Counted from the stretch's first letter, positions 1 through 64,000 are shown. The stretch is 64,000 nt of DNA from Candidatus Bathyarchaeota archaeon (GCA_963775465.1 CAVZIW010000003.1:96001-160000); one strand, 5' to 3'. The notes: generated by a model from the letters alone, not told the origin. Program-made: numbers and translations.

Positions 1-656
1 TGGTTTTGTTCGCTTAAGCTCTGTAAATCGTTTATGGCAGCGCGAACGTCACCGCGACTGTTCTTGGCAATTCTCTCGAGTGCTTCAAACTCTGCTTTAA
101 CATGCTCTAGAAGACAAATCTTTTGTAGCAGTGCGATGATTAGTGGAATCCGCACTTGTTGAAAGCGTACTAGCAAACAGACCTTCTTTAGGGGTCGTAG
201 TTTGCTTATATCGGGGTCGTTTGCAGCCATTATGACTGGCACAAGGGATTCTTCTACTATCTGGATTATTGCGCTTACTCCACCTCTGTCTTGGTTTCCT
301 GCGATCCCATCTACTTCATCAAGAAAAAGCATGTTTCCTCTGGTTTTAGTTGTTCCTGAAAAATTGTCAAGTGCCCTGTATGAGGTTGCTGGTTTGGCTA
401 CAGCGTTAACTGCTTTTTCGGAGCGGGTATCGCTGGCGTTCATTTCGATTATGGTAAAGTTATATTCTTTTGCAGAGGCATTAACCAACGCGGTTTTTCC
501 CACACCTGGGGGGCCATAAAGCAGTACTGCTTTTTTGTTGTGACGTTTGTTTTGTAACCATTCTGTAAAAGTTGCTTTAGCTTCTTCGTTTCCTATGATG
601 TCTTGTATCTTTGTGGGGCGGTATTTTTCAACCCATAGAATTTCATTTCTCAGCAT
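1..656 (-). CDS. rfcL: Replication factor C large subunit (5' part; runs off window start)
   Basis: Manual translation from ATG at 656: MLRNEILWVEKYRP..., Walker A GPPGVGKT, EMNASD, FLDEVDGIAG; overlaps the rfcS stop. Not in the ORF track. Confidence 0.93.
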   Translation of the reverse strand, partial: MLRNEILWVEKYRPTKIQDIIGNEEAKATFTEWLQNKRHNKKAVLLYGPPGVGKTALVNASAKEYNFTIIEMNASDTRSEKAVNAVAKPATSYRALDNFSGTTKTRGNMLFLDEVDGIAGNQDRGGVSAIIQIVEESLVPVIMAANDPDISKLRPLKKVCLLVRFQQVRIPLIIALLQKICLLEHVKAEFEALERIAKNSRGDVRAAINDLQSLSEQN

Positions 657-1650
657 ATTTTTCCTCTAGATTTTTTCCGAATTTTGCAAATTGTGCTAAA
701 AGAGCACTTAGTTGAATGTCGCTGTTGGCGCCCTGAGTTAGGCGATAATCGTATTCACCGATCAAGCCGGATAAGTCAGCTTTTTGTTCTGGTGTTAAAT
801 CTGACATTTTAAAGATTTCGCGTTGCACTTGTCGTATGATTTCTGAGCCCGAAAATCCAAAGTTGCCCATGATGTCATACATGGTTTTTCGTGCTTCAAT
901 GAAGTCGCCGTACAAAGCTTTGCGAATCATTTTTTGTACTAGCATGGGACTTGCTTCTCCGATTACCAACAAAACTGTTTTTTCGTCAACTATGCCTTCT
1001 TTGTAGGCTGAAGCGGTTTGTAGGGCATTAATAGCGTGTCTTAAGTCGCCCTCCGCGTAATCTGCAATTTTTTCTGTAGCTTCAGGAAGCAGAGTGATGT
1101 TTTCTTTTTTAGCGATGCATTGTAGTTGGTCTTTCATTGCTTGGCGATCTACGCGTGAGAAACGGAAAATGGCGCATCGACTTTGGATGGGCTCGATAAT
1201 TTTGCTTGATTGATTGCATATTAGGATGAATCTTGATGTGCGAGAGCCTATTTCCATAATTCGGCGAAGTGCGGTTTGTGCTGGACCTGTCATTTGATCG
1301 CATTCGTCGAGGATAATTAGGGCGAAAGGTATCTCTCCGAACCCTGAACGACTGTAACGTGAGAAATCTTTGATTCGGTCACGGACAGTGTCGATGCCTC
1401 TTTCATCAGAAGCGTTAAGCTCCAGTGTGAAGTTTTTCCAATTTGCTCCGTATAATTCATGTGCAATGGCAAGGGCAATGGTGGTTTTGCCTGTGCCTGG
1501 GATGCCCGCTAACATTAGATGTGGCATAGTTTTGGGTTTTTTCATGAACGCCTTGAGGCTTTCCACGATGTCTTTTAAGCCGACGACCTCGTCAAGGCAT
1601 TTTGGTCGATATTTTTCAACCCACATAAGTGTTTCTTCGTTAGTTGCCAT
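643..1650 (-). CDS. rfcS: Replication factor C small subunit (no intein)
   Basis: WVEKYRP, GIPGTGKTT, ELNASDERG, DECD, IQSRC motifs; likely start MATNEET at 1650. Confidence 0.96.
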   Translation of the reverse strand: MATNEETLMWVEKYRPKCLDEVVGLKDIVESLKAFMKKPKTMPHLMLAGIPGTGKTTIALAIAHELYGANWKNFTLELNASDERGIDTVRDRIKDFSRYSRSGFGEIPFALIILDECDQMTGPAQTALRRIMEIGSRTSRFILICNQSSKIIEPIQSRCAIFRFSRVDRQAMKDQLQCIAKKENITLLPEATEKIADYAEGDLRHAINALQTASAYKEGIVDEKTVLLVIGEASPMLVQKMIRKALYGDFIEARKTMYDIMGNFGFSGSEIIRQVQREIFKMSDLTPEQKADLSGLIGEYDYRLTQGANSDIQLSALLAQFAKFGKNLEEKYAEK

Positions 1651-1742
1651 TAAAGTAACCTTCAACAATGAGTAATACAATACCTTATTTTACGATTAAT
1701 TTATCTTTTCCCCAGAAAGAAAACTAACTGCTTCTACAGAAA

Positions 1743-2084
1743 TTAGCCTATTATGCTGCCTTCAGCTATGTCTTTTTCAGGTTGTAAAATTGAAACGTTG
1801 CCGGTGGAATCTTCAGCTGCTAAAATCATGCATTGCGATTCAATGCCTGCTATCATGCGGTGCTGCAAGTTTAGGAGAAAAACGCATTTTTTGCCCACTA
1901 ACTCTTCGGGCTTATAAAACTTAAGTAGACCTGCAACTGCTTGGCGCTTTTCATTGCCGAAGTCGGCGAGAATTTTGATCAGTTTTTTTGAGTCTGATAC
2001 TTGGGTTGCTTCGATTATTTTTCCGATGCGAAAGTCGAATTTTTCAAATTCGGTAAATAAGACTTCTTCTGTTAACGTGTTCAC
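1743..2084 (-). CDS. Stand-alone tRNA-binding OB-fold protein (Trbp111/CsaA/MetRS C-terminal-like)
   Basis: FEKFDFRIGKIIEA...KKLIKILADFG...GIESQCMILAA; likely GTG start at 2084 (ORF track extends to 2192). Confidence 0.88.
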   Translation of the reverse strand: MNTLTEEVLFTEFEKFDFRIGKIIEATQVSDSKKLIKILADFGNEKRQAVAGLLKFYKPEELVGKKCVFLLNLQHRMIAGIESQCMILAAEDSTGNVSILQPEKDIAEGSIIG

Positions 2085-2188
2085 GTCCCTGGCGTAGTTA
2101 GTTTCTTTTTGGATATTTACTTTGCTTTTTTCGCAAAAAGGCTTTCTTGAGTTTTTTGAATGTAGAATTTCTCTTCTATGTTTGTCTT

Positions 2189-2863
2189 TCAAGCTTTAGC
2201 CTTTTTTTGTTTTCGTATTGCTTTAGGATTTTCAGGTTTGAATTGTTTCAAATAGTCTTCAAGCGATTTTCGGCGCACTTCAAGAGTGATATCGCCTCGG
2301 GTGGTTTCGATTATTCTTCGGGCAATGTCTTGTTTATGCCGAAGACCTGGAACCAGCATGTAAGCTTCATCCAAAGCTAATAATTCAATGAAAACTTGAT
2401 CCATTATGTTTAGGCATTCTTCGCCTCCCTTTACATCATCTTCCCGTAACTTGTCTAGCGCCAAACGCCTATATTCACCGATAACGTCTGCCAAACCTAG
2501 CACGTAATCGACCGAGGAGACTCTAATCTCTTCTGGTGTGATAAATCGCTCTTCTAAAATTAAAGTCAGAAAGATGTTGGCTTCCGCGTATTCTTGCAGC
2601 GCCGCGGTAAACATGCCACTGTATACTATCTCTGGGTATTGTTTAGCTTTGGCTTGAAGGTTTAGAATAAAATCTTTAGCGGCAGAAATCATTTCTTTTG
2701 CTTCTGTGATCTTTTTTTGGTGAATTAGCAAGATAGTTTGTTTTGAAAGGCTTGTAGCTTTGCGCATGCTCTCATGAGTTTCTTCTCGAAGCTGATTTTT
2801 CTCCATAAGATCGGCTTTTATTTTTTGTAGTACTTTTTCCAAAGAGGACAAAAAAAACACCAC
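2189..2863 (-). CDS. Translin-family protein
   Basis: ALQEYAEA, DYVLGLADVIGEYRR, GLRHKQD motifs of archaeal translin/Trax homologues. Confidence 0.88.
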   Translation of the reverse strand: MVFFLSSLEKVLQKIKADLMEKNQLREETHESMRKATSLSKQTILLIHQKKITEAKEMISAAKDFILNLQAKAKQYPEIVYSGMFTAALQEYAEANIFLTLILEERFITPEEIRVSSVDYVLGLADVIGEYRRLALDKLREDDVKGGEECLNIMDQVFIELLALDEAYMLVPGLRHKQDIARRIIETTRGDITLEVRRKSLEDYLKQFKPENPKAIRKQKKAKA

Positions 2864-3050
2864 ATGTAGAATGCTACTTTAGCTATTTATTTCAATCACC
2901 AGAATAAGCCCAATTATCTATCATAACTTTTCAATTGATTTATTATCTATTGATTAAATAAACTCAATTGAGCGATTGAGCGACTAATGTTATCGCCTAA
3001 ATTTTAGTAAAATTGGCTATTTTGTGCAAAGGATTTGTCGAAATTGCAAA

Positions 3051-3060
3051 CTTTTAAATA
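3051..3060 (+). promoter_or_regulatory. Putative archaeal TATA box (CTTTTAAATA) of beta-propeller gene 1
   Basis: TTTAAATA preceded by an A-rich BRE-like stretch about 50 nt upstream of the ATG; AGGAG RBS near 3092. Confidence 0.45.
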
Positions 3061-3106
3061 CCCTGTTAGTTGACCTAGATTTTGCAAAAACAGGAGAAAA
3101 TTAAAA

Positions 3107-5719
3107 ATGGAATTTTGCAAAAACAAAAAAATCTCTATTGCAATCGTAATATTGCTAACAGTTTCAATGGCAGCTTCGATGATGCTAGTGCCCACCACTT
3201 CTGCTCATGATCCCGCTTGGGATATAACAACTAATGCTTACATAGCAGCTAACCCCAATCCTATAGGCGTCGGTCAGTCAAGCCTTATCTACTTATGGTT
3301 AAACAGAGTCTACGATGGTGCAGCAATCGGCAACGAAAATAGGTTCCACAACTACAAACTCACTATAACCGCCCCTGATGGAACAGTTACAACCCAAACT
3401 TTTGATACCATCGAGGATACAACATCTAACCAAGGCTATCGTTTTACCCCTGATCAAGTCGGAACATACAACCTTACCTTCAATTTCCCTGGACAAAACA
3501 TAAACGACTATACCCATAATGCTAACTCGCAATATGTAAACGACACATACTTGCCCAGCAGCGCAACAACAACACTAATTGTTCAAGAAGAAGCAATTTC
3601 ATACTTGCCTCTAACACCTTTGCCAACCGAGTATTGGACTCGACCCATATACGGCGAGAACACCAACTGGTTTACTATATCCTCTAACTGGCTTGGCAGC
3701 GGGTCACCCGGCTACGGTGGCTTCTCAAATAGTTACAACTCAGGCGGAAACGGTATGCTAGTAAGCCCACAAGATGCAGTTGGACCAATGACCTCTCACA
3801 TAATGTGGACTAGACCATATGAAACAGGCGGAGTAGTTGGAGGAGACAACTTTGCAATCCAAGGTGACACATACTTCGAAGGCTCAGCATACAACCAAAG
3901 ATTTACAAACCCACTAATTGTGAACGGCAAACTCTACTACACACAAACAACATCTTTCGTAGTGTCCTTCTTCGGAGCCTCAGGACCACTTACATGTGTT
4001 GATCTCCGAACAGGAGAACTCATATGGCAAAGAGATGATGTTCCCGCAATCAGTTTTGCCTACATCTATGATGTTCAAGATCCTAACCAACACGGTGTTT
4101 ACCCAGCAATACTCTTCACAAGCAACTTTGGACGCGCTTTTGACGCAGACACAGGAAACCCATTGTTCAACGTAACTGGTGTGCCATCAGCAAATCAATA
4201 CTCAATGGCACTTGGTCCACAGGGAGAGCAGCTACGGTTCATTTTAACAAATAAGGGAACGCGTAGTAGTCCAGATTGGTATCTGGCCGAATGGAACTCC
4301 TCTAAGCTTTGGAGTTACACTGGTTTGTCTCCATCCATTTCGGGCACAACCGACGGTAGCACTCCCGACCGATATGACTGGAATGTCTCAGTTTCAGCTC
4401 TTAACTCAGAAGGATCAATAACTGTGGTTCGCGCATTATACAACGATGTACTTCTATGCTACAGCGGAACATTACCCTCCCAAGGAGCCACTTTCATGGG
4501 TACATTGGGCTTCAATGACTACACATACTATGCCATCAGTCTCGCTGAAGGTCACCAAGGCAGTCTTCTATGGTCAAACACACTTAAGCCACCAGCAGGC
4601 AACCTTACTGTAATGGAATCTGGTGTTGACCCAATAAACCGAGTCTTCACTGAAACTCTAAGAGAAACCAACAATTTTGTCGGCTACAACTTAGATACAG
4701 GCGCAAAAATGTGGGGACCAACACCACCTCAAGTAGCTCTTGACTACTACGGTAGCCCATCTTCAGGCAGCATAACCGATACAATAGCATACGGTAAACT
4801 ATACGCCATGGGTTACGGAGGTATAGTCTACTGCTATGATACAAACACAGGCGATCTCCTCTGGACATATGGCAACGGCGGAGAAGGCAACAGCACAAAC
4901 AGCGGCTTTGAAGTACCAGGCCACTACCCAATATTCGTTCAAGCCATCGGCAACGATGTTGTATACCTCGCCTCTTCAGAGCACACAGTCGAAACCCCAA
5001 TCTACAAAGGCGCACTAGCACGAGCTATCAACGCAACAACCGGCGAAGAAATCTGGACTCTCTCAAGCTATACTGGCGAGTTCTTTGCCATGAGCTATGC
5101 AATTGCCGACGGTTACGCAACCTGGTTCAACGGCTATGACAACCAAATCTACAGCGTAGGCAAAGGACCAACAACTCTAAACGTAGAAGCACCCACACTT
5201 GCTAGCACACTGGGCTCAAGCCTCGTGATTCGCGGTTCACTATACGATGTTTCCGCAGGCACACAACAAAACGAGCAAGCTAGTCGCTTTACAAAAGGCG
5301 TTCCATGCGCTTCCGATGCAAGCATGAAAGGCTGGATGGGCTATGTTTATCAACAACAGGTATTACCAAGCAACTTCATGGGTGTTGATGTTACAATCGA
5401 TGTCCTTGACTCTAACGGCAACTACCGCAACATTGGAACTGCAACTACTGACGCAAGCGGAGCATACACTTTAACATGGATGCCCGATATTCCTGGAGAC
5501 TACCTGGTTGTTGCTACTTTCCATGGCACAAACGGTTACTGGCCATCATACGCAGAGACAAGTTTCACAGTTGATCCAGCAGCGCCAACAGCAGCGCCGA
5601 CAGAAGCACCGCCACAATCAACAGCTGACATGTACTTTGTACCTGCAATCGCTGGTCTATTCGTTTTGATCATTATAGTACTAGTCTTAGTATTATTAGT
5701 GCTCAGAAAACGACCATAA
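3107..5719 (+). CDS. Secreted, C-terminally anchored PQQ-binding-like beta-propeller protein (paralog 1)
   Basis: N-terminal signal peptide, Ig-like N-domain, repeated D/NxxTGxxxW blades, Pro/Ala/Thr linker, C-terminal TM helix followed by RKRP. Confidence 0.8.
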   Translation: MEFCKNKKISIAIVILLTVSMAASMMLVPTTSAHDPAWDITTNAYIAANPNPIGVGQSSLIYLWLNRVYDGAAIGNENRFHNYKLTITAPDGTVTTQTFDTIEDTTSNQGYRFTPDQVGTYNLTFNFPGQNINDYTHNANSQYVNDTYLPSSATTTLIVQEEAISYLPLTPLPTEYWTRPIYGENTNWFTISSNWLGSGSPGYGGFSNSYNSGGNGMLVSPQDAVGPMTSHIMWTRPYETGGVVGGDNFAIQGDTYFEGSAYNQRFTNPLIVNGKLYYTQTTSFVVSFFGASGPLTCVDLRTGELIWQRDDVPAISFAYIYDVQDPNQHGVYPAILFTSNFGRAFDADTGNPLFNVTGVPSANQYSMALGPQGEQLRFILTNKGTRSSPDWYLAEWNSSKLWSYTGLSPSISGTTDGSTPDRYDWNVSVSALNSEGSITVVRALYNDVLLCYSGTLPSQGATFMGTLGFNDYTYYAISLAEGHQGSLLWSNTLKPPAGNLTVMESGVDPINRVFTETLRETNNFVGYNLDTGAKMWGPTPPQVALDYYGSPSSGSITDTIAYGKLYAMGYGGIVYCYDTNTGDLLWTYGNGGEGNSTNSGFEVPGHYPIFVQAIGNDVVYLASSEHTVETPIYKGALARAINATTGEEIWTLSSYTGEFFAMSYAIADGYATWFNGYDNQIYSVGKGPTTLNVEAPTLASTLGSSLVIRGSLYDVSAGTQQNEQASRFTKGVPCASDASMKGWMGYVYQQQVLPSNFMGVDVTIDVLDSNGNYRNIGTATTDASGAYTLTWMPDIPGDYLVVATFHGTNGYWPSYAETSFTVDPAAPTAAPTEAPPQSTADMYFVPAIAGLFVLIIIVLVLVLLVLRKRP
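5577..5692 (+). repeat. 116-bp perfect direct repeat, copy 1 (identical to 10782-10897)
   Basis: Base-by-base comparison of the linker/TM-coding ends of the two propeller genes. Confidence 0.93.
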
Positions 5720-5790
5720 GAAAACAAAAACAAAACAACAAACCCTCTTTCTTTTTTTGTTTTTTTGTATTTTCTCTTTTCTTCATTTAG
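5720..5790. terminator. A-rich/T-rich putative bidirectional terminator between convergent genes
   Basis: AAAACAAAAACAAAAC followed by long oligo-T tracts. Confidence 0.55.
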
Positions 5791-5875
5791 TTGACAGCGC
5801 TTCAGAAAACCTTGTTACTTACTGTCTTTTTAATGCATTTTCGGGCTTACTTTTGCAATAAGTTGGAAAATTTAG

Positions 5876-6859
5876 TTACATTGTAGAAATATTTTGCATT
5901 GGAGTCGGCCATTTTTCAGGAATTTTTCTCACACTAACCTCAAATTTGGTCACGCTTGATATACTCGAAATTTCATCTTGAATTCTAAACATTTGGTCTA
6001 AATCTCTTACCATTGCTGTTAATTGCATGTCGTAGTCCCCACTTGTTTTCGTAATTATTATCATATCCGGTATTTTGATGAATGATTCGATAATAGCTGA
6101 TGATGTGGTGGTCTGAGAAGCAAATGCTAAATTAAAGTCTAAGATTGCCCAATACCCAAGTTTTTCGGGATCAACTTGGATTGAAACTTTCATCGTTCCA
6201 TTTTTTCTCAGATTATTATACCTTCTGGCAACTGTATTGGTTGCTATCTTCATTTCCTTTGCAATTTGTGAGAATGACATCCTTCCGTTTTGTGTAAGTT
6301 TTTGGACTAATTCTTTATCTATTGCATCTACACTTGCTTTATCACTTGGTACTACCGCAACTAATTTTGAAAGTTCTTGGAAGATTGTACTGTTTTCTCT
6401 TGAGGAATTATTAGTGTTAAGATTTTCAGGAATGTTTTTGACACTTGTCCATAAATAGGTTTTTAAATTTACAATTGGGAGTTTTTGTCTTATCATTTGC
6501 TTGACTTGATCCAATTCATTTAGATTTTGCAAGTTTGTTATTGCTCTAATATTGTATATGCTATTGTATTGGCGGTAGGCCTGGATCTCACTTATTGTTC
6601 CTATGTAGTCCATAATTTGATTTATTTGGTGAGCATCTACACTTATGAGTAGCGTAGCTAAAGCAGCATAACCTAAATGTACAAAATTAACTTGAGTTGT
6701 AGCTCCTTTAATGACTCCTTTTTTTTCCAGACCCTTATATCTTTTCCAAATTTTATTTGTTGACGCATCACATTGTTTGGCTAATTCATCAAAACCCATT
6801 CGCCCATCTTTCAATAGCTCTCGCAATATTTTTGCGTCCAGTTCGCTAATTTCAGGCAA
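5876..6859 (-). CDS. Lrp/AsnC-family regulator with two tandem HTH-RAM units
   Basis: ELDAKILRELLKDGRMGFDELAK and DAIDKELVQKLTQNGRMSFSQIAK HTHs; likely TTG start at 6859 after GAGGT. Confidence 0.88.
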   Translation of the reverse strand: MPEISELDAKILRELLKDGRMGFDELAKQCDASTNKIWKRYKGLEKKGVIKGATTQVNFVHLGYAALATLLISVDAHQINQIMDYIGTISEIQAYRQYNSIYNIRAITNLQNLNELDQVKQMIRQKLPIVNLKTYLWTSVKNIPENLNTNNSSRENSTIFQELSKLVAVVPSDKASVDAIDKELVQKLTQNGRMSFSQIAKEMKIATNTVARRYNNLRKNGTMKVSIQVDPEKLGYWAILDFNLAFASQTTTSSAIIESFIKIPDMIIITKTSGDYDMQLTAMVRDLDQMFRIQDEISSISSVTKFEVSVRKIPEKWPTPMQNISTM

Positions 6860-6965
6860 TGACCTCAATTGATTTTTCAACACTTTTACGAATTTAATTT
6901 TTTTGATAGGTATTTCAGTTATATCAAATATTGGAATAAATTTCGAATAGAGCGAGTTATTTTTC

Positions 6966-7940
6966 TTAGAATGTGGAAATATATTGTTTTGGAGAGGGCC
7001 ATTTATCAAACAACAGTCTCGATATGTCGGTTTCTATGTTATTTATCCCTTCGATTCTTCCAATCTCGTCTTGGATAAACAGCAATTGCTCCAAATTCTG
7101 AATCATTGCATATATTTCAAAATCATAATCACCGGTTGTTTTCATAATGCTTATGACGTCAGGTATTGCGCTAATTTTCTTGATAATTTGTGACCCTTCT
7201 TTCTCAGAGGCAACTATAAAGAAGATGCATAATGCCTGATAGCCAATTTTTGCAGGGTCGATTTGAATTGTTACTTTTAATGCACCAATATTCTTTAAAT
7301 TTTCAAATTTTCTTCTAGCAGTCGCAGTTGAGATGCCGATTTTTTTTGCGAGCAACTGCATTGATATCTTGCCATCCTCCGCGAGTTTGTCTACCATTTT
7401 TTGGTCTATTTCATCAATGATGCTCTTCGAAAAATTAATTTTAGTTCGATTACTTTTTGGTTCATTGGCTTTTTTTCGATTATCGTCAATTATTGCTAAG
7501 TTTTCGTTCATCTCTCTTACGTCTGTCCAGATGATGGTTTTCATTTCAGAAACAGAAAACATTCTTTTTATGGTATCTTTAATAGTATTCAGTTGTTCGA
7601 GAGTTCTTAGTGTTGTAATCATTCCTATTTTGTCTTTAATTCCTCTAGTGTAAAAGGCATAGACCTCTGGTACTCCTTTCAAGTATTCAAGCAGCTGGTC
7701 TGCTTGTTCTGGTTTAACAGTTACTAAGATGTTTGCAACTGCCTCAAAACCAAAAAGTCTGTAATTAATATGGATTGTTGATCCTTTGATTATACCTGCT
7801 TTTTTCAATTTTTGATAGTTAATTTTTACTGTTTCTTTACGTGAACCTATTTTTTGGGCTATTTCATTCACGTTCTTTCGTCCATCAACTATTAACTCTT
7901 TGAGAATTTTAGCCTGAATAGCAGTAATTCGAATTGATAA
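6966..7940 (-). CDS. Lrp/AsnC-family regulator with two tandem HTH-RAM units; true start uncertain/non-canonical
   Basis: Second HTH DEIDQKMVDKLAEDGKISM; the first HTH (IQAKILKELIVDGRKNVNEIAQKIG) extends upstream of the GTG at 7871 in an open frame with no ATG/GTG/TTG. Confidence 0.82.
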   Translation of the reverse strand, partial: LSIRITAIQAKILKELIVDGRKNVNEIAQKIGSRKETVKINYQKLKKAGIIKGSTIHINYRLFGFEAVANILVTVKPEQADQLLEYLKGVPEVYAFYTRGIKDKIGMITTLRTLEQLNTIKDTIKRMFSVSEMKTIIWTDVREMNENLAIIDDNRKKANEPKSNRTKINFSKSIIDEIDQKMVDKLAEDGKISMQLLAKKIGISTATARRKFENLKNIGALKVTIQIDPAKIGYQALCIFFIVASEKEGSQIIKKISAIPDVISIMKTTGDYDFEIYAMIQNLEQLLFIQDEIGRIEGINNIETDISRLLFDKWPSPKQYISTF

Positions 7941-8170
7941 GACTAATACCCCTTTTGAATTGATTGACTCTTTGATAACGATTAATGACTGTATAATTCT
8001 TTCTATTTTACCCTTTTTCAGAGACTTTTGCGAATAACAGTATTGCTCAAACAGGCTACTTTTTTGACAAAATGGCGATTTATTTCCGGGATTTATTATC
8101 TTAATAAATGCTTAAATACGGGCTTCACTAATCAATAACTTTTACCGAGAAAAAGGAGAAAAGAGAAAAA

Positions 8171-10927
8171 ATGCACTTTTCTAAAAGTAAAAATGCAGCT
8201 TTAGCTTTGGTTATTCTTCTCGCCATCTCAACTGCAACATCAATAACAATGATGATCCCGGCCGCTAGCGCTCACACTCCACCACTAGACATTACAACAA
8301 ACGCTTACATCGCTTCGCTTCCAAATCCAGTCGGCGTCGGTCAATCCACACTCATCTACATGTGGCTCAACCGAGTCTTCGGACAATGGCCATCAGGTGA
8401 ACCAGGAGGTACCATTCACTACGCTGCTGTAAGCAACGACTATAGGTTCCACAACTACAAACTAACCATAGAAGACCCAGACGGACAAACAACCACACAA
8501 ACCTTCGAAACAATCCAGGACACAACCTCATCACAATCCTATTCATTCACACCTGAAAAAGTGGGAACATACATCTTAACCTTCAACTTCCCAGGACAAG
8601 CAGTAAACGACTACCCACACAGCCCAACCACAACAATGGCTAACGACACTTACTTGCCAAGCGAGGCTTCAGTTGAACTTGTCGTTCAAGAAGAACCAAT
8701 CAAAACTTACCCCGACTCTTACCCATTACCCCAAGAATACTGGACAAGACCAATATATGGTGAAAACCAATTTTGGTTTACTGTATCCTCTAACTGGTTA
8801 GGTACCGGTCAACCTGGATACGGCGGCTTCTCAGCCAGCTTCAACTTGGGTGGTAACGGTGCACCTTTCTATGCAGGCGACACAGTAGGGCCGCTCACTA
8901 GTCACATTATGTGGACTAAAGAGCTTCAAACCGGCGGTGTAGTCGGAGGCAACAACTTTGAAATCGCAGGAAATGCATACTTTGAAGGCTCAGCCTACAA
9001 CCAAAGATACCAAAACCCGATAGTAATTAACGGTAAGATCTACTTTAATGAACCAATATCCTTTACAGGCCACAACTACGGTCCACTGGACTGTGTTGAT
9101 CTAAGAACAGGCCAACTAATCTGGTCTCTGCCGATTCCACAAATTTCATTCGCATTAATTTGGGACCACGAAGACCCCAACCAACACGGTGTTTTCCCAG
9201 CAATTCTAGCTTCATCAAACTTTGGTCGACTTTATGACGCAGAAACTGGACAACCTCTCTTCAACGTTACAGGTGTACCATCAGCATCCCAGTGGTCATC
9301 CGCAATAGGTCCAAACGGTGAACAACTCAGATACGTATTCCAGAACCAGGGCACAAACCAAAATCCAAACTGGGTTTTAGCAAGATGGAACTCGACTAAA
9401 CTCTGGAACTTCGGAACCAACCCATTCACAGGCGGCAGCTTACTTTCTCCATCGATCATAAACGCATCAAATAATTTGCTCACAACCGTTCCGCCTTCAC
9501 CTACAAGTTCACAATATGGCGCAACATTCGTAGTTGATGGAGGAGTTAACAATGCATCCGAACCAGAAAACCGCTTCGACTTTAGCGTACCCATCGCATG
9601 GCGAAATACAATGCCAAATTCACCTACTGTTGTCGGAGTCATCCAAGATGACATCATGATAATCGAAAACGGTTCTCTTCCGTCACAAGGTGCAACCTTC
9701 ATGGGTCAACTAGGATTTGACTCCTACACCTACTCTGCAGTTAGCCTGAAACCAGGTCACGAAGGTCAAATACTCTGGATGAAAAACTATGATGCCCCAC
9801 CAGGTAACATTACGGTTCTATTAAATGGAATTGACCCTGTCAACCGTGTCTTTACTGAAAACTTGCGAGAAACACAACAATTCGTTGGTTACGACATGGA
9901 CACTGGAACAAAACTATGGACAACCGAGCCACAAGCAGACTTTGACTACTACGGCAGCCAAGCTTCAGGTAGTTTAGGTGGAACATTTGCTTACGGAAAA
10001 ATGTATAGCAGCGCATATGCAGGAATTATCTACTGCTATGACACAGCAACCGGAGAAACTTTATGGACATACGGAAATGGCGGTGTTCCAGGCAACGATA
10101 CAAATAGCGGCTTCCAAGTACCAGGTAACTACCCAACATTCGTTAACGCCATCGGCAACGACGTGGTATATGCAGTAACTTCAGAGCATACAGTTGAAAT
10201 GCCCGTTTTCAAAGGTGCAATGACCCGTGCAATCAACGCAACCACAGGTGCAGAAATCTGGACGCTTTCATCATATGTGACTGAATTCACAACAACAAGC
10301 TTTGCAGTCGCAGACGGATATGCAACTTGGTTTAACAGCTACGATAACTCTATTTACTCAGTCGGGAGAGGTGGCAGCGCACTAACAGTACAAGCACCAC
10401 AAGCTTCGATAGAACTCGGTCGCTCATTAGTCATCACTGGGAGCATTAAAGATCTTTCAGCAGGCACAATGCAAGATGAACAGGCAGTACGATTCCCCAA
10501 CGGAGTTCCATTAGCATCTGATGACAGCATGACGGACTGGATGGGCTATGTCTACCAGCAAAAACCATTACCAACAAACTTCAAAGGTATAGAAGTCACA
10601 ATTGATGTCATCGACTCTAACGGCAACTACCGCAACATTGGCAACGCAATGACAGACGCGACAGGCATGTACAACTTGCAGTGGACTCCCGATATCGAAG
10701 GCAAATACACAGTAATCGCAACCTTCCATGGAACTAACGGTTATTGGCCATCATACTCAGAGACCGCATTCGCAGTTGACGCAGCAGCGCCAACAGCAGC
10801 GCCGACAGAAGCACCGCCACAATCAACAGCTGACATGTACTTTGTACCTGCAATCGCTGGTCTATTCGTTTTGATCATTATAGTACTAGTCTTAGTAGTA
10901 CTGTTAATGTTCAGAAAACGGCCATAA
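8171..10927 (+). CDS. Secreted, C-terminally anchored PQQ-binding-like beta-propeller protein (paralog 2)
   Basis: Same architecture as 3107-5719, with shared motifs (EYWTRPIYGEN, YFEGSAYNQR, SEHTVE, DGYATWFN). Confidence 0.8.
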   Translation: MHFSKSKNAALALVILLAISTATSITMMIPAASAHTPPLDITTNAYIASLPNPVGVGQSTLIYMWLNRVFGQWPSGEPGGTIHYAAVSNDYRFHNYKLTIEDPDGQTTTQTFETIQDTTSSQSYSFTPEKVGTYILTFNFPGQAVNDYPHSPTTTMANDTYLPSEASVELVVQEEPIKTYPDSYPLPQEYWTRPIYGENQFWFTVSSNWLGTGQPGYGGFSASFNLGGNGAPFYAGDTVGPLTSHIMWTKELQTGGVVGGNNFEIAGNAYFEGSAYNQRYQNPIVINGKIYFNEPISFTGHNYGPLDCVDLRTGQLIWSLPIPQISFALIWDHEDPNQHGVFPAILASSNFGRLYDAETGQPLFNVTGVPSASQWSSAIGPNGEQLRYVFQNQGTNQNPNWVLARWNSTKLWNFGTNPFTGGSLLSPSIINASNNLLTTVPPSPTSSQYGATFVVDGGVNNASEPENRFDFSVPIAWRNTMPNSPTVVGVIQDDIMIIENGSLPSQGATFMGQLGFDSYTYSAVSLKPGHEGQILWMKNYDAPPGNITVLLNGIDPVNRVFTENLRETQQFVGYDMDTGTKLWTTEPQADFDYYGSQASGSLGGTFAYGKMYSSAYAGIIYCYDTATGETLWTYGNGGVPGNDTNSGFQVPGNYPTFVNAIGNDVVYAVTSEHTVEMPVFKGAMTRAINATTGAEIWTLSSYVTEFTTTSFAVADGYATWFNSYDNSIYSVGRGGSALTVQAPQASIELGRSLVITGSIKDLSAGTMQDEQAVRFPNGVPLASDDSMTDWMGYVYQQKPLPTNFKGIEVTIDVIDSNGNYRNIGNAMTDATGMYNLQWTPDIEGKYTVIATFHGTNGYWPSYSETAFAVDAAAPTAAPTEAPPQSTADMYFVPAIAGLFVLIIIVLVLVVLLMFRKRP
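10782..10897 (+). repeat. 116-bp perfect direct repeat, copy 2
   Basis: Identical to 5577-5692. Confidence 0.93.
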
Positions 10928-11211
10928 AAGCAACCCACAACAAGCAACATCCTTTCCTTTTTTCTTTTTTAAACAACTTTTCAATAAACTAGCTGAGAAG
11001 ACTCTGATTCAAATAATTATCTGCTGTAGATTTCGTTAAAATCATTTTATTCGTTCTATTTTCAGAGTTTGTATCCCATATTATAACCAGACAATGATTT
11101 TTTGTCTAAACTTGCTTGGTTAAGAGATAGTAATGCAAGAAATAATACAAGATGCTCGATTTAGAGGCGTCTATTTGATTATTTTTAACACTCTCATTTT
11201 TATCAAATCCT

Positions 11212-12180
11212 TCATTTAGAAGAAACTTGAATCGCTTTGTCCAATTTACTCAGAAGAACTATTCTGCTCTCTGATGCTTGATCCAAAACTTTGTAACCTG
11301 TTTTCTTAGATAGCTGTTTTGCGAACTCTTGAACCTGAGAATGCGAAGGCATAGCGTCAAAGCCGAGTCTCAAATTGCTGAAACCGATATGCATGTAAGC
11401 TTTAGCTTCGATATAAGTGGGGTTTGCTTTCTTAACAAGTTTAGCATAGTCTTCCACCATGTCCATATTGAGCTCCTTTACCAAAGTCATCCGAAGTACG
11501 GTTGGACACCTAAAAGTTGGTAGCAACTCAAGGGTTTGATTGAGTTTTGCCCAAGCATTTGGAAATTCAGGTCGACAAACGCGTTTAAATACATGCTCAT
11601 TGGGCGCGCAGAGTGAAACATATAGTTGGGTTGGTTCTTGGCTAAGGCTGGAGAGTTTGTTGGGTAAATTGCCGTTCGAAACCAGAAAAGTTGTTAAACC
11701 CTTACTATGGAAAGTACCGATTAAATCACCTAGCGACTCGTAGAGGGTGGGTTCACCGGTTAAACTTATGGCTACATGTTTAGGTCTTTGGGCTTCTTGA
11801 AATTTGCGCCAATCAGCTTTTTGGTTGCCTTTATAGCCGCTAATTATTTTATCCTGCGCTTTGAAGCATCCTTCAACAATTTGTTCAGGCGTATCGTTAC
11901 TTGGGTTTTTCATCTCATCCCATGTAACTTGCATGTCTCCACTTTGTGCCCTCCAACAAAACAGACACTGCTGCGTACAATAGTAAAGCGAAGGAGTCAT
12001 TTGGATGCATCTATGAGACTGTATCCCGTAAAACTTCTGCTTATAACACACTCTGCCATTAACTAGAGATTCGTATAGCCATTTGCACCTTTTCACAGCA
12101 GAGTGATTGCCTATCAAATGGTATTTTTGCTTTTTCAAGGCACCTAAAAGTGAATGCTCAGGATTTGACAAATTTGACAC
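11212..12180 (-). CDS. tyw1: 4-demethylwyosine synthase (radical SAM)
   Basis: HSAVKRCKW, CYKQKFYGIQSHRCIQMTP, CTQQCLFCWR, SLTGEPT, KAYMHIG; start approximate. Confidence 0.95.
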   Translation of the reverse strand: MSNLSNPEHSLLGALKKQKYHLIGNHSAVKRCKWLYESLVNGRVCYKQKFYGIQSHRCIQMTPSLYYCTQQCLFCWRAQSGDMQVTWDEMKNPSNDTPEQIVEGCFKAQDKIISGYKGNQKADWRKFQEAQRPKHVAISLTGEPTLYESLGDLIGTFHSKGLTTFLVSNGNLPNKLSSLSQEPTQLYVSLCAPNEHVFKRVCRPEFPNAWAKLNQTLELLPTFRCPTVLRMTLVKELNMDMVEDYAKLVKKANPTYIEAKAYMHIGFSNLRLGFDAMPSHSQVQEFAKQLSKKTGYKVLDQASESRIVLLSKLDKAIQVSSK

Positions 12181-12382
12181 CGATTTTTGTTTAACACTAA
12201 AATGTATGCTCTCTAAAAAGTAATCTCCCACAAGACAATTTTTCTGCATTAAAAAGCTCTCATCTGTTTCTTGACCAACTTCTATCTTTCATAGATGTTA
12301 AAAGGTAAAGTTTAAAATCCTTCTCTTTGTTAAATCATGAGGCGTAGTAATGGAAGGCTATCTGATTGGGAGTGCTTGAGGT

Positions 12383-14449
12383 TTGAACAAAGGTATTACC
12401 TTTTCTATTTTGGTGCTTATTGCAGCTGCCGCGATCCTCATACCCTTTGAAGTTTCCGCACAGAATACAAACCTTGGTATCACCATTCTTCAATTAACAC
12501 CTACAGGTACAGCTCCCATCGGTTCAAGTGTAAACGTACAAGGTACACTCTACACAGCCAACGGATCCTTCCAACTTATCCTTGGCACAACCGTCGTTAA
12601 GAGTGGTGTTGCTGATGGCTTCTATGTTAATGACAACTTTACCGTTCCAGATTTGCCAAGTGGGACGTATCCGTTAACTCTTAAAGATGTGGCAGTATCC
12701 TCAAGCTCAAATCCTCAAGAGTTTACGATTACAACAGGCTACTCAATAACCGCTGTTCCCGCCTCCGTTCAGGAGGGAAACAGCGTAACATTAACTGTTG
12801 CTGTTAAAGGAGGTCAACAAGGAACATCGTACTCAGCAAACATTGTTGTGAGCCTTCCAAACTCAGCAACAACTTACTCAAGAACCGTTATTCTTGGAAC
12901 ACCTAATGATGAAGGAACTGCAAGCTTGCAAATTAGCTTTCCAGACGCCAGTTTTCAACCTGCAGGGGCACTTACTGATTACGCTGGAAGTTATAGCGTC
13001 TCGTTTAACCAGTCTTTGGCAACAGCAAAATTTGACGTAAACATACTTGATTCAAACGCCTACCACAAAGGTCAAACAGTAAGCATACGCGCCACAGGCT
13101 ACCAATCAGACCAAACTGCAACAATAACAGTAATAAGTTCTACAGGTCAAACCCTTCAATCTGCAGAAGTTACTGCCTCCTCCGCGGGTATAATAATCAG
13201 TTCGTGGGTAGTTTCCTCAGCAGCCTCAATAGGAAATTATACTGTTAGAATAAATCCTTCAGGTACTCAAAAAGCCATAGCTGACCAACAGACCTTCTCC
13301 GTTATAGGCTACTCTGTCAAAGTTATAACATACAATTTGGCAGGAGAAATTGTTCCTTCAATAACTCTTCAGGCTGAGGATGCTCACACTCAAGCTGTTT
13401 ATAGTGCGACAAGCGGACCTGACGGAACTGCAAACCTTAAACTTGAAACAGGAACCAACGTTCTAACCGCATTTTGGAACACCGTAAACGTGGGGCAAAC
13501 AAACATAACAGTCAGTGGCGACCAGACTTTTTCTATGACTTGCCAACTAACTAATCTGAAAATAAATACTAAAAATGCACAAGGTATCGATATGCCCTTT
13601 GTAAACCTAAACATAACATACAACTATCAAACCCCCAGTGGTTCAAAGACTGGAAGCGCAACTGGTCAAACGGGGCCATCAGGAAGCTTCACATTAAACT
13701 CAGTTTTGCCAGGAGCAACCTACACAATTGATGCATCAGTGTATAGTCAAATATTTAATGCTGGTAACAACACTGCAAGTAATCTCCCCAGCGTAGCAAC
13801 CTCACAAGTATCCATAATTTGCCCAGATGAAAGCGTAACCTTTAACGTTTTAGGATACAATCAACAAGGCATACCAAATGCACGTCTTGAATTAGTCGAA
13901 TTATCTAATGGCCTATTCTATAGTGCTACAACTGATAGCAACGGTGCAACTACCATAAAAGCTACCTTTGGAATGTACCGTGCAAGATTATTCAAAGATA
14001 ACTTCCTAATTAACGAAACAAACATTCAGGTTTTCAGTTCAGGCCAAAAACAAATCCGGGCCGATCTTTACGGCATTAACCTTTCCGTGTCAGTAGTAGA
14101 CTTCTTTGGGTCCCCGATTTCAAACGTTCAAGTCACAATCAACGGTCAACAGCAACTATCCGAGTCTACACAAAACAATGGGAAAGCAACATTTAACGAC
14201 ATAGTAGGTGGAAACATGCAAATAATCGCTCAAGCTTCCGGAACTCCAAATGCTTATCAAGCTATAACAGTAAACGTTAACCAACCAAGCACTGTGCAGA
14301 TTAGAATGGACAAGTACGTTGCTTTGGGTTCATTGCTTATACAAGCAAGCTCGTTGATCACCATACTCATTATCTTGCTAGCAATAATCTTGTTTGCGTT
14401 GATTGAAGTCGTTCGACGAAGAAGACTCAAACCAACTTCACCAAGCTAA
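12383..14449 (+). CDS. Cell-surface protein with tandem Ig-like/carboxypeptidase-regulatory-like beta-sandwich domains
   Basis: Signal peptide, Ser/Thr/Gly-rich beta-strand repeats, many NxS/T sequons, C-terminal TM followed by RRRR. Confidence 0.72.
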   Translation: MNKGITFSILVLIAAAAILIPFEVSAQNTNLGITILQLTPTGTAPIGSSVNVQGTLYTANGSFQLILGTTVVKSGVADGFYVNDNFTVPDLPSGTYPLTLKDVAVSSSSNPQEFTITTGYSITAVPASVQEGNSVTLTVAVKGGQQGTSYSANIVVSLPNSATTYSRTVILGTPNDEGTASLQISFPDASFQPAGALTDYAGSYSVSFNQSLATAKFDVNILDSNAYHKGQTVSIRATGYQSDQTATITVISSTGQTLQSAEVTASSAGIIISSWVVSSAASIGNYTVRINPSGTQKAIADQQTFSVIGYSVKVITYNLAGEIVPSITLQAEDAHTQAVYSATSGPDGTANLKLETGTNVLTAFWNTVNVGQTNITVSGDQTFSMTCQLTNLKINTKNAQGIDMPFVNLNITYNYQTPSGSKTGSATGQTGPSGSFTLNSVLPGATYTIDASVYSQIFNAGNNTASNLPSVATSQVSIICPDESVTFNVLGYNQQGIPNARLELVELSNGLFYSATTDSNGATTIKATFGMYRARLFKDNFLINETNIQVFSSGQKQIRADLYGINLSVSVVDFFGSPISNVQVTINGQQQLSESTQNNGKATFNDIVGGNMQIIAQASGTPNAYQAITVNVNQPSTVQIRMDKYVALGSLLIQASSLITILIILLAIILFALIEVVRRRRLKPTSPS

Positions 14450-14554
14450 TTTACCCTTTTTAAGAAAAAAGTTTATATTGCTTTTCAGGAACATAAAGAA
14501 AACTAAAGATCTATACAAAAACGTTATTTTGATTTGACATTTGAGGTAAATCCA

Positions 14555-14845
14555 ATGGCTCAATCAAAACCTTGTTCTCCAACATGTTCTGCGTTTAAAT
14601 GTAGCAAAAACTCTTTGATGTACCGACGAGACTCTGTTTGGTGTAGAGAAACCGAGGAACCATGCAACATCGCAAAATGTACTTACTCAATGTGTTTTAA
14701 ACGTCGCTTGCTCCCTGGGGGTATATGCGGCGAAACCGTTAAGCGGAAAACCGTTGAGAAAGATCTAGATGACGACCTCTACGATGACTCGGTTATGCTT
14801 AAAGGAAAAGCATTGCGTAAATTCGGAACCAAAGATTTGTACTAA
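14555..14845 (+). CDS. Small Cys-rich hypothetical protein (probable metal binder)
   Basis: ATG after GAGGT RBS; 8 Cys clustered in the N-terminal half, acidic/basic tail. Confidence 0.7.
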   Translation: MAQSKPCSPTCSAFKCSKNSLMYRRDSVWCRETEEPCNIAKCTYSMCFKRRLLPGGICGETVKRKTVEKDLDDDLYDDSVMLKGKALRKFGTKDLY

Positions 14846-14871
14846 GATGACAAATAGTAAAAACAAAAGTT

Positions 14872-14895
14872 ACTCGTGCAAAAACACGAGTTTTT
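14872..14895. terminator. Hairpin ACTCGTG-caaaaa-CACGAGT with T/A tracts between convergent genes
   Basis: 7-bp inverted repeat followed by a T run, with an A-rich left flank. Confidence 0.5.
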
Positions 14896-14902
14896 CTCCA
14901 AT

Positions 14903-15064
14903 TTATTTTGATTGAACACGTTTTACAACGGGCGGTTTAACTTTCTTTAGAATTCTATACCCGCAAATGATGCATTTAGTTTCTCCACCGCGGAGCTCCA
15001 GTTCTTCAGAGGGCACTCTCGAGCCGCATCTCATGCATTCGTAAACAATACCGGTTTGTTCCAT
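14903..15064 (-). CDS. rpoP: DNA-directed RNA polymerase subunit P (Rpo12), 53 aa, below the ORF-track cutoff
   Basis: Manual translation MEQTGIVYECMRCGSRVPSEELELRGGETKCIICGYRILKKVKPPVVKRVQSK: Zn ribbon plus YRIL.K motif. Confidence 0.93.
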   Translation of the reverse strand: MEQTGIVYECMRCGSRVPSEELELRGGETKCIICGYRILKKVKPPVVKRVQSK

Positions 15065-15142
15065 AGGAAATCTCTCTTCCTACAAAGAAAAGCATTTTAC
15101 TTTTAAACGTTTCCAATACCTTGCAACATATGAGGATGCAAC

Positions 15143-16000
15143 TTGAGAAAACGGCTAAAAGAAAAACTAACACAACTCCCCTTAGAGGAACGCGATAGGG
15201 TTTACAGTTCTTTCGACATAATTGGAGACATAGCTATAATAAAACACAACAACGTTCTAAACGCAAAAATCATCGCAAAAAAAATCCTTGCAACACACAA
15301 AAACGTAAAAACTGTTTTCACTCCAGTAACCCGAATTACTGGAGATTTTAGAGTTAGAAAATTAAAACTTCTAGCTGGAGAGAATAAAACAAGTACGACT
15401 CATAGAGAATCCGGATGCATTTTTAGTGTTGATGTTGAAAAATGCTATTATTCTCCTAGGCTTTCATATGAACACTCGAGGATAGCAGAACTTGCTAATC
15501 CCCACGAAGTTGTTGTTAACATGTTTGCTGGTATAGGCTGTTTTAGTATAGCGCTTGCCAAAAAACAAAGCCAAACTAAAGTCTACTCGATTGATATGAA
15601 CCCCGTGGCGTTTGAGTACATGCAGAAAAATATTGGACTAAATGGTGTCTTTGGCAGAGTTTTCCCAATTTTAGGTGACTCACGAGAAATCATTGAAGGG
15701 CAACTACAAGGCGTTGCCGACAGAGTCTTGATGCCTTTGCCTGAAAAAGCCCTTGAATATTTGGCGGTGGCATTGTCTGCTCTTAAAAATTCGGGCGGGT
15801 GGATTCACTACTATGATTTTCAACACGCAATAGGCAGAGAAGATCCAATAGAAAAAACCAAATTAAAGATTACTGAAAAACTTGACAGTTTGCGAATAAG
15901 ATATGAATTTGTTAATTCTCGAGTTATGCGCCCTACTGGTCCAAACTGGTATCAGACTGTCATAGACATTCGTATAATAGAGTTACCGAGCAAGTTTTAA
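15143..16000 (+). CDS. Trm5/Taw2-family SAM-dependent tRNA G37 modification enzyme
   Basis: SFDIIGDIAI, HRESGC.F.VDVEKCYYSPRLSYE, NMFAGIGCF, DRVLMPLP. Confidence 0.88.
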   Translation: MRKRLKEKLTQLPLEERDRVYSSFDIIGDIAIIKHNNVLNAKIIAKKILATHKNVKTVFTPVTRITGDFRVRKLKLLAGENKTSTTHRESGCIFSVDVEKCYYSPRLSYEHSRIAELANPHEVVVNMFAGIGCFSIALAKKQSQTKVYSIDMNPVAFEYMQKNIGLNGVFGRVFPILGDSREIIEGQLQGVADRVLMPLPEKALEYLAVALSALKNSGGWIHYYDFQHAIGREDPIEKTKLKITEKLDSLRIRYEFVNSRVMRPTGPNWYQTVIDIRIIELPSKF

Positions 16001-16035
16001 TAACTGAACCTAAATTATCCTACTGTGGATTCAAA

Positions 16036-16305
16036 ATGAAACGTAAACTAATGGAAATATTGGCTTGCCCAATCGACAAATACCACCCGCTTGAGCTTCA
16101 CGTTTTTGAAGAAAAAGACGAAATCGTAGAAGGATTAATTGTCTGCCCAAAATGTCAGCGATGGTATCCAATCCGCGATGAAATCCCAGAAATGCTCCCC
16201 GACGAACTTCGAAAAGAAGCAGATGATTTGCCCTTTCTAAAAAAATGGAAGGCGCAGGTTCCTCAAGCAATTGTTTCTGAAGGCAAGCCTTTTAATCTAA
16301 AATAA
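16036..16305 (+). CDS. trm112: Trm112-family methyltransferase activator
   Basis: LMEILACPIDK...LIVCPKCQRWYPIRDEIPEML. Confidence 0.9.
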   Translation: MKRKLMEILACPIDKYHPLELHVFEEKDEIVEGLIVCPKCQRWYPIRDEIPEMLPDELRKEADDLPFLKKWKAQVPQAIVSEGKPFNLK

Positions 16306-16308
16306 ATT

Positions 16309-17256
16309 CTATTTTAGTTGTATCGCCCTATTTTTAGTAGACGATTGGATTGCGGCGGTAGCTATTTCCAGCGCTTTTACCCCGTCTTCTCCTGTCACGA
16401 TGGGTTTTTTCTTTTCTACGATGCAGTCAACAAAGTGTTGTAGCTCGGCTTTTAGGGGTTCTTGGAAAGGAAGTCGAGGTTGCAACGTTTCAGTTTTCTG
16501 TTCAATCCAGAGGTCCTGGGTAATATAATCCAAGCGCATTATGCCCTCGCTTCCAGTTGCGGTTAACATGCGGGTTTTATAGGGGGTAAGCCAATTTGAT
16601 TCAATAAAGGCGCTCTCACCATTTCTGTAGGTGAGCATTATTTGGGCGTAATCTTCGAATTTCTTGATTCTCATACTCCCCATCTTGGCGTAGACTGAGA
16701 CGGGATCTTGCTTAGAAATAAACCGCATAACATCGATGTCGTGAATAGCCGTGTCTTTCACGACTCCAACATCGCCGATACGTTCAGGCCATTGGGAGAC
16801 ACGTTTTGCCGTGACACAGACAAGGTCTCCAATTTTCTTTTCCTCTACAGATTGGCGAATAAGCTGCAAACCAGGAATAAACCGCATCAGAAATCCAACC
16901 GTTAAGTGTAGCCCGTTTTCTTGTGCTGTCTGTACCAGTTTTTGGGCTTGTTGGGGCGTTGTCGCCATAGGTTTTTCTACTAAAACGTGTTTTCCCGCAT
17001 TAAGGGCTTTTTTTGCTTCTTTCGCTAAAATCGTTGACCAAGTACAAACGTTCACAGCTTCGATTTGTTTGTCTTTTAACATTTGGGTGCTGTCTGAATA
17101 AGCTTTTACACCATATTGGGCTGCCATGGCTTTGGCTCTTTCAGCATTAACGTCACATACTGCAACTAGTTGGGTTGAGGATAACTCTTTGTAAACTCTA
17201 GCGTGGTTTTTGCCCCACTGGCCTGTACCAATCACTGCTACGCCCAATTTTCTCAT
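16309..17256 (-). CDS. Gfo/Idh/MocA oxidoreductase (UDP-GlcNAc 3-dehydrogenase-like)
   Basis: GTGQWG, HVLVEKP, DVGVVKDTAIHDID, NWLTPYK.R. Confidence 0.88.
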   Translation of the reverse strand: MRKLGVAVIGTGQWGKNHARVYKELSSTQLVAVCDVNAERAKAMAAQYGVKAYSDSTQMLKDKQIEAVNVCTWSTILAKEAKKALNAGKHVLVEKPMATTPQQAQKLVQTAQENGLHLTVGFLMRFIPGLQLIRQSVEEKKIGDLVCVTAKRVSQWPERIGDVGVVKDTAIHDIDVMRFISKQDPVSVYAKMGSMRIKKFEDYAQIMLTYRNGESAFIESNWLTPYKTRMLTATGSEGIMRLDYITQDLWIEQKTETLQPRLPFQEPLKAELQHFVDCIVEKKKPIVTGEDGVKALEIATAAIQSSTKNRAIQLK

Positions 17257-18581
17257 TTCGTATCAGTTCCTCTTCCTAGCCCTCGGTATAAGAATCCTTT
17301 TGTTTCAACCTGTGAGGGCTCAACTTTTCCGGTTAAATCAACAATAACTGAAGGACTTTTCATTAGTGCCTTGATTCTTTTTAAAATTGAAGGACTGATT
17401 TGGGCTTTGCTTGACAAAATAACAATGCAATCCGCTCCCTCAACTGCCTCATTTAAACTTGACTTCAACAGTCCCGGATTTCGTGTATCCTTCTTGGTGG
17501 TTGGGTCATAGAGGTTAACTTTAGCACCTTTCTGCTCTATAGTTTTAACAAAAATGTTTGGGGTCCCCACTGGGTTTGCTGAACCCAAAACAGTAACCCT
17601 TGCTCTTCTCAAAGTTTTGCCGCAGCTACGAAGCGCATCCTGAGTTAGGTTAACTGCATATTTTACCATTTCCTCATTAATTTGCCTAGCCAAAACTGGT
17701 AACCTAAGTTTAACATTCAAGTTTTCCGCGCTTTCAAGTAAAAGGTGGGCTTCAGTATAGTTCTCTGCTTCTCCGATGGTTGGCCAAAAACTCCGATCTT
17801 TCATATCTTGAAGTTTCAAGATTTCAAAGTAATCTATTTTTGCGTTTTCACAAAAAATCGCAAATTCATTAGCTAATGCAACATTGGTGTCTTGTTTAGC
17901 AAGTGTGAAAAGGGTTTCGATTTCCGCAGTTTTAACGTTATTTATTGGGTTTACGTTTTTTGCTAAGGTCTTAAAGATGGTTAAAGCTGTGTTCAGACTT
18001 AGATTGTCATTTGCTGCGATTTTTAATTCTTGACTAGCCATTGTTTCCTTTACTGTAAGGATTGGATTGTATATTAATCCAAAGTTCTGTCCTGCTTTGA
18101 GTCCAGATGTGTTCTCTAGTGTTTCTTTAATGATTTCTTCGGTAAAGCCAAATCCTGCAATTCCCCCGTAAACTACGAGTACCCCTTCATGTAGTGCTGC
18201 TCCAACTTGTTTACACGCGTTCACGGTTTGTGTGATATCAGTTTTTTTTTGTTTGTTAACTTTAGCTGTAAAAGCGATTATTATTATATCGCTTTGTGTA
18301 ACACTCTTTTTTAGGTCATCTGTGACCTCTATTTGTCCTTTTTTGATTTGGCTTTTAAGTGTAGCCTCAACTTCTGGTTCAGAAAACGAAAGTTTTCCTT
18401 TGGCGACTTTTTTAACAACGCTTGGATCGGAGTCTGTGCATAACACCTTAAAACCCGTTTCTGCAAACGCGTTCGCGTACAAGATTCCTCTTTGTCCGCA
18501 CCCTAAAATGCCTACAGTGAACTGTGATCTTTTCTCAATGGAATCCAGATCTTCCGGTTTTAAGTTAAGAATCGGAGGCAT
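17253..18581 (-). CDS. UDP-glucose/GDP-mannose (WecC-like) dehydrogenase homologue with degenerate active site
   Basis: Three-domain layout retained (Rossmann, NVALANE, RQINEEM, YDP), but the catalytic K and GGHC motifs are absent. Confidence 0.78.
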   Translation of the reverse strand: MPPILNLKPEDLDSIEKRSQFTVGILGCGQRGILYANAFAETGFKVLCTDSDPSVVKKVAKGKLSFSEPEVEATLKSQIKKGQIEVTDDLKKSVTQSDIIIIAFTAKVNKQKKTDITQTVNACKQVGAALHEGVLVVYGGIAGFGFTEEIIKETLENTSGLKAGQNFGLIYNPILTVKETMASQELKIAANDNLSLNTALTIFKTLAKNVNPINNVKTAEIETLFTLAKQDTNVALANEFAIFCENAKIDYFEILKLQDMKDRSFWPTIGEAENYTEAHLLLESAENLNVKLRLPVLARQINEEMVKYAVNLTQDALRSCGKTLRRARVTVLGSANPVGTPNIFVKTIEQKGAKVNLYDPTTKKDTRNPGLLKSSLNEAVEGADCIVILSSKAQISPSILKRIKALMKSPSVIVDLTGKVEPSQVETKGFLYRGLGRGTDTK

Positions 18582-18614
18582 TTGTAGGTCTCTTCTTAAA
18601 CAATTTGGGACTTG

Positions 18615-19985
18615 CTATACTGTTTGCAGGATTTTCTTAAGCTTATCTGTGTAGTCTTTGACGAGTTGTAAAGCCTTTTGTTGGTCTTTTGCTTCCGCGT
18701 AGAGTCTGAAAACTGGTTCAGTACCGCTTGGTCGAATCAATATAGCGCTTGCGTCGTTAAACCAGATTTTTACTCCATCAATAGTGCTTACGTTCTCATT
18801 CTTCACTTGTTCAAAAATTGCCTTTTGCACTGCTGCTTTTTTCTCATCGGCGCATTCGACTTTGCCTTTTTCGATGAAGTACTGCGGTTGTTCAGCTACA
18901 AGTTCAGCTAGAGATTTTCCGGTATCAGCCATTATGTTGAGGAGTAATGAGGTTGTCATGGCTCCGTCTCGGACTGCTTGATGTGGTCTATAGAAAATTC
19001 CTCCGTTCTCTTCCCCGCCCAAATTAGCGTTTTCCGCTTTCATGGTTTGTGAAACTGTTACGCTGCCGACTTTGGTCCAAATTAGGTTTCCCTTGTAGAC
19101 TTCCACAATATCTTTAATCAGTGTAGATGAGCTAACAGGGGTAACTATTTTTGCGCCGGGATTTTTGATTAAATACTGTTTTATGACTATGGCAAAAGTT
19201 TTGTCTCCCCAATAGATCGTTCCTTTGCTGTCGGTAAAGATTGAGCGATCAGCATCACCGTCAAAAGCTACACCTATATCAGCGCCTACGGCCTTGACTG
19301 TTGCTGACAAGTCACCAAGGTTTTCAGGTCGGGGTTCAGGGAGTCTACCTGGGAATGTACCGTCGATGTTAGCGTTTATAGTCGTGACTTTACATCCAAG
19401 GTCTCTAAATAATATTGGTGCAGCAATTCCTCCAACACTGTTAGCTGCATCTATGACAATATGGAAATGTTTACTAACAATTTTTGCGATATCAACATGT
19501 TTTTTGATGGCTTCTGCGTACTCCTCGTTTATTGCTGGTAATTCACGTTTCTCCCCCAACTTGTCCCAAGGAGCAAAGACGATTTTATTGTCGAAGTAAA
19601 TGTTCTCTATTTCCACTTCCTGTTCATGTGAGGTTTCGATGCCGTCGCTCCAAATGACTTTGATTCCGTTGTATTGGGGAGGATTGTGTGAAGCTGATAT
19701 TATGACTCCACCGTCCATTTTGTGGTTTTTAACTGCAAATTGAATAGCAGGTGTTGATGCCATACCTGCGAAGTGAACATTGCAGCCTGTGGCTGTTAGC
19801 CCAGAAGTGACTGCTTTAGCGAACATGGGACCACTAGTTCGAGCATCAAATCCTAAAAGTAAATTTTTTCCTGTTCCGAAAAAAGTTCCGATACAAGATC
19901 CGACTTTAATGGCCATCTCCGGTGTCAACTCAACGTTGACTAATCCTCGGATGCCGTTTGTTCCGAAAAGTTTCTTTGCGCTCAT
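18615..19985 (-). CDS. glmM: Phosphoglucosamine mutase / phosphohexomutase
   Basis: LFGTNGIRG, SASHNPP, FDGDADR, GGEENGG, RPSGTEP. Confidence 0.9.
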   Translation of the reverse strand: MSAKKLFGTNGIRGLVNVELTPEMAIKVGSCIGTFFGTGKNLLLGFDARTSGPMFAKAVTSGLTATGCNVHFAGMASTPAIQFAVKNHKMDGGVIISASHNPPQYNGIKVIWSDGIETSHEQEVEIENIYFDNKIVFAPWDKLGEKRELPAINEEYAEAIKKHVDIAKIVSKHFHIVIDAANSVGGIAAPILFRDLGCKVTTINANIDGTFPGRLPEPRPENLGDLSATVKAVGADIGVAFDGDADRSIFTDSKGTIYWGDKTFAIVIKQYLIKNPGAKIVTPVSSSTLIKDIVEVYKGNLIWTKVGSVTVSQTMKAENANLGGEENGGIFYRPHQAVRDGAMTTSLLLNIMADTGKSLAELVAEQPQYFIEKGKVECADEKKAAVQKAIFEQVKNENVSTIDGVKIWFNDASAILIRPSGTEPVFRLYAEAKDQQKALQLVKDYTDKLKKILQTV

Positions 19986-20037
19986 CCTTCTTCAACTCAG
20001 TAAATATTTAACAGATCATCTTGGTCTTAAAATGTTT

Positions 20038-21102
20038 TCAGTGGATTTCTTTAGCTGGACAGACTGCTATGCTATGCGAAAGGTTAACGTTGTTGCGGAT
20101 TTTAGCTTGATCTGCAACTATGCAGTTCTTTCCTACTTTAACGTGACTGCCTATTCTTGCTCCTTCACCAATTATTGCGCCGTCAATGATTGTCTCATCG
20201 CCTATTTCTGTGTCTTCAAAAATTACAGAGTTGGTGATTTGTACGTGTTTGCCTATTTTTACGTTTTTGCCTATAATGGCGTAAGGACCTATTACTGATT
20301 TTTCATCGATTTTTATACCTTTGTCTAGGGCGGTGGGGTCTTTTATTTCAAAAATTTTGGGAATTTTTTTTCTTTTGGACTTTACGATTAAATCAAGTAT
20401 GGTTTTGTTCGCTTCTAAATATTCTTTGGGTTTGCCGATGTCAATCCATAACCCTTCAGTTTTGTAACTATAAAGTTTGCCTTCTTGCGCTATCTTGGGG
20501 AAGACTTCACGTTCCAGTGAAACGGGTCTTCCTTCGGGAATATAGTCAAAGACTTTAGGGTCAAGGACGTATGCTCCTGCATTTATTAGGTTGCTCAATG
20601 CTTCTCCTTTAGCTGGTTTTTCAATGAACCTTTTGATGCGGTTCCCCTCTAGTTCAGCAACTCCAAAGGCAGAAGGGTCCTCAACGGTACATAATGCAAT
20701 TGTGGCAAGAGCCTTCGTTTTTTTATGAGTGGCAATGAGGTCCCTGTAGTTGATGTCAGCAAAAATGTCGCCATTTAAAACAATGAATGGTTCATCGTGG
20801 CCAATGAGTTTTTCTGCTTTTTTTATCGGTCCTGCGGTTCCTAGAGGTTTCTTTGGTGGATCTATTGAAAACTTTATTTTTAAACCGCTTTTTGCTGGGT
20901 GATTCTGTTGTATGTAGAATTGAGTTAAAGCGTTAACTGCAAGAACAGCTTTGTCAACCCCATTGTTAGATAGCCTTTCAAAAGTCCATTGGAGTAATGG
21001 TTTGTTTACTATCGGGAAGAGGGCTTTAGGTCGGGTGCAACTTAAGGGGCGCAGTCTTGTAGCGAAGCCGCCTGCTAAGATTATTGCTTTCAGAGATGTC
21101 AC
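20038..21102 (-). CDS. NDP-sugar pyrophosphorylase (mannose-1-phosphate guanylyltransferase-like)
   Basis: LAGGFATRLRPL...PK, LGTAG, NGD, EKP, WIDIG, C-terminal hexapeptide repeats. Confidence 0.9.
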   Translation of the reverse strand: MTSLKAIILAGGFATRLRPLSCTRPKALFPIVNKPLLQWTFERLSNNGVDKAVLAVNALTQFYIQQNHPAKSGLKIKFSIDPPKKPLGTAGPIKKAEKLIGHDEPFIVLNGDIFADINYRDLIATHKKTKALATIALCTVEDPSAFGVAELEGNRIKRFIEKPAKGEALSNLINAGAYVLDPKVFDYIPEGRPVSLEREVFPKIAQEGKLYSYKTEGLWIDIGKPKEYLEANKTILDLIVKSKRKKIPKIFEIKDPTALDKGIKIDEKSVIGPYAIIGKNVKIGKHVQITNSVIFEDTEIGDETIIDGAIIGEGARIGSHVKVGKNCIVADQAKIRNNVNLSHSIAVCPAKEIH

Positions 21103-21299
21103 CAGATGATCTATAATCTATTGTCGGATTTTTATATAAACAATTACGGCGAAATAATCAGCATTTCCTTCTAATACTGACTTTGTACGAGTGATAAATA
21201 GACGGTTTGGAAAAATTCAAGATACTAATCGCATACTATGCACAAAGGTTGAGGGTAAGACCAATGGCGGTTTTCATAGCTAAAAATAGACTAACTCTG

Positions 21300-22850
21300 T
21301 TATTCCCATTCGATTGTTGCTGGTGGTTTATGAGTAATGTCGTATACCACGCGAGTGACTTGCCCTATTTCATTTGTTATTCGGGTCGATATCTTTTCAA
21401 GTACTTGATAAGGTATCTTAGCAAAGCTAGCTGTCATGGCTTCGCGACTTTCCATAGCTCGTACCGCAACCACGTATCCGTACGCTCTAGAGTCACCTTT
21501 TACTCCTGTAGCTTTTGTGTCAGTCACTACTGAGAAGTACTGCCAAAGGCTCTCACCCAAACCGTTCAGCTCTATTTCTTCTCGGACAATTTTATCGGAT
21601 TTCTTTGCTATTGCGACTTTTTCTTCTGTTAACGGTCCAATTATTCTGACAGCTAAACCCGGTCCTGGGAATGGTTGGCGGTTAACGATTTCCTTGGGCA
21701 ATTCAAGCATCTTTGCAACTTTTCGTACTTCATCTTTGTAAAGGTCGCATAGGGGCTCAAGGATTTTTTTAAATTTAATTTTATCCGGTAATCCTGCAAC
21801 GTTGTGGTGGCTTTTGATTTTGTCGGAGTTTTTGCGGAAACCTGATTCAATTCGGTCTGGGTAAATGGTGCCCTGGATAAGGTATTGGGCTCCTGATTCA
21901 TTCGCTATTTCCTCAAAAACTCTGATGAATTCTTCGCCCATGATTTTTCGTTTAGTTTCTGGTTCTGTTACTCCACGAAGTTTGTTCATGAATCGTTCTT
22001 GGGCATTAGCCACAATCAATTTAATGGGGTATTTCTGGAAGCTTTCGCGAATTGCTTGGGTTTCGCCTTCCCGCATAAAGCCGTGGTCAACGTAAACTGC
22101 AGTTAGCTTTTCTCCAAGTGCTTTTGCTGCGAGTGCCGTGGCGACGCTGGAATCTATTCCTCCGCTTAGGCCAATTATGGCTTTAGCTCCTGCTGTTTCA
22201 GTTTGAAGTTCTTTGACCATTTTTCCTATAAGGTCTTCCATTTGCCAGTTAGCTTGAGCTTTGCATACTTGAAAAATGAAGTTTTGAAGCATCCGCATGC
22301 CGTTTTCAGTGTGGATAACTTCTGGGTGCCATTGGAGACCGTAGATGGGCTTAGTTTTGTGGCGAAATGCTGCAACTGGACAGTTTTCTGTGTGAGCTAA
22401 GGACTCGAATTCGGGTGGAGCTACCATGACGGTGTCGCCGTGGCTCATCCAAACTTTTTCTTTGTCGCTCAAGCCTTCCAATATTCCCACTGGTTTGTCA
22501 ATTGACACTTGAGCTATGCCATATTCTTTGCATGTTGCGGGTTCAACTTTGCCTTCAGTTATCTGTGCCAGAAGCTGATGCCCATAGCATAAGCCTAAAA
22601 TTGGCAAATTAACCTCTAAGATACGTGGATGAAGTCTGGGTGCGCTTGTCCCATAAACGCTTGAAGGCCCGCCAGAGAATATTAAACCTTTAACGTTGAA
22701 TTTCTTATTTAGAGCCGCTACTTCTTCAGGTGAAATGTCATGTGGAACAATTTCTGAATAAACACCATGTTCTCTGATTCTTCTACCGATCAAGTGGCAA
22801 TATTGTCCACCAAAATCAAGGACGAGTATGGTGTCATATTTCGTTGGCAT
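21300..22850 (-). CDS. guaA: GMP synthase (glutamine-hydrolysing), single fused polypeptide
   Basis: DFGGQY, GLCYGHQ, QWHPE, SGGIDS, KSHHNV, PFPGPGL, KPPATIEWE. Confidence 0.97.
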   Translation of the reverse strand: MPTKYDTILVLDFGGQYCHLIGRRIREHGVYSEIVPHDISPEEVAALNKKFNVKGLIFSGGPSSVYGTSAPRLHPRILEVNLPILGLCYGHQLLAQITEGKVEPATCKEYGIAQVSIDKPVGILEGLSDKEKVWMSHGDTVMVAPPEFESLAHTENCPVAAFRHKTKPIYGLQWHPEVIHTENGMRMLQNFIFQVCKAQANWQMEDLIGKMVKELQTETAGAKAIIGLSGGIDSSVATALAAKALGEKLTAVYVDHGFMREGETQAIRESFQKYPIKLIVANAQERFMNKLRGVTEPETKRKIMGEEFIRVFEEIANESGAQYLIQGTIYPDRIESGFRKNSDKIKSHHNVAGLPDKIKFKKILEPLCDLYKDEVRKVAKMLELPKEIVNRQPFPGPGLAVRIIGPLTEEKVAIAKKSDKIVREEIELNGLGESLWQYFSVVTDTKATGVKGDSRAYGYVVAVRAMESREAMTASFAKIPYQVLEKISTRITNEIGQVTRVVYDITHKPPATIEWE

Positions 22851-23059
22851 TTTTTTGGCTCAGAATTATTGGGGTTTTTGCTCTAATTTAAGATTGCTGT
22901 CTACTTTCTGTTAAAGACGAGTTCAAATTCTTCGTTTAATGTTTCTTCATTTATTACACGGGCAAAATAACTAAACTCTTATAAACATATTTATCTGAAT
23001 ATCAGATGGATGTTCCTAAAAAGCTCTTTAGGCTGAAAAAACGTCCAGGAGTTAAAGTC

Positions 23060-23503
23060 ATGCAATTGAACGATACTGACGTAAAAATATTAAAAGGTCT
23101 CTTAGACGACGCAAGATTTTCAAGCAGACAAATTGCTAAGAACGTTGGTGTATCTGTTGGAACAGTATTATCTAGAATTAAGAAGATGGAAGATGACGGT
23201 CTTATCAAAGGATACTCAGTGGTTTTAGACCACGAAAAACTAGGTTATCAGCTAACTGTAGTTACTGAAATAACTGTCAATAAAGGTCGACTTGTTGAAA
23301 GTGAAAAAGAAATCGCCAAAATTCCCAACGTTTGTGGAGTCTATGACGTTACAGGTTTAACTGATGCAGTTATTGTGGCCAAATTTAAAAGTAGAGAAGA
23401 GCTAGGTATATTCACAAAAAAGCTGCTATCTTTACCATACATTGAACGCACTAACACCCATGTGGTTCTCAATACTGTGAAAGAAAACTTTCGCCTTCTC
23501 TGA
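23060..23503 (+). CDS. Lrp/AsnC-family transcriptional regulator
   Basis: DTDVKILKGLLDDARFSSRQIAK, YDVTG.D; ATG at 23060 after GGAG. Confidence 0.9.
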   Translation: MQLNDTDVKILKGLLDDARFSSRQIAKNVGVSVGTVLSRIKKMEDDGLIKGYSVVLDHEKLGYQLTVVTEITVNKGRLVESEKEIAKIPNVCGVYDVTGLTDAVIVAKFKSREELGIFTKKLLSLPYIERTNTHVVLNTVKENFRLL

Positions 23504-23562
23504 TCTATCTTTTTTCATTTTTTTAAAAAGGAGAGTTTTTGAGGCTCTTAACAAAGTTAGGC

Positions 23563-24621
23563 TTATTTTTTTTCTGTGTTATGGCTTTCCATCTTGTATT
23601 TGAGTTCTGGTGCTGCTAGGGTGATTTTTGTTCCTGAAGAAATAGGGCCAGTTAACCAGACATTGCCACCGATCACAACGTTGTCGCCGATGATTGCTTC
23701 CGCTCCCAGTAAGGTTGCGCCTGAGTAAATAATTACGTTATTTCCGATGGTTGGGTGGCGTTTGCGTCCTTTTATGATGTTGCCTTTCTCGTCTTTTGGG
23801 AAACTAAGTGCGCCCAATGTTACGCCCTGATAGAGTTTAACGTTGTCTCCGATTTCTGCGGTTTCGCCGATAACAACGCCTGTGCCGTGGTCGATAAAGA
23901 AGCTTTTGCCGATCTTTGCTCCTGGATGGATATCAATACCTGTCAAAGAGTGCATATGTTCAGTTAGGATTCTTGGAATCAGAGGTATGCACCGAACGTA
24001 TAGTTCATGAGATATTCGGTATGTGGTTATCGCTAAAACGCATGGATAACTTAAGATAACTTCTTCTGTGCTTACTGCAGCGGGGTCACCGCTGAAGGCC
24101 GCCTGGATATCGCTACTTAGCATTGAACGAATTTCGGGAAGGTCTTCTAAGAGTTCTTTTACCACAACACGTGCACGTTTTTGGCAAACATCACGTGGGC
24201 ATTCACTGATTTTTCTACAAATGTACTTTAGGCTTTTTTCTACCTCTTCTGTCAGACGTGCGTAAACCGAAGTGAGCTTTGTGCCCAACTGATATTTTAT
24301 GTTAGCTTTGGTGATTTCTGAATCGCCCAAATAGCCAGGGAACAAAATAGTTAACAAATCTTCCAAGACTTCAATAACCACTTTTTTGGACGGGAGGTCT
24401 CTCCCTTCGAGGTGATCCATACCGCCGAACTTTTCATAGTTAACCATGATTTGGTCAACCAGTTTTGGGACTCCTTTTTCAACCCAGTCCTGCTCAACCT
24501 TTCCTTGGTTTTGCATTAATGCATCTAGCATTCTGTCTGGATTCCAGCAATCAACGTCAATGTTTTTGTTTTTGCAGTCTTGGCATTCTTTAGGTAGGTT
24601 GGGATTTGGATTTGTTGGCAT
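23563..24621 (-). CDS. cysE: Serine O-acetyltransferase (EpsC/CysE long type)
   Basis: GDPAA, TGIDIHPGAKIG, FIDHGTGVVIGET, YQGVTLGA, KRHPT. Confidence 0.93.
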   Translation of the reverse strand: MPTNPNPNLPKECQDCKNKNIDVDCWNPDRMLDALMQNQGKVEQDWVEKGVPKLVDQIMVNYEKFGGMDHLEGRDLPSKKVVIEVLEDLLTILFPGYLGDSEITKANIKYQLGTKLTSVYARLTEEVEKSLKYICRKISECPRDVCQKRARVVVKELLEDLPEIRSMLSSDIQAAFSGDPAAVSTEEVILSYPCVLAITTYRISHELYVRCIPLIPRILTEHMHSLTGIDIHPGAKIGKSFFIDHGTGVVIGETAEIGDNVKLYQGVTLGALSFPKDEKGNIIKGRKRHPTIGNNVIIYSGATLLGAEAIIGDNVVIGGNVWLTGPISSGTKITLAAPELKYKMESHNTEKK

Positions 24622-24715
24622 TTTTTTCCCTTTTGTCTATCTATGAGGATTAAGGTGAATATAAAAAAAGCGTCTAATGAACGCTGATTAGATGGGTTTA
24701 AGCCGCTTTTGAGGC

Positions 24716-25639
24716 TTATTCTTGGAACAAATCGGTGCTTAGGTAACGTTCACCCGTGTCTGGCAATATGACAACAATTAGTTTTCCTTTGTTTTCAGGT
24801 CGCTTTGCGATCTCTAAAGCAGCATAAGCCGCTGCACCTGATGAGATGCCCACAAGCAATCCTTCTTCTTGTGCAAGTTGTCTAGCTGTTTGAAAAGCTT
24901 GGTCGTCAGTGACTTTAAAGACTTCATCTACCAAGTCAAGTTGGAGCACATCAGGTTTGAATCCTGCGCCTATGCCCTGGATTTTGTGTGGTCCTTTCTG
25001 TCCACCGCTGAGTACCGGTGAAGTTGCTGGTTCGACCGCTATGGTTTTGAACTCTGGCTTTTTAGGTTTAATGTATTGTGCTATTCCTGTAATAGTTCCG
25101 CCTGTGCCCACTCCTGCAACGAGGATATCTATTTTGCCGTCTGTGTCTTCCCAGATTTCAGGTCCACTGGTTTCTCGGTGGACTTTTGGGTTGGCGAGGT
25201 TTTTGAATTGTTGGGGCATAAAGCTGTTTGGTGTTGATGCGTTGAGTTCTTCGGCTTTTTTGATTGTTCCTCCCATGCCTTCGGGTCCAGGTGTGAGGAC
25301 AAGTTGTGCGCCGTATGCTTTGAGAAGGTGGCGGCGTTCTAGACTCATGGTTTCGGGCATTGTTAGTATTAATTTGTAGCCTTTTACAGCTGCGACCATG
25401 GCTAAGCCAATTCCGGTGTTGCCTGAAGTGGGTTCGATTAAGGTTGCGCCTGGTTTGATTAGGCCTTGTTTTTCTGCTTCAGCTACCATGCTTTGACAGA
25501 TTCGGTCTTTTACGCTGCCGCCTGGGTTTCGGGCTTCCAGTTTAGCCAACACTGTGGCTTTAACGCCCTTTGACAGGTTGTTTATTTGGACTAGGGGTGT
25601 TTTTCCGATTGTTTCTAAGACGTTTTTGTATACTTTCAT
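24716..25639 (-). CDS. cysK: Cysteine synthase A
   Basis: [48 protein letters not shown]; start MKVYKN at 25639. Confidence 0.96.
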
Positions 25640-25770
25640 TCTCAACACCAGTATTATAACAGTGTTATGGAAGGTCTGGTATAAACATTGCCACAACCCA
25701 ACAAACACAACTCATAAAACAACAATACAAACTAAACCTAAAACAATTGCGCTTAAAACAAAGTAAAGCC

Positions 25771-25778
25771 TTTAAATG
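25771..25778 (+). promoter_or_regulatory. Putative TATA box of tRNA-Leu
   Basis: TTTAAATG about 30-37 nt upstream of the mature tRNA 5' end. Confidence 0.5.
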
Positions 25779-25807
25779 AGCCTTGTTCCTATATTTTCGC
25801 AACACAC

Positions 25808-25895
25808 GCGGAGGTCGCCCAGCATGGCCAAAGGCGTAGGACTGAGGCTCCTATCCCGCAGGGGTTCGTGGGTTCAAATCCCACCCTCCGCACCA
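25808..25895 (+). tRNA. tRNA-Leu(GAG), intronless, long variable arm, encoded CCA
   Basis: GCGGAGG/CCTCCGC acceptor stem, TAGGA-CTGAGGC-TCCTA anticodon arm, GTGGG-TTCAAAT-CCCAC T arm, ACCA end. Confidence 0.95.
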
Positions 25896-26073
25896 GTAAA
25901 TCCGATTTCAGGGTTTTTAATTACATTTGTTTGCTGGTCCGCTACGTTTTTGATAGCTGAAAAGGTTTCCACACGTTATTGTTTTCCATGAAAAATTCTG
26001 ATCTTCTTAAGTAATGGTTAAAAGCCAATGATGTACTCACATACTTTAGCGTCAAAGAAGGTTTAGTACTGGA

Positions 26074-26691
26074 ATGTCCGCTAAAAATAAAACAAGGAAA
26101 TTCGTTTCAGTTGATCCGAGTAAATGTATCGGGTGCGGAATTTGTGAATATGCATGTACAGTAGAAAAAGGAGAAGGCATCTGGAATCCGATTCGCTCCA
26201 GGATTCGAGTCGTGCGTATGTCTCCAGTTTTCAATTTTGCCTTAACTTGTCGAGGATGCGATGACGCAAAATGCGTAAAAGCATGCCCTGAACGAGCCTT
26301 ATCGCAGTCAGAAACTACAGGTTTATTGATAATGGATGAATCCAGATGTAAAGGCTGCGACTGGTGTGTGCAAGCCTGCGATCACGGTGGAATCACTATT
26401 CACGCTGATACAGGCAAAGCCATAGCATGTAATCTGTGTGAAGGCGAACCAAAATGTGTCGATTCATGTCCAGAGGAAGCCCTGTCAATAGTTGATTCTG
26501 ATCAAGCTGCTGAAAAACTTTTCAACGATGCGTTAGCAAAGCTTCCAGTTCAAACAGAGCAATTGTTAGCAACGATAAAGAGCAAAGATTGGAGACCAAT
26601 GCTTGCAGTTGCCGAGAAACGCTCTGAGAAGATCACTGAAAAACTCGAAATTCTCAACAAGAAAGCAACAGCTAAAATCTGCAAAAAATAG
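26074..26691 (+). CDS. 4Fe-4S dicluster-domain electron-transfer protein (DmsB/CooF-like) with helical C-terminal tail
   Basis: Four Cys groups: CIGCGICEYAC, CRGC..C...CP, CKGCDWCVQAC, CNLC..C...CP. Confidence 0.88.
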   Translation: MSAKNKTRKFVSVDPSKCIGCGICEYACTVEKGEGIWNPIRSRIRVVRMSPVFNFALTCRGCDDAKCVKACPERALSQSETTGLLIMDESRCKGCDWCVQACDHGGITIHADTGKAIACNLCEGEPKCVDSCPEEALSIVDSDQAAEKLFNDALAKLPVQTEQLLATIKSKDWRPMLAVAEKRSEKITEKLEILNKKATAKICKK

Positions 26692-26710
26692 GAATGTTCT
26701 TCTTTTTTTT

Positions 26711-27559
26711 TTATCTATTTTCTTCATAGCCTCTCAGAAAGCTATCAATATCGCCGCCAACATTTTCGCCAACATAACCCCCTTCTAAGACAAAGAAGGA
26801 TTGTTTTTTGAGCTGTCCGATGAGTTTGCCTAGTTGGAAGTAGTCTTGTTCAAGTAAACCCAAAGATGCCAAATCACCCATATGCGTATCAAACCCCGCG
26901 GAAACCGCAACCGACTCAAACTTATCAGCATCAACCATACCCAACGCTTTCTCGAAGGTCTCTATGTAAATTTTTCCACCGCAATTAGGCGGCAAAGCAA
27001 AGTTAATGCAGTTCCCTTCTGTGAATGTTCCAGTTCCCGGGTAATTTGGAGATTGGTGAAGAGAAACATACGACACTTTCTTATAGCCTTGAAAGATTTC
27101 TTGAGTTCCGTTTCCATGATGACCATCAATATCTAGAATTAATGTTCTTTTACCTGACTCCTTTACTGCGACGGCCAGGTTGTTTAGGTAGCAAAATCCA
27201 CGCGTATAAACTCCAAGCGCAGCACCGTTTCTTCCAGCATGATGACCTGGTGGACGCATTATTGAAAAACCCCCAATTTTGCTGGCTAAAAGGGCACCGC
27301 CAACAGAAAGTCTTGCAAACTCAAAAATGTTATCGTACGCAGGTGTGTCAGGATCTTCAACTAAACCTTTTTTCAGGTTCCAAAGATACTCCATATCGTG
27401 AACTGACAATAATTCGTCTTCGGTTGCTGGTTGTGGCCTGACAATCTCGTAACCCTTCGATTCTAAGATGTCATGCGCGACCTTTACTCTCTGCGGTCCT
27501 TCTACATGCCATGTTCCATAGCCTAAACATTTCTCTGAGTAGACTATCTTAGTTTTCAT
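26711..27559 (-). CDS. Zn-dependent histone deacetylase/acetylpolyamine amidohydrolase family protein
   Basis: RPPGHHA, GFCYLNN, DIDGHHGNGTQ, SAGFD, EGGY; start MKTKIV at 27559. Confidence 0.93.
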   Translation of the reverse strand: MKTKIVYSEKCLGYGTWHVEGPQRVKVAHDILESKGYEIVRPQPATEDELLSVHDMEYLWNLKKGLVEDPDTPAYDNIFEFARLSVGGALLASKIGGFSIMRPPGHHAGRNGAALGVYTRGFCYLNNLAVAVKESGKRTLILDIDGHHGNGTQEIFQGYKKVSYVSLHQSPNYPGTGTFTEGNCINFALPPNCGGKIYIETFEKALGMVDADKFESVAVSAGFDTHMGDLASLGLLEQDYFQLGKLIGQLKKQSFFVLEGGYVGENVGGDIDSFLRGYEENR

Positions 27560-27634
27560 CGATAAATGCATCCAGTACACAGATAAATGCGAGCACACAT
27601 TAAAAACGTAACCCAACCAAAGTTGCCTATTAAA

Positions 27635-29605
27635 ATGGAAATCGGAGAGAAAAATGTGGTTTCAGAGAATCCCTTTGACCTGTTTCGACAAGAATGCTAT
27701 ATAGCTTTAGCAAATGCACTTGCTAAAACCTTGCCGAATATCAAAAACCCCGTTATTGCTCTTAAGAAAACGCCCAACATAGAATTCGGGCAATTATCTT
27801 CCTCGTTATGTTTTGAGTTGTCAAAGAAACTCGGCCAAAAACCTCTTATATTGGCTCAGAAGGTTGTTGACGCGATTGACCATTCAAGCTTTAACTTAAT
27901 CGAAAAAGTTGCACCCGCTGGAGCAGGTTACATAAACTTTCACATAAACTTCCCTAAATTCTCAGAGCTAACTTTGAAATCAATAAAACAATTGGAAAAC
28001 GATTATGGTTTTATCAAAACCGCGGAACCAAAAAAAATCATCGTGGAACACACCAGCGTTAACCCATTACATCCAATCCACATTGGTCAAGCTCGAAACC
28101 CTATGCTTGGAGATGCATTGTCAAGAATTTTGGAACGCAGAGGACACATAGTTTCACGCCATTACTATATCGACGATGTTGGACGTCAATCTTCGGTTCT
28201 CGCTTACGGTTATGAGAAACTTGGAAAACCTACACCCACAGAGAAAGCAGACTTATTCGTTGGTAAAATTTACACAGTTACTTCTTGTATAGTGGAGATT
28301 AATCGCCTAAAAAAGATGCGTCAATCTGCAATTGAAAATCAATCGATCGAAGAATTAGCCAAAATCAACAAAGACATCGACGAATGGATGTCCATCGCTG
28401 GCGAACTAGAAGAGAAATACCCAGAGCTTTTTGAAGCATTAATAGTCAAAATCGCTGAAGACCAGAACCCCGAATCAGAAATTAGCCGCCTAAACCTTGC
28501 ATACGAGAACGGTGAGCCGAAAGCCAAAGACATTATCCGCGAAGTCAGTGACCTCTGCTTGGCGGGCTTTCGCGAAACCATGAAGCGTGTTTCAGTAACG
28601 TATGATTCGTGGGATTGGGAAAGCGACTTTGTGTGGAGTATGCAGGTCAATGATGTTTTGGAACGGTTGAAGACGTCGCCATTTATTTTCAACGAAAAAG
28701 GGGTGCTTCAATTTGACGCTGACAAAGCAGCCAAAATTCTAGACCTCAAAGACAAACTTGGATTAAGCAGCAACAATGAGGTCCCTCCTTTAACGCTTGT
28801 ACGCGCTGACGGAACAACTCTCTATACTACTCGAGACATTGCTTACACAATATGGAAATTTAAGCATGCCCAGAAAGTCATCAATGTGATTGGTATGGAG
28901 CAGTCGCTTGCACAACTCCAGCTCAAACTAGCAGTTTATGCTTTGGGTCACCCTGAAGCAGCTGACAATTTGGTGCATTTTGCTTACAACTTGGTAACTT
29001 TACCCGGTTACAAGATGAGCAGCCGACGAGGCCATTATATTACATTTGACGAGGTACTTGACGAAGCGGTCAGCCGGGCTTATGAAGAGGTTTCTAAACG
29101 TTCTCCCCTACTAGGAGAGGAAGAGAAACGCAAAATCGCAGATTTCGTTGGTTTGGGTGCTATCCGATATGCATTAGTGGATGTGGATTCTGGAAAGCCA
29201 GTCATGTTTACTTGGGAACGTGTGCTTAACTTCGAAACCAATAGTGCCCCATATGTTCAATATACCCACGCTCGAGCTTGCAGTATTTTACGCAAAGCAC
29301 CAAGAGAACTGGAAAATCCAGGGTTTGATTCGCTCACAGAAAGACTTGAACAAGAACTTGTTTTAAACCTCGCAAGTTTCCCTGATATGTTCATAGAAGC
29401 AACAGAGTACCTCAAGCCCAATATGATCGCCGACTACGTAAACACCTTAGCTGACAAATTCAACACCTTCTACAACGCATATCCCGTCCTAAAAGCTGAT
29501 ACACAACAACTAATCGACGCACGCATAGCTTTAACCCAGGCGGTTCAAATCGTAATGAATAATGCGCTTAGCCTGATTGGTGTTGTTGCACCAGAAAAAA
29601 TGTAG
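27635..29605 (+). CDS. argS: Arginyl-tRNA synthetase
   Basis: EHTSVNP..PIHIGQARN, DGTTLYTTRDIAY, KMSSRRG, YVQYTHAR, C-terminal PEKM; start approximate. Confidence 0.96.
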   Translation: MEIGEKNVVSENPFDLFRQECYIALANALAKTLPNIKNPVIALKKTPNIEFGQLSSSLCFELSKKLGQKPLILAQKVVDAIDHSSFNLIEKVAPAGAGYINFHINFPKFSELTLKSIKQLENDYGFIKTAEPKKIIVEHTSVNPLHPIHIGQARNPMLGDALSRILERRGHIVSRHYYIDDVGRQSSVLAYGYEKLGKPTPTEKADLFVGKIYTVTSCIVEINRLKKMRQSAIENQSIEELAKINKDIDEWMSIAGELEEKYPELFEALIVKIAEDQNPESEISRLNLAYENGEPKAKDIIREVSDLCLAGFRETMKRVSVTYDSWDWESDFVWSMQVNDVLERLKTSPFIFNEKGVLQFDADKAAKILDLKDKLGLSSNNEVPPLTLVRADGTTLYTTRDIAYTIWKFKHAQKVINVIGMEQSLAQLQLKLAVYALGHPEAADNLVHFAYNLVTLPGYKMSSRRGHYITFDEVLDEAVSRAYEEVSKRSPLLGEEEKRKIADFVGLGAIRYALVDVDSGKPVMFTWERVLNFETNSAPYVQYTHARACSILRKAPRELENPGFDSLTERLEQELVLNLASFPDMFIEATEYLKPNMIADYVNTLADKFNTFYNAYPVLKADTQQLIDARIALTQAVQIVMNNALSLIGVVAPEKM

Positions 29606-29734
29606 ATCACTAATAAGATTGCTGAGTTCCAGAGGCATCTTTCTATAGGTAGCAATGAATATTTTTGCTATAATTTGCCATAACAAATTTCAAATACAAG
29701 CCTATTAACATAGAACGAAAGGTGCAAATTAACA

Positions 29735-30805
29735 ATGGGTAACGAATCATACTTCAAAAATAAACTTGAACCAATCAAGGTTACAAAACAAAAACCAATC
29801 TCACAACTTCTAAAAGAAATGGGAAAAACCGCCTACCAGGGACGCAAGCTCGGTGAAGCTGTCGATGTCTGGGAAAACATGATTAAAGAAAAAGACACGG
29901 TCATCGCCATGGGTTTCGCGGGTTCAATGAGCACAGCCGGTCAATGGACAATTATCAACTGGCTCATAGAAAACCGTTTCATAGACGTTCTAGTTTCCAC
30001 CGGTGCAAACGTCAGCGAAGACATTGTTGACGCCATGGGTTTGGGCTACTGGCAGGGAAACCACATGGCCGACGACCTAACGTTACTCAAAGATGATGTG
30101 AACAGGTATTATGACGTGTACGGGAAAGAAACCGATTACCGCAAAATGGAAGACCTAGTCACAGAATATGTCATGACTTGCAAGCAAGATTATAATTACA
30201 CTTCAGCTGAATTCCTATACGGACTCGGGAAATTCCTTGACAAGAAAAAAATTCCCGCCATCTCCGCAGTAGCAGCAGCAAATGGCGTTCCAATCTTCAG
30301 TCCAGCCATGGTTGACAGTGCATACGGCGAAACCTTCCTCTTGGCCAAAAACCAAGGTCACAATGTCCACATCGACAGCGTTAAAGAATTCGACCAATTC
30401 GTAACCATCGGCACCAAAACAAAAGAAGTCGGAGTAGTCTACATAGGTGGAGGGGTCCCAAAAGACCTAACCCAACTCATCGCAATATCGGTTTCACCCA
30501 TGACCGAAGACAGAGGAGTCAGCGGCAGAAAAGGCGGTCTACGTAAAAGCCTACAAGAATACTATTACCCCCACAAGTACGCCATCCAAATCACCACTGA
30601 CTCGCCCCAATGGGGCGGACTAAGCGGGTGCACATTGGAAGAAGCAATTAGCTGGGGCAAAATCAACAGCGAATCAGGAAAACGCGCCGTATGCTATTGT
30701 GACGCAACCATCGCGTTACCACTTATCGCTCACGCTCTTGCTGAACGTGTACCAGAAAAACGTAAAGGCCCAGACATGAGCTGGCTATTCAAAGGCGTCA
30801 AATAA
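29735..30805 (+). CDS. Deoxyhypusine synthase-like protein (divergent paralog; possibly homospermidine-forming)
   Basis: STGAN, GGGVPKD, QITTDSPQWGGLSGCTLEEAISWGK, CDATIALP. Confidence 0.85.
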   Translation: MGNESYFKNKLEPIKVTKQKPISQLLKEMGKTAYQGRKLGEAVDVWENMIKEKDTVIAMGFAGSMSTAGQWTIINWLIENRFIDVLVSTGANVSEDIVDAMGLGYWQGNHMADDLTLLKDDVNRYYDVYGKETDYRKMEDLVTEYVMTCKQDYNYTSAEFLYGLGKFLDKKKIPAISAVAAANGVPIFSPAMVDSAYGETFLLAKNQGHNVHIDSVKEFDQFVTIGTKTKEVGVVYIGGGVPKDLTQLIAISVSPMTEDRGVSGRKGGLRKSLQEYYYPHKYAIQITTDSPQWGGLSGCTLEEAISWGKINSESGKRAVCYCDATIALPLIAHALAERVPEKRKGPDMSWLFKGVK

Positions 30806-30951
30806 ACGCCCTACTTTTCTTATACGTTTATCTAACCTTTTAAATTCATAAGCAGTCAAGGGCTAAATCATTTTGCCTTGTTGGCTTAACCAGAAACCAA
30901 CAAACCCTAAATCACTCAAAAAAACTGCTATAAATTCTTGTCCAACATTTT

Positions 30952-31905
30952 TTACTTATTCTTTGTTCTATCTAAAAGCGAGCTAACCAATATCGGCATG
31001 ATAACGGTTGCGTCACCTTCTATCATTACATGCTTTGCTTTTTCACTAATCTTACCCCACGAAACAGCTTCTCTTGGGCGAGCACCACTAAGGCTACCAT
31101 CCCATTCATCAGCGGTTGAAATGTAGACCACATAATCTAAACCATCTTTGAATTGATTCCACCAAATCGTATGATGCTTAGATATCCCACCGCCGACGAT
31201 TAGGGCACCACTTTTCTTTGCGTCAAAAACAATGTTGTTCAAGTCATCTTCATCCTTGAGAAGGTTAATTCGGAAATCTTTATGATCCTGACTGAAGAAC
31301 CAGAGTTGGTATCCGACTGAACCATCAGTTATGCCTGGAACAAAAACTGGAATGTTATTTTTAGCTGCCCAATAAAGAATCGATGATTCATTACAGCAAC
31401 GTAAGCCAATTTCACGACAAAGTTCAGTGGTGGAAAATTCCTTTTTACCTTCCTTGTAGAGTTGCTCAAGCATCCCGATAATTTTCTGCTCGATAACTAT
31501 ACCGTAACTATCATTCGGCACAAGAACGTTGCCAAGACGGTTTAGTCCTTCTTTATGAAGTTTAGAATCATTCATTATGAAACTGCCTTTGTAGTAATCT
31601 TTCCAACAGCGAGCAACATCGTGGTCAAGAGTGCCGCAAGTGGTGATTACGATGTCAACAAGTTTGCGCTTCACCAACTCTTTAATAACGCCTCGAGTGC
31701 CTGTGGCACAGATATCAGCAGGAAAAGAAAGAAACTTTACACACCCCTTGCTGCTAATCATATCCTCCATGATCCTAACGCCTGTAGCGAGCTTGCCGGC
31801 AGTAAATCCCCATGCGGCCCCCATCTGCAAAACCAACTCGTTCACAGTCATTTTCTCAGTAAATTCGTAGTCTTTCACAGCTATTTTATGTACTTCTTTG
31901 GGCAA
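30952..31905 (-). CDS. dys: Deoxyhypusine synthase (canonical archaeal type)
   Basis: NRLGNVLVPN, PGITDGSVG, GGGISKHH, DGSLSGARPREAVSWGK, GDAT. Confidence 0.92.
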   Translation of the reverse strand: MPKEVHKIAVKDYEFTEKMTVNELVLQMGAAWGFTAGKLATGVRIMEDMISSKGCVKFLSFPADICATGTRGVIKELVKRKLVDIVITTCGTLDHDVARCWKDYYKGSFIMNDSKLHKEGLNRLGNVLVPNDSYGIVIEQKIIGMLEQLYKEGKKEFSTTELCREIGLRCCNESSILYWAAKNNIPVFVPGITDGSVGYQLWFFSQDHKDFRINLLKDEDDLNNIVFDAKKSGALIVGGGISKHHTIWWNQFKDGLDYVVYISTADEWDGSLSGARPREAVSWGKISEKAKHVMIEGDATVIMPILVSSLLDRTKNK

Positions 31906-32036
31906 GAAAATCTCTCCTACATACCTGTTTAAGAAGCATCAAAATAAATAGATGCCGTTATCGAAATAAATTAACTGATGATGTGACGACAAACATAAAG
32001 ACAACGTGACCGCAGAAAAGCTTTCAAAAACAAGTT

Positions 32037-32366
32037 TTATAGAAAACCTGCTTCTTTGAGCTTCAGGGCCGTAGCTATATTACCTCTGAACTGAATTCTG
32101 CCAGTAAAGAAAGCTTTTTCAGCACTCAATCTTTCGTTGACCAAATCCATAAAATCATTCTCATTCATCTTTAAAGTCAAAGACGGCGAGGGCGCTACTC
32201 CCTCGGTTACCTGTAGTTTTTTATCTTTAATAGTAACTGTCCAGTTGCCGCCATCGGGCCCAGTAATATTTATTTGAGTAACCACGTCGATGTCTTTTGC
32301 TTTTTCAGGCTTAAACCGCCCTGGCAAAGCATTATCGAAGAATTCTCTAGGCGATTTTACTTCCAT
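32037..32366 (-). CDS. Stand-alone SCP2 sterol/lipid-binding domain protein
   Basis: GPDGGNWTVTIKD..., DFMDLVNERLSAEKAFFTGRIQFRGN. Confidence 0.88.
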   Translation of the reverse strand: MEVKSPREFFDNALPGRFKPEKAKDIDVVTQINITGPDGGNWTVTIKDKKLQVTEGVAPSPSLTLKMNENDFMDLVNERLSAEKAFFTGRIQFRGNIATALKLKEAGFL

Positions 32367-32428
32367 CTTTCTCGACCCAACTTTTTGATGCTATAACCAT
32401 ATAACCGAATTATTGAAACTTTTCTACT

Positions 32429-33188
32429 CTACCTGAAGAGGTCTTTTTCCCTGGGCCTGGTCATATCTGTTGGTACCGCTTTACCTGCAACTTGGTAACT
32501 GTAACCACGGATAATCGCAACCGGAAATCCTTCATTAGCTTGCCCAATCACCAACTCTGCGGCAGAAGCTAGCTCATCTGCTATAGCAGTTTGCTTAACT
32601 CTAAGGACATAACCAAAAAGGTCCTTTTCTCCTCGCCTGTCTCGAATAGGCTTGATTCCCGAAACGCCAATAGCCACGTTAATCTCACCGTTTCTGAACG
32701 GTCTGCCATGAGTGTCCGAAACAATAACCGCAACATTAGCCCCTGTTAAACGTTTTATATCCCGCTTTATTCTATCAGCAGAAGAGTTCGGGTCCTTAGG
32801 AAGTGGCACCACGTTTCTTTCTCCTGCTACATTGGATCTGTCCACTCCAGCATTGGCGCAGATTATACCGTTCTTGGTTTCTGTTATTATGCTGTTTTCT
32901 CCAATGCGGATTATGTCTTTGGATTCTCTTAGGACAACTTCAACCATAGCGGGGTCTTTACCTGTCTTCACAGCGATTTCTTTCGCCTGTTCCGAAGGAA
33001 TTAAAGAGTCAAGATTGACGATGTTACCTTCAGCCTTGGAAACCACAACATGGGTGATCACAACAACATCATTTTCTAAGTATAGGCGTACCCTGTTTTG
33101 CTGCAGCGTTAGAAATAAGCTGTGCTAAGTCATCTCCCGTAACTATCAAAGGTAGACCTTCAACGGCAATTATCTGTATAGCGTCCAC
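32429..33188 (-). CDS. cofE: Coenzyme F420-0:L-glutamate ligase, split by a +1 frameshift near 33078
   Basis: N-terminal part (GTG at 33188: MDAIQIIAVEGLPLIVTGDDLA...) in one frame; VVSKAEG, ANAGVDRSN, DTHGRPFR, DELASAA in the +1 frame. Confidence 0.88.
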
Positions 33189-33349
33189 TTCTATGATTCT
33201 CCTGAGTTTATAGATTGCTACGGAAAATTAGCTTTAAAGCTTACTGTACAACTCAATCTTATTAAGGTAAAAAATGCCAATAATTGACAAGTTTTAAATC
33301 CACTTACCGCCTTATTAGGAGTAACTAGCCGTTTTCTATGGTGTTAAAG

Positions 33350-36016
33350 ATGGGCATCGAGAAACTTAACCATCTGTTTAATCCTAAACGGATAGCAGTG
33401 ATAGGCGCAAGTGACAGAGACCACTCCATAGGCGGCAAAATTCTCAGAAACCTTATCGGCGTCGGCTTTAAGGGTTCAGTCTTCCCAGTTAACGCATTTA
33501 GCGATACCGTGCACGGAATAACTGCGTACCCAAGCATCAGCAAAATCCCGCGCGTAGTCGACTTAGCAATAATCGCTACACCAGCACACACAATTCCTCA
33601 GATTGTTGAGGAATGCGGGAAAGCAGGCGTCTCAGGATTAATTATTTGTTCGGCAGGCTTTCAAGAAACTGGCGAAGAAGGCATTGCAATACAGGAAAAA
33701 ATTGCAACAACCCAAAAAAAATATGGTATGCGCATTATCGGCCCAAACAGTTTCGGTATAATTAGACCAAAAATAAATCTCTACGCCACCTTCGCAGACG
33801 CAACTGCATCTGCGGGAAAAATCGCTTTCATCTCCCAAAGTGCAGCACTATGTGCCTCTGCACTAGATTGGGGAACGGAAGCTCACGTAGGATTTAGCGC
33901 TGTAATATCAACCGGATCAATGCTCGATGTAGACCTTGGAGATTTGATTGATTATTTTGGTGTTGACCCTCAAACCAAAAGCATAGTTTTGTATGTTGAA
34001 GCAATAAAAAACCCTCGAAAATTCATGAGCGCTGCAAGAGGTTTCGCTCGAAGCAAACCAATAATAGTCGTTAAGGCGGGTCGTTTTCAGGAATGCGTAA
34101 TCCCTACGCTTTCTCATAGTGGTTCTTTAGCCGGAGAGGACGCCGTTTATGATTCAGCGTTCAAACGAGCGGGAGTAGTTAGAGTAGAAACAATGATTGA
34201 TTTGTTTAACTGCGCTGAAACCTTAGCAATGCAGCCTAATCCAACAGGACCTAACCTAACGATAATTACAAATGCGGGGGGACCTGGCATAATGGCCACA
34301 GATCATCTCATAAGCAAAAGTGGAAAAATAGCGCCTCTAAGTCAAGAAACTACCAAAGCGCTAAAAAACATTTTACCAGCTTACTGTTGCACTGCAAACC
34401 CAATCGACATCTTTGAGGAAGCAACACCTGAAAGATACAAAGATGTCATAGAACTCTCGCTAAAAGATTTCAACAGCAACGGTTTTTTACTTATTTACGC
34501 ACCTCAAGCTGCCACCGACCCATTTTCCTTAGCAAAAATAATAGTCGAGCAGTCTAAGGAGACAAAAAAACCCATACTAACTTGCTTGATGGGCGGCGAT
34601 TATAGGTGTCGAAAAGCCCGCAGTTTTCTACAAAGCCACGGGATTCCTACTTTTCTAACTCCCGAGCAGGCTGTTTCAACATTTATGTATATGTACCGAT
34701 ATACCCAGGGCTTGGAGCTTCTTTACCAAACACCCGAAGAACTCTCTGTAGAACCAACGGATTCTGCAGCTCTAAAATCAATTTTAACGCATGCTCACCG
34801 TAAGGGTCAGCGAGTTCTTGGTCTTGTTGAATCTCTACGGTTCTTAGAGGCGTATAACATCCCATCTGTCAAGACTTTGGTTGCCAAAACAGCGAAAGAA
34901 GCACAAGTTGTCGCAGAAAAAGTAGGTTACCCAATTGTTATGAAGGCGTTGTCTCCTCAAGCTACTCATAAAACCAAAATCGCAGGTGTGATTCTGAATG
35001 TTTGTTCCAAATCTGAAGTCGGTCCACGCTTTGATAAACTGGTTAAAAACATAAAAGAATTAGGAAACGCTGCAGAATTTCATGGTGTGGCAATTCAGCC
35101 TATGGTTTTCAACAAAGGTTACGAGGTACTGATTGGTTCTAAAAAAGACCCCCAATTTGGGTCAGTAATCCTGTTTGGAAGAGGTGGAACAAACACTGAA
35201 ATGATGAAGGACGTAAGCATTGGTTTTCCACCATTAAATCAAGTGCTAGCTAGACGAATAATAGAAGATACACTCGTCTATAAACAAACAGCTCTTTCAG
35301 GATTACCCCTAAACATCAAACCAATCGAAGAAGCCCTTGTAAAACTCTCTCAACTAGTAATTGATTTTCCCGAAATTAAAGAAATCGACATAAACCCCCT
35401 CATAGTAGACCAAAATGATGCAATAGCTGTTGATGCACGAATAGTCATAGACCAGAACCGAAAAATAAAAAGCCAAAGCTCTTATGAACACCTCGCCATC
35501 GCTCCTTACCCCCGAAGATACAACTGTAGTTGGACAGCCAAAAACGGTAACATCCTAATGCTACGGTCAATTAAGCCCGAAGACGAAGTAAGATTCTCCG
35601 AGCTATTCAAATCTCTATCACCACAGACTATGCGTTATCGATTCTTCGAAATTATCAAAGAACTGCCTCATGAAACCTTAACACGTTATTGTAACTTGGA
35701 TTATGACCGGGAAATTGCAATTGTTGCAGAACTTCCTGAGAATAGATGTATAATCGGTGTCGGACGCTTAATAATCGACCCGTTCGGCAAAAGGGGAGAA
35801 TACGCCGTTTTAGTTGGCGACAAATGGCAAGGCCTTGGAGTAGGTCTCAAACTTATGGAAACTTTGGTTCAAATCGCTAAAGATAAGCATCTGGAAAAAA
35901 TCTACGGTTATATCATGTCAGACAACTATAAGATGCTCAACTTATGTGAGGGTTTAGGCTTCAAAACAGAGAATCTTGAAGACGAGGTCATAGTCTTGTC
36001 TTTAGCTTTGTCTTAA
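33350..36016 (+). CDS. Acetate-CoA ligase (ADP-forming)-like/GNAT fusion (Pat/YfiQ-type protein acetyltransferase)
   Basis: CoA-binding domain, GPNSFG, SQSAA, SHSGSLAG, TNAGGPG, ATP-grasp (DINP, DARI), C-terminal GNAT (WQGLGVG). Confidence 0.9.
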   Translation: MGIEKLNHLFNPKRIAVIGASDRDHSIGGKILRNLIGVGFKGSVFPVNAFSDTVHGITAYPSISKIPRVVDLAIIATPAHTIPQIVEECGKAGVSGLIICSAGFQETGEEGIAIQEKIATTQKKYGMRIIGPNSFGIIRPKINLYATFADATASAGKIAFISQSAALCASALDWGTEAHVGFSAVISTGSMLDVDLGDLIDYFGVDPQTKSIVLYVEAIKNPRKFMSAARGFARSKPIIVVKAGRFQECVIPTLSHSGSLAGEDAVYDSAFKRAGVVRVETMIDLFNCAETLAMQPNPTGPNLTIITNAGGPGIMATDHLISKSGKIAPLSQETTKALKNILPAYCCTANPIDIFEEATPERYKDVIELSLKDFNSNGFLLIYAPQAATDPFSLAKIIVEQSKETKKPILTCLMGGDYRCRKARSFLQSHGIPTFLTPEQAVSTFMYMYRYTQGLELLYQTPEELSVEPTDSAALKSILTHAHRKGQRVLGLVESLRFLEAYNIPSVKTLVAKTAKEAQVVAEKVGYPIVMKALSPQATHKTKIAGVILNVCSKSEVGPRFDKLVKNIKELGNAAEFHGVAIQPMVFNKGYEVLIGSKKDPQFGSVILFGRGGTNTEMMKDVSIGFPPLNQVLARRIIEDTLVYKQTALSGLPLNIKPIEEALVKLSQLVIDFPEIKEIDINPLIVDQNDAIAVDARIVIDQNRKIKSQSSYEHLAIAPYPRRYNCSWTAKNGNILMLRSIKPEDEVRFSELFKSLSPQTMRYRFFEIIKELPHETLTRYCNLDYDREIAIVAELPENRCIIGVGRLIIDPFGKRGEYAVLVGDKWQGLGVGLKLMETLVQIAKDKHLEKIYGYIMSDNYKMLNLCEGLGFKTENLEDEVIVLSLALS

Positions 36017-36072
36017 ACGACAGCTTTTTAAACATTGTGTGCACTTAATTTTCGCTATAGGAGTTAACCTTG

Positions 36073-36381
36073 ATGGATTACCCTAAATTAATTGAATTGG
36101 TTCCTGCTGAGAAGTGGGGTCCTTTATCTGAAGATTTAATCGGTGTAATTTTAAACTCAAAAAGCGACGATAAAATGCCAAATACCCTTGCTAACGACAT
36201 GCTTCTACAGATGAAGAACGGAACGGCAAACACAAAGTCTGGATTAACCATACTTTTGGAAGCCGCAGTCTTAGTGGCCGCGGAAAAAACCGTTAGCGCA
36301 CTTGGTGATCTGCAACTGTTAAAAGTAGCAGAACTCATAGTTCAAAATATGCTTTCAGGAGAGAAAAAGAATGACGCTTAA
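36073..36381 (+). CDS. Hypothetical helical protein overlapping mer
   Basis: ORF with GGAG RBS; its stop overlaps the mer start by 11 nt. Confidence 0.65.
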   Translation: MDYPKLIELVPAEKWGPLSEDLIGVILNSKSDDKMPNTLANDMLLQMKNGTANTKSGLTILLEAAVLVAAEKTVSALGDLQLLKVAELIVQNMLSGEKKNDA

Positions 36382-37369
36382 ATTCGGTATAGAATTCGTT
36401 CCAAAAGACCCTTACTGGAAACTAGCTGCCTACGCAATCCAAGCAGAAAACAAGGGTTTTAGTAACCTTTGGGTAACAGACCACTTCGGAAATCGCAATG
36501 TCTATGTTACCTTAGCTGCCGCAGCTCTGTACACAAAGAAGATCACTTTCGGTACGGGTGTAACTAACCCTTGGATGGTTAACCCAGTTATTACTGCTCA
36601 ATCTATCGCTACTCTCAATGAATTAGCACCTGGGAGAGTGGTGCTTGGCATCGGCGCAGGCGACAAAACAACTTTAGAAGCAGTTGGTGTAGAAATGGCA
36701 AAACCCATGGCTGCAGTACGAGAAGCCATAGAAATATTCCGAAAACTAACCACAGGCGAAAACGTTGCCTACCAAGGCGAAATCTTCAAGACTGCAGGCG
36801 CAAAATTCAACTTTAAGACAAGAAACATAATTCCAGTTTACGTCGGTGCGCAAGGGCCAAAAATGCTAGAAATGGCTGGAAAAATCGGCGACGGCGTTCT
36901 CGTGAACGCAAGTCATCCGACCGATATTAGCTTCGCAGTTAAAATGGCAACTGAGGGTATGAAACAAGCAGGCAAATCGGCTTCAGATGTAGACATTGCA
37001 GCGTACACTTCTTTTAGCGTTAATGAAGACCCAAAGAAAGCAGTAAAAGCTGCCTCACCAGTTGTAGCCTTCATCGTTGCAGGAAGCCCTGCTCAAGTGC
37101 TTGAAAAACATGGAATTATCCCAGGTAAAGCAGATGAAATCCGCGCAGCCCTAAAAGCAGGAGATTTCCCCAAAGCTATCGGTGCAGTCACACCAGAAAT
37201 GATTAACGCTTTCTCAATCTGCGGTACACCAGATGTTTGCATTGAAAAGATTGCTGCCCTCAAAAAAATCGGCATAGGACAATTTGTAGTTGGCTCCCCA
37301 ATCGGTACAAACGTAAAACAAGCCATCGACTTGATTGGCCAAAAGATTATCCCCCAATTCAAGGATTAA
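36371..37369 (+). CDS. mer: F420-dependent methylene-tetrahydromethanopterin reductase
   Basis: KFGIEFVP, WVTDHFGNRN, GVTNP, GAQGPKML, NASHP, GSPIG. Confidence 0.93.
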   Translation: MTLKFGIEFVPKDPYWKLAAYAIQAENKGFSNLWVTDHFGNRNVYVTLAAAALYTKKITFGTGVTNPWMVNPVITAQSIATLNELAPGRVVLGIGAGDKTTLEAVGVEMAKPMAAVREAIEIFRKLTTGENVAYQGEIFKTAGAKFNFKTRNIIPVYVGAQGPKMLEMAGKIGDGVLVNASHPTDISFAVKMATEGMKQAGKSASDVDIAAYTSFSVNEDPKKAVKAASPVVAFIVAGSPAQVLEKHGIIPGKADEIRAALKAGDFPKAIGAVTPEMINAFSICGTPDVCIEKIAALKKIGIGQFVVGSPIGTNVKQAIDLIGQKIIPQFKD

Positions 37370-37463
37370 AAATCCCCGTGATACAGGCGCTTTCTTTGCG
37401 CCATACCCTAAATATTTTTAGGCTACAAATACTTCATTTTTCGGAAACCTTGAGGATCTACTG

Positions 37464-38138
37464 ATGGCTGTATACGCAGTTATCCCTGTAAAGACTCTAA
37501 ACGAGTCAAAACAACGACTTTCATCAGTTTTCACTCCGCAAGAACGAAAACAGCTAACGTTAGCCATGCTTAACGATGTCTTAAATGCCTTAAAAGGTTC
37601 AAAGATCAAAAAAACCGTCATTTCTGCAACTGACCCAGAAGTACACCAAATTGCCGAAAAATTAAGCATTGCTTATTTTTCACCGTCTCAAGATGGCTTA
37701 AACCAGGCTATCGATCAAGCAACAACTTGGTGCATCAAGGATGGTGCCGATTCAGTTCTCGTTTTGCCAGCTGACCTCCCATTTTTAACTAGCCAAGAAA
37801 TAAATCAGGTAATCAATATTGGCAGCGCTGAATCATCATTAATTGTTATATGTCCTTCTTGGGATTTGGGGACAAACGCCTTGTTCCAGAAGTCGACGAA
37901 GCAAATTTCTGCTCACTTTGGATCCAACAGTTTCATCGAGCATGCACGTCAAGCCTACTGCAACGGTATATCTGTTTGGATTCATTTTTCGCCAGGAATT
38001 TCAACGGACATTGATTCCGAGAAAGATTTGCGCAAACTTTTTGAAATTAAAAGCGATACAGAGTGCAAGAAAGTTATAGAGAAGTTAACTGGCGAAAATC
38101 AAAAACAGGAAACGGTTGGGTTATTAAAAAATAGTTAG
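37464..38138 (+). CDS. cofC: 2-phospho-L-lactate/PEP guanylyltransferase (F420 biosynthesis)
   Basis: VIPVK...KQRLS, AMLNDV, GLNQA, PADLP, GTNAL, DID. Confidence 0.9.
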   Translation: MAVYAVIPVKTLNESKQRLSSVFTPQERKQLTLAMLNDVLNALKGSKIKKTVISATDPEVHQIAEKLSIAYFSPSQDGLNQAIDQATTWCIKDGADSVLVLPADLPFLTSQEINQVINIGSAESSLIVICPSWDLGTNALFQKSTKQISAHFGSNSFIEHARQAYCNGISVWIHFSPGISTDIDSEKDLRKLFEIKSDTECKKVIEKLTGENQKQETVGLLKNS

Positions 38139-38813
38139 CTATTCTCGTGGTACGCCCACTATGTGGATGCCAGCGCCTTTAATTTTGTATCTTATGTTGA
38201 TTGATATCAATGCTGCAGTTAAAGTTTCTACAACTACAGCGTTTTGGATCGGTCCCGCATCGAAAGCTTCCATTCCTATTCCCCTGATATATCCTATTAC
38301 CGTGTCGCGCGCTTCCCGATCTGCGCCACAAACCAGAACATCTGTCTCAACTTTCTCTAAACTCTCAAATTGTTCAGGTGCAATGTTCTGAAATGCCGCA
38401 ATGACTTTAACGTTTTCACCTAAAAAATCCTGCACTTCCTGGGTTATCGAACCATGGGGGTTTATTTTTGCTCGACTTTTCTTTTCAGGATCTAATGAAG
38501 AGGCGAGGTTTATGACGATTTTTCCATCGAGGCAACCTCTTATTTCGGTCAAGACGTCCATCATGCAAAAATAGGGTAGACACATAGCGATCACTTGGGC
38601 TTTGTTTGCAGCTTCAAAGTTAGTGTAACCTTCAACTACAGTTGTTTTAAACATTTGATTTATGGAGTCTGCCATTTTCTGCGCTTTTCCAGCCTCACGT
38701 GACCCAATTAAAGTTCGAGTTCCTGCTTTTGCAAAACGTTTAGCTAAGGCGCTTCCTTCTTTGCCTGTTCCTCCAATTATTGCGATTGAGGGACAAAGAT
38801 TGGGGCTTGACAT
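38139..38813 (-). CDS. npdG: NADPH-dependent F420 reductase (F420H2:NADP+ oxidoreductase)
   Basis: IIGGTGKEGSALA, IGSR, AFQNI, DAGPIQNA..VE.LTA.LI.IN. Confidence 0.92.
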   Translation of the reverse strand: MSSPNLCPSIAIIGGTGKEGSALAKRFAKAGTRTLIGSREAGKAQKMADSINQMFKTTVVEGYTNFEAANKAQVIAMCLPYFCMMDVLTEIRGCLDGKIVINLASSLDPEKKSRAKINPHGSITQEVQDFLGENVKVIAAFQNIAPEQFESLEKVETDVLVCGADREARDTVIGYIRGIGMEAFDAGPIQNAVVVETLTAALISINIRYKIKGAGIHIVGVPRE

Positions 38814-39178
38814 ATTTACTTCCTCGAATAGCTTATTCCAAAGTATAACGGACTTATAATTATTTCTCGAAATACACTTTTTAAGTACAGACTTGTACTA
38901 GATTGATCAGTCTGCCTTTCTTTTGACAAATAAAACGTTGTCTCTTCAGATTACACTTAGTTTCTTTGGTTAACTTATTATTTTAAAGCAGAGAATCTCA
39001 TTTGTGAATTCAACTTTTGTGTATCAAAACTGCCGCGGAGAACTATTACTTCTAATGTTTGATCTTCAAATCTGGCTGCCATGAACTTGAATAGAAACAA
39101 TATGTAAGATGTGAATAATTCAAAGTATTCAAGGAAATGTAAATTAACCCTAAAGACGGATTTTAAAAATGTGAGCTT

Positions 39179-39958
39179 ATGAAGGTAGCAATTTCCGGCA
39201 AAGGCGGCGTTGGTAAAACCCTCATCGCAGGTGGTTTAGCACGCGGGTTTGTTGAACGTGGACTAAAAACAATAGCGATAGATGCGGATTCTTCGCCAAA
39301 CTTGGGGTTAACATTAGGGTTAAACGCAGAAGAAACCCGTAAACTAATTCCGATTTCAGAAAATACCCCCTTAATTGACTCAAAGACCAGCACAGGCTAT
39401 TCAGGAGTATACAACCTAAACTTCAATGTTGACGATATCGTCAAGCAATACTCTGTACTTACACCTTTAGGCGCTAATCTGATCGTTATGGGTACGGTTC
39501 ACTCCATGGGAGCAGGTTGCATGTGTGCTCCTACAGCTGTCATCCGAGCACTATTAAGACACCTAGTGGTTGAACGAAACGAAGCAGTAGTTTTAGACTT
39601 GGAAGCAGGCGTAGAACACATTGGTAGAGGGACAGCGCGGGAAGTTGACGCGCTCCTAATTGTCGCCGATTCTAATCTAAAGTCACTGGAAATAGCTAAA
39701 CACATACATGACCTTGCAGCATCAGCAGGTATGAAACAGCTCTTCCTAATCGGAAACCGGGTCATGAATGAAACCCAAAGACAAGCAATCCAGGATTTTG
39801 CAGATAAAAACGGTATTTTGGTGCTTGCTTTTGTGCCTTGGGACCCAAAAGTCATTGAAGCAGATATGCTGGGTGAAACCCCCCTTAAAAACAAAGAAAT
39901 CTCCGCAGTTAAGACCATAGACAATATATGCGAGCTTTTAATTAAGAAAACAGAATAG
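39179..39958 (+). CDS. cooC: CODH nickel-insertion ATPase CooC
   Basis: GKGGVGKT, DADSSPNL, GAGCMC, DLEAGVEHIGRG. Confidence 0.92.
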   Translation: MKVAISGKGGVGKTLIAGGLARGFVERGLKTIAIDADSSPNLGLTLGLNAEETRKLIPISENTPLIDSKTSTGYSGVYNLNFNVDDIVKQYSVLTPLGANLIVMGTVHSMGAGCMCAPTAVIRALLRHLVVERNEAVVLDLEAGVEHIGRGTAREVDALLIVADSNLKSLEIAKHIHDLAASAGMKQLFLIGNRVMNETQRQAIQDFADKNGILVLAFVPWDPKVIEADMLGETPLKNKEISAVKTIDNICELLIKKTE

Positions 39959-39976
39959 CGCTTTGAGGTTTATTGT

Positions 39977-40741
39977 ATGAAAACTTTGGTTACTGTTGGT
40001 CGTGGCGGAACAGGAAAATCAAGTTTCACCTCCCTTATGGCCAAATGCTTCATAGAAGCGGGCATATCGCCGATTCTTCTTGTTGACGCAGATCCTGACC
40101 AAAACCTTGCTGAAATGCTTGGAGTAGACCTAAAAGAGGCAGGAAAATCAACAATAGCTGATCTCATCGTGAGTACCTTCATCGAGAAAGGCGGTACAAC
40201 TGTTGGTGTTCCTCCAACCCAACGCATTGAGAGCCGTATTTGGGAAAAAGGTCTCTACGAAGGCAAGAACTTTGATTTTATGGCTGTTGGCACAAAATGG
40301 GTGGAAGGCTGCTATTGTATGCCAAACTCGGCGCTCAAGAACGCCTTGGGCTCTCTAACAAAGAACTACAAATACGTGCTTGTCGATTCACCCGCGGGGC
40401 TAGAGAACCTAAATAGACGTATAACCTCGGAAGTCAACGACATCTTTGATATTCTTGATCATTCGAAGAAATCTCAAGATCATGTCAGACGAGCCTACAA
40501 AATAGCTAAAGAAGTTGACATGAAATTCGAAAACTTTTACATAGTTGGCGGTTACCGTTTCCCTAACGAATTGGGCAAGCAGGCTGAGGCTGACTTGAAA
40601 TTCAAATACTTAGGAAAGATCAACGCTGATGACCAACTAGACGAGTATGTTCTCGACGGAAAAAACCTTTTAGAGCTTTCAAACGACAACCAAGCTTACC
40701 TCTCAGTGAAACAAATCCTCAAAAACTTGGGTTACGTATAA
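39977..40741 (+). CDS. Second CooC/AcsF-like maturation ATPase
   Basis: GRGGTGKS, DADPDQNL, EGCYC, DSPAGLENLNR. Confidence 0.88.
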   Translation: MKTLVTVGRGGTGKSSFTSLMAKCFIEAGISPILLVDADPDQNLAEMLGVDLKEAGKSTIADLIVSTFIEKGGTTVGVPPTQRIESRIWEKGLYEGKNFDFMAVGTKWVEGCYCMPNSALKNALGSLTKNYKYVLVDSPAGLENLNRRITSEVNDIFDILDHSKKSQDHVRRAYKIAKEVDMKFENFYIVGGYRFPNELGKQAEADLKFKYLGKINADDQLDEYVLDGKNLLELSNDNQAYLSVKQILKNLGYV

Positions 40742-40875
40742 TCCGAAATATTTACTTAATTTTTAGCAAACCTTCCATACTTGCAGCTACACCGTGACTT
40801 TTGCCAAAAAAAACTGGAAAGGTTTAAAAAGTCTGTAATGCAGCTTAGACATAAACCTTTACAGAGGTTTACAAT

Positions 40876-43224
40876 TTGACTAGCAAAAACGTCCATGTAA
40901 AAATAGACGAAATGAAGACCGGTAGCGGTCTTATTAAAAATCTTGAATTATCTATTGGCAAAGTAATCAACGACAATTGGACTGAGCCAATGGGTCCAAC
41001 TCCAATGCCCCACATTAGCACTCTTCGCGACTGGGATATGAAACTTCTCAATAAATACAAGCCCTTCTACATGCCCGACTGCGATCTCTGTTGTCTTTGT
41101 ACATATGGCAAATGTGACTTGACAGCTGGAAAACGCGGTGCCTGTGGACTCAACATAGCTGACCAGTCTTCTCGCATCGTACTTATTGCTTGCTGTATTG
41201 GCGCTGCAACCCACAATGCACATGCCCGACATGTTGTTGATCACTTGATTGAAAAATATGGTCGCAGGTTCCCCCTTGATGTTGGAGGATTAAACGTTAA
41301 AGTTGAAGCTCCAGTTACAAGACTTATCACTGGAGTAAAACCTGAAACCCTTGGTGACTTGGACGACATTTTAGCATACACTGAATCACAAATTACCCAT
41401 TGCCTCTCTGCTGCACACACAGGTCAAGAAGCTAACAATTTAGATTTTGAATCAAAAGCATTCCATGCAGGTAGAATGGATCAAGTGGGCATGGAAATAG
41501 CCGACCTAGCTCAGATATCAACTCTTGGTTTTCCAAAAGCAGAACCTGAAGCTCCACTAATCCAGATGGGTATTGGTACTGTTGACCCAAAGAAGCCAGT
41601 TATTATGTGCATCGGACACAACGTAATACCTTCGGTTGGAATTATCGACTACATGAAAGACAAGAAAGTCGATGATAAAATGGAAGTAGTTGGTTTATGT
41701 TGCACTGCCATTGACAACACAAGGTATTTCGATCGCGCAAAAATCGTTGGACCAATTTCATGGGAACTCCGATTCATTAGAGGCGGATTTGCAGATGTGG
41801 TAGTTTTAGACGAACAGTGTGTACGCACAGATGCTTCCCTGGAAGCCGAACGTGTAAAAGCACCAGTCATTGCGGCGTCAGAGAAAAATTGTATAGGTTA
41901 CAAAGACCGTACGAATGATCCGGCAGACCAAATTGTTGCAGATCTGGTCAGCGGTAAAGTGCCTGGTGTACTAATACTTGATCCTGAAAAAGTCGGTGAA
42001 GTTGCTGTACGCGTAGCGCAACAAGTAGCACCTTTGCGCAAAAAGATGAAGTCTCTTCCTGAGTTAGATCAAATTAAAGAACTAGCTAAGAAATGTCGAC
42101 ATTGCAACATGTGCCAGAGAAGTTGTCCACAAGACCTTAGTATTGAACCCGCGGTAAAAGCTGCCTCTGAGGGTGACTACTCTAAACTTGCAGCACTATA
42201 CGAGGAATGCATTGGATGCGGAAGATGTGAAGAAGCTTGTCCAGTGAAACTAGAAATACATAGCTACATACTAAAAGTCGGTGAGAAGAAAATGCTTGAG
42301 GAGAAGAACTTCTGTCGATCTGGTAGAGGAGCAGTCTCAGACGTTGAAATTAGAAGTGTTGGTGGTCCAATAGTTCTAGGTGAAATTCCAGGAATTGTTG
42401 CACTAGTAGGTTGCGCTAACTATCCGCACGGAGGTAAAGACGTATATGACATAGCCAGAGAATTCGCTTCACGACGATACATTGTAGTGACTTCCGGTTG
42501 CTCGGCTATGTCCGCTGGATCCTACAAGAACGAAGAAGGCAAGACACTCTACGAAGAATTCCCAGGAGGCTTCGAAGCTGGCGGTGTACTAAATGTCGGA
42601 TCATGCGTTTCTAACCCACACATCGCAGGCGCAGCAATCAAAGTAGCAAACATCTTTGCCAAACGCAATCTACGAGGTAACTACGAGGAAATCGCTGACT
42701 ACATACACAATCGAGTAGGAGCAGTCGGTTTAGCTTGGGGCGCATACTCGCAGAAAGCAGCATCAATCGCCTCCGGCTTTTGGAGTTTAGGTGTTCCAGT
42801 ACTTGTAGGGCCCCACGGCAGCAAATATCGTCGGATGCTAATGGGCAGATCAGACAAACCTGAAAACTGGGAAGTTTACGATGCACGCTCAGGCGACACG
42901 GTTAACGTTGGTCCAGCACCCGAACATCTCTTCCAAACAGTTGAAACCCCGCAGGAAGCAATGGTCCAAATTGCAAAACTATGCTTAAGACCCAACGATA
43001 CATGGAAAGGACGGATGGGAAAACTTACCCACTACATTGACTTGCACAAGCGTCACTATGGCATAATGCCTCCAGACATTCACATGTTTGTTCGAACAAC
43101 AGCAGATATACCCATTACAATGAAAGATGAAATCACTGAGATTCTGAAAGCAAAAGATTGGAAGGAGACAATAATTCCGGATCCGACAATGCTTCCTAGA
43201 ATGATTAGGAAGGTTAAGGAGTGA
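40876..43224 (+). CDS. cdhA: CO dehydrogenase/acetyl-CoA synthase alpha subunit
   Basis: CDLCCLCTYGKC, IGHN, CCT, DEQC, two ferredoxin motifs, VGCAN, SGC, GSCVSN, SQKA. Confidence 0.97.
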   Translation: MTSKNVHVKIDEMKTGSGLIKNLELSIGKVINDNWTEPMGPTPMPHISTLRDWDMKLLNKYKPFYMPDCDLCCLCTYGKCDLTAGKRGACGLNIADQSSRIVLIACCIGAATHNAHARHVVDHLIEKYGRRFPLDVGGLNVKVEAPVTRLITGVKPETLGDLDDILAYTESQITHCLSAAHTGQEANNLDFESKAFHAGRMDQVGMEIADLAQISTLGFPKAEPEAPLIQMGIGTVDPKKPVIMCIGHNVIPSVGIIDYMKDKKVDDKMEVVGLCCTAIDNTRYFDRAKIVGPISWELRFIRGGFADVVVLDEQCVRTDASLEAERVKAPVIAASEKNCIGYKDRTNDPADQIVADLVSGKVPGVLILDPEKVGEVAVRVAQQVAPLRKKMKSLPELDQIKELAKKCRHCNMCQRSCPQDLSIEPAVKAASEGDYSKLAALYEECIGCGRCEEACPVKLEIHSYILKVGEKKMLEEKNFCRSGRGAVSDVEIRSVGGPIVLGEIPGIVALVGCANYPHGGKDVYDIAREFASRRYIVVTSGCSAMSAGSYKNEEGKTLYEEFPGGFEAGGVLNVGSCVSNPHIAGAAIKVANIFAKRNLRGNYEEIADYIHNRVGAVGLAWGAYSQKAASIASGFWSLGVPVLVGPHGSKYRRMLMGRSDKPENWEVYDARSGDTVNVGPAPEHLFQTVETPQEAMVQIAKLCLRPNDTWKGRMGKLTHYIDLHKRHYGIMPPDIHMFVRTTADIPITMKDEITEILKAKDWKETIIPDPTMLPRMIRKVKE

Positions 43225-43230
43225 TCATGA

Positions 43231-43779
43231 ATGTCGTGTGAACCATGGCAATGTTCAGAAATAGCTGCCACTAAAAAAGCAAACCCCATTCAAAAACCCG
43301 AGATAGCAGTAGCAATGATCAAAAGAGCCGCCCGCCCCCTACTTATTGTTGGAAGTAACGCTACTCAACGTTGGATGGAAGGTCGACAACTGATCGATTA
43401 CCTCATCGAATTCGCTAACGCTTCTAAAGTTCCGGTGTTAGCCACAGCTCACATGGTCGGTGAATTCCTAAAACGAGGGTATACTCCTGCAAGTTTCATG
43501 ACCGCGATGGACATAGGTCAAAGAATTGTTGACCCAACCTGGCAGGGTATCGACGGAAAAGGTCACCCAGATCTTGTTATATTCGTTGGCTTGCCTTACT
43601 ATATGGAAGCACTCATCCTTTCGGGACTCAAACACTTCGCACCAGACCAAAAGACAATGACCATCGACAACCTTTATCATGCACATGCAAGCTGGTCTTT
43701 TCCAAATGCAAGCCTAGAGGATTGGGCTTCAAATCTCAAAGTAATGACATCAAAATTTGAAAATAATGGAGGAAATTAA
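43231..43779 (+). CDS. cdhB: CODH/ACS epsilon subunit
   Basis: AMIKRAARPLLIVG, WQGIDGKG, SGLKHFA, ASWSFPN. Confidence 0.93.
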   Translation: MSCEPWQCSEIAATKKANPIQKPEIAVAMIKRAARPLLIVGSNATQRWMEGRQLIDYLIEFANASKVPVLATAHMVGEFLKRGYTPASFMTAMDIGQRIVDPTWQGIDGKGHPDLVIFVGLPYYMEALILSGLKHFAPDQKTMTIDNLYHAHASWSFPNASLEDWASNLKVMTSKFENNGGN

Positions 43780-43782
43780 AAA

Positions 43783-45195
43783 ATGTCAATGTTTAAAGAT
43801 ATCCCTGTTGAAGTTGGCGTAATCTACGAAGGAGAACGTATCCGAAGAAACGACATGCAAATCGAACTTGGCGGACCAACAGTCAAACAAAAGTTTGAAT
43901 TAGCAAAAGTAAAACCCATGGATCAGATCGAAGATGGCAAAATCACCATCATCGGTCCAGATATTAAAGACATGAAAGAAGGCGGCGCATATCCCCTTGG
44001 CATTCTTGTTGAAGCGGCAGGAGCAAAACTCGATGCAGGTCTTGAAGGTGTCATAGAAAGACGTATTCACGGTTACCTAAACTACATTGAGGGCTTTATG
44101 CACTTGAACCAACGTTATGACATCTGGATACGACTGGGCAAAAAATCTTTCCAAAAAGGCTTAAACAGCTTTGAAGCAATCGGCAAAGTTCTCTTCCGCT
44201 TATTCAAAAGTGAACTACCAATAATTGAAAAAGTGCAAATTACGTTCATAACAGACACCTCAAAACTAGACGAGCTATACCCAGAAGCAGTCCAAGCTTA
44301 CGAGGCACGAGATGCAAAAGCAAGAGGTCTCAAAGACAGTGAAGTTGATACATTCTACGGATGTGCACTCTGCCAATCATTCGCACCAAGCCACGTTTGT
44401 GTCATCACACCACAAAGATACAGTAACTGTGGCGCCATCAGCTGGTTTGACGGTAAAGCTTCCGCAAGCATCGATCCCAAGGGTCCAGTATTCGCAATTC
44501 CAAGAGGCGAAATGATCAACGAAGAAAAAGGCGAATTTAGTGGTGTTAACGAAGCAGCCAAGACACGTAGCATGGGTGAAGTTAACAAAGTATGGCTCTA
44601 CACAGCCTTTGATCATCCACACACTTCATGCGGATGCTTCGAGGCAGTAGCATTCTACATCCCAGAAGTCGACGGACTAGGTGTGGTCCAAAGAAACTTC
44701 AAAGGCGCAACCGTAAACGGCTTACCTTTCAGCACCATAGCAGACTCCGCAGCAGGCGGACGACAAATCGACGGATTCCACGGAATGTCCATAGAATACA
44801 TGCGAAGCAAGAAATTCTTTGCAGCAGACGGTGGTTGGAATCGCATTGTCTGGGTGCCTAAAGAAGTTAAAGATCGCGTTAAAGATTTTATCCCCGCAGA
44901 CATCGTTGATAAAATCGCAACTGAAGAAGATGCAAAAAACGTTGATGAACTCAAAGCTTTCCTCAAAGCAAAGAACCACCCAGTGGTTGCCAAATGGGAA
45001 ACAGAAGCAGCACCAGAAGCAGAAACAGCAGCAGTCCAAATATCCGAGGAAGCAGCAGGCACTATGATGCCAGTTGCAACAGCAGGCTCACTTCCAATAA
45101 TGGCAGGCGGATTCAAAATAATACTCAAAGACGCAAAAATTTACGCGAACAAAGTTATCATAACAACCGTCAAAGACAATAAAGACAAACGGTGA
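43783..45195 (+). CDS. cdhC: Acetyl-CoA synthase (ACDS beta subunit)
   Basis: YEGERIR, ERRIH, HLNQRYDIW, CALCQSFAP, CGAISW, HTSCGCFE. Confidence 0.97.
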   Translation: MSMFKDIPVEVGVIYEGERIRRNDMQIELGGPTVKQKFELAKVKPMDQIEDGKITIIGPDIKDMKEGGAYPLGILVEAAGAKLDAGLEGVIERRIHGYLNYIEGFMHLNQRYDIWIRLGKKSFQKGLNSFEAIGKVLFRLFKSELPIIEKVQITFITDTSKLDELYPEAVQAYEARDAKARGLKDSEVDTFYGCALCQSFAPSHVCVITPQRYSNCGAISWFDGKASASIDPKGPVFAIPRGEMINEEKGEFSGVNEAAKTRSMGEVNKVWLYTAFDHPHTSCGCFEAVAFYIPEVDGLGVVQRNFKGATVNGLPFSTIADSAAGGRQIDGFHGMSIEYMRSKKFFAADGGWNRIVWVPKEVKDRVKDFIPADIVDKIATEEDAKNVDELKAFLKAKNHPVVAKWETEAAPEAETAAVQISEEAAGTMMPVATAGSLPIMAGGFKIILKDAKIYANKVIITTVKDNKDKR

Positions 45196-45201
45196 TATTC
45201 G

Positions 45202-46428
45202 ACGACGCACCACGATACAGACAAAAAAAAAGACGCTGAAGGCCTGAAACTAAGCGACGACTTACTTGCAGCCCTAGCAAAATTCCAGACAATCGAACTG
45301 GAAGACTTTCAACTTGACGCTAAAGAACTAGAAATCATCTTCGAAGCAGGTGCAGCAGGACAATTAATGCCAAAACTAAAGCTTCCAACAGCTATTACAG
45401 GTGGAAAACCAACTAGCCTGCTCCAAGCTTCTTTCTTACCCCCTATCGAAACCTATCCCAACAAAATCACCGAAGTAAAACTTGGGGCAACCAAAAGCGA
45501 AGGCGGCACACGCGGCAGATCACTTACTATAGGCGGAGAAGTCTCTCCTGCTTTCTACACTTTTGAAAACCCAATGCCACACAAACCAGTGGTTACATTA
45601 GACGTTTTCGACATGGAAATCCCATTGTCTAAAGCAGTCAAGATGCACGTTAAAGATGTAATTGGTGACCCGGCAGCATGGGCAAAACTTGCAGTTGAAA
45701 AATTCGGTGCAGACATGGTTACAATGCACTTAATCAGTGTAGACCCACTTCTCAAAGATGCGTCACCCAAAGAAGCATGCAAAACAATAGAAAAAGTCCT
45801 ACAAGCCGTAAACGTGCCACTAGTTATCGGGGGATGCGGAGACCCAGTTAAAGATACGGCAGTCTTCGAAGAAGTATGTGCTCAATTCCCAGGAGAACGG
45901 TTTCTAATCAGTTCAGTCACAAGGGATATGGATGTAGAAAAATGCGCAAAATTCATCAAAAAAGCAGGCCACGCCATACTCTCATTCACACCCATGGACC
46001 TTAACCTAGCACGTGAACTTAACAGGCGCCTCTACGACTTTGTTGCAAGAGAGGACATCGTTATGGACTTGACGACTGCCGCCTTAGGATACGGCTTAGA
46101 TTACGCGTTCACAAACATGGAGCGTGCAAGAATGGGTGGCTTAATGGGCGATTCTGAACTTGCGCACCCGATGTCGTCAGGTACAACTAACGCTTGGGCA
46201 GCCCGTGAAGCATGGCTCAAAATGGGCGCTGAATGGGAACCGCGTGAACTCAGAGGTCCCCTCTGGGAAGTAACAACGGCTATAACCCTGTTACTAACAG
46301 GCGTAGACTTGTTTATGATGATGCATCCCGCTGCAGTAAAAACCCTCAAAGATGTAACCAATTATTTAACAAGCGGTAAAAAAGCAGATCCAACCAAATA
46401 TGCAAGTTGGGTCAAAGTAAAAGCTTAA
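45202..46428 (+). CDS. cdhD: Corrinoid Fe-S protein small (delta) subunit; N-terminus extends upstream of the first ATG
   Basis: GGTRG, DVFD, TAALGYGLDY, NAWAAREAW, MMHP; open frame upstream encodes KLSDDLLAALAKFQTIELEDF. Confidence 0.93.
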   Translation, partial: TTHHDTDKKKDAEGLKLSDDLLAALAKFQTIELEDFQLDAKELEIIFEAGAAGQLMPKLKLPTAITGGKPTSLLQASFLPPIETYPNKITEVKLGATKSEGGTRGRSLTIGGEVSPAFYTFENPMPHKPVVTLDVFDMEIPLSKAVKMHVKDVIGDPAAWAKLAVEKFGADMVTMHLISVDPLLKDASPKEACKTIEKVLQAVNVPLVIGGCGDPVKDTAVFEEVCAQFPGERFLISSVTRDMDVEKCAKFIKKAGHAILSFTPMDLNLARELNRRLYDFVAREDIVMDLTTAALGYGLDYAFTNMERARMGGLMGDSELAHPMSSGTTNAWAAREAWLKMGAEWEPRELRGPLWEVTTAITLLLTGVDLFMMMHPAAVKTLKDVTNYLTSGKKADPTKYASWVKVKA

Positions 46429-46434
46429 GGAGAT

Positions 46435-47868
46435 ATGACACAGATGAGCGAGAAAAAGAAAGCTGGACTAAAAGAATTAAGCCCAATAGACGTTTACAAA
46501 CTTCTCCCGAAAACTAATTGCAAAGAATGCGGTCAAGACAACTGCATGGCCTTCGCTACCAAAATTGTAAACCGCGAAATCGAAATTGACAGTTGCAAAC
46601 CCCTCCTTAAACCAGAAAACGCCAAAAACTATGCCAAACTCAAAGACCTCCTGAAACCTGCAGTCAAAGAAATTACCGTCGGCGTTGGAGACAAAGCCAA
46701 AAAAATCGGCGGAAAACTCGTTATGTACCGCCACGAATTCACTTACAAGAACCCAACAGCCATAGCAATTGACGTAACCGACGAAATGCCTGAAAACGAA
46801 GTTGTAACCCGCGTTCAAAAAGCAGAAAACTTCAGCTTCGAATATATAGGCAACACATTAAGACTCGATATGGTTGCAGTTCGATGTACTAGCGAAGACC
46901 CAGACAAATTCAAATCTTGTGTTAAGAAAGTATCGGAATCAACAAAGTTACCTATGATACTTTGCACCTTAAACCCCACCATAGCTGAAGCAGGCTTAAT
47001 GGCGGCACCCAAAGCACGACCATTACTTTTCGCAGCAACCACTGAAAACTGGAAAGATATGGCAGAACTCGCCTTAATGTACAACTGTCCCATAGTTGCA
47101 TCTGCACCAAACGATTTGAGCACACTTGTGTCCTTAGCAAAAACATTGATCGCTTATGGCGTAACCGACATAGTACTAGACCCTGGTACCTTCCCAGCTG
47201 AAGGAATAGGCGACACCATAAACAACTTCACAATGTTACGACGCGCAGCAACCAAAGGCGGAGAAGAACTTGCAGGCTTACCACTACTCGGTGTTCCAAT
47301 GGTTGCATGGACAGACAAAGGAGACACCGCAGAAGACCTGATCAAATGGCGCGAATCATACATCGCATCAATGCTTGTAGTTCGCTACGCAGATGTACTC
47401 ATAATGCACGGTAATGATGGTTGGTCTTTACTTCCAATAACAGTACTAAGACAAAACATCTACACAGATCCCCGCAAACCCGTCGCAGTTGCACCAGGCC
47501 TCAAAGTCTTCGGCGCCCCCGATGAAAACTCACCAGTCCTCTTCACCTCAAACTTCGCTTTAACCTACTATACAGTTGCCTCAGACATCGAAAGCAACAA
47601 AGTCAACGCCTACCTAATCGTTGTTGAAACAGAAGGCTCAGCCATAGACAGCGGAGTGGCAGGACGCAAACTAACCGCCGAAAAAGTAGCAGACGCAATA
47701 AAAGAAAGCAACATCGAAAGCAAAGTAAAGCATAAGAGAATCATCAGTCCAGGCAAAGCCTCACGCATAAGCGGGGAAATTGAGGAACTCAGCGGCTGGA
47801 AAGTCCTTGTTGGTCCACGCGATAGCAGTGAGATACCCAAGTATCTCATAGAGAAATGGCAACCATAA
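46435..47868 (+). CDS. cdhE: Corrinoid Fe-S protein large (gamma) subunit
   Basis: LPKTNCKECGQDNCMAFA, YRHE, RQNIYTDPRKP, NFALTYYTV, VGPRDSS. Confidence 0.96.
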   Translation: MTQMSEKKKAGLKELSPIDVYKLLPKTNCKECGQDNCMAFATKIVNREIEIDSCKPLLKPENAKNYAKLKDLLKPAVKEITVGVGDKAKKIGGKLVMYRHEFTYKNPTAIAIDVTDEMPENEVVTRVQKAENFSFEYIGNTLRLDMVAVRCTSEDPDKFKSCVKKVSESTKLPMILCTLNPTIAEAGLMAAPKARPLLFAATTENWKDMAELALMYNCPIVASAPNDLSTLVSLAKTLIAYGVTDIVLDPGTFPAEGIGDTINNFTMLRRAATKGGEELAGLPLLGVPMVAWTDKGDTAEDLIKWRESYIASMLVVRYADVLIMHGNDGWSLLPITVLRQNIYTDPRKPVAVAPGLKVFGAPDENSPVLFTSNFALTYYTVASDIESNKVNAYLIVVETEGSAIDSGVAGRKLTAEKVADAIKESNIESKVKHKRIISPGKASRISGEIEELSGWKVLVGPRDSSEIPKYLIEKWQP

Positions 47869-48176
47869 ACCAACTCCTTCCTTTATTTTATTTTTAACTA
47901 ACATATCTATTAGCAATTTCTTTATAATCCGAACACGCTTTAGAATGATGATTTTATGACTGTTCTAACTTCTTATTTTAAAATAACTGAGAGAAAGGTT
48001 GAAAAGCACGCAAACACCGCGACTTTCTAATTTTCTAATATTTCTCACCTTTCGAATGTATGTTGCAATAATCTGTATTATGTTAAAAACATCATGAATT
48101 CTACTTAAATTTGTACTAAAGCCGTATAAACATCTTCTTTCAATACATGAGTACTAATGGTAGAAGGGACTGAAAA

Positions 48177-49658
48177 ATAGGCTGCGGTATCTTTGGTGCA
48201 ATAAACTACGAGAAACAACCAGTTTTTCCCTACGTTTACTGGGGTTTACGTGCTCAAAATCATCGAGGTCACCAATCTCATGGTTTCCTCACAAGCAACA
48301 ACAACCAATTCTTTACCTATAAAGCTCTTGATTTAGTTCCGCGTCTAAAGACAACCACTATAAACGAATGGTTCAGTCGCCTTCCAGGCTCAATAGGCAT
48401 CGGAAATGTGCGATATACAACCTCAGGAAAATGCGATGATGTCTCCATAATTGATGGCACCCAACCCGTCGTAGCATCTGCAGGTGGAATAAAGCTCGCA
48501 CTTTCGTTCAACGGCAATATCGTTAACACTTTGCCTCTTAGAAAAGAAATTAATCAAAACTTCGAAAACTTTCTCTACAACTGTGACTCAGACATCGTCT
48601 GCCACAAAATGCTCCTTGAGTTAAAAAATGGCAAAACTTTGGAGGATGCAGCCAGAAACGTTATGGAGAATTTGGATGGCGCTTTCTCCGTAACTGGACT
48701 AACTGGCAATGGTGAATTTTTCGCTTTCAAAGACCCCCATGGAATAAAGCCTCTGTGCGCGGGACATGACCCCAAAAGTAAAACCTATGCCTTTTCCTCC
48801 GAAACCGTAAGCCTTGATATGAACAGTTTTGAACGAGATTTTGAACTCACCCCAGGTGAGCTGGTAATCGCTTCCGAAAATGGATTCAAACGTACACAGC
48901 TAATCGATAATCCTCGCGAAGCTTTTTGCTGTTTTGAATACGCTTATTTTGCCCGACCTGACTCACGTTTCGACGGCAGATTTGTTTATGAAATACGTGA
49001 AGCCTTCGGAAGAAATCTCGTAAAAGAGTTCCCTGATGTTGTTAAGGACAGCGACATCATAATGTCGGTGCCTGAAACTGGGGACGACCCTGCCATGGGC
49101 GTACATGAAGCGTCAGGTCTGCGTTGGGAACGTTCATCAAGACGACACCGCTATGTAACTGAACGGGCCTTCATACTTCTTAACAATGAACGATACTCAA
49201 CCATAGATAAAAAAATCAACATCCTTGGAAGCAAAGTCGCCGGCAAACGAGTTATAGTAGTTGAAGACAGCGTAGTTAGAGGTGACACAACCAAAGTTAT
49301 AATAGAAAAACTCCGTAAAGCAGGCGCCAAAAAAGTTTACCTCTTCGTAACTTTCCCCCGTATCATCGGACCATGCTTTTACGGTATTGACATGTCAACT
49401 TACGGTCAACTGGTTGGCTCTAGACATGATCCAGAAGAAATAGCCAAAATTATCGGTGCCGACGGCGTATGTTATCAATCACTTGAAGGCTTAATTCAAG
49501 CCACTGGACAAACCGAAGGGCAACTCTGCTTGGCTTGTGTAACTGGCAAATATCCGACGTCATGCGCGCAAAGAATGGCAGATGTTATGAAAAAACGTTT
49601 CATTCAGGGCTACGAAGAAAAAGGCAGAATTTACGAATCTGAGGAAATTCAGCCGTAA
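48177..49658 (+). CDS. purF: Amidophosphoribosyltransferase; N-terminus (GCGIFG...HRG) lies upstream of the ORF-track start
   Basis: CGIFG, QNHRGHQSHG, VRYTTSG, FEYAYFARPDS, VEDSVVRGDT, PCFYGIDM, CLACVTGKYP. Confidence 0.93.
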   Translation: MGCGIFGAINYEKQPVFPYVYWGLRAQNHRGHQSHGFLTSNNNQFFTYKALDLVPRLKTTTINEWFSRLPGSIGIGNVRYTTSGKCDDVSIIDGTQPVVASAGGIKLALSFNGNIVNTLPLRKEINQNFENFLYNCDSDIVCHKMLLELKNGKTLEDAARNVMENLDGAFSVTGLTGNGEFFAFKDPHGIKPLCAGHDPKSKTYAFSSETVSLDMNSFERDFELTPGELVIASENGFKRTQLIDNPREAFCCFEYAYFARPDSRFDGRFVYEIREAFGRNLVKEFPDVVKDSDIIMSVPETGDDPAMGVHEASGLRWERSSRRHRYVTERAFILLNNERYSTIDKKINILGSKVAGKRVIVVEDSVVRGDTTKVIIEKLRKAGAKKVYLFVTFPRIIGPCFYGIDMSTYGQLVGSRHDPEEIAKIIGADGVCYQSLEGLIQATGQTEGQLCLACVTGKYPTSCAQRMADVMKKRFIQGYEEKGRIYESEEIQP

Positions 49659-49710
49659 CCGCTATAAAGAATTATCTTTAAGAATAGGTCGTCAAGGGGT
49701 TGTATCTCTG

Positions 49711-51123
49711 ATGGAAAAGATAGGAGTACTGTTGATTTCTTATGGTGCACGAGAAGTTGCTATGGCCGACACACTGCTTCGGAGTCAAAACTACCAGGTT
49801 GAGCTTTATATTGTTGACAAACAACGCAACCCCTTCAACGCAAACCACTCCATCAAACAAGTTGTGATTCCAAGTCTTAATATCCAGGAAACATGCAAAT
49901 TCGCTCAAGCCAACAAGAATAACCTTGACTTTGTTTTAGTCGGTTCAGAAAAACCAATAATTGATGGTGTGCGCGATCTAATCGAAAAAGAGACTGGCAT
50001 ACCCGTGATTTGTCCAATGAAAGCTTACGCAATCGAGAAAAGCAAGGTTGAGCAGCGTTTGCTCTTTGAAGAAATTGCGCCAGAAGCCAATCCGCGATTC
50101 AAAGTTTTTGACCCAGCTGATTATAAGCATAGAGACGTAAAAAGTGACGTTTACAAATGGCTTGATGAATTAGGCAACCAAGCTGTTGTCAAACCCGATA
50201 AGCCAGCTTTAGGAAAAGGTGTCGGTGTGTGGGGCGACCACTTTGTTAACCGAGAGCAGCTTTTTGAGTTTTTCATGTCTAACTTTCTGTACAGTTCAGT
50301 ACTAATCGAAGAAAAAGTTCCTGGGGAAGAATCCAGCTGCATAGGATTCTCCGACGGCAAGCACTTTATTGCTTTGCCGGATACTCGGGACTACAAGCGT
50401 GCATTCGACGATGATAAAGGTCCCAACACGGGCGGAATGGGCTCCTATAAAGACATCACCGATTATCTGCCTTTTTTAACTGCAGCCGACCGTGAACAAG
50501 AAATCGCTTTAGCCGACAAGATCTTTAAAGGCTGGAAAGCAAAAATCCCCGACGATAAAGCCCTTCGAGGGGTCCCGTTATACCTCGCGTTTATGCATAC
50601 AGGCAAAGGAATTAAGGTTCTAGAAATTAACAGTCGTCCAGGCGACCCCGAAATTATGAACCTTCTTCCTATAATCAAAGATGACTTTGTCGATGTATGT
50701 CTCAAGATGGTGGATGGCAGCCTCAAGGGTGTTGCCACAGATAAGTCTGCTACAGTTTTAACCTACAAAGTGCCTGCAGACTATGGTGGTTACCTGCAAG
50801 AATTCCCAGATAAAGTTGATAAATCCTCAATTGATGGTCCCGTCGACTTGATCAAGGCAGAAGCGCTCTCTGAAAAATTCGGCGATAACATTCGTATTTA
50901 TCCTGGCTCTATGGAACTTCGTGAAGGCAAAAATTATGCGTTAAAATCCCGTGCCATCGGAATCTTAGGTATTGCTGACAATATTGAAGAAGCTCGCCAA
51001 ATTAGCCTAGAAGGTGCTCAAGCAGTCAGGGGTGGTGCACTCTGGAACCGTACCGACATTGCAGCAAAACAACACATCCAAAGAAGCATCGCCCATATGG
51101 AGCTGTTGAGGCGCAAGGTTTGA
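49711..51123 (+). CDS. purD: Phosphoribosylamine-glycine ligase
   Basis: YGARE, GKGVGV, EEKVPGEESS, DYKRAFDDDKGPNTGGMGS, EINSRPGDPE, RTDI. Confidence 0.93.
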   Translation: MEKIGVLLISYGAREVAMADTLLRSQNYQVELYIVDKQRNPFNANHSIKQVVIPSLNIQETCKFAQANKNNLDFVLVGSEKPIIDGVRDLIEKETGIPVICPMKAYAIEKSKVEQRLLFEEIAPEANPRFKVFDPADYKHRDVKSDVYKWLDELGNQAVVKPDKPALGKGVGVWGDHFVNREQLFEFFMSNFLYSSVLIEEKVPGEESSCIGFSDGKHFIALPDTRDYKRAFDDDKGPNTGGMGSYKDITDYLPFLTAADREQEIALADKIFKGWKAKIPDDKALRGVPLYLAFMHTGKGIKVLEINSRPGDPEIMNLLPIIKDDFVDVCLKMVDGSLKGVATDKSATVLTYKVPADYGGYLQEFPDKVDKSSIDGPVDLIKAEALSEKFGDNIRIYPGSMELREGKNYALKSRAIGILGIADNIEEARQISLEGAQAVRGGALWNRTDIAAKQHIQRSIAHMELLRRKV

Positions 51124-52196
51124 AACGAATTTTTGTTTCCGACTGCGAAGGGCCCATCTCAAAAAATGACAACGCGTTTGAGTTGACGGAAAATTTTATT
51201 CCAAACGGAGACAAACTCTTTGCAAACATAAGCAAGTACGACGATGTTCTAGCAGATGTTTTGCGTAAACCAAACTACTGCGCTGGAAGCACACTTAAAT
51301 TAATTTTACCTTTTTTCAAAGCCTATGGAATAACAGATGCACAGGTGGAAAAGTTTTCAGCCCAAAATATCATCTTAATCACGAACACGAAAACAACGCT
51401 AAGTTACGTGCAATCCATAACCTCTTCCTTTATTGTAAGCACCAGCTATGAACACTACATCAAAGCTCTCTGCAAAGCAGTGGATTTCCCCTACAAGAAC
51501 ACCTATTGCACCAAAGTGAACCTCAACAAATTAGGTATCACTCCACAAGAAAAGGAACGCCTCAAAGAAATAGCTCAAGAAATCACTCAAATGCCCCTAA
51601 TTGACATTCCTCCCAACACGAAAACTCCCAAAGACTTTTCTGCTAACGATAGGATGTCAATTCAAAGATTAAACGAAATTTTCTGGGACATAATCCCAAA
51701 AATGTTTGTGGGAAAATTCCTTCTCGATGTCGTAACAGTTGGGGGGGAACAGAAAGCTGACGCTATCCGTGACTCAACTAAACGATTATGTTCCAAGTTA
51801 TCAGATGTCATGTATGTGGGTGATAGCATAACAGATGGGGAAGCTTTCAAACTCGTCCGTAGCAACGGAGGTCTAAGTGTATCGTTTAACGGTAACGGTT
51901 ATGCACTTAAGAACGCAGAAGTTGCGGTAATGTCAGAAAGCAACCTTGTCATTGCTGTCATTGCTGACTTATTTTGCAAGTTAGGCACAAAGGAAAGTCT
52001 CAAAATATTCAATTCTTGGAACATAGAAGCGCTAAAGGATAAGGTGGACACGATCTTACTGAAAAAACTTTTAGCACAAAGCAATGGGTTGCCGAAAGTT
52101 CAAATAGTTACGGCAGAAAATATGGAATCACTCGTAGAAGAGAGCTGTGAATTCCGAAAAAAGGTTCGCGGAACGGCAGTAGGGAGACTTGGATAA
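51120..52196 (+). CDS. HAD-superfamily hydrolase of the EhaR-like family
   Basis: FVSDCEGPISKNDNAFEL, VSTSY, GGEQK, YVGDSITD, SFNGN.YA. Confidence 0.75.
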   Translation: MKRIFVSDCEGPISKNDNAFELTENFIPNGDKLFANISKYDDVLADVLRKPNYCAGSTLKLILPFFKAYGITDAQVEKFSAQNIILITNTKTTLSYVQSITSSFIVSTSYEHYIKALCKAVDFPYKNTYCTKVNLNKLGITPQEKERLKEIAQEITQMPLIDIPPNTKTPKDFSANDRMSIQRLNEIFWDIIPKMFVGKFLLDVVTVGGEQKADAIRDSTKRLCSKLSDVMYVGDSITDGEAFKLVRSNGGLSVSFNGNGYALKNAEVAVMSESNLVIAVIADLFCKLGTKESLKIFNSWNIEALKDKVDTILLKKLLAQSNGLPKVQIVTAENMESLVEESCEFRKKVRGTAVGRLG

Positions 52197-53113
52197 TGGG
52201 TAAACCAGTAATTGAAGATACTTTCATAGAAACCTTTGCAGGAATATTTTGTCGAGTAATCGTGACTGCAGATGATGATGACACTCTTCGTCATGCTGCT
52301 GAGGATTCCACTTCTACGCCATCAGTAGTTATCGGTCGAACAGAGGGTGGAATTGAAAAATACCTTACCCCAAACGAAACTCCCGACAAACGTATTGGTG
52401 CGATTTTGCAGTTCTGGGGCGAAATAAATCCTAAAAAAACCTTCCAAGAGTCCTTAAACAAGTTTGAAACTGAGCTTTCTTATCGCATCCGTCAAGACAT
52501 CCTCGTAAAACCATTCACGGCAGTTTTTGACGCTTTGCCAAATCCCGCGGGCAAACTAGATATGATGGAAAAGGTTGGCCATTGCGGGGACGGGTTCGAA
52601 TGGATCGAGAAACGCCATGGAAGAGAAGTTATTGTTGTGCCCTTAATGGTTCCTGACTTTGTTATTGAGCGATGCTTAGGTTATTCCCGTGGTGTGATGG
52701 GTGGAAACTTTTGGGTAATGTGTACCACTAAGCACGCATTAAAAACAGCGGGGGAAAAAGCTTTAGATGCTATCCACCAAATTAGCGGTGTCGTAACGAC
52801 CTTTGACATTTGCTCCGCTGGCTCAAAACCTGAAACCCATTTTCCAAAGATTGGACCAACTACAAACCATCTCTATTGTCCCTCGCTTAGGACTCGGTTA
52901 GGAAAAGAATCCAAGGTTCCAGAGGGTGTCAAGTACATCGCTGAAATCGTTTATAATGGTGTATCATTGGCAGCAATCAAAGAAGCCGCGAAAGTAGGGA
53001 TAGCCGCTGTCTTAGATGTTGAAGGCGTTATGCGGGTTTCCGCTGGTAACTACGACGGAAAACTTGGGCAATACAAAATTCAACTCAAGGAGCTTTTCAA
53101 TGACAAAGTTTGA
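52196..53113 (+). CDS. Divergent formylmethanofuran:H4MPT formyltransferase-like protein (Ftr2/EhaS-like)
   Basis: IEDTF.E.F, ETPD.R.G, GDG.E, GGNF, TN..YCP, EIV.NG, SAGNY.GKLG retained; substrate-loop motifs differ from canonical Ftr. Confidence 0.85.
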   Translation: MGKPVIEDTFIETFAGIFCRVIVTADDDDTLRHAAEDSTSTPSVVIGRTEGGIEKYLTPNETPDKRIGAILQFWGEINPKKTFQESLNKFETELSYRIRQDILVKPFTAVFDALPNPAGKLDMMEKVGHCGDGFEWIEKRHGREVIVVPLMVPDFVIERCLGYSRGVMGGNFWVMCTTKHALKTAGEKALDAIHQISGVVTTFDICSAGSKPETHFPKIGPTTNHLYCPSLRTRLGKESKVPEGVKYIAEIVYNGVSLAAIKEAAKVGIAAVLDVEGVMRVSAGNYDGKLGQYKIQLKELFNDKV

Positions 53114-54014
53114 TGTAATAGGTTTTGGCGCTCTTAACGTAGATACTCTTCTAAAAGTTGACAAAATTGCTGTCGCAGAAGAGGAAAGTTACATACGTGA
53201 TTACACAGAGGCATGCGGCGGTTCAGCTGCAAACACTATGGTAGCGCTGGCTCGTTTAGGTTGCAAAGTGGGCTTCATAGGTAAAGTCGCGAATGACCAC
53301 GAAGGTAGCCTTCAAATTGATTGCTTCAAAACTGAAGGTGTAGACACAGGAGGAATTATCCAAACAAACAAAGGCAAAAGTGGAATGGTGCTTGGCTTAG
53401 TAGATAAAAAAGGTGCACGAGCACTCTACATCAACTCAGGTGTTAACGACCTAATTGAGCCACGCGAATTAAAGTGGGAATATGTTTCCCAAACGCAATT
53501 TCTTCACCTCTCATCATTTGTAGGCGAAAAATCTTTTCGAACACAAAAAAAACTCTTAACATCCTTGCCAAGTAACATCAAAATCAGCTTTGACCCAGGC
53601 TCAGTGTATGCGCAAAAAGGCTTCGCTGCGATTGAACCGATAATACAAAACTCCTATGTTATGATGCCAAACGCGTTGGAGCTTGAACTTTTAACAGGCG
53701 AAAGTAATTATCCGAAAGGCTCAAGGCATCTGTTAGATATGGGTGTTAAAATTGTTGCTGTCAAGCTTGGTAAGAAGGGTTGTTACATAACCAACGGTCA
53801 AGAAAAGCGTACTATTGAACCTTTTAGAGTTCCAGTAGCTGATACTACAGGTGCAGGTGACGCTTTTAACGCAGGCTTTTTGTACGGCTTAATCAACAAT
53901 AAACCTTTAGCTGAATGTGGTAAGCTTGGAAATTTTGTAGCTTCCCAAAGCATAATGAAAATGGGTGCCAGAGCTGGCTTGCCTTATGAAAAGGATTTAG
54001 AACTTTTTGGTTAG
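53100..54014 (+). CDS. PfkB/ribokinase-family carbohydrate or nucleoside kinase
   Basis: GALNVD, GGSAANT, FDPG, PN..E, DTTGAGDAFNAG; ATG at 53100 overlaps the ftr-like gene by 14 nt. Confidence 0.9.
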   Translation: MTKFDVIGFGALNVDTLLKVDKIAVAEEESYIRDYTEACGGSAANTMVALARLGCKVGFIGKVANDHEGSLQIDCFKTEGVDTGGIIQTNKGKSGMVLGLVDKKGARALYINSGVNDLIEPRELKWEYVSQTQFLHLSSFVGEKSFRTQKKLLTSLPSNIKISFDPGSVYAQKGFAAIEPIIQNSYVMMPNALELELLTGESNYPKGSRHLLDMGVKIVAVKLGKKGCYITNGQEKRTIEPFRVPVADTTGAGDAFNAGFLYGLINNKPLAECGKLGNFVASQSIMKMGARAGLPYEKDLELFG

Positions 54015-54815
54015 TTCCTCGATTATACTTTGGAATATTAGTTTGCCGTCGCCGTATTGCCGTTTAAGGTTTTCTCGTGTCCAGTCCGGTTGTTGCCACC
54101 AGTACATGGCTCGCTCAGGGTGGGGCATTAAGCCGAATATATTGCCTTCTTTGTTGCATATCCCTGCGATGTCATGGAATGATCCGTTAGGATTGGATGG
54201 GTATTTGCCGTTGGCTTCTTCGCCTTTTTTGGCACAATAGCGAAAAACCAACATGTCATTATCCTCGAGTTTCTTTAGGAGCAACTGTTCTTTGTTTTTA
54301 GGGAAGAGCAGTCGCCCTTCTCCATGTGCTATCGGGAGTCGTATTGTTTTTCCCGCCGGGATTTTGCTTGTAAAAACACATTTACCTTGATTTTCTTGTT
54401 TCAAATAAACCCATTCACATTTGAAACCTGCTGGCTCGTTGGTTGTGAGTGTAGCTTCAGGGTAAATGCTTATGCCATTAAAACCTGGAAGCAATCCATA
54501 TTCTACGAGAATTTGAAAGCCATTACAGATGCCGAGTATTGGTCTGCCTTCATCAACAAATTTTTCCATTTCTTTGCCTAATTGAGTTGAGAGATGCCTA
54601 GCGAAGATGACGCCTGAGCGCACGTAATCACCAAACGAAAATCCTCCCGGAAACACTAGAATGTTGTAATCAAGCAGATTTTTTCTTTTGCTCAGCTCGT
54701 TAAAGTGGACTATTTCTGCTTTCACGTCGAGCTCTGTAAATGCCCGTTGCGTCTCTACATCACAGTTCGTTCCGCCAACACGTAAAACACAGACTTTGAT
54801 GTCTTCTATCTTCAA
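53997..54815 (-). CDS. purQ: FGAM synthase glutaminase subunit
   Basis: GTNCD, PGGFSFGD, GICNGFQ, HGEG, NPNGS, MPHPER. Confidence 0.96.
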   Translation of the reverse strand: MKIEDIKVCVLRVGGTNCDVETQRAFTELDVKAEIVHFNELSKRKNLLDYNILVFPGGFSFGDYVRSGVIFARHLSTQLGKEMEKFVDEGRPILGICNGFQILVEYGLLPGFNGISIYPEATLTTNEPAGFKCEWVYLKQENQGKCVFTSKIPAGKTIRLPIAHGEGRLLFPKNKEQLLLKKLEDNDMLVFRYCAKKGEEANGKYPSNPNGSFHDIAGICNKEGNIFGLMPHPERAMYWWQQPDWTRENLKRQYGDGKLIFQSIIEELTKKF

Positions 54816-57199
54816 TTCAGTCCTTCCTCAGGGCTAAGGGTTTTCTTCCAACTGTTTCTAAGTGTTTCAAGAGAGGCGTCAATAACAACTTTTCCGTTCA
54901 AACCTTTGATTATTATTTTCTGTTCTTCGGTTACTTTGCCAATCAATGAGCAGACTTTGCCTTTCATCAAATCCTCAAAATCTTCTTTGTCTGCTTCTGT
55001 GACTTCAACGATGAAGCGGCTGTTAGATTCAGAAAATAGCACGAAATCATTTCGAGTTAATTCTTTGCCTGAAACCTTTTTGAGTTCAATTTCTAAGCCT
55101 AAACCACCTGCAAACGACATCTCTGCTACCGCAACTGCTAGTCCACCTTCAGAGATGTCATGGCATGATTTAATTAAGCCTCTATCAATTGCAGAGGTGA
55201 CCGCTTTGAAAGTTCGTTTGGCTTTGGCGCCTCTGACTTTGGGCACGGATGCTCCGAGGTAGCCTTTAAGTTTGTAGTATTCTGATCCCCCTAGCTCGTT
55301 GAAGGTGTCGCCAACAATGTATATACAGTTGCCCACAGTTTTAAGATCTACACTGATAGTATTTTGGATGTTGGGAATTACACCAATCCCCGTTATGAGC
55401 AGAGTAGGTGTCACGGGTCCCATTGGGGATTCGTTGTAAAGGCTGTCCTTGCCAGAAATAAACGGCGTCTTAAACGCAACAGCAAAATCGTAGCATGCCT
55501 CACAAGCTCGAACTAGAGAGCCTAACCGTTCTGGTTTTTCCGGATTACCCCAAGTGAAGTTATCCAAAAGCGAAATCCTCCTTCCGCCCACAGCGACGTT
55601 GTTGCGTATCGCTTCATCTATTGCCGAAGCTGCCATCCAATAAGCATCGATTTTGCCATAGTTAGGGTTCATGCCGCAGGAAATCGTTAGCCCTTTAAAT
55701 GAATCATCCAGGGGTTTGAGAACTGCCGCGTCGTTTGGTCCAGCATAATCGCCTTGCAAGGGCTTAAGGAGTGTGTTACCTTTGACTTCATGGTCATAGG
55801 TGCGTATCACAGATTCTTTGCTCGCAATGTTGGGGGCTGAAAGTAATCTTATTAGGGTTTCATTCAAATTAGTTGGTTCAGAAAATTCTGGTTCTTTGAG
55901 AATATTGTTTTTAATGGTTGCAACTTTGGAGCTTTGACAAGGATTGAACATAAACTCCATTTCGATATCACTAACTATGTCGTCTTTGTACTTGAGTCGG
56001 AGGCGTCTCTCGGGAATCAAAGTTCCAATTGCTGTGGCAACAACGTCTTCTTTTTCAAAAACTTCCATAACTCTCTCCAAGTTTTCAGGTGGGATTACTA
56101 ATAGCATGCGTTCTTGGGATTCGGATAGATAGATTTCCCAAGGGGCTATGCTCTGGTATTTCAAAGGTACTTTGGCAAGGTCTACTGATACACCGCAGTT
56201 GAATCGTTCAGCGGTTTCGCCTACCGCAGAAGATAAACCTCCACCGCCTATGTCTGTTACCGCCGAACCCAGCTGAAGGTCTCGAATCTCCACAACTGCA
56301 CGTTTAACTTTCTCTTCCTCGATGGGGTCAGCAATTTGAACAGCTGGGCGCGAGATCTCCTCAGATTTTTCGGTGAGTTCTGCTGAGGCAAAAGTCACCC
56401 CGTGGATGCCGTCGCGTCCTGTCTTGCCGCCTGCCAAAACCACAAAGTCGCCGACCTTACCATTTTTGGCGTATTTTTTTAGGGGTAACAACCCGATACA
56501 GCCACAGTAAACGATAACGTTTCCAGTATAACTGTCATCGAAGTATATGGCGCCATTGACGGTGGGGATGCCCATATTATTTCCATAAGCGCTGATGCCT
56601 GCTGTTACACCCATATATACGTACTTTGGATGTTTAACACCTGCTGGCAGCTTGTTGTAATCGAAATCTAATGGGCCAAAACCCAAAACGTCAGTGCATG
56701 CGATCGGGTCAGCCCACACACCCAAGATGTCTCGAATAACACCACCAACACCGGTAGCTGCACCCCCAAATGGTTCTACTGCAGAGGGGTGATTGTGAGT
56801 TTCCACTTTTGCTGCTATACCATACCCCATATCAAATTTCACGATACCCGCGTTATCTTCGAAAACGCTAACGCACCATGGCGCCCTTATTTGTTTGGTA
56901 GCTTTGGCAATGTAAGTTTTAAAGAGACTTTGGATTTCTTTGTTGTCGAGTTCAATTTTGCCTTTAAAGGTTTTGTGACAACAGTGTTCACTCCAAGTTT
57001 GGCTTATTGTCTGCAGTTCCACATCAGTTGGATTACGTTTTTCTTTTTTGAAATAAGCCTGAATGACTTTGAGTTCTTCTGCACTAAACCCAAGCGAAAG
57101 TTCACTGTTTATTTCGGCAAGCTGCTCTTCGGTGGCTCTTGCTATTGAAAACTCCAATATTGAGTTACTTTTGCGTTGAGTGATTAGTTTAGGGTTCAT
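54812..57199 (-). CDS. purL: FGAM synthase synthetase subunit
   Basis: WSEHC.HK, ETHNHPS, GGAATG, DGIHG, SESQER, HDISEGG. Confidence 0.97.
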   Translation of the reverse strand: MNPKLITQRKSNSILEFSIARATEEQLAEINSELSLGFSAEELKVIQAYFKKEKRNPTDVELQTISQTWSEHCCHKTFKGKIELDNKEIQSLFKTYIAKATKQIRAPWCVSVFEDNAGIVKFDMGYGIAAKVETHNHPSAVEPFGGAATGVGGVIRDILGVWADPIACTDVLGFGPLDFDYNKLPAGVKHPKYVYMGVTAGISAYGNNMGIPTVNGAIYFDDSYTGNVIVYCGCIGLLPLKKYAKNGKVGDFVVLAGGKTGRDGIHGVTFASAELTEKSEEISRPAVQIADPIEEEKVKRAVVEIRDLQLGSAVTDIGGGGLSSAVGETAERFNCGVSVDLAKVPLKYQSIAPWEIYLSESQERMLLVIPPENLERVMEVFEKEDVVATAIGTLIPERRLRLKYKDDIVSDIEMEFMFNPCQSSKVATIKNNILKEPEFSEPTNLNETLIRLLSAPNIASKESVIRTYDHEVKGNTLLKPLQGDYAGPNDAAVLKPLDDSFKGLTISCGMNPNYGKIDAYWMAASAIDEAIRNNVAVGGRRISLLDNFTWGNPEKPERLGSLVRACEACYDFAVAFKTPFISGKDSLYNESPMGPVTPTLLITGIGVIPNIQNTISVDLKTVGNCIYIVGDTFNELGGSEYYKLKGYLGASVPKVRGAKAKRTFKAVTSAIDRGLIKSCHDISEGGLAVAVAEMSFAGGLGLEIELKKVSGKELTRNDFVLFSESNSRFIVEVTEADKEDFEDLMKGKVCSLIGKVTEEQKIIIKGLNGKVVIDASLETLRNSWKKTLSPEEGLN

Positions 57200-57447
57200 T
57201 TCTCTTCAACGACGCTTATGGTGTAATTGTCTTTGGTTGGATTAGCTAATAGACGCTTGCTCATTTCTTCTGCTTTTGCTTTGACTTCTTCAGGCGAGGA
57301 TGCATCTAAGGTAATAATATAGACTTTGCTGACATCTACAGATGCTACTTTGTAACCGAGTTCAACGAGTAATCGCGCTGTGGTTTCACCTTCAGGGTTA
57401 CTGTGCCCTGGTTTAAGGCTAACCTCAATTTTGGCAACATATTTCAT
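57196..57447 (-). CDS. purS: FGAM synthase PurS subunit
   Basis: V.LKPG..PEG, LLANP; position directly upstream of purL. Confidence 0.92.
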   Translation of the reverse strand: MKYVAKIEVSLKPGHSNPEGETTARLLVELGYKVASVDVSKVYIITLDASSPEEVKAKAEEMSKRLLANPTKDNYTISVVEEK

Positions 57448-57505
57448 AGATCCTTAAATTATGCACAGATAATTTAAACACTTTCGTAAAGAAAACTACA
57501 AAATT

Positions 57506-58588
57506 TTACGTTAGAACCATATGTCTATTTCGATAATTGATTTCTACAACGCGATCTTTGTTTGTAACTCTGCCTATTTGTTCAGGATTCACATCGCATT
57601 GTTCAAGCACACTTATCGCTTGATCGATATCCGTTTTGTCCACAATTATTCCAAATCCCCATCCCATGTTAAATGTTTTAAACATCTCCTCATCCGTTAT
57701 TGTGTATCCCAGTTCGGCGGCTGTTTTCTGGATTAAGTTAAAGACAGGTTGCGGCTTAAAGTTGTCAAATTTGAAACCTATTTGGGGTGAATAGTTGGCT
57801 AAGTTATTAAATTTGGTAAATGCATCTCCCGTTATGTGCACGGCGGCTTTGACTTTTACTTGACGAACAAGTTTGAGAATTGGTTTAACATAAATTTTGG
57901 TTGGCTCCAAAACTTCAAGCGCAACTTCTCTATTCAAGCCCTCTGGGACGTCGTCTGGTGAATATTTTCCACCCCACTGTTTGAAGAGTATCTTTCGCAC
58001 CAGCGTAATACCGTTGCTGTGAACGCCACTGCTGGATAGCCCAATTATTGGATCATCTGGCTCTATGTTCTCTCCTGTTATGATTTCTTGGCGTTCCACT
58101 TTGCCCACGGAAGCCACAACCATATCAAATCCAGCATTTTGTGTAATGCCCTTTATGATTTCCGCTACGTCGCCTGTTTCTCCTCCTGTGACTGGGCACT
58201 CAGATAGATGAGCGCCTTCAATGATGCCTTTTAACCATGCATTTACTAATTTGGGTTCGCTGGCTTGCGCATGAATATTGTCGGCAATTGCTAAAGGTTT
58301 AGCGCCCGAACGGATGACATCATTGACTGCCATGGCAACTGCGTCAATTCCTATGGTGTCGTATTTCTGGGCTAATTCAGCGATTAGAACCTTTGTGCCA
58401 ACACCCTCAATTACAAGGTCCAAAAATGTGTTTTCGCCTACTGCAAAGATGTTGCCGTAAGGTAGATGAAGTACTCCGTCAAATTGGCTATGTCTGTATG
58501 TTTCCTGTAGGTTTTTCAGGTTTTTTTTGGATTCGACGCGTTGTTTACGGTTCACGCCTGCATCGTCATAGGTGTAGTTTTTGGACAT
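57506..58588 (-). CDS. purM: AIR synthetase
   Basis: YDDAGV, EGVGTK, IGIDAVAMAVND, GGET, SSGVHSNG, HITG, TFNMG. Confidence 0.94.
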   Translation of the reverse strand: MSKNYTYDDAGVNRKQRVESKKNLKNLQETYRHSQFDGVLHLPYGNIFAVGENTFLDLVIEGVGTKVLIAELAQKYDTIGIDAVAMAVNDVIRSGAKPLAIADNIHAQASEPKLVNAWLKGIIEGAHLSECPVTGGETGDVAEIIKGITQNAGFDMVVASVGKVERQEIITGENIEPDDPIIGLSSSGVHSNGITLVRKILFKQWGGKYSPDDVPEGLNREVALEVLEPTKIYVKPILKLVRQVKVKAAVHITGDAFTKFNNLANYSPQIGFKFDNFKPQPVFNLIQKTAAELGYTITDEEMFKTFNMGWGFGIIVDKTDIDQAISVLEQCDVNPEQIGRVTNKDRVVEINYRNRHMVLT

Positions 58589-58719
58589 AGACACTTCTCT
58601 CCTTGTACGCTAAATGTGTAGTTTGCTGTCTGATAATTATTTTGTTTGCCATACTCTCAAAATCGTTAATATCCTTCTTTGTCATGGTAAAGTTTTTCTG
58701 CTTATTGGGTATTTAGACC

Positions 58720-59559
58720 TTGATTATTGTGCAAGTACCCAAATACCATATCTACATAGAATACTCAGAGACCGAAAAGTCTGGAATTCGTTTCAACGTT
58801 TCCCACGAAGAGCTTCTTCGCGTCTTTGCAACACCGTTCGCTGTTGGTCAACCCTTCTGGTTTATGGGCAGACTCCTTAGTCCTATTAAAGTCATTAAAG
58901 CTGTCCTTTTCTGGTCCTATGAAACAGCCGACAAACTAACTCTCCCCAACCATGAAAGCCTCGTAGTCGTAAAAGACAAGAAATACCTCATCGAAAGCAT
59001 TCTTCAAAATAAAGTAAAAGGCGTCTACCCCTGCACTGAGGAATTTTTGCAGCCCGAAAAAATCCGGGTTCTCGCTCAACCAATTGTTGCATCTTCAAGG
59101 ATTGCACTTCAAAGAATTTTTGTTGTTTCTGGTTCTGATGATCATATGAAACAAGCCGTATTGGGGGCTTTGGCCAAACTCAAAATAGTGCCTGTGCTAA
59201 CTTGTGAAGAGCCAAGCCAAGGAAGAAAAATAGTGGACCGGTTCAATGACTATGAAGATATGGCTTTCGCGGTGGTTTTGCTATCCCCTGATGATTTTGT
59301 CTATTGCAGAAATGAGACAACTACGCAACGCAAACTCAAACCACAGCAGAATGTGGTTTTCCAGCTCGGTTTCCTTCTAGGCAAGCTTGGCAAAAGCAAT
59401 GTTTTTGTTTTGTTAAGGGAATGCGAAAACTTTCAAGTCCCTGATTTCGAAGGTTTAAAAACTGTAGCCTTCGATGATCGAGGCAGTTGGAAACTTACCC
59501 TCATTCGAGAATTATCTAGTCACGGATTTAGAATCGAAGCCGCCAGAATCGTAAAGTAG
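58720..59559 (+). CDS. Protein with C-terminal TIR-like nucleotide-binding domain (Cap12/Pycsar-type TIR), apparently degenerate
   Basis: IFVVSGSD, FAVVLLSPDD, QNVVFQLGFLLGKL, W...L.REL. Confidence 0.78.
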   Translation: MIIVQVPKYHIYIEYSETEKSGIRFNVSHEELLRVFATPFAVGQPFWFMGRLLSPIKVIKAVLFWSYETADKLTLPNHESLVVVKDKKYLIESILQNKVKGVYPCTEEFLQPEKIRVLAQPIVASSRIALQRIFVVSGSDDHMKQAVLGALAKLKIVPVLTCEEPSQGRKIVDRFNDYEDMAFAVVLLSPDDFVYCRNETTTQRKLKPQQNVVFQLGFLLGKLGKSNVFVLLRECENFQVPDFEGLKTVAFDDRGSWKLTLIRELSSHGFRIEAARIVK

Positions 59560-59640
59560 CTTAATAGAAGTTTTGATAGCAAAGTTTCTATATGAAATGA
59601 GCTACCCTATCAATTAACTACTCCATAAGAGGGAACATTT

Positions 59641-59713
59641 GCGGTTGTAGTCTAGCTCGGTAGGACATCAGCTTCCCAAGCTGAGTACCCGGGTTCAAAT
59701 CCCGGCAACCGCA
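59641..59713 (+). tRNA. tRNA-Gly(CCC), intronless, CCA not encoded
   Basis: GCGGTTG/CAACCGC acceptor stem, TCAGC-TTCCCAA-GCTGA anticodon arm, CCGGG-TTCAAAT-CCCGG T arm. Confidence 0.95.
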
Positions 59714-59718
59714 CTCTC

Positions 59719-61506
59719 TCATTGGGCTGTTTCTTCTTCGAGTCGAGAGTTAATTTCAATTCTATAAACTCTCCAAACATCTTCTCGGGTAACTATACCG
59801 ATCAACTGTTTCTTGTTGGCTGTCTTAACAACTGGTAATCTTCCGATCTGATTGCCTGTCAATTTACCAAGAACATTAGCCAAATTTTCGCTTGGAATTG
59901 TTACAATTACGTCTTTTGTCATTACGGATGAAACTGATTTCTTATTTCTGTTGTCTGGATGCATCTCCAGAATGTCTGTAACTGTTAGAATACCTACAAG
60001 TTCGTTGTGACGATTTGTCACAGGGAGCCCTCGAATTCCCTGCTTTTTCATAATCTCTGCTGCTTCTGAAACCAGCATATCAGGATTAGCTGTGACTACG
60101 TAATTGCTCATCGCGTCTTTTACCAAAAGTTTCTCAAGCAATGAAAAAGAATATTCTCCCCTGTGAGCGGGTGATTCAGCTCTTGTCGGAACTTGACTTC
60201 TGTAAATTGTTATCTTGCCAGCCATAACATAAGCAATTGATGTTGCTATCATCGACGGAACCAAAAGTGTATATGAACCTGTCATTTCACTTGCCATCAA
60301 AATTACCGCTATGGGAACTTTTCCTACGCCCCCGAAGAAGGCCATCATACCAACAATAACGAAAACAGCTATACTTGGTTGAAAGTTAGGAATTAGAACA
60401 TTCAAGATACCCCACAATATGGCTCCAAGCATACCCCCTATTATTAAAGCTGGACCGAAAACTCCACCACTTCCTCCAGACCCAATCGTAAGGGACGTTG
60501 CAAGAATTTTCAGCACGATGATTATCGGCAAAAACACTAAAGGCAAAAGAGTGAAGTCACCATTCATTATGAGCTGAAGCCAGCCGTATCCTACACCTAA
60601 AATTTGAGGGAAAAAAACGCCGATAACTCCAACTATAAATCCTCCTATTGCCGGCTTAAAATAATTCGGAACCTTAAGGCGTTGGAAAGCTTCTTTAACT
60701 CCGTAAAAACTCATAACGTAAGCTATTCCAAGAAGCCCACAAGCTAAGCCCAATAACGCATAAAATGGTAAGTCTAAGGGATTTTGAAAAGCGCCTAAAT
60801 TTACTAACCCAAAAACAGGTGTCCATCCATTGATAAATCCAAAAATACTGTAGCCAATCGTTGAGGCAATGAACGCTGGAAGCAAAGCATCTACTTCGAA
60901 ATCACCCATGTATAGAATTTCAGCCGCCAAAATTGCACCGCCAAAGGGCGCTTTGAAGATTGCTCCTATGCCGGCGCCGATGCCTACTGCTAGTGCGATA
61001 CGGCGGTCATGCAAGTTTAAGTGAAGTCTTTTTCCTATGAATGATCCGAATCCTGCGCCTATCTGCGCAGTGGGGCCTTCTCTTCCTGCGCTACCTCCTG
61101 ACCCAATTGTTATGGCAGACGCCAATGTTTTGACTAATGGAATTCTTGCTCGAATGTTTCCTTTTTTGTTATGAAAAGCGTCTATAGCGGCGTCTGTTCC
61201 ATGTCCTTCAGCTTCTGGGGCTAAGCCAAAGACTAACATGCCGCTAAAGAGTCCGCCCAACGTTGTTACGAGTACAAGAAGATATGGGTTAAATGTTAGT
61301 GACGGCAGTAATCCTCCTTCTCCTAAAGGTGTAGGAGCTTGGAAACCTGCTATACTGTTTAGAAATAGACTGTTGAAGAAGGCGATTGCATCATCAAATA
61401 GTATAGCACCTAAACCGCTAACTACGCCTATCAAAATTGCTATTGGAATCCATTTTCTTAGGTACCGGAGCTCTCCTGAAAAAACAATAGTCTTTCCTAT
61501 ATCCAC
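59719..61506 (-). CDS. ClC chloride channel/antiporter with two CBS domains
   Basis: GHGTD, GSAGREGP, GGSGGVFGP, C-terminal CBS pair. Confidence 0.93.
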   Translation of the reverse strand: MDIGKTIVFSGELRYLRKWIPIAILIGVVSGLGAILFDDAIAFFNSLFLNSIAGFQAPTPLGEGGLLPSLTFNPYLLVLVTTLGGLFSGMLVFGLAPEAEGHGTDAAIDAFHNKKGNIRARIPLVKTLASAITIGSGGSAGREGPTAQIGAGFGSFIGKRLHLNLHDRRIALAVGIGAGIGAIFKAPFGGAILAAEILYMGDFEVDALLPAFIASTIGYSIFGFINGWTPVFGLVNLGAFQNPLDLPFYALLGLACGLLGIAYVMSFYGVKEAFQRLKVPNYFKPAIGGFIVGVIGVFFPQILGVGYGWLQLIMNGDFTLLPLVFLPIIIVLKILATSLTIGSGGSGGVFGPALIIGGMLGAILWGILNVLIPNFQPSIAVFVIVGMMAFFGGVGKVPIAVILMASEMTGSYTLLVPSMIATSIAYVMAGKITIYRSQVPTRAESPAHRGEYSFSLLEKLLVKDAMSNYVVTANPDMLVSEAAEIMKKQGIRGLPVTNRHNELVGILTVTDILEMHPDNRNKKSVSSVMTKDVIVTIPSENLANVLGKLTGNQIGRLPVVKTANKKQLIGIVTREDVWRVYRIEINSRLEEETAQ

Positions 61507-61786
61507 TTCTAATTCAAGGTCCTTTCGCTTTTTTGATCGTTGAAAACATTTAGTTTATTAGATTTATAAGTTAAATCTCGATTAGTTTTCAGGTGAATAT
61601 TTGGAGCAAAGACACATTCATGGCTTCTCATAAAGTTTCTCAAGCATTTAGCGTAAAATTAATCTTTCGCAATAAACTAAAAAGTCTGAAGCATCCCAAC
61701 ATTTAACCGAAGCTTTTAATGCCTTCATGTATTTTAGTAAAGACCTCCAAAAGAGAAAAATGGCTAACTATCAAATAATTTAGTGG

Positions 61787-62026
61787 GTGATAGTTGTTCT
61801 TTCCGTTTATCTTATAGTTTCAGTTCCAGCTTACTCAAATTTTTTCACGTGTCCTAATTGTGGGTCACATTTGAATTTTCTTTACAAATACTGCAATTCA
61901 TGTGGCATGATCCTGATTCAAACAACAGTTCTAAAAATATGTTTCAATTGCAAGAACCGAATCGAAGAAAAAGTCAGATTTTGCCCTGAGTGCGGTCATA
62001 AGCAGGATTTAAACATAAAAAGCTGA
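61787..62026 (+). CDS. Double zinc-ribbon protein
   Basis: CPNCG...CNSCG...CFNC...CPECG; start uncertain. Confidence 0.7.
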   Translation: MIVVLSVYLIVSVPAYSNFFTCPNCGSHLNFLYKYCNSCGMILIQTTVLKICFNCKNRIEEKVRFCPECGHKQDLNIKS

Positions 62027-62043
62027 CACTTCTGGATAAACCA

Positions 62044-64000
62044 CTAGTTGATGACTTTGAATATGACATATCGGTCGTTTGAGTAAATCAATTCAAGGAT
62101 TTTACTGTGGATCATTTGAATATCGAGTTGGTTTCGATCGTAGACGATAAACCCGATGTTGTTATTCTTTATGTAATCGGTAAAGTCTCGGGCGGCAACT
62201 GTAAATTCGGCTATCTTGAGGTCAAATAATCCCTGCAAATTGTCAGCTTTTAGTGTTGGGTAACTGTTTTGTGACATCGCTAAGGTCTGGTACGAACGGG
62301 AAACTGTTTGGTTTACGTTTAAGTTGCTGAATTGGTATTGAAATCGTACAGCATCTATTTGTCGGTTGCCTAAAACGCCGATGTTTCCCCAATCTGGGGG
62401 ATCATTAAACTTGAACGCGAAAGCCACATTATCGTTTGTGTCGTACAAACCAATGTAGTTGTCTTTTAGTTCTGACCTGGAAAAGTTGACTACTGCCCAA
62501 TCGCTTCCATGAACACTTTTTATGGAGTCAGGTGCATCCCAAGGATTTGTCCAATTCAGCAACTGAGGTATCTCTGCCTCATCGAAGTGGTACTTCAAGT
62601 CAAAAAACGTGCTCAAATACAAGATTACATTGTGTATTTCGCTTTTAAGTGGCGTTAATTTCCAATAAACGCCTATTGAATAGCTATTGTTTTCTGCTCT
62701 TATGGTTTTTGTTAGGGCAATATAGTCATTTGAGTATATGAAAACTATTTCTTTTGGATTGTTTTGATCTTCAAAAATGATTTGCTTGTTTAATTGAGAG
62801 AGAGTCAACTTGTATTCGATGCCGTCCGCTGTATAGTTGAGAAAATCACCAGCTCCCGAACAAAGTGAAATTCTATCCCAAACTTGATCTATGGGGATGA
62901 AAGTTTCTTCAGAAATATCTCCTTTCGCTTCATATGCTCTCAACATTGTCTGTGAGTTTTCAACTTCATAGGACAGACTAAGAACTGCCTCCGCGATTTC
63001 ATTTCTTTGAACAGTTGGGTCTGTTTGTGCAATCACGTTCTTGCCGGAGAATTCTTGGAACCAAAAACCAGGAATTTCTGTGGTAACTATTGTTGCGTTT
63101 TGGTCATAGTTAGCTTTAAGCCAAACCCCTGCATCGTAAGCTTTAACGTCAGTTGTTGCATAAAAAACGCTAGCTTCCATAATGTTGCCATAAACGACAT
63201 CTGAACGATAAACAAGCATCACAGCCAACAAAATAAGCATAGAAACAGTGGCGATTCTGACCCAACTCTTCCTAAATATTCGCTTGTTTTTACTGTAGAA
63301 TAGAAAGAATTTTCCAGATAGAAAAACTGCAAAGACAGCTGCTAGAACCGCTAATGTGGGCGTCAAATAGTACATGAACCATTGAAAGGGCAGATACAAA
63401 CCGAAAAGCCACGATTCAGCGAAAAACAACGGAACAAATAAGCTCAGAAATATTGTTAAAAGAAAAATTGGTTTCTTTTGCTTCCTTAGCAAATAGAACG
63501 AAATCGCAAGTCCGCCCAATGCAAAAAAGAAAATAAAACCGAAATTAATCATAAAAGCGTTAAAACTTGTGTACGGAATCTGGTATGCATAAGTTTTCAC
63601 CGCAAAAAACACATATTCTATAACAAGATCGAGGTATCCCCACATCGCTTGGAAATAATAGAGAAAGAAAGCTATGCCTCCACCTAAAATTAGAGCGAAT
63701 ACAACTTTGAGGTGTGCACCTTTTGACTTGATCAACATAAGAAGCAAAATTGGAGGCATAATAAAAACTGATAGAAATGCTGCTAGTTGATGTGAAAGCA
63801 CTAAAGCGAAAGCAGCAAAAAAGGCCACTGTAAGATACCCCAATCGTTCCGCTGCCAAAGGGGTGTAGAGGAATACTAAGAACATGAATGCTAGAGCCAG
63901 TACTGTGGTTGAACCGCCAAACTGGTTCATCTCATATACTGGAAAACACATTAATAAAAAAACAACCGCTACGGCTGCAACTCGTATATCAAAAAATCTT
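62044..64000 (-). CDS. Large polytopic membrane protein with extracellular C-terminal domain (GT-C glycosyltransferase-like), 5' end outside the window
   Basis: Frame open to the window end; many TM helices, LVLSHQL, AGVWLKANY, NNIGFIVYDR..., LIYSNDRYVIFKV. Confidence 0.65.
   Translation of the reverse strand, partial: RFFDIRVAAVAVVFLLMCFPVYEMNQFGGSTTVLALAFMFLVFLYTPLAAERLGYLTVAFFAAFALVLSHQLAAFLSVFIMPPILLLMLIKSKGAHLKVVFALILGGGIAFFLYYFQAMWGYLDLVIEYVFFAVKTYAYQIPYTSFNAFMINFGFIFFFALGGLAISFYLLRKQKKPIFLLTIFLSLFVPLFFAESWLFGLYLPFQWFMYYLTPTLAVLAAVFAVFLSGKFFLFYSKNKRIFRKSWVRIATVSMLILLAVMLVYRSDVVYGNIMEASVFYATTDVKAYDAGVWLKANYDQNATIVTTEIPGFWFQEFSGKNVIAQTDPTVQRNEIAEAVLSLSYEVENSQTMLRAYEAKGDISEETFIPIDQVWDRISLCSGAGDFLNYTADGIEYKLTLSQLNKQIIFEDQNNPKEIVFIYSNDYIALTKTIRAENNSYSIGVYWKLTPLKSEIHNVILYLSTFFDLKYHFDEAEIPQLLNWTNPWDAPDSIKSVHGSDWAVVNFSRSELKDNYIGLYDTNDNVAFAFKFNDPPDWGNIGVLGNRQIDAVRFQYQFSNLNVNQTVSRSYQTLAMSQNSYPTLKADNLQGLFDLKIAEFTVAARDFTDYIKNNNIGFIVYDRNQLDIQMIHSKILELIYSNDRYVIFKVIN

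Follow-up and report, generated by a model that had tools for sequence, protein, structure and literature searches.

An Ftr paralogue in a Bathyarchaeia purine locus is a candidate for the GAR formyltransferase of archaea lacking PurN and PurT

We analysed a 64,000-nucleotide stretch of DNA (the window) from a Bathyarchaeia archaeon with a 2.42 Mb genome that is 92% complete. On the plus strand, purF (amidophosphoribosyltransferase, step 1; 48177..49658; GATase and PRTase domains; TIGR01134, 292 bits) and purD (GAR synthetase, step 2; 49711..51123; GARS_N, GARS_A and GARS_C; TIGR00877, 226 bits, below the cut-off of 288) are followed by three translationally coupled genes. These encode a HAD-like protein of the AF1437/EhaR family (51120..52196; 358 aa; Hydrolase_3, E=2e-5), an EhaS-type Ftr paralogue and candidate GAR formyltransferase that we call Ftr2 (52196..53113; 305 aa; FTR and FTR_C; NF002554), and an EhaT-type kinase of the PfkB/ribokinase family (53100..54014; 304 aa). 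The triad converges on four minus-strand genes, namely purQ (FGAM synthase glutaminase subunit, step 4; 53997..54815; NF002252, 317 bits, over the cut-off), purL (FGAM synthase II, step 4; 54812..57199; TIGR01736, 698 bits), purS (FGAM synthase subunit, step 4; 57196..57447; TIGR00302, 70 bits) and purM (AIR synthetase, step 5; 57506..58594; TIGR00878, 274 bits). Read base by base, the TTG start of the HAD-like gene overlaps the purD stop in TTGA at 51120-51123, the HAD-like and Ftr2 genes meet in TAATG at 52194-52198, and the kinase ATG at 53100, with AAGGAG upstream, precedes the Ftr2 stop at 53111-53113, giving a 14-nt overlap. A sequence-only reading of the window had described purF-purD followed by three overlapping genes, facing purM-purS-purL-purQ, with PurN and PurT absent. 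The open reading frames, protein families and all three junctions agree with this description, profile matches recovered the four facing genes, and no PurN or PurT was found in the window. The triad adjoins no hydrogenase genes there, its neighbours being purD and purQ.

Where the kinase and purQ genes converge, they overlap by 18 nt (53997-54014). The purF frame is open from 48174, and the GTG at 48408 called as its start by the ORF listing is too late. Only the ATA at 48177 precedes the N-terminal catalytic Cys (..K-I-G-C-G-I-F-G), and a same-genus relative (L011) has ATG at the matching position; purF probably starts at ATA 48177, making this Cys residue 3.

Ftr2 matches both lobes of Ftr over its full length (PF01913, 140 bits; PF02741, 178 bits). 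It scores above the cut-off of NF002554 (326.7 against 297 bits), as a member of the Ftr family should, and below that of TIGR03119, the canonical Ftr/FhcD equivalog (227.8 against 292.6 bits). Phylogenetically, Ftr2 forms a deep clade of its own apart from canonical Ftr (Ftr1), with an SH-aLRT support of 100; the Bathyarchaeia and Methanobrevibacter proteins share one subclade (support 98), and identity among the relatives listed is about 80%. In the alignment with 1M5H and 1M5S, E250 of Ftr2 falls on the Glu of their EIVING stretch, a residue kept in both clades; the catalytic Glu of Ftr is Glu245 in M. kandleri numbering. None of the triad proteins matched the PurN (Formyl_trans_N) or PurT (ATP-grasp) fold.

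Motif I of the HAD-like protein is an invariant D-x-E-G-P, in which the Asp nucleophile is kept and the second Asp of DxDx(T/V) is an invariant Glu, and motifs II, III and IV are present. The D-x-E arrangement also occurs in enolase-phosphatase E1. The structural model (pLDDT 94.7) has a Rossmannoid HAD fold with a cap, resembling subfamily IB, and Foldseek ranked 1Y8A first, followed by SerB, ThrH and MtnX. The kinase can be assigned to the PfkB family only (182 bits); it falls short of the ribokinase equivalog TIGR02152 (169 bits, cut-off 299.65), and its best families, ribokinase and ribose-1-phosphate kinases, are all under cut-off.

Genome-wide searches for purN, purT, purH and purP, and for a separate canonical ftr, had been proposed as checks. 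PurF, PurD, PurLQS, PurM, PurE, PurC, PurB and two PurP proteins are encoded in the host genome, the purP genes lying in tandem beside purE-purC. Within this 92% complete genome PurN (best match 20 bits), PurT (48 bits) and PurH were not found. C1 genes are present as FwdA, Mch and a separate Ftr1, the last on another contig (C12).

The slot after purD was then compared among relatives. In purF-purD-X facing purQLSM, X is HAD-Ftr2-PfkB in 53 of 58 distinct Bathyarchaeia-type loci, so the arrangement is not due to chance; the distance to purD is at most 2.5 kb in 49 of the 58. The Asgard archaeon Borrarchaeum carries purF-purD-HAD-Ftr2-PfkB-purL-purQ-purM, all on one strand. Elsewhere, outside Bathyarchaeia, Methanobacteria and Borrarchaeum, no pur gene is seen in the available flank of Ftr2 in 22 of 23 loci, many of them on short contigs. 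The slot is also filled by other genes: by a PurT-like gene in two genomes from two other lineages (G073 and G097), in the first of which it likewise faces purMSLQ, and by a PurN-like gene with catalytic His and Asp kept in two genomes of lineage f7 (G069 and G037). Bathyarchaeia of f7 retain the genes for the HAD-like protein and PfkB together with the PurN-like gene beside purD, FolD overlapping PfkB, which indicates that the two partners are not tied to Ftr2 chemistry alone. The pur synteny expected by the sequence-only reading was thus seen in nearly all relatives and in one Asgard genome, and neither a purN or purT elsewhere in the host genome nor an absence of pur linkage in relatives was found to speak against it.

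The anticipated anti-correlation with purN and purT was also observed. Among 201 sampled Thermoproteota genomes, 52 of them Ftr-bearing, PurN or PurT was matched in none of the 22 with Ftr2, and a PurN- or PurT-type gene was found in 24 of the 29 with Ftr1 only (PurN over cut-off in 11, sub-threshold PurN-like in 3, PurT or PurT-like in 10). The genomes counted include kin that are not independent of one another, so such counts exceed the number of independent events. Four of the remaining five Ftr1-only genomes lack PurD and the fifth is 72% complete. A switch is visible inside family f6, where genus g17 has Ftr2 and genus g16 a PurT-like gene. In other phyla, 26 Ftr2 genomes were reached via named loci; PurD is present in 25, and 21 lack both PurT and a PurN over cut-off. 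Within Archaeoglobaceae, a MAG that encodes PurT (466 bits) has Ftr1 as its sole Ftr and lacks the HAD-like gene, and PurT is missing from two MAGs that encode Ftr2. Across 151 Methanobacteriota genomes searched for both, Ftr2 was found in 150 and PurT in none. Ftr2 and PurN over cut-off do occur together in five genomes (three Promethearchaeota, two uncultured archaea), and Chadwick 2022 (PMC9012536), in the passages available, names ANME-2a/2b, which possess PurN, among the carriers of Ftr2; Ftr2 thus cannot be called a strict alternative to PurN.

The HAD-like gene follows the same pattern. Of the 201 Thermoproteota genomes, 24 carry it, namely all 22 with Ftr2 and the two f7 genomes with a PurN-like gene, and in other phyla it is present in 24 of 26 Ftr2 genomes versus 0 of 3 Ftr1-only genomes; elsewhere it adjoins purF, purD or PfkB. 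Across phyla, the HAD-like and PfkB genes accompany either Ftr2 or purD/purF, and on this ground their products appear to belong to the same functional module as Ftr2.

The published record, as far as the accessible excerpts go, converges on the same lineages. In Archaeoglobi, M. kandleri and four Methanobacteria, Brown 2011 (PMC3261824) detected no GAR formyltransferase. The taxa to which Chadwick 2022 (PMC9012536) assigns Ftr2 are Archaeoglobales, M. kandleri, Methanothermobacter and ANME-1; a separate passage of that paper describes Archaeoglobales, Methanobacteriales and ANME-1 as lacking both PurN and PurT. In these excerpts, the lineages reported without a GAR formyltransferase are those reported with Ftr2, and they bear out the PurN/PurT gap in H4MPT-using archaea that the sequence-only reading had noted. 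Library searches aimed at a published link between Ftr2 and the missing enzyme found none. The identity of the triad with ehaR-ehaS-ehaT was confirmed as well: the look-alike cluster to which the Atlas assigns the HAD-like protein bears the name EhaR, and a Methanobrevibacter-type locus (L071) encodes hydrogenase subunits and polyferredoxins, then HAD-Ftr2-PfkB. In Methanobacteria the operon in which the triad comes last is that of a hydrogenase and not a pur operon; we saw such a terminal place in an energy-converting hydrogenase operon only at L071, and not in the window. According to the part of Kaster 2011 available, the Methanobacteria triad is co-transcribed with eha, and the three proteins are treated as hydrogenase subunits on co-transcription alone.

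Taken together, context, distribution and conservation support the earlier proposal that the triad is a C1-carrier-dependent GAR transformylase module. We consider it probable, at roughly 0.65, that Ftr2 formylates GAR, or a close derivative, in archaea without PurN and PurT; from these comparative data, Ftr2 and its partners appear to be the best candidate so far for the enzyme missing in several archaeal groups since 2011. The formyl donor would be formyl-methanofuran or N5-formyl-H4MPT of the methanogen-type C1 pool, and the amine of glycinamide would bind where canonical Ftr accommodates the aminomethyl-furan amine of methanofuran. An excerpt of Brown 2011 (PMC3261824) cites the view that formyl-H4MPT is not functional as a formyl donor. 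For the HAD-like protein and the kinase our leading guess, a tentative one, is removal of phosphate from the acceptor ahead of formylation and its return once the formyl group is in place, a role complicated by the retention of both in f7 with a PurN-like enzyme. A full three-enzyme bypass of step 3 at the nucleoside level is a speculative extension, and we think it rather doubtful. The D-x-E HAD enzyme would take the 5'-phosphate off GAR, Ftr2 would formylate glycinamide riboside from formyl-MFR or N5-formyl-H4MPT, and the PfkB kinase would rephosphorylate formylglycinamide riboside to FGAR, at a cost of one ATP that would turn a near-equilibrium formyl transfer irreversible. In Methanobacteria, eha co-transcription would then couple the anaplerotic hydrogenase to the drawing-off of formyl groups into purine synthesis.

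The most serious competing explanation, though an unlikely one, makes Ftr2 a second, anabolic formyl-MFR:H4MPT formyltransferase that fills or empties the C1 pool on H4MPT, acting alongside Eha hydrogenase in Methanobacteria, the pur link being indirect and another protein being the real GAR formyltransferase. The NCBIfam subfamily score and the conserved core residues of Ftr2 suit such an activity, as do the eha co-transcription (Kaster 2011, in the part available; L071), the lack of adjoining pur genes in most other lineages and the five genomes that also carry PurN. It leaves unexplained, however, why Ftr2 is absent wherever PurT, a PurT-like protein or PurN fills the purD slot, why none of the 22 Thermoproteota genomes with Ftr2 has PurN or PurT, and why a non-methanogen with one canonical Ftr keeps a second, 40%-identical copy in its pur operon; nor does it offer any candidate for step 3. 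Less probable still is that the HAD-like protein and PfkB supply or salvage pentose phosphate for PurF/PurD, for example from ribose or ribose-1-phosphate via a bisphosphate to ribose-5-phosphate, while Ftr2 formylates another amine. The sub-threshold affinities of the kinase, a purF-HAD-PfkB order in one Promethearchaeota genome, HAD-PfkB pairs with no Ftr2 nearby and the retention of both genes in f7 without Ftr2 are in keeping with it, but the Thermoproteota genomes with the HAD-like gene are exactly those with a non-canonical step-3 gene, a restriction not expected of a general ribose-phosphate route. Least likely of all, Ftr2 would be a functional counterpart of PurU that releases formate from formyl-MFR or formyl-H4MPT, and both GAR and AICAR would be formylated with it by an enzyme of the ATP-grasp type, for instance a PurP paralogue, as the tandem purP pair and the formate requirement of PurP (Brown 2011, PMC3261824, in excerpt) might suggest, but this pair is no less present in genomes with PurN or PurT, just one PurP-family match was obtained in each of eight Ftr2 genomes, and a formate supplier should co-occur with PurT rather than exclude it.

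If Ftr2 is the GAR formyltransferase, it would fill a core-pathway hole in Methanobacteria, Archaeoglobi, Methanopyrus and ANME-1 that has been acknowledged since Brown 2011 (PMC3261824) and was restated by Chadwick 2022 (PMC9012536), as far as the available passages of both show. It would also reconcile labelling results that Brown 2011, in the same excerpts, calls inconsistent, purine C8 deriving from acetate C2 in M. stadtmanae but not in M. smithii. Ftr2 would be a third, unrelated class of GAR transformylase and the first purine enzyme supplied by the methanofuran/H4MPT C1 pool; the eha-linked EhaR, EhaS and EhaT would acquire a function, as would AF1437, a structural-genomics protein, and metabolic reconstructions that score Bathyarchaeia, ANME-1 and some Asgard archaea as lacking step 3 would be corrected. 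Given the physiology of M. stadtmanae and M. smithii, both C8 results would be compatible with a C1 pool bound to a carrier, its source being serine in one of the two organisms and CO2 in the other.

Among known systems, EhaR-EhaS-EhaT at the end of the Methanothermobacter eha operon is homologous to the triad gene for gene and in the same order, but the window triad lies between purD and purQ instead. AF1437 of A. fulgidus (PDB 1Y8A) belongs to the same family as the HAD-like protein (E=1.9e-28; Foldseek TM 0.81), the next structural neighbours being phosphoserine phosphatases (TM ~0.45-0.49). Canonical Ftr (1FTR/2FHJ, M. kandleri; 1M5H, A. fulgidus; 1M5S, M. barkeri) has the same two-lobe fold family as Ftr2, 1M5H matching over the full length with E=1e-50, and shares 40 conserved columns with the Ftr2 clade, including the Glu of the EIV(I/Y)NG stretch. 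Ftr2 differs in its 34-43% identity to Ftr1-type proteins, in signature residues that Ftr1 lacks (including W74, R99, C130 and G220-P221) and in its place in a pur operon as a second copy beside canonical Ftr. PurT, the formate- and ATP-dependent GAR transformylase, has a distribution complementary to that of Ftr2, and the PurT-like gene of G073 and G097 takes the triad's slot after purD; PurT is an ATP-grasp ligase acting on free formate, whereas Ftr2 has no ATP-binding domain. The PurN-like gene of f7 takes that same slot. PurN, the folate-dependent GAR transformylase, has no sequence or fold relationship to Ftr2, but the reaction proposed for Ftr2 would likewise transfer a cofactor-bound formyl group onto the GAR amine, with N10-formyl-tetrahydrofolate as the donor for PurN and an MFR- or H4MPT-bound formyl group as the proposed donor for Ftr2.

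Downstream of purF (48177–49658 as annotated, with an open frame from 48174) and purD (49711–51123), family profiles identified three further genes on the same (+) strand, encoding a HAD-like protein (358 aa, 51120–52196), the Ftr paralogue Ftr2 (305 aa with both Ftr lobes, 52196–53113) and a PfkB kinase (304 aa, 53100–54014). Facing this triad, purQ, purL, purS and purM occupy 53997–58594 on the opposite strand, and the convergent kinase and purQ genes overlap by 18 nt. The sequence-only reading had placed the triad in a pur locus and named three overlapping junctions; the locus is organized as stated, and when read base by base the TTGA at 51120, the TAATG at 52194 and the 14-nt overlap at 53100–53113 were all exact. 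An AAGGAG sequence lies upstream of the kinase start at 53100.

Several features of the flanks were recorded. ATG, GTG and TTG are all absent ahead of the catalytic Cys of purF (48171–48185, TGA AAA ATA GGC TGC). A same-genus relative (locus L011) has ATG at the position of the window's ATA, loci L012, L031 and L032 have ATA, and L013 has ATC; this alignment suggests that the ATA is a conserved, non-canonical start codon. A CODH/ACS cluster (40876–47868) immediately precedes purF. It is made up of a Prismane/CdhA-like gene, genes for the epsilon subunit and CdhC, and a pair of CdhD-family genes, of which one has an FeS domain; ahead of it are two CooC/MinD-like ATPase genes (39179–40741). Between purM and a CLC chloride-channel gene (59719–61506), the forward strand encodes a 279-aa protein (58720–59559) with a CAP12/Pycsar-type TIR effector domain (78 bits), possibly a stand-alone defence effector. 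A 635-aa ORF on the reverse strand (62044–63951) has no Pfam match at E ≤ 0.001.

The assembly that contains the window (contig C3, 96001–160000) comprises 2.42 Mb in 15 contigs and is 92% complete. Whole-genome profile searches recovered a separate canonical formylmethanofuran:H4MPT formyltransferase (Ftr1) on contig C12, scoring 189 bits to PF01913 vs 142 for the window copy, together with FwdA (809 bits) and Mch (356 bits). They also recovered purB and, at C8:11898–15900 outside the window, another pur cluster with the order purE-purC-purP-purP. The lack of a step-3 enzyme (GAR to FGAR) that had been noted for the window extends to this 92%-complete genome, where the best PurN match reached 20 bits and the best PurT match, inside a 1139-aa frame, 48 bits. 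Neither PurH nor PurO was found in it. The gene content thus provides a candidate for each purine step bar step 3 and IMP cyclohydrolase; the IMP cyclohydrolase of Crenarchaeota is already listed as unidentified in the purine survey of Brown 2011 (PMC3261824).

Linkage of the triad to pur genes in relatives, as expected from the sequence-only reading, was seen in most Bathyarchaeia-type loci. Sixty were examined, of which 58 were distinct (one was a duplicate and one too frameshifted to call). HAD, Ftr2 and PfkB are contiguous in 53 of the 58; PfkB adjoins Ftr2 in 57 and HAD does so in 54, purD lies within 2.5 kb in 49, and purQ and purL are nearby in 38, with contig ends accounting for several of the misses. 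Loci L046, L069 and L095 keep the gene order and have many broken frames across all pur genes, which looks like assembly indel error, not pseudogenes. The linkage extends to the Asgard archaeon Borrarchaeum, where purF-purD-HAD-Ftr2-PfkB-purL-purQ-purM lie on a single strand and the proteins are only 28–42% identical to their window counterparts. Two Methanobrevibacter-type loci also have the complete triad. In one of these (L071) it lies at the end of an eha operon, preceded by genes for a NADH-dehydrogenase-like membrane subunit, for the small and the large [NiFe] hydrogenase subunit and for a pair of polyferredoxins. The ehaR-ehaS-ehaT annotation named in the sequence-only reading was borne out by this locus and by an Atlas look-alike cluster of the HAD-like protein, which is named EhaR. 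Three contig titles are at odds with their content, and the contigs are probably mis-binned or loosely named: L071 is a 'Bacteroidaceae' bin contig with the eha operon and a Methanobrevibacter-like Ftr2, L078 a 'Nitrosotalea' contig with an ANME-1-like Ftr2, and L042 a 'Nitrososphaerota' contig with a Bathyarchaeia pur-triad locus.

The position after purD is filled differently in other lineages. Genomes G073 and G097, from other Thermoproteota families, have purF-purF-purD followed by a PurT-like gene, and the G073 cluster faces purM-purS-purL-purQ in the same architecture as the window. In the Bathyarchaeia family f7 (G069, G037), purF-purD is followed by a gene for a divergent 290-aa PurN-like protein (Formyl_trans_N) in which the NLHP and LDEGP segments are conserved; this gene overlaps the purD end, Ftr2 is absent and the HAD-like gene is retained. 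The gene content of this family suggests that it has switched to a folate-type route in place. In G069 (loci L177, 4387–6295, and L178, 7802–10041), FolD overlaps the PfkB kinase gene and the PurN-like gene overlaps purD. Three unrelated solutions therefore occur in the slot after purD, and two of these are known step-3 enzyme types.

An even sample of 201 Thermoproteota genomes was surveyed, 52 of which have any Ftr. The predicted anti-correlation held, since none of the 22 Ftr2 genomes contains PurN (E ≤ 1e-5) or PurT (E ≤ 1e-20). One genome (G105) was set aside from this count: its Ftr2 is a fragment in one frame with a thermosome gene at a contig end, and the MAG, 88% complete and 4% contaminated, also has a PurT-like gene. 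Among the 29 Ftr1-only genomes, PurN exceeded the cut-off in 11, three have a sub-threshold PurN-like match, and PurT or a PurT-like protein occurs in 10; the remaining five comprise four without PurD and one that is 72% complete. We use 'PurT-like' because PurT is the best NCBIfam family of these proteins and the scores fall below cut-off: the sub-threshold matches reach 233–255 bits, and the weak proteins score 255–268 bits to NF006766 (below cut-off) vs ~84 bits to PurK. In family f6 the two occur in different genera, Ftr2 in g17 and the PurT-like gene in g16. In other phyla, where 26 Ftr2 genomes were reached via named loci, 21 lack both PurT and an above-cut-off PurN, five (three Promethearchaeota and two uncultured archaea) have PurN, and 25 have PurD. 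One Archaeoglobaceae MAG that encodes PurT (466 bits) has no Ftr other than Ftr1 and lacks the HAD-like gene, and PurT is absent from two Archaeoglobaceae MAGs with Ftr2. In the Methanobrevibacter phylum, an Ftr2-type match occurs in 150 of 151 genomes and PurT, the sole step-3 profile run, in none at E ≤ 1e-30.

The HAD-like gene is narrowly distributed. It was detected in 24 of the 201 Thermoproteota genomes, namely all 22 with Ftr2 and two f7 genomes with the PurN-like gene, and in 24 of the 26 Ftr2 genomes of other phyla vs none of three Ftr1-only genomes. Away from Ftr2, it adjoins purF and PfkB in Promethearchaeota G214 and PfkB in Archaeoglobaceae G217, and lies near purD in G220, G221, G224 and G085. 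With this narrow distribution and these pur and PfkB neighbours, the triad genes act as one module, associated with the PurF/PurD/step-3 segment of the pathway. The HAD-like protein falls in the AF1437 family (PDB 1Y8A, no assigned function); its model (pLDDT 94.7) has phosphoserine phosphatases, ThrH and MtnX as the nearest folds after 1Y8A. Motif I is an invariant D-x-E-G-P instead of the usual DxDG(T/V), and the other three motifs (II–IV) are preserved in the different phyla, so the protein appears to be an active, if atypical, HAD enzyme. The kinase has ribokinase and ribose-1-phosphate kinases as its best families, all below cut-off, and retains the N-terminal N/D and GAGD motifs in alignment with a solved ribokinase. 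The HAD-like protein might dephosphorylate the acceptor, with the kinase rephosphorylating it after formylation, a role that agrees with their families and narrow distribution and is weakened by their persistence beside the PurN-like enzyme in f7. Supply of ribose phosphate by the two partners would agree with the purF linkage, but is at odds with the narrow distribution.

For Ftr2 itself, the best-supported reading is the one originally proposed, that it acts as the step-3 GAR formyltransferase; on comparative genomic grounds, we put its probability at about 0.65. Neither an ordinary anabolic role as an Ftr isoenzyme nor a formate-releasing one would account for the slot replacement or for the exclusion of PurN and PurT. 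A PurP paralogue was rejected as the missing enzyme: the tandem PurP pair is equally frequent in genomes that have PurN or PurT, and just one PurP-family match was obtained in each of eight Ftr2 genomes. If Ftr2 formylates GAR, its donor may be either formyl-MFR, which would be roughly isoenergetic with FGAR, or N5-formyl-H4MPT, which would require pull by later steps.

The PurN/PurT gap in H4MPT-using archaea that the sequence-only reading raised is in print. The gene survey of Brown 2011 (PMC3261824) failed to find purN or purT in M. kandleri, in two Archaeoglobi and in four Methanobacteria (which its text calls "Methanomicrobiales"). Chadwick 2022 (PMC9012536) reports Ftr2 in ANME-1, ANME-2a/2b, Archaeoglobales, M. 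kandleri and Methanothermobacter and, in another section, states that neither PurN nor PurT is present in ANME-1, Archaeoglobales and Methanobacteriales, concluding that there must be an enzyme yet to be identified; it draws no link between these two points. Kaster 2011 (PMC3087415), where it discusses the eha operon, considers the former annotations of EhaS and EhaT as Ftr and ribokinase unlikely given co-transcription, and applies two names to the Ftr homologue, EhaS and EhaT, in different passages. Adam 2022 (PMC9635834) makes no mention of EhaR, EhaS, EhaT, purine or Ftr, and literature searches, whose coverage excluded most subscription journals, found no paper linking Ftr to GAR or FGAR and yielded nothing on labelling. 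If Ftr2 does act as a GAR formyltransferase, a known fold would gain a new function and a gap open since 2011 would be closed.

Ftr2 is separated from the canonical enzyme. Ftr2-type matches share 46–100% identity with the window protein (≥237 bits) and Ftr1-type matches 34–43% (≤211 bits), and the split has 100 SH-aLRT support on each side of a 49-sequence tree (8 genome-derived sequences, L070–L110 minus L095, and L140). The Ftr1 side comprises the canonical copy of this genome together with other archaeal Ftr and planctomycete FhcD-type proteins; on the Ftr2 side are Bathyarchaeia, Methanobrevibacter, Methanophagales/ANME-1, Alkanophaga, Archaeoglobaceae, Hydrothermarchaeota, Promethearchaeota and Borrarchaeum. 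The triad-bearing lineages described above (Bathyarchaeia, Borrarchaeum and Methanobrevibacter) share one 98-supported Ftr2 subclade, which suggests that the triad was transferred as one unit. Signature residues of Ftr2, derived from 82 mostly Bathyarchaeia sequences, include W74, R99, C130 and G220-P221. Ftr2 retains the 40 columns conserved in both clades, among them E250, which corresponds in alignment to the EIVING Glu of solved Ftr structures, a residue that we take to be the catalytic one of Ftr.
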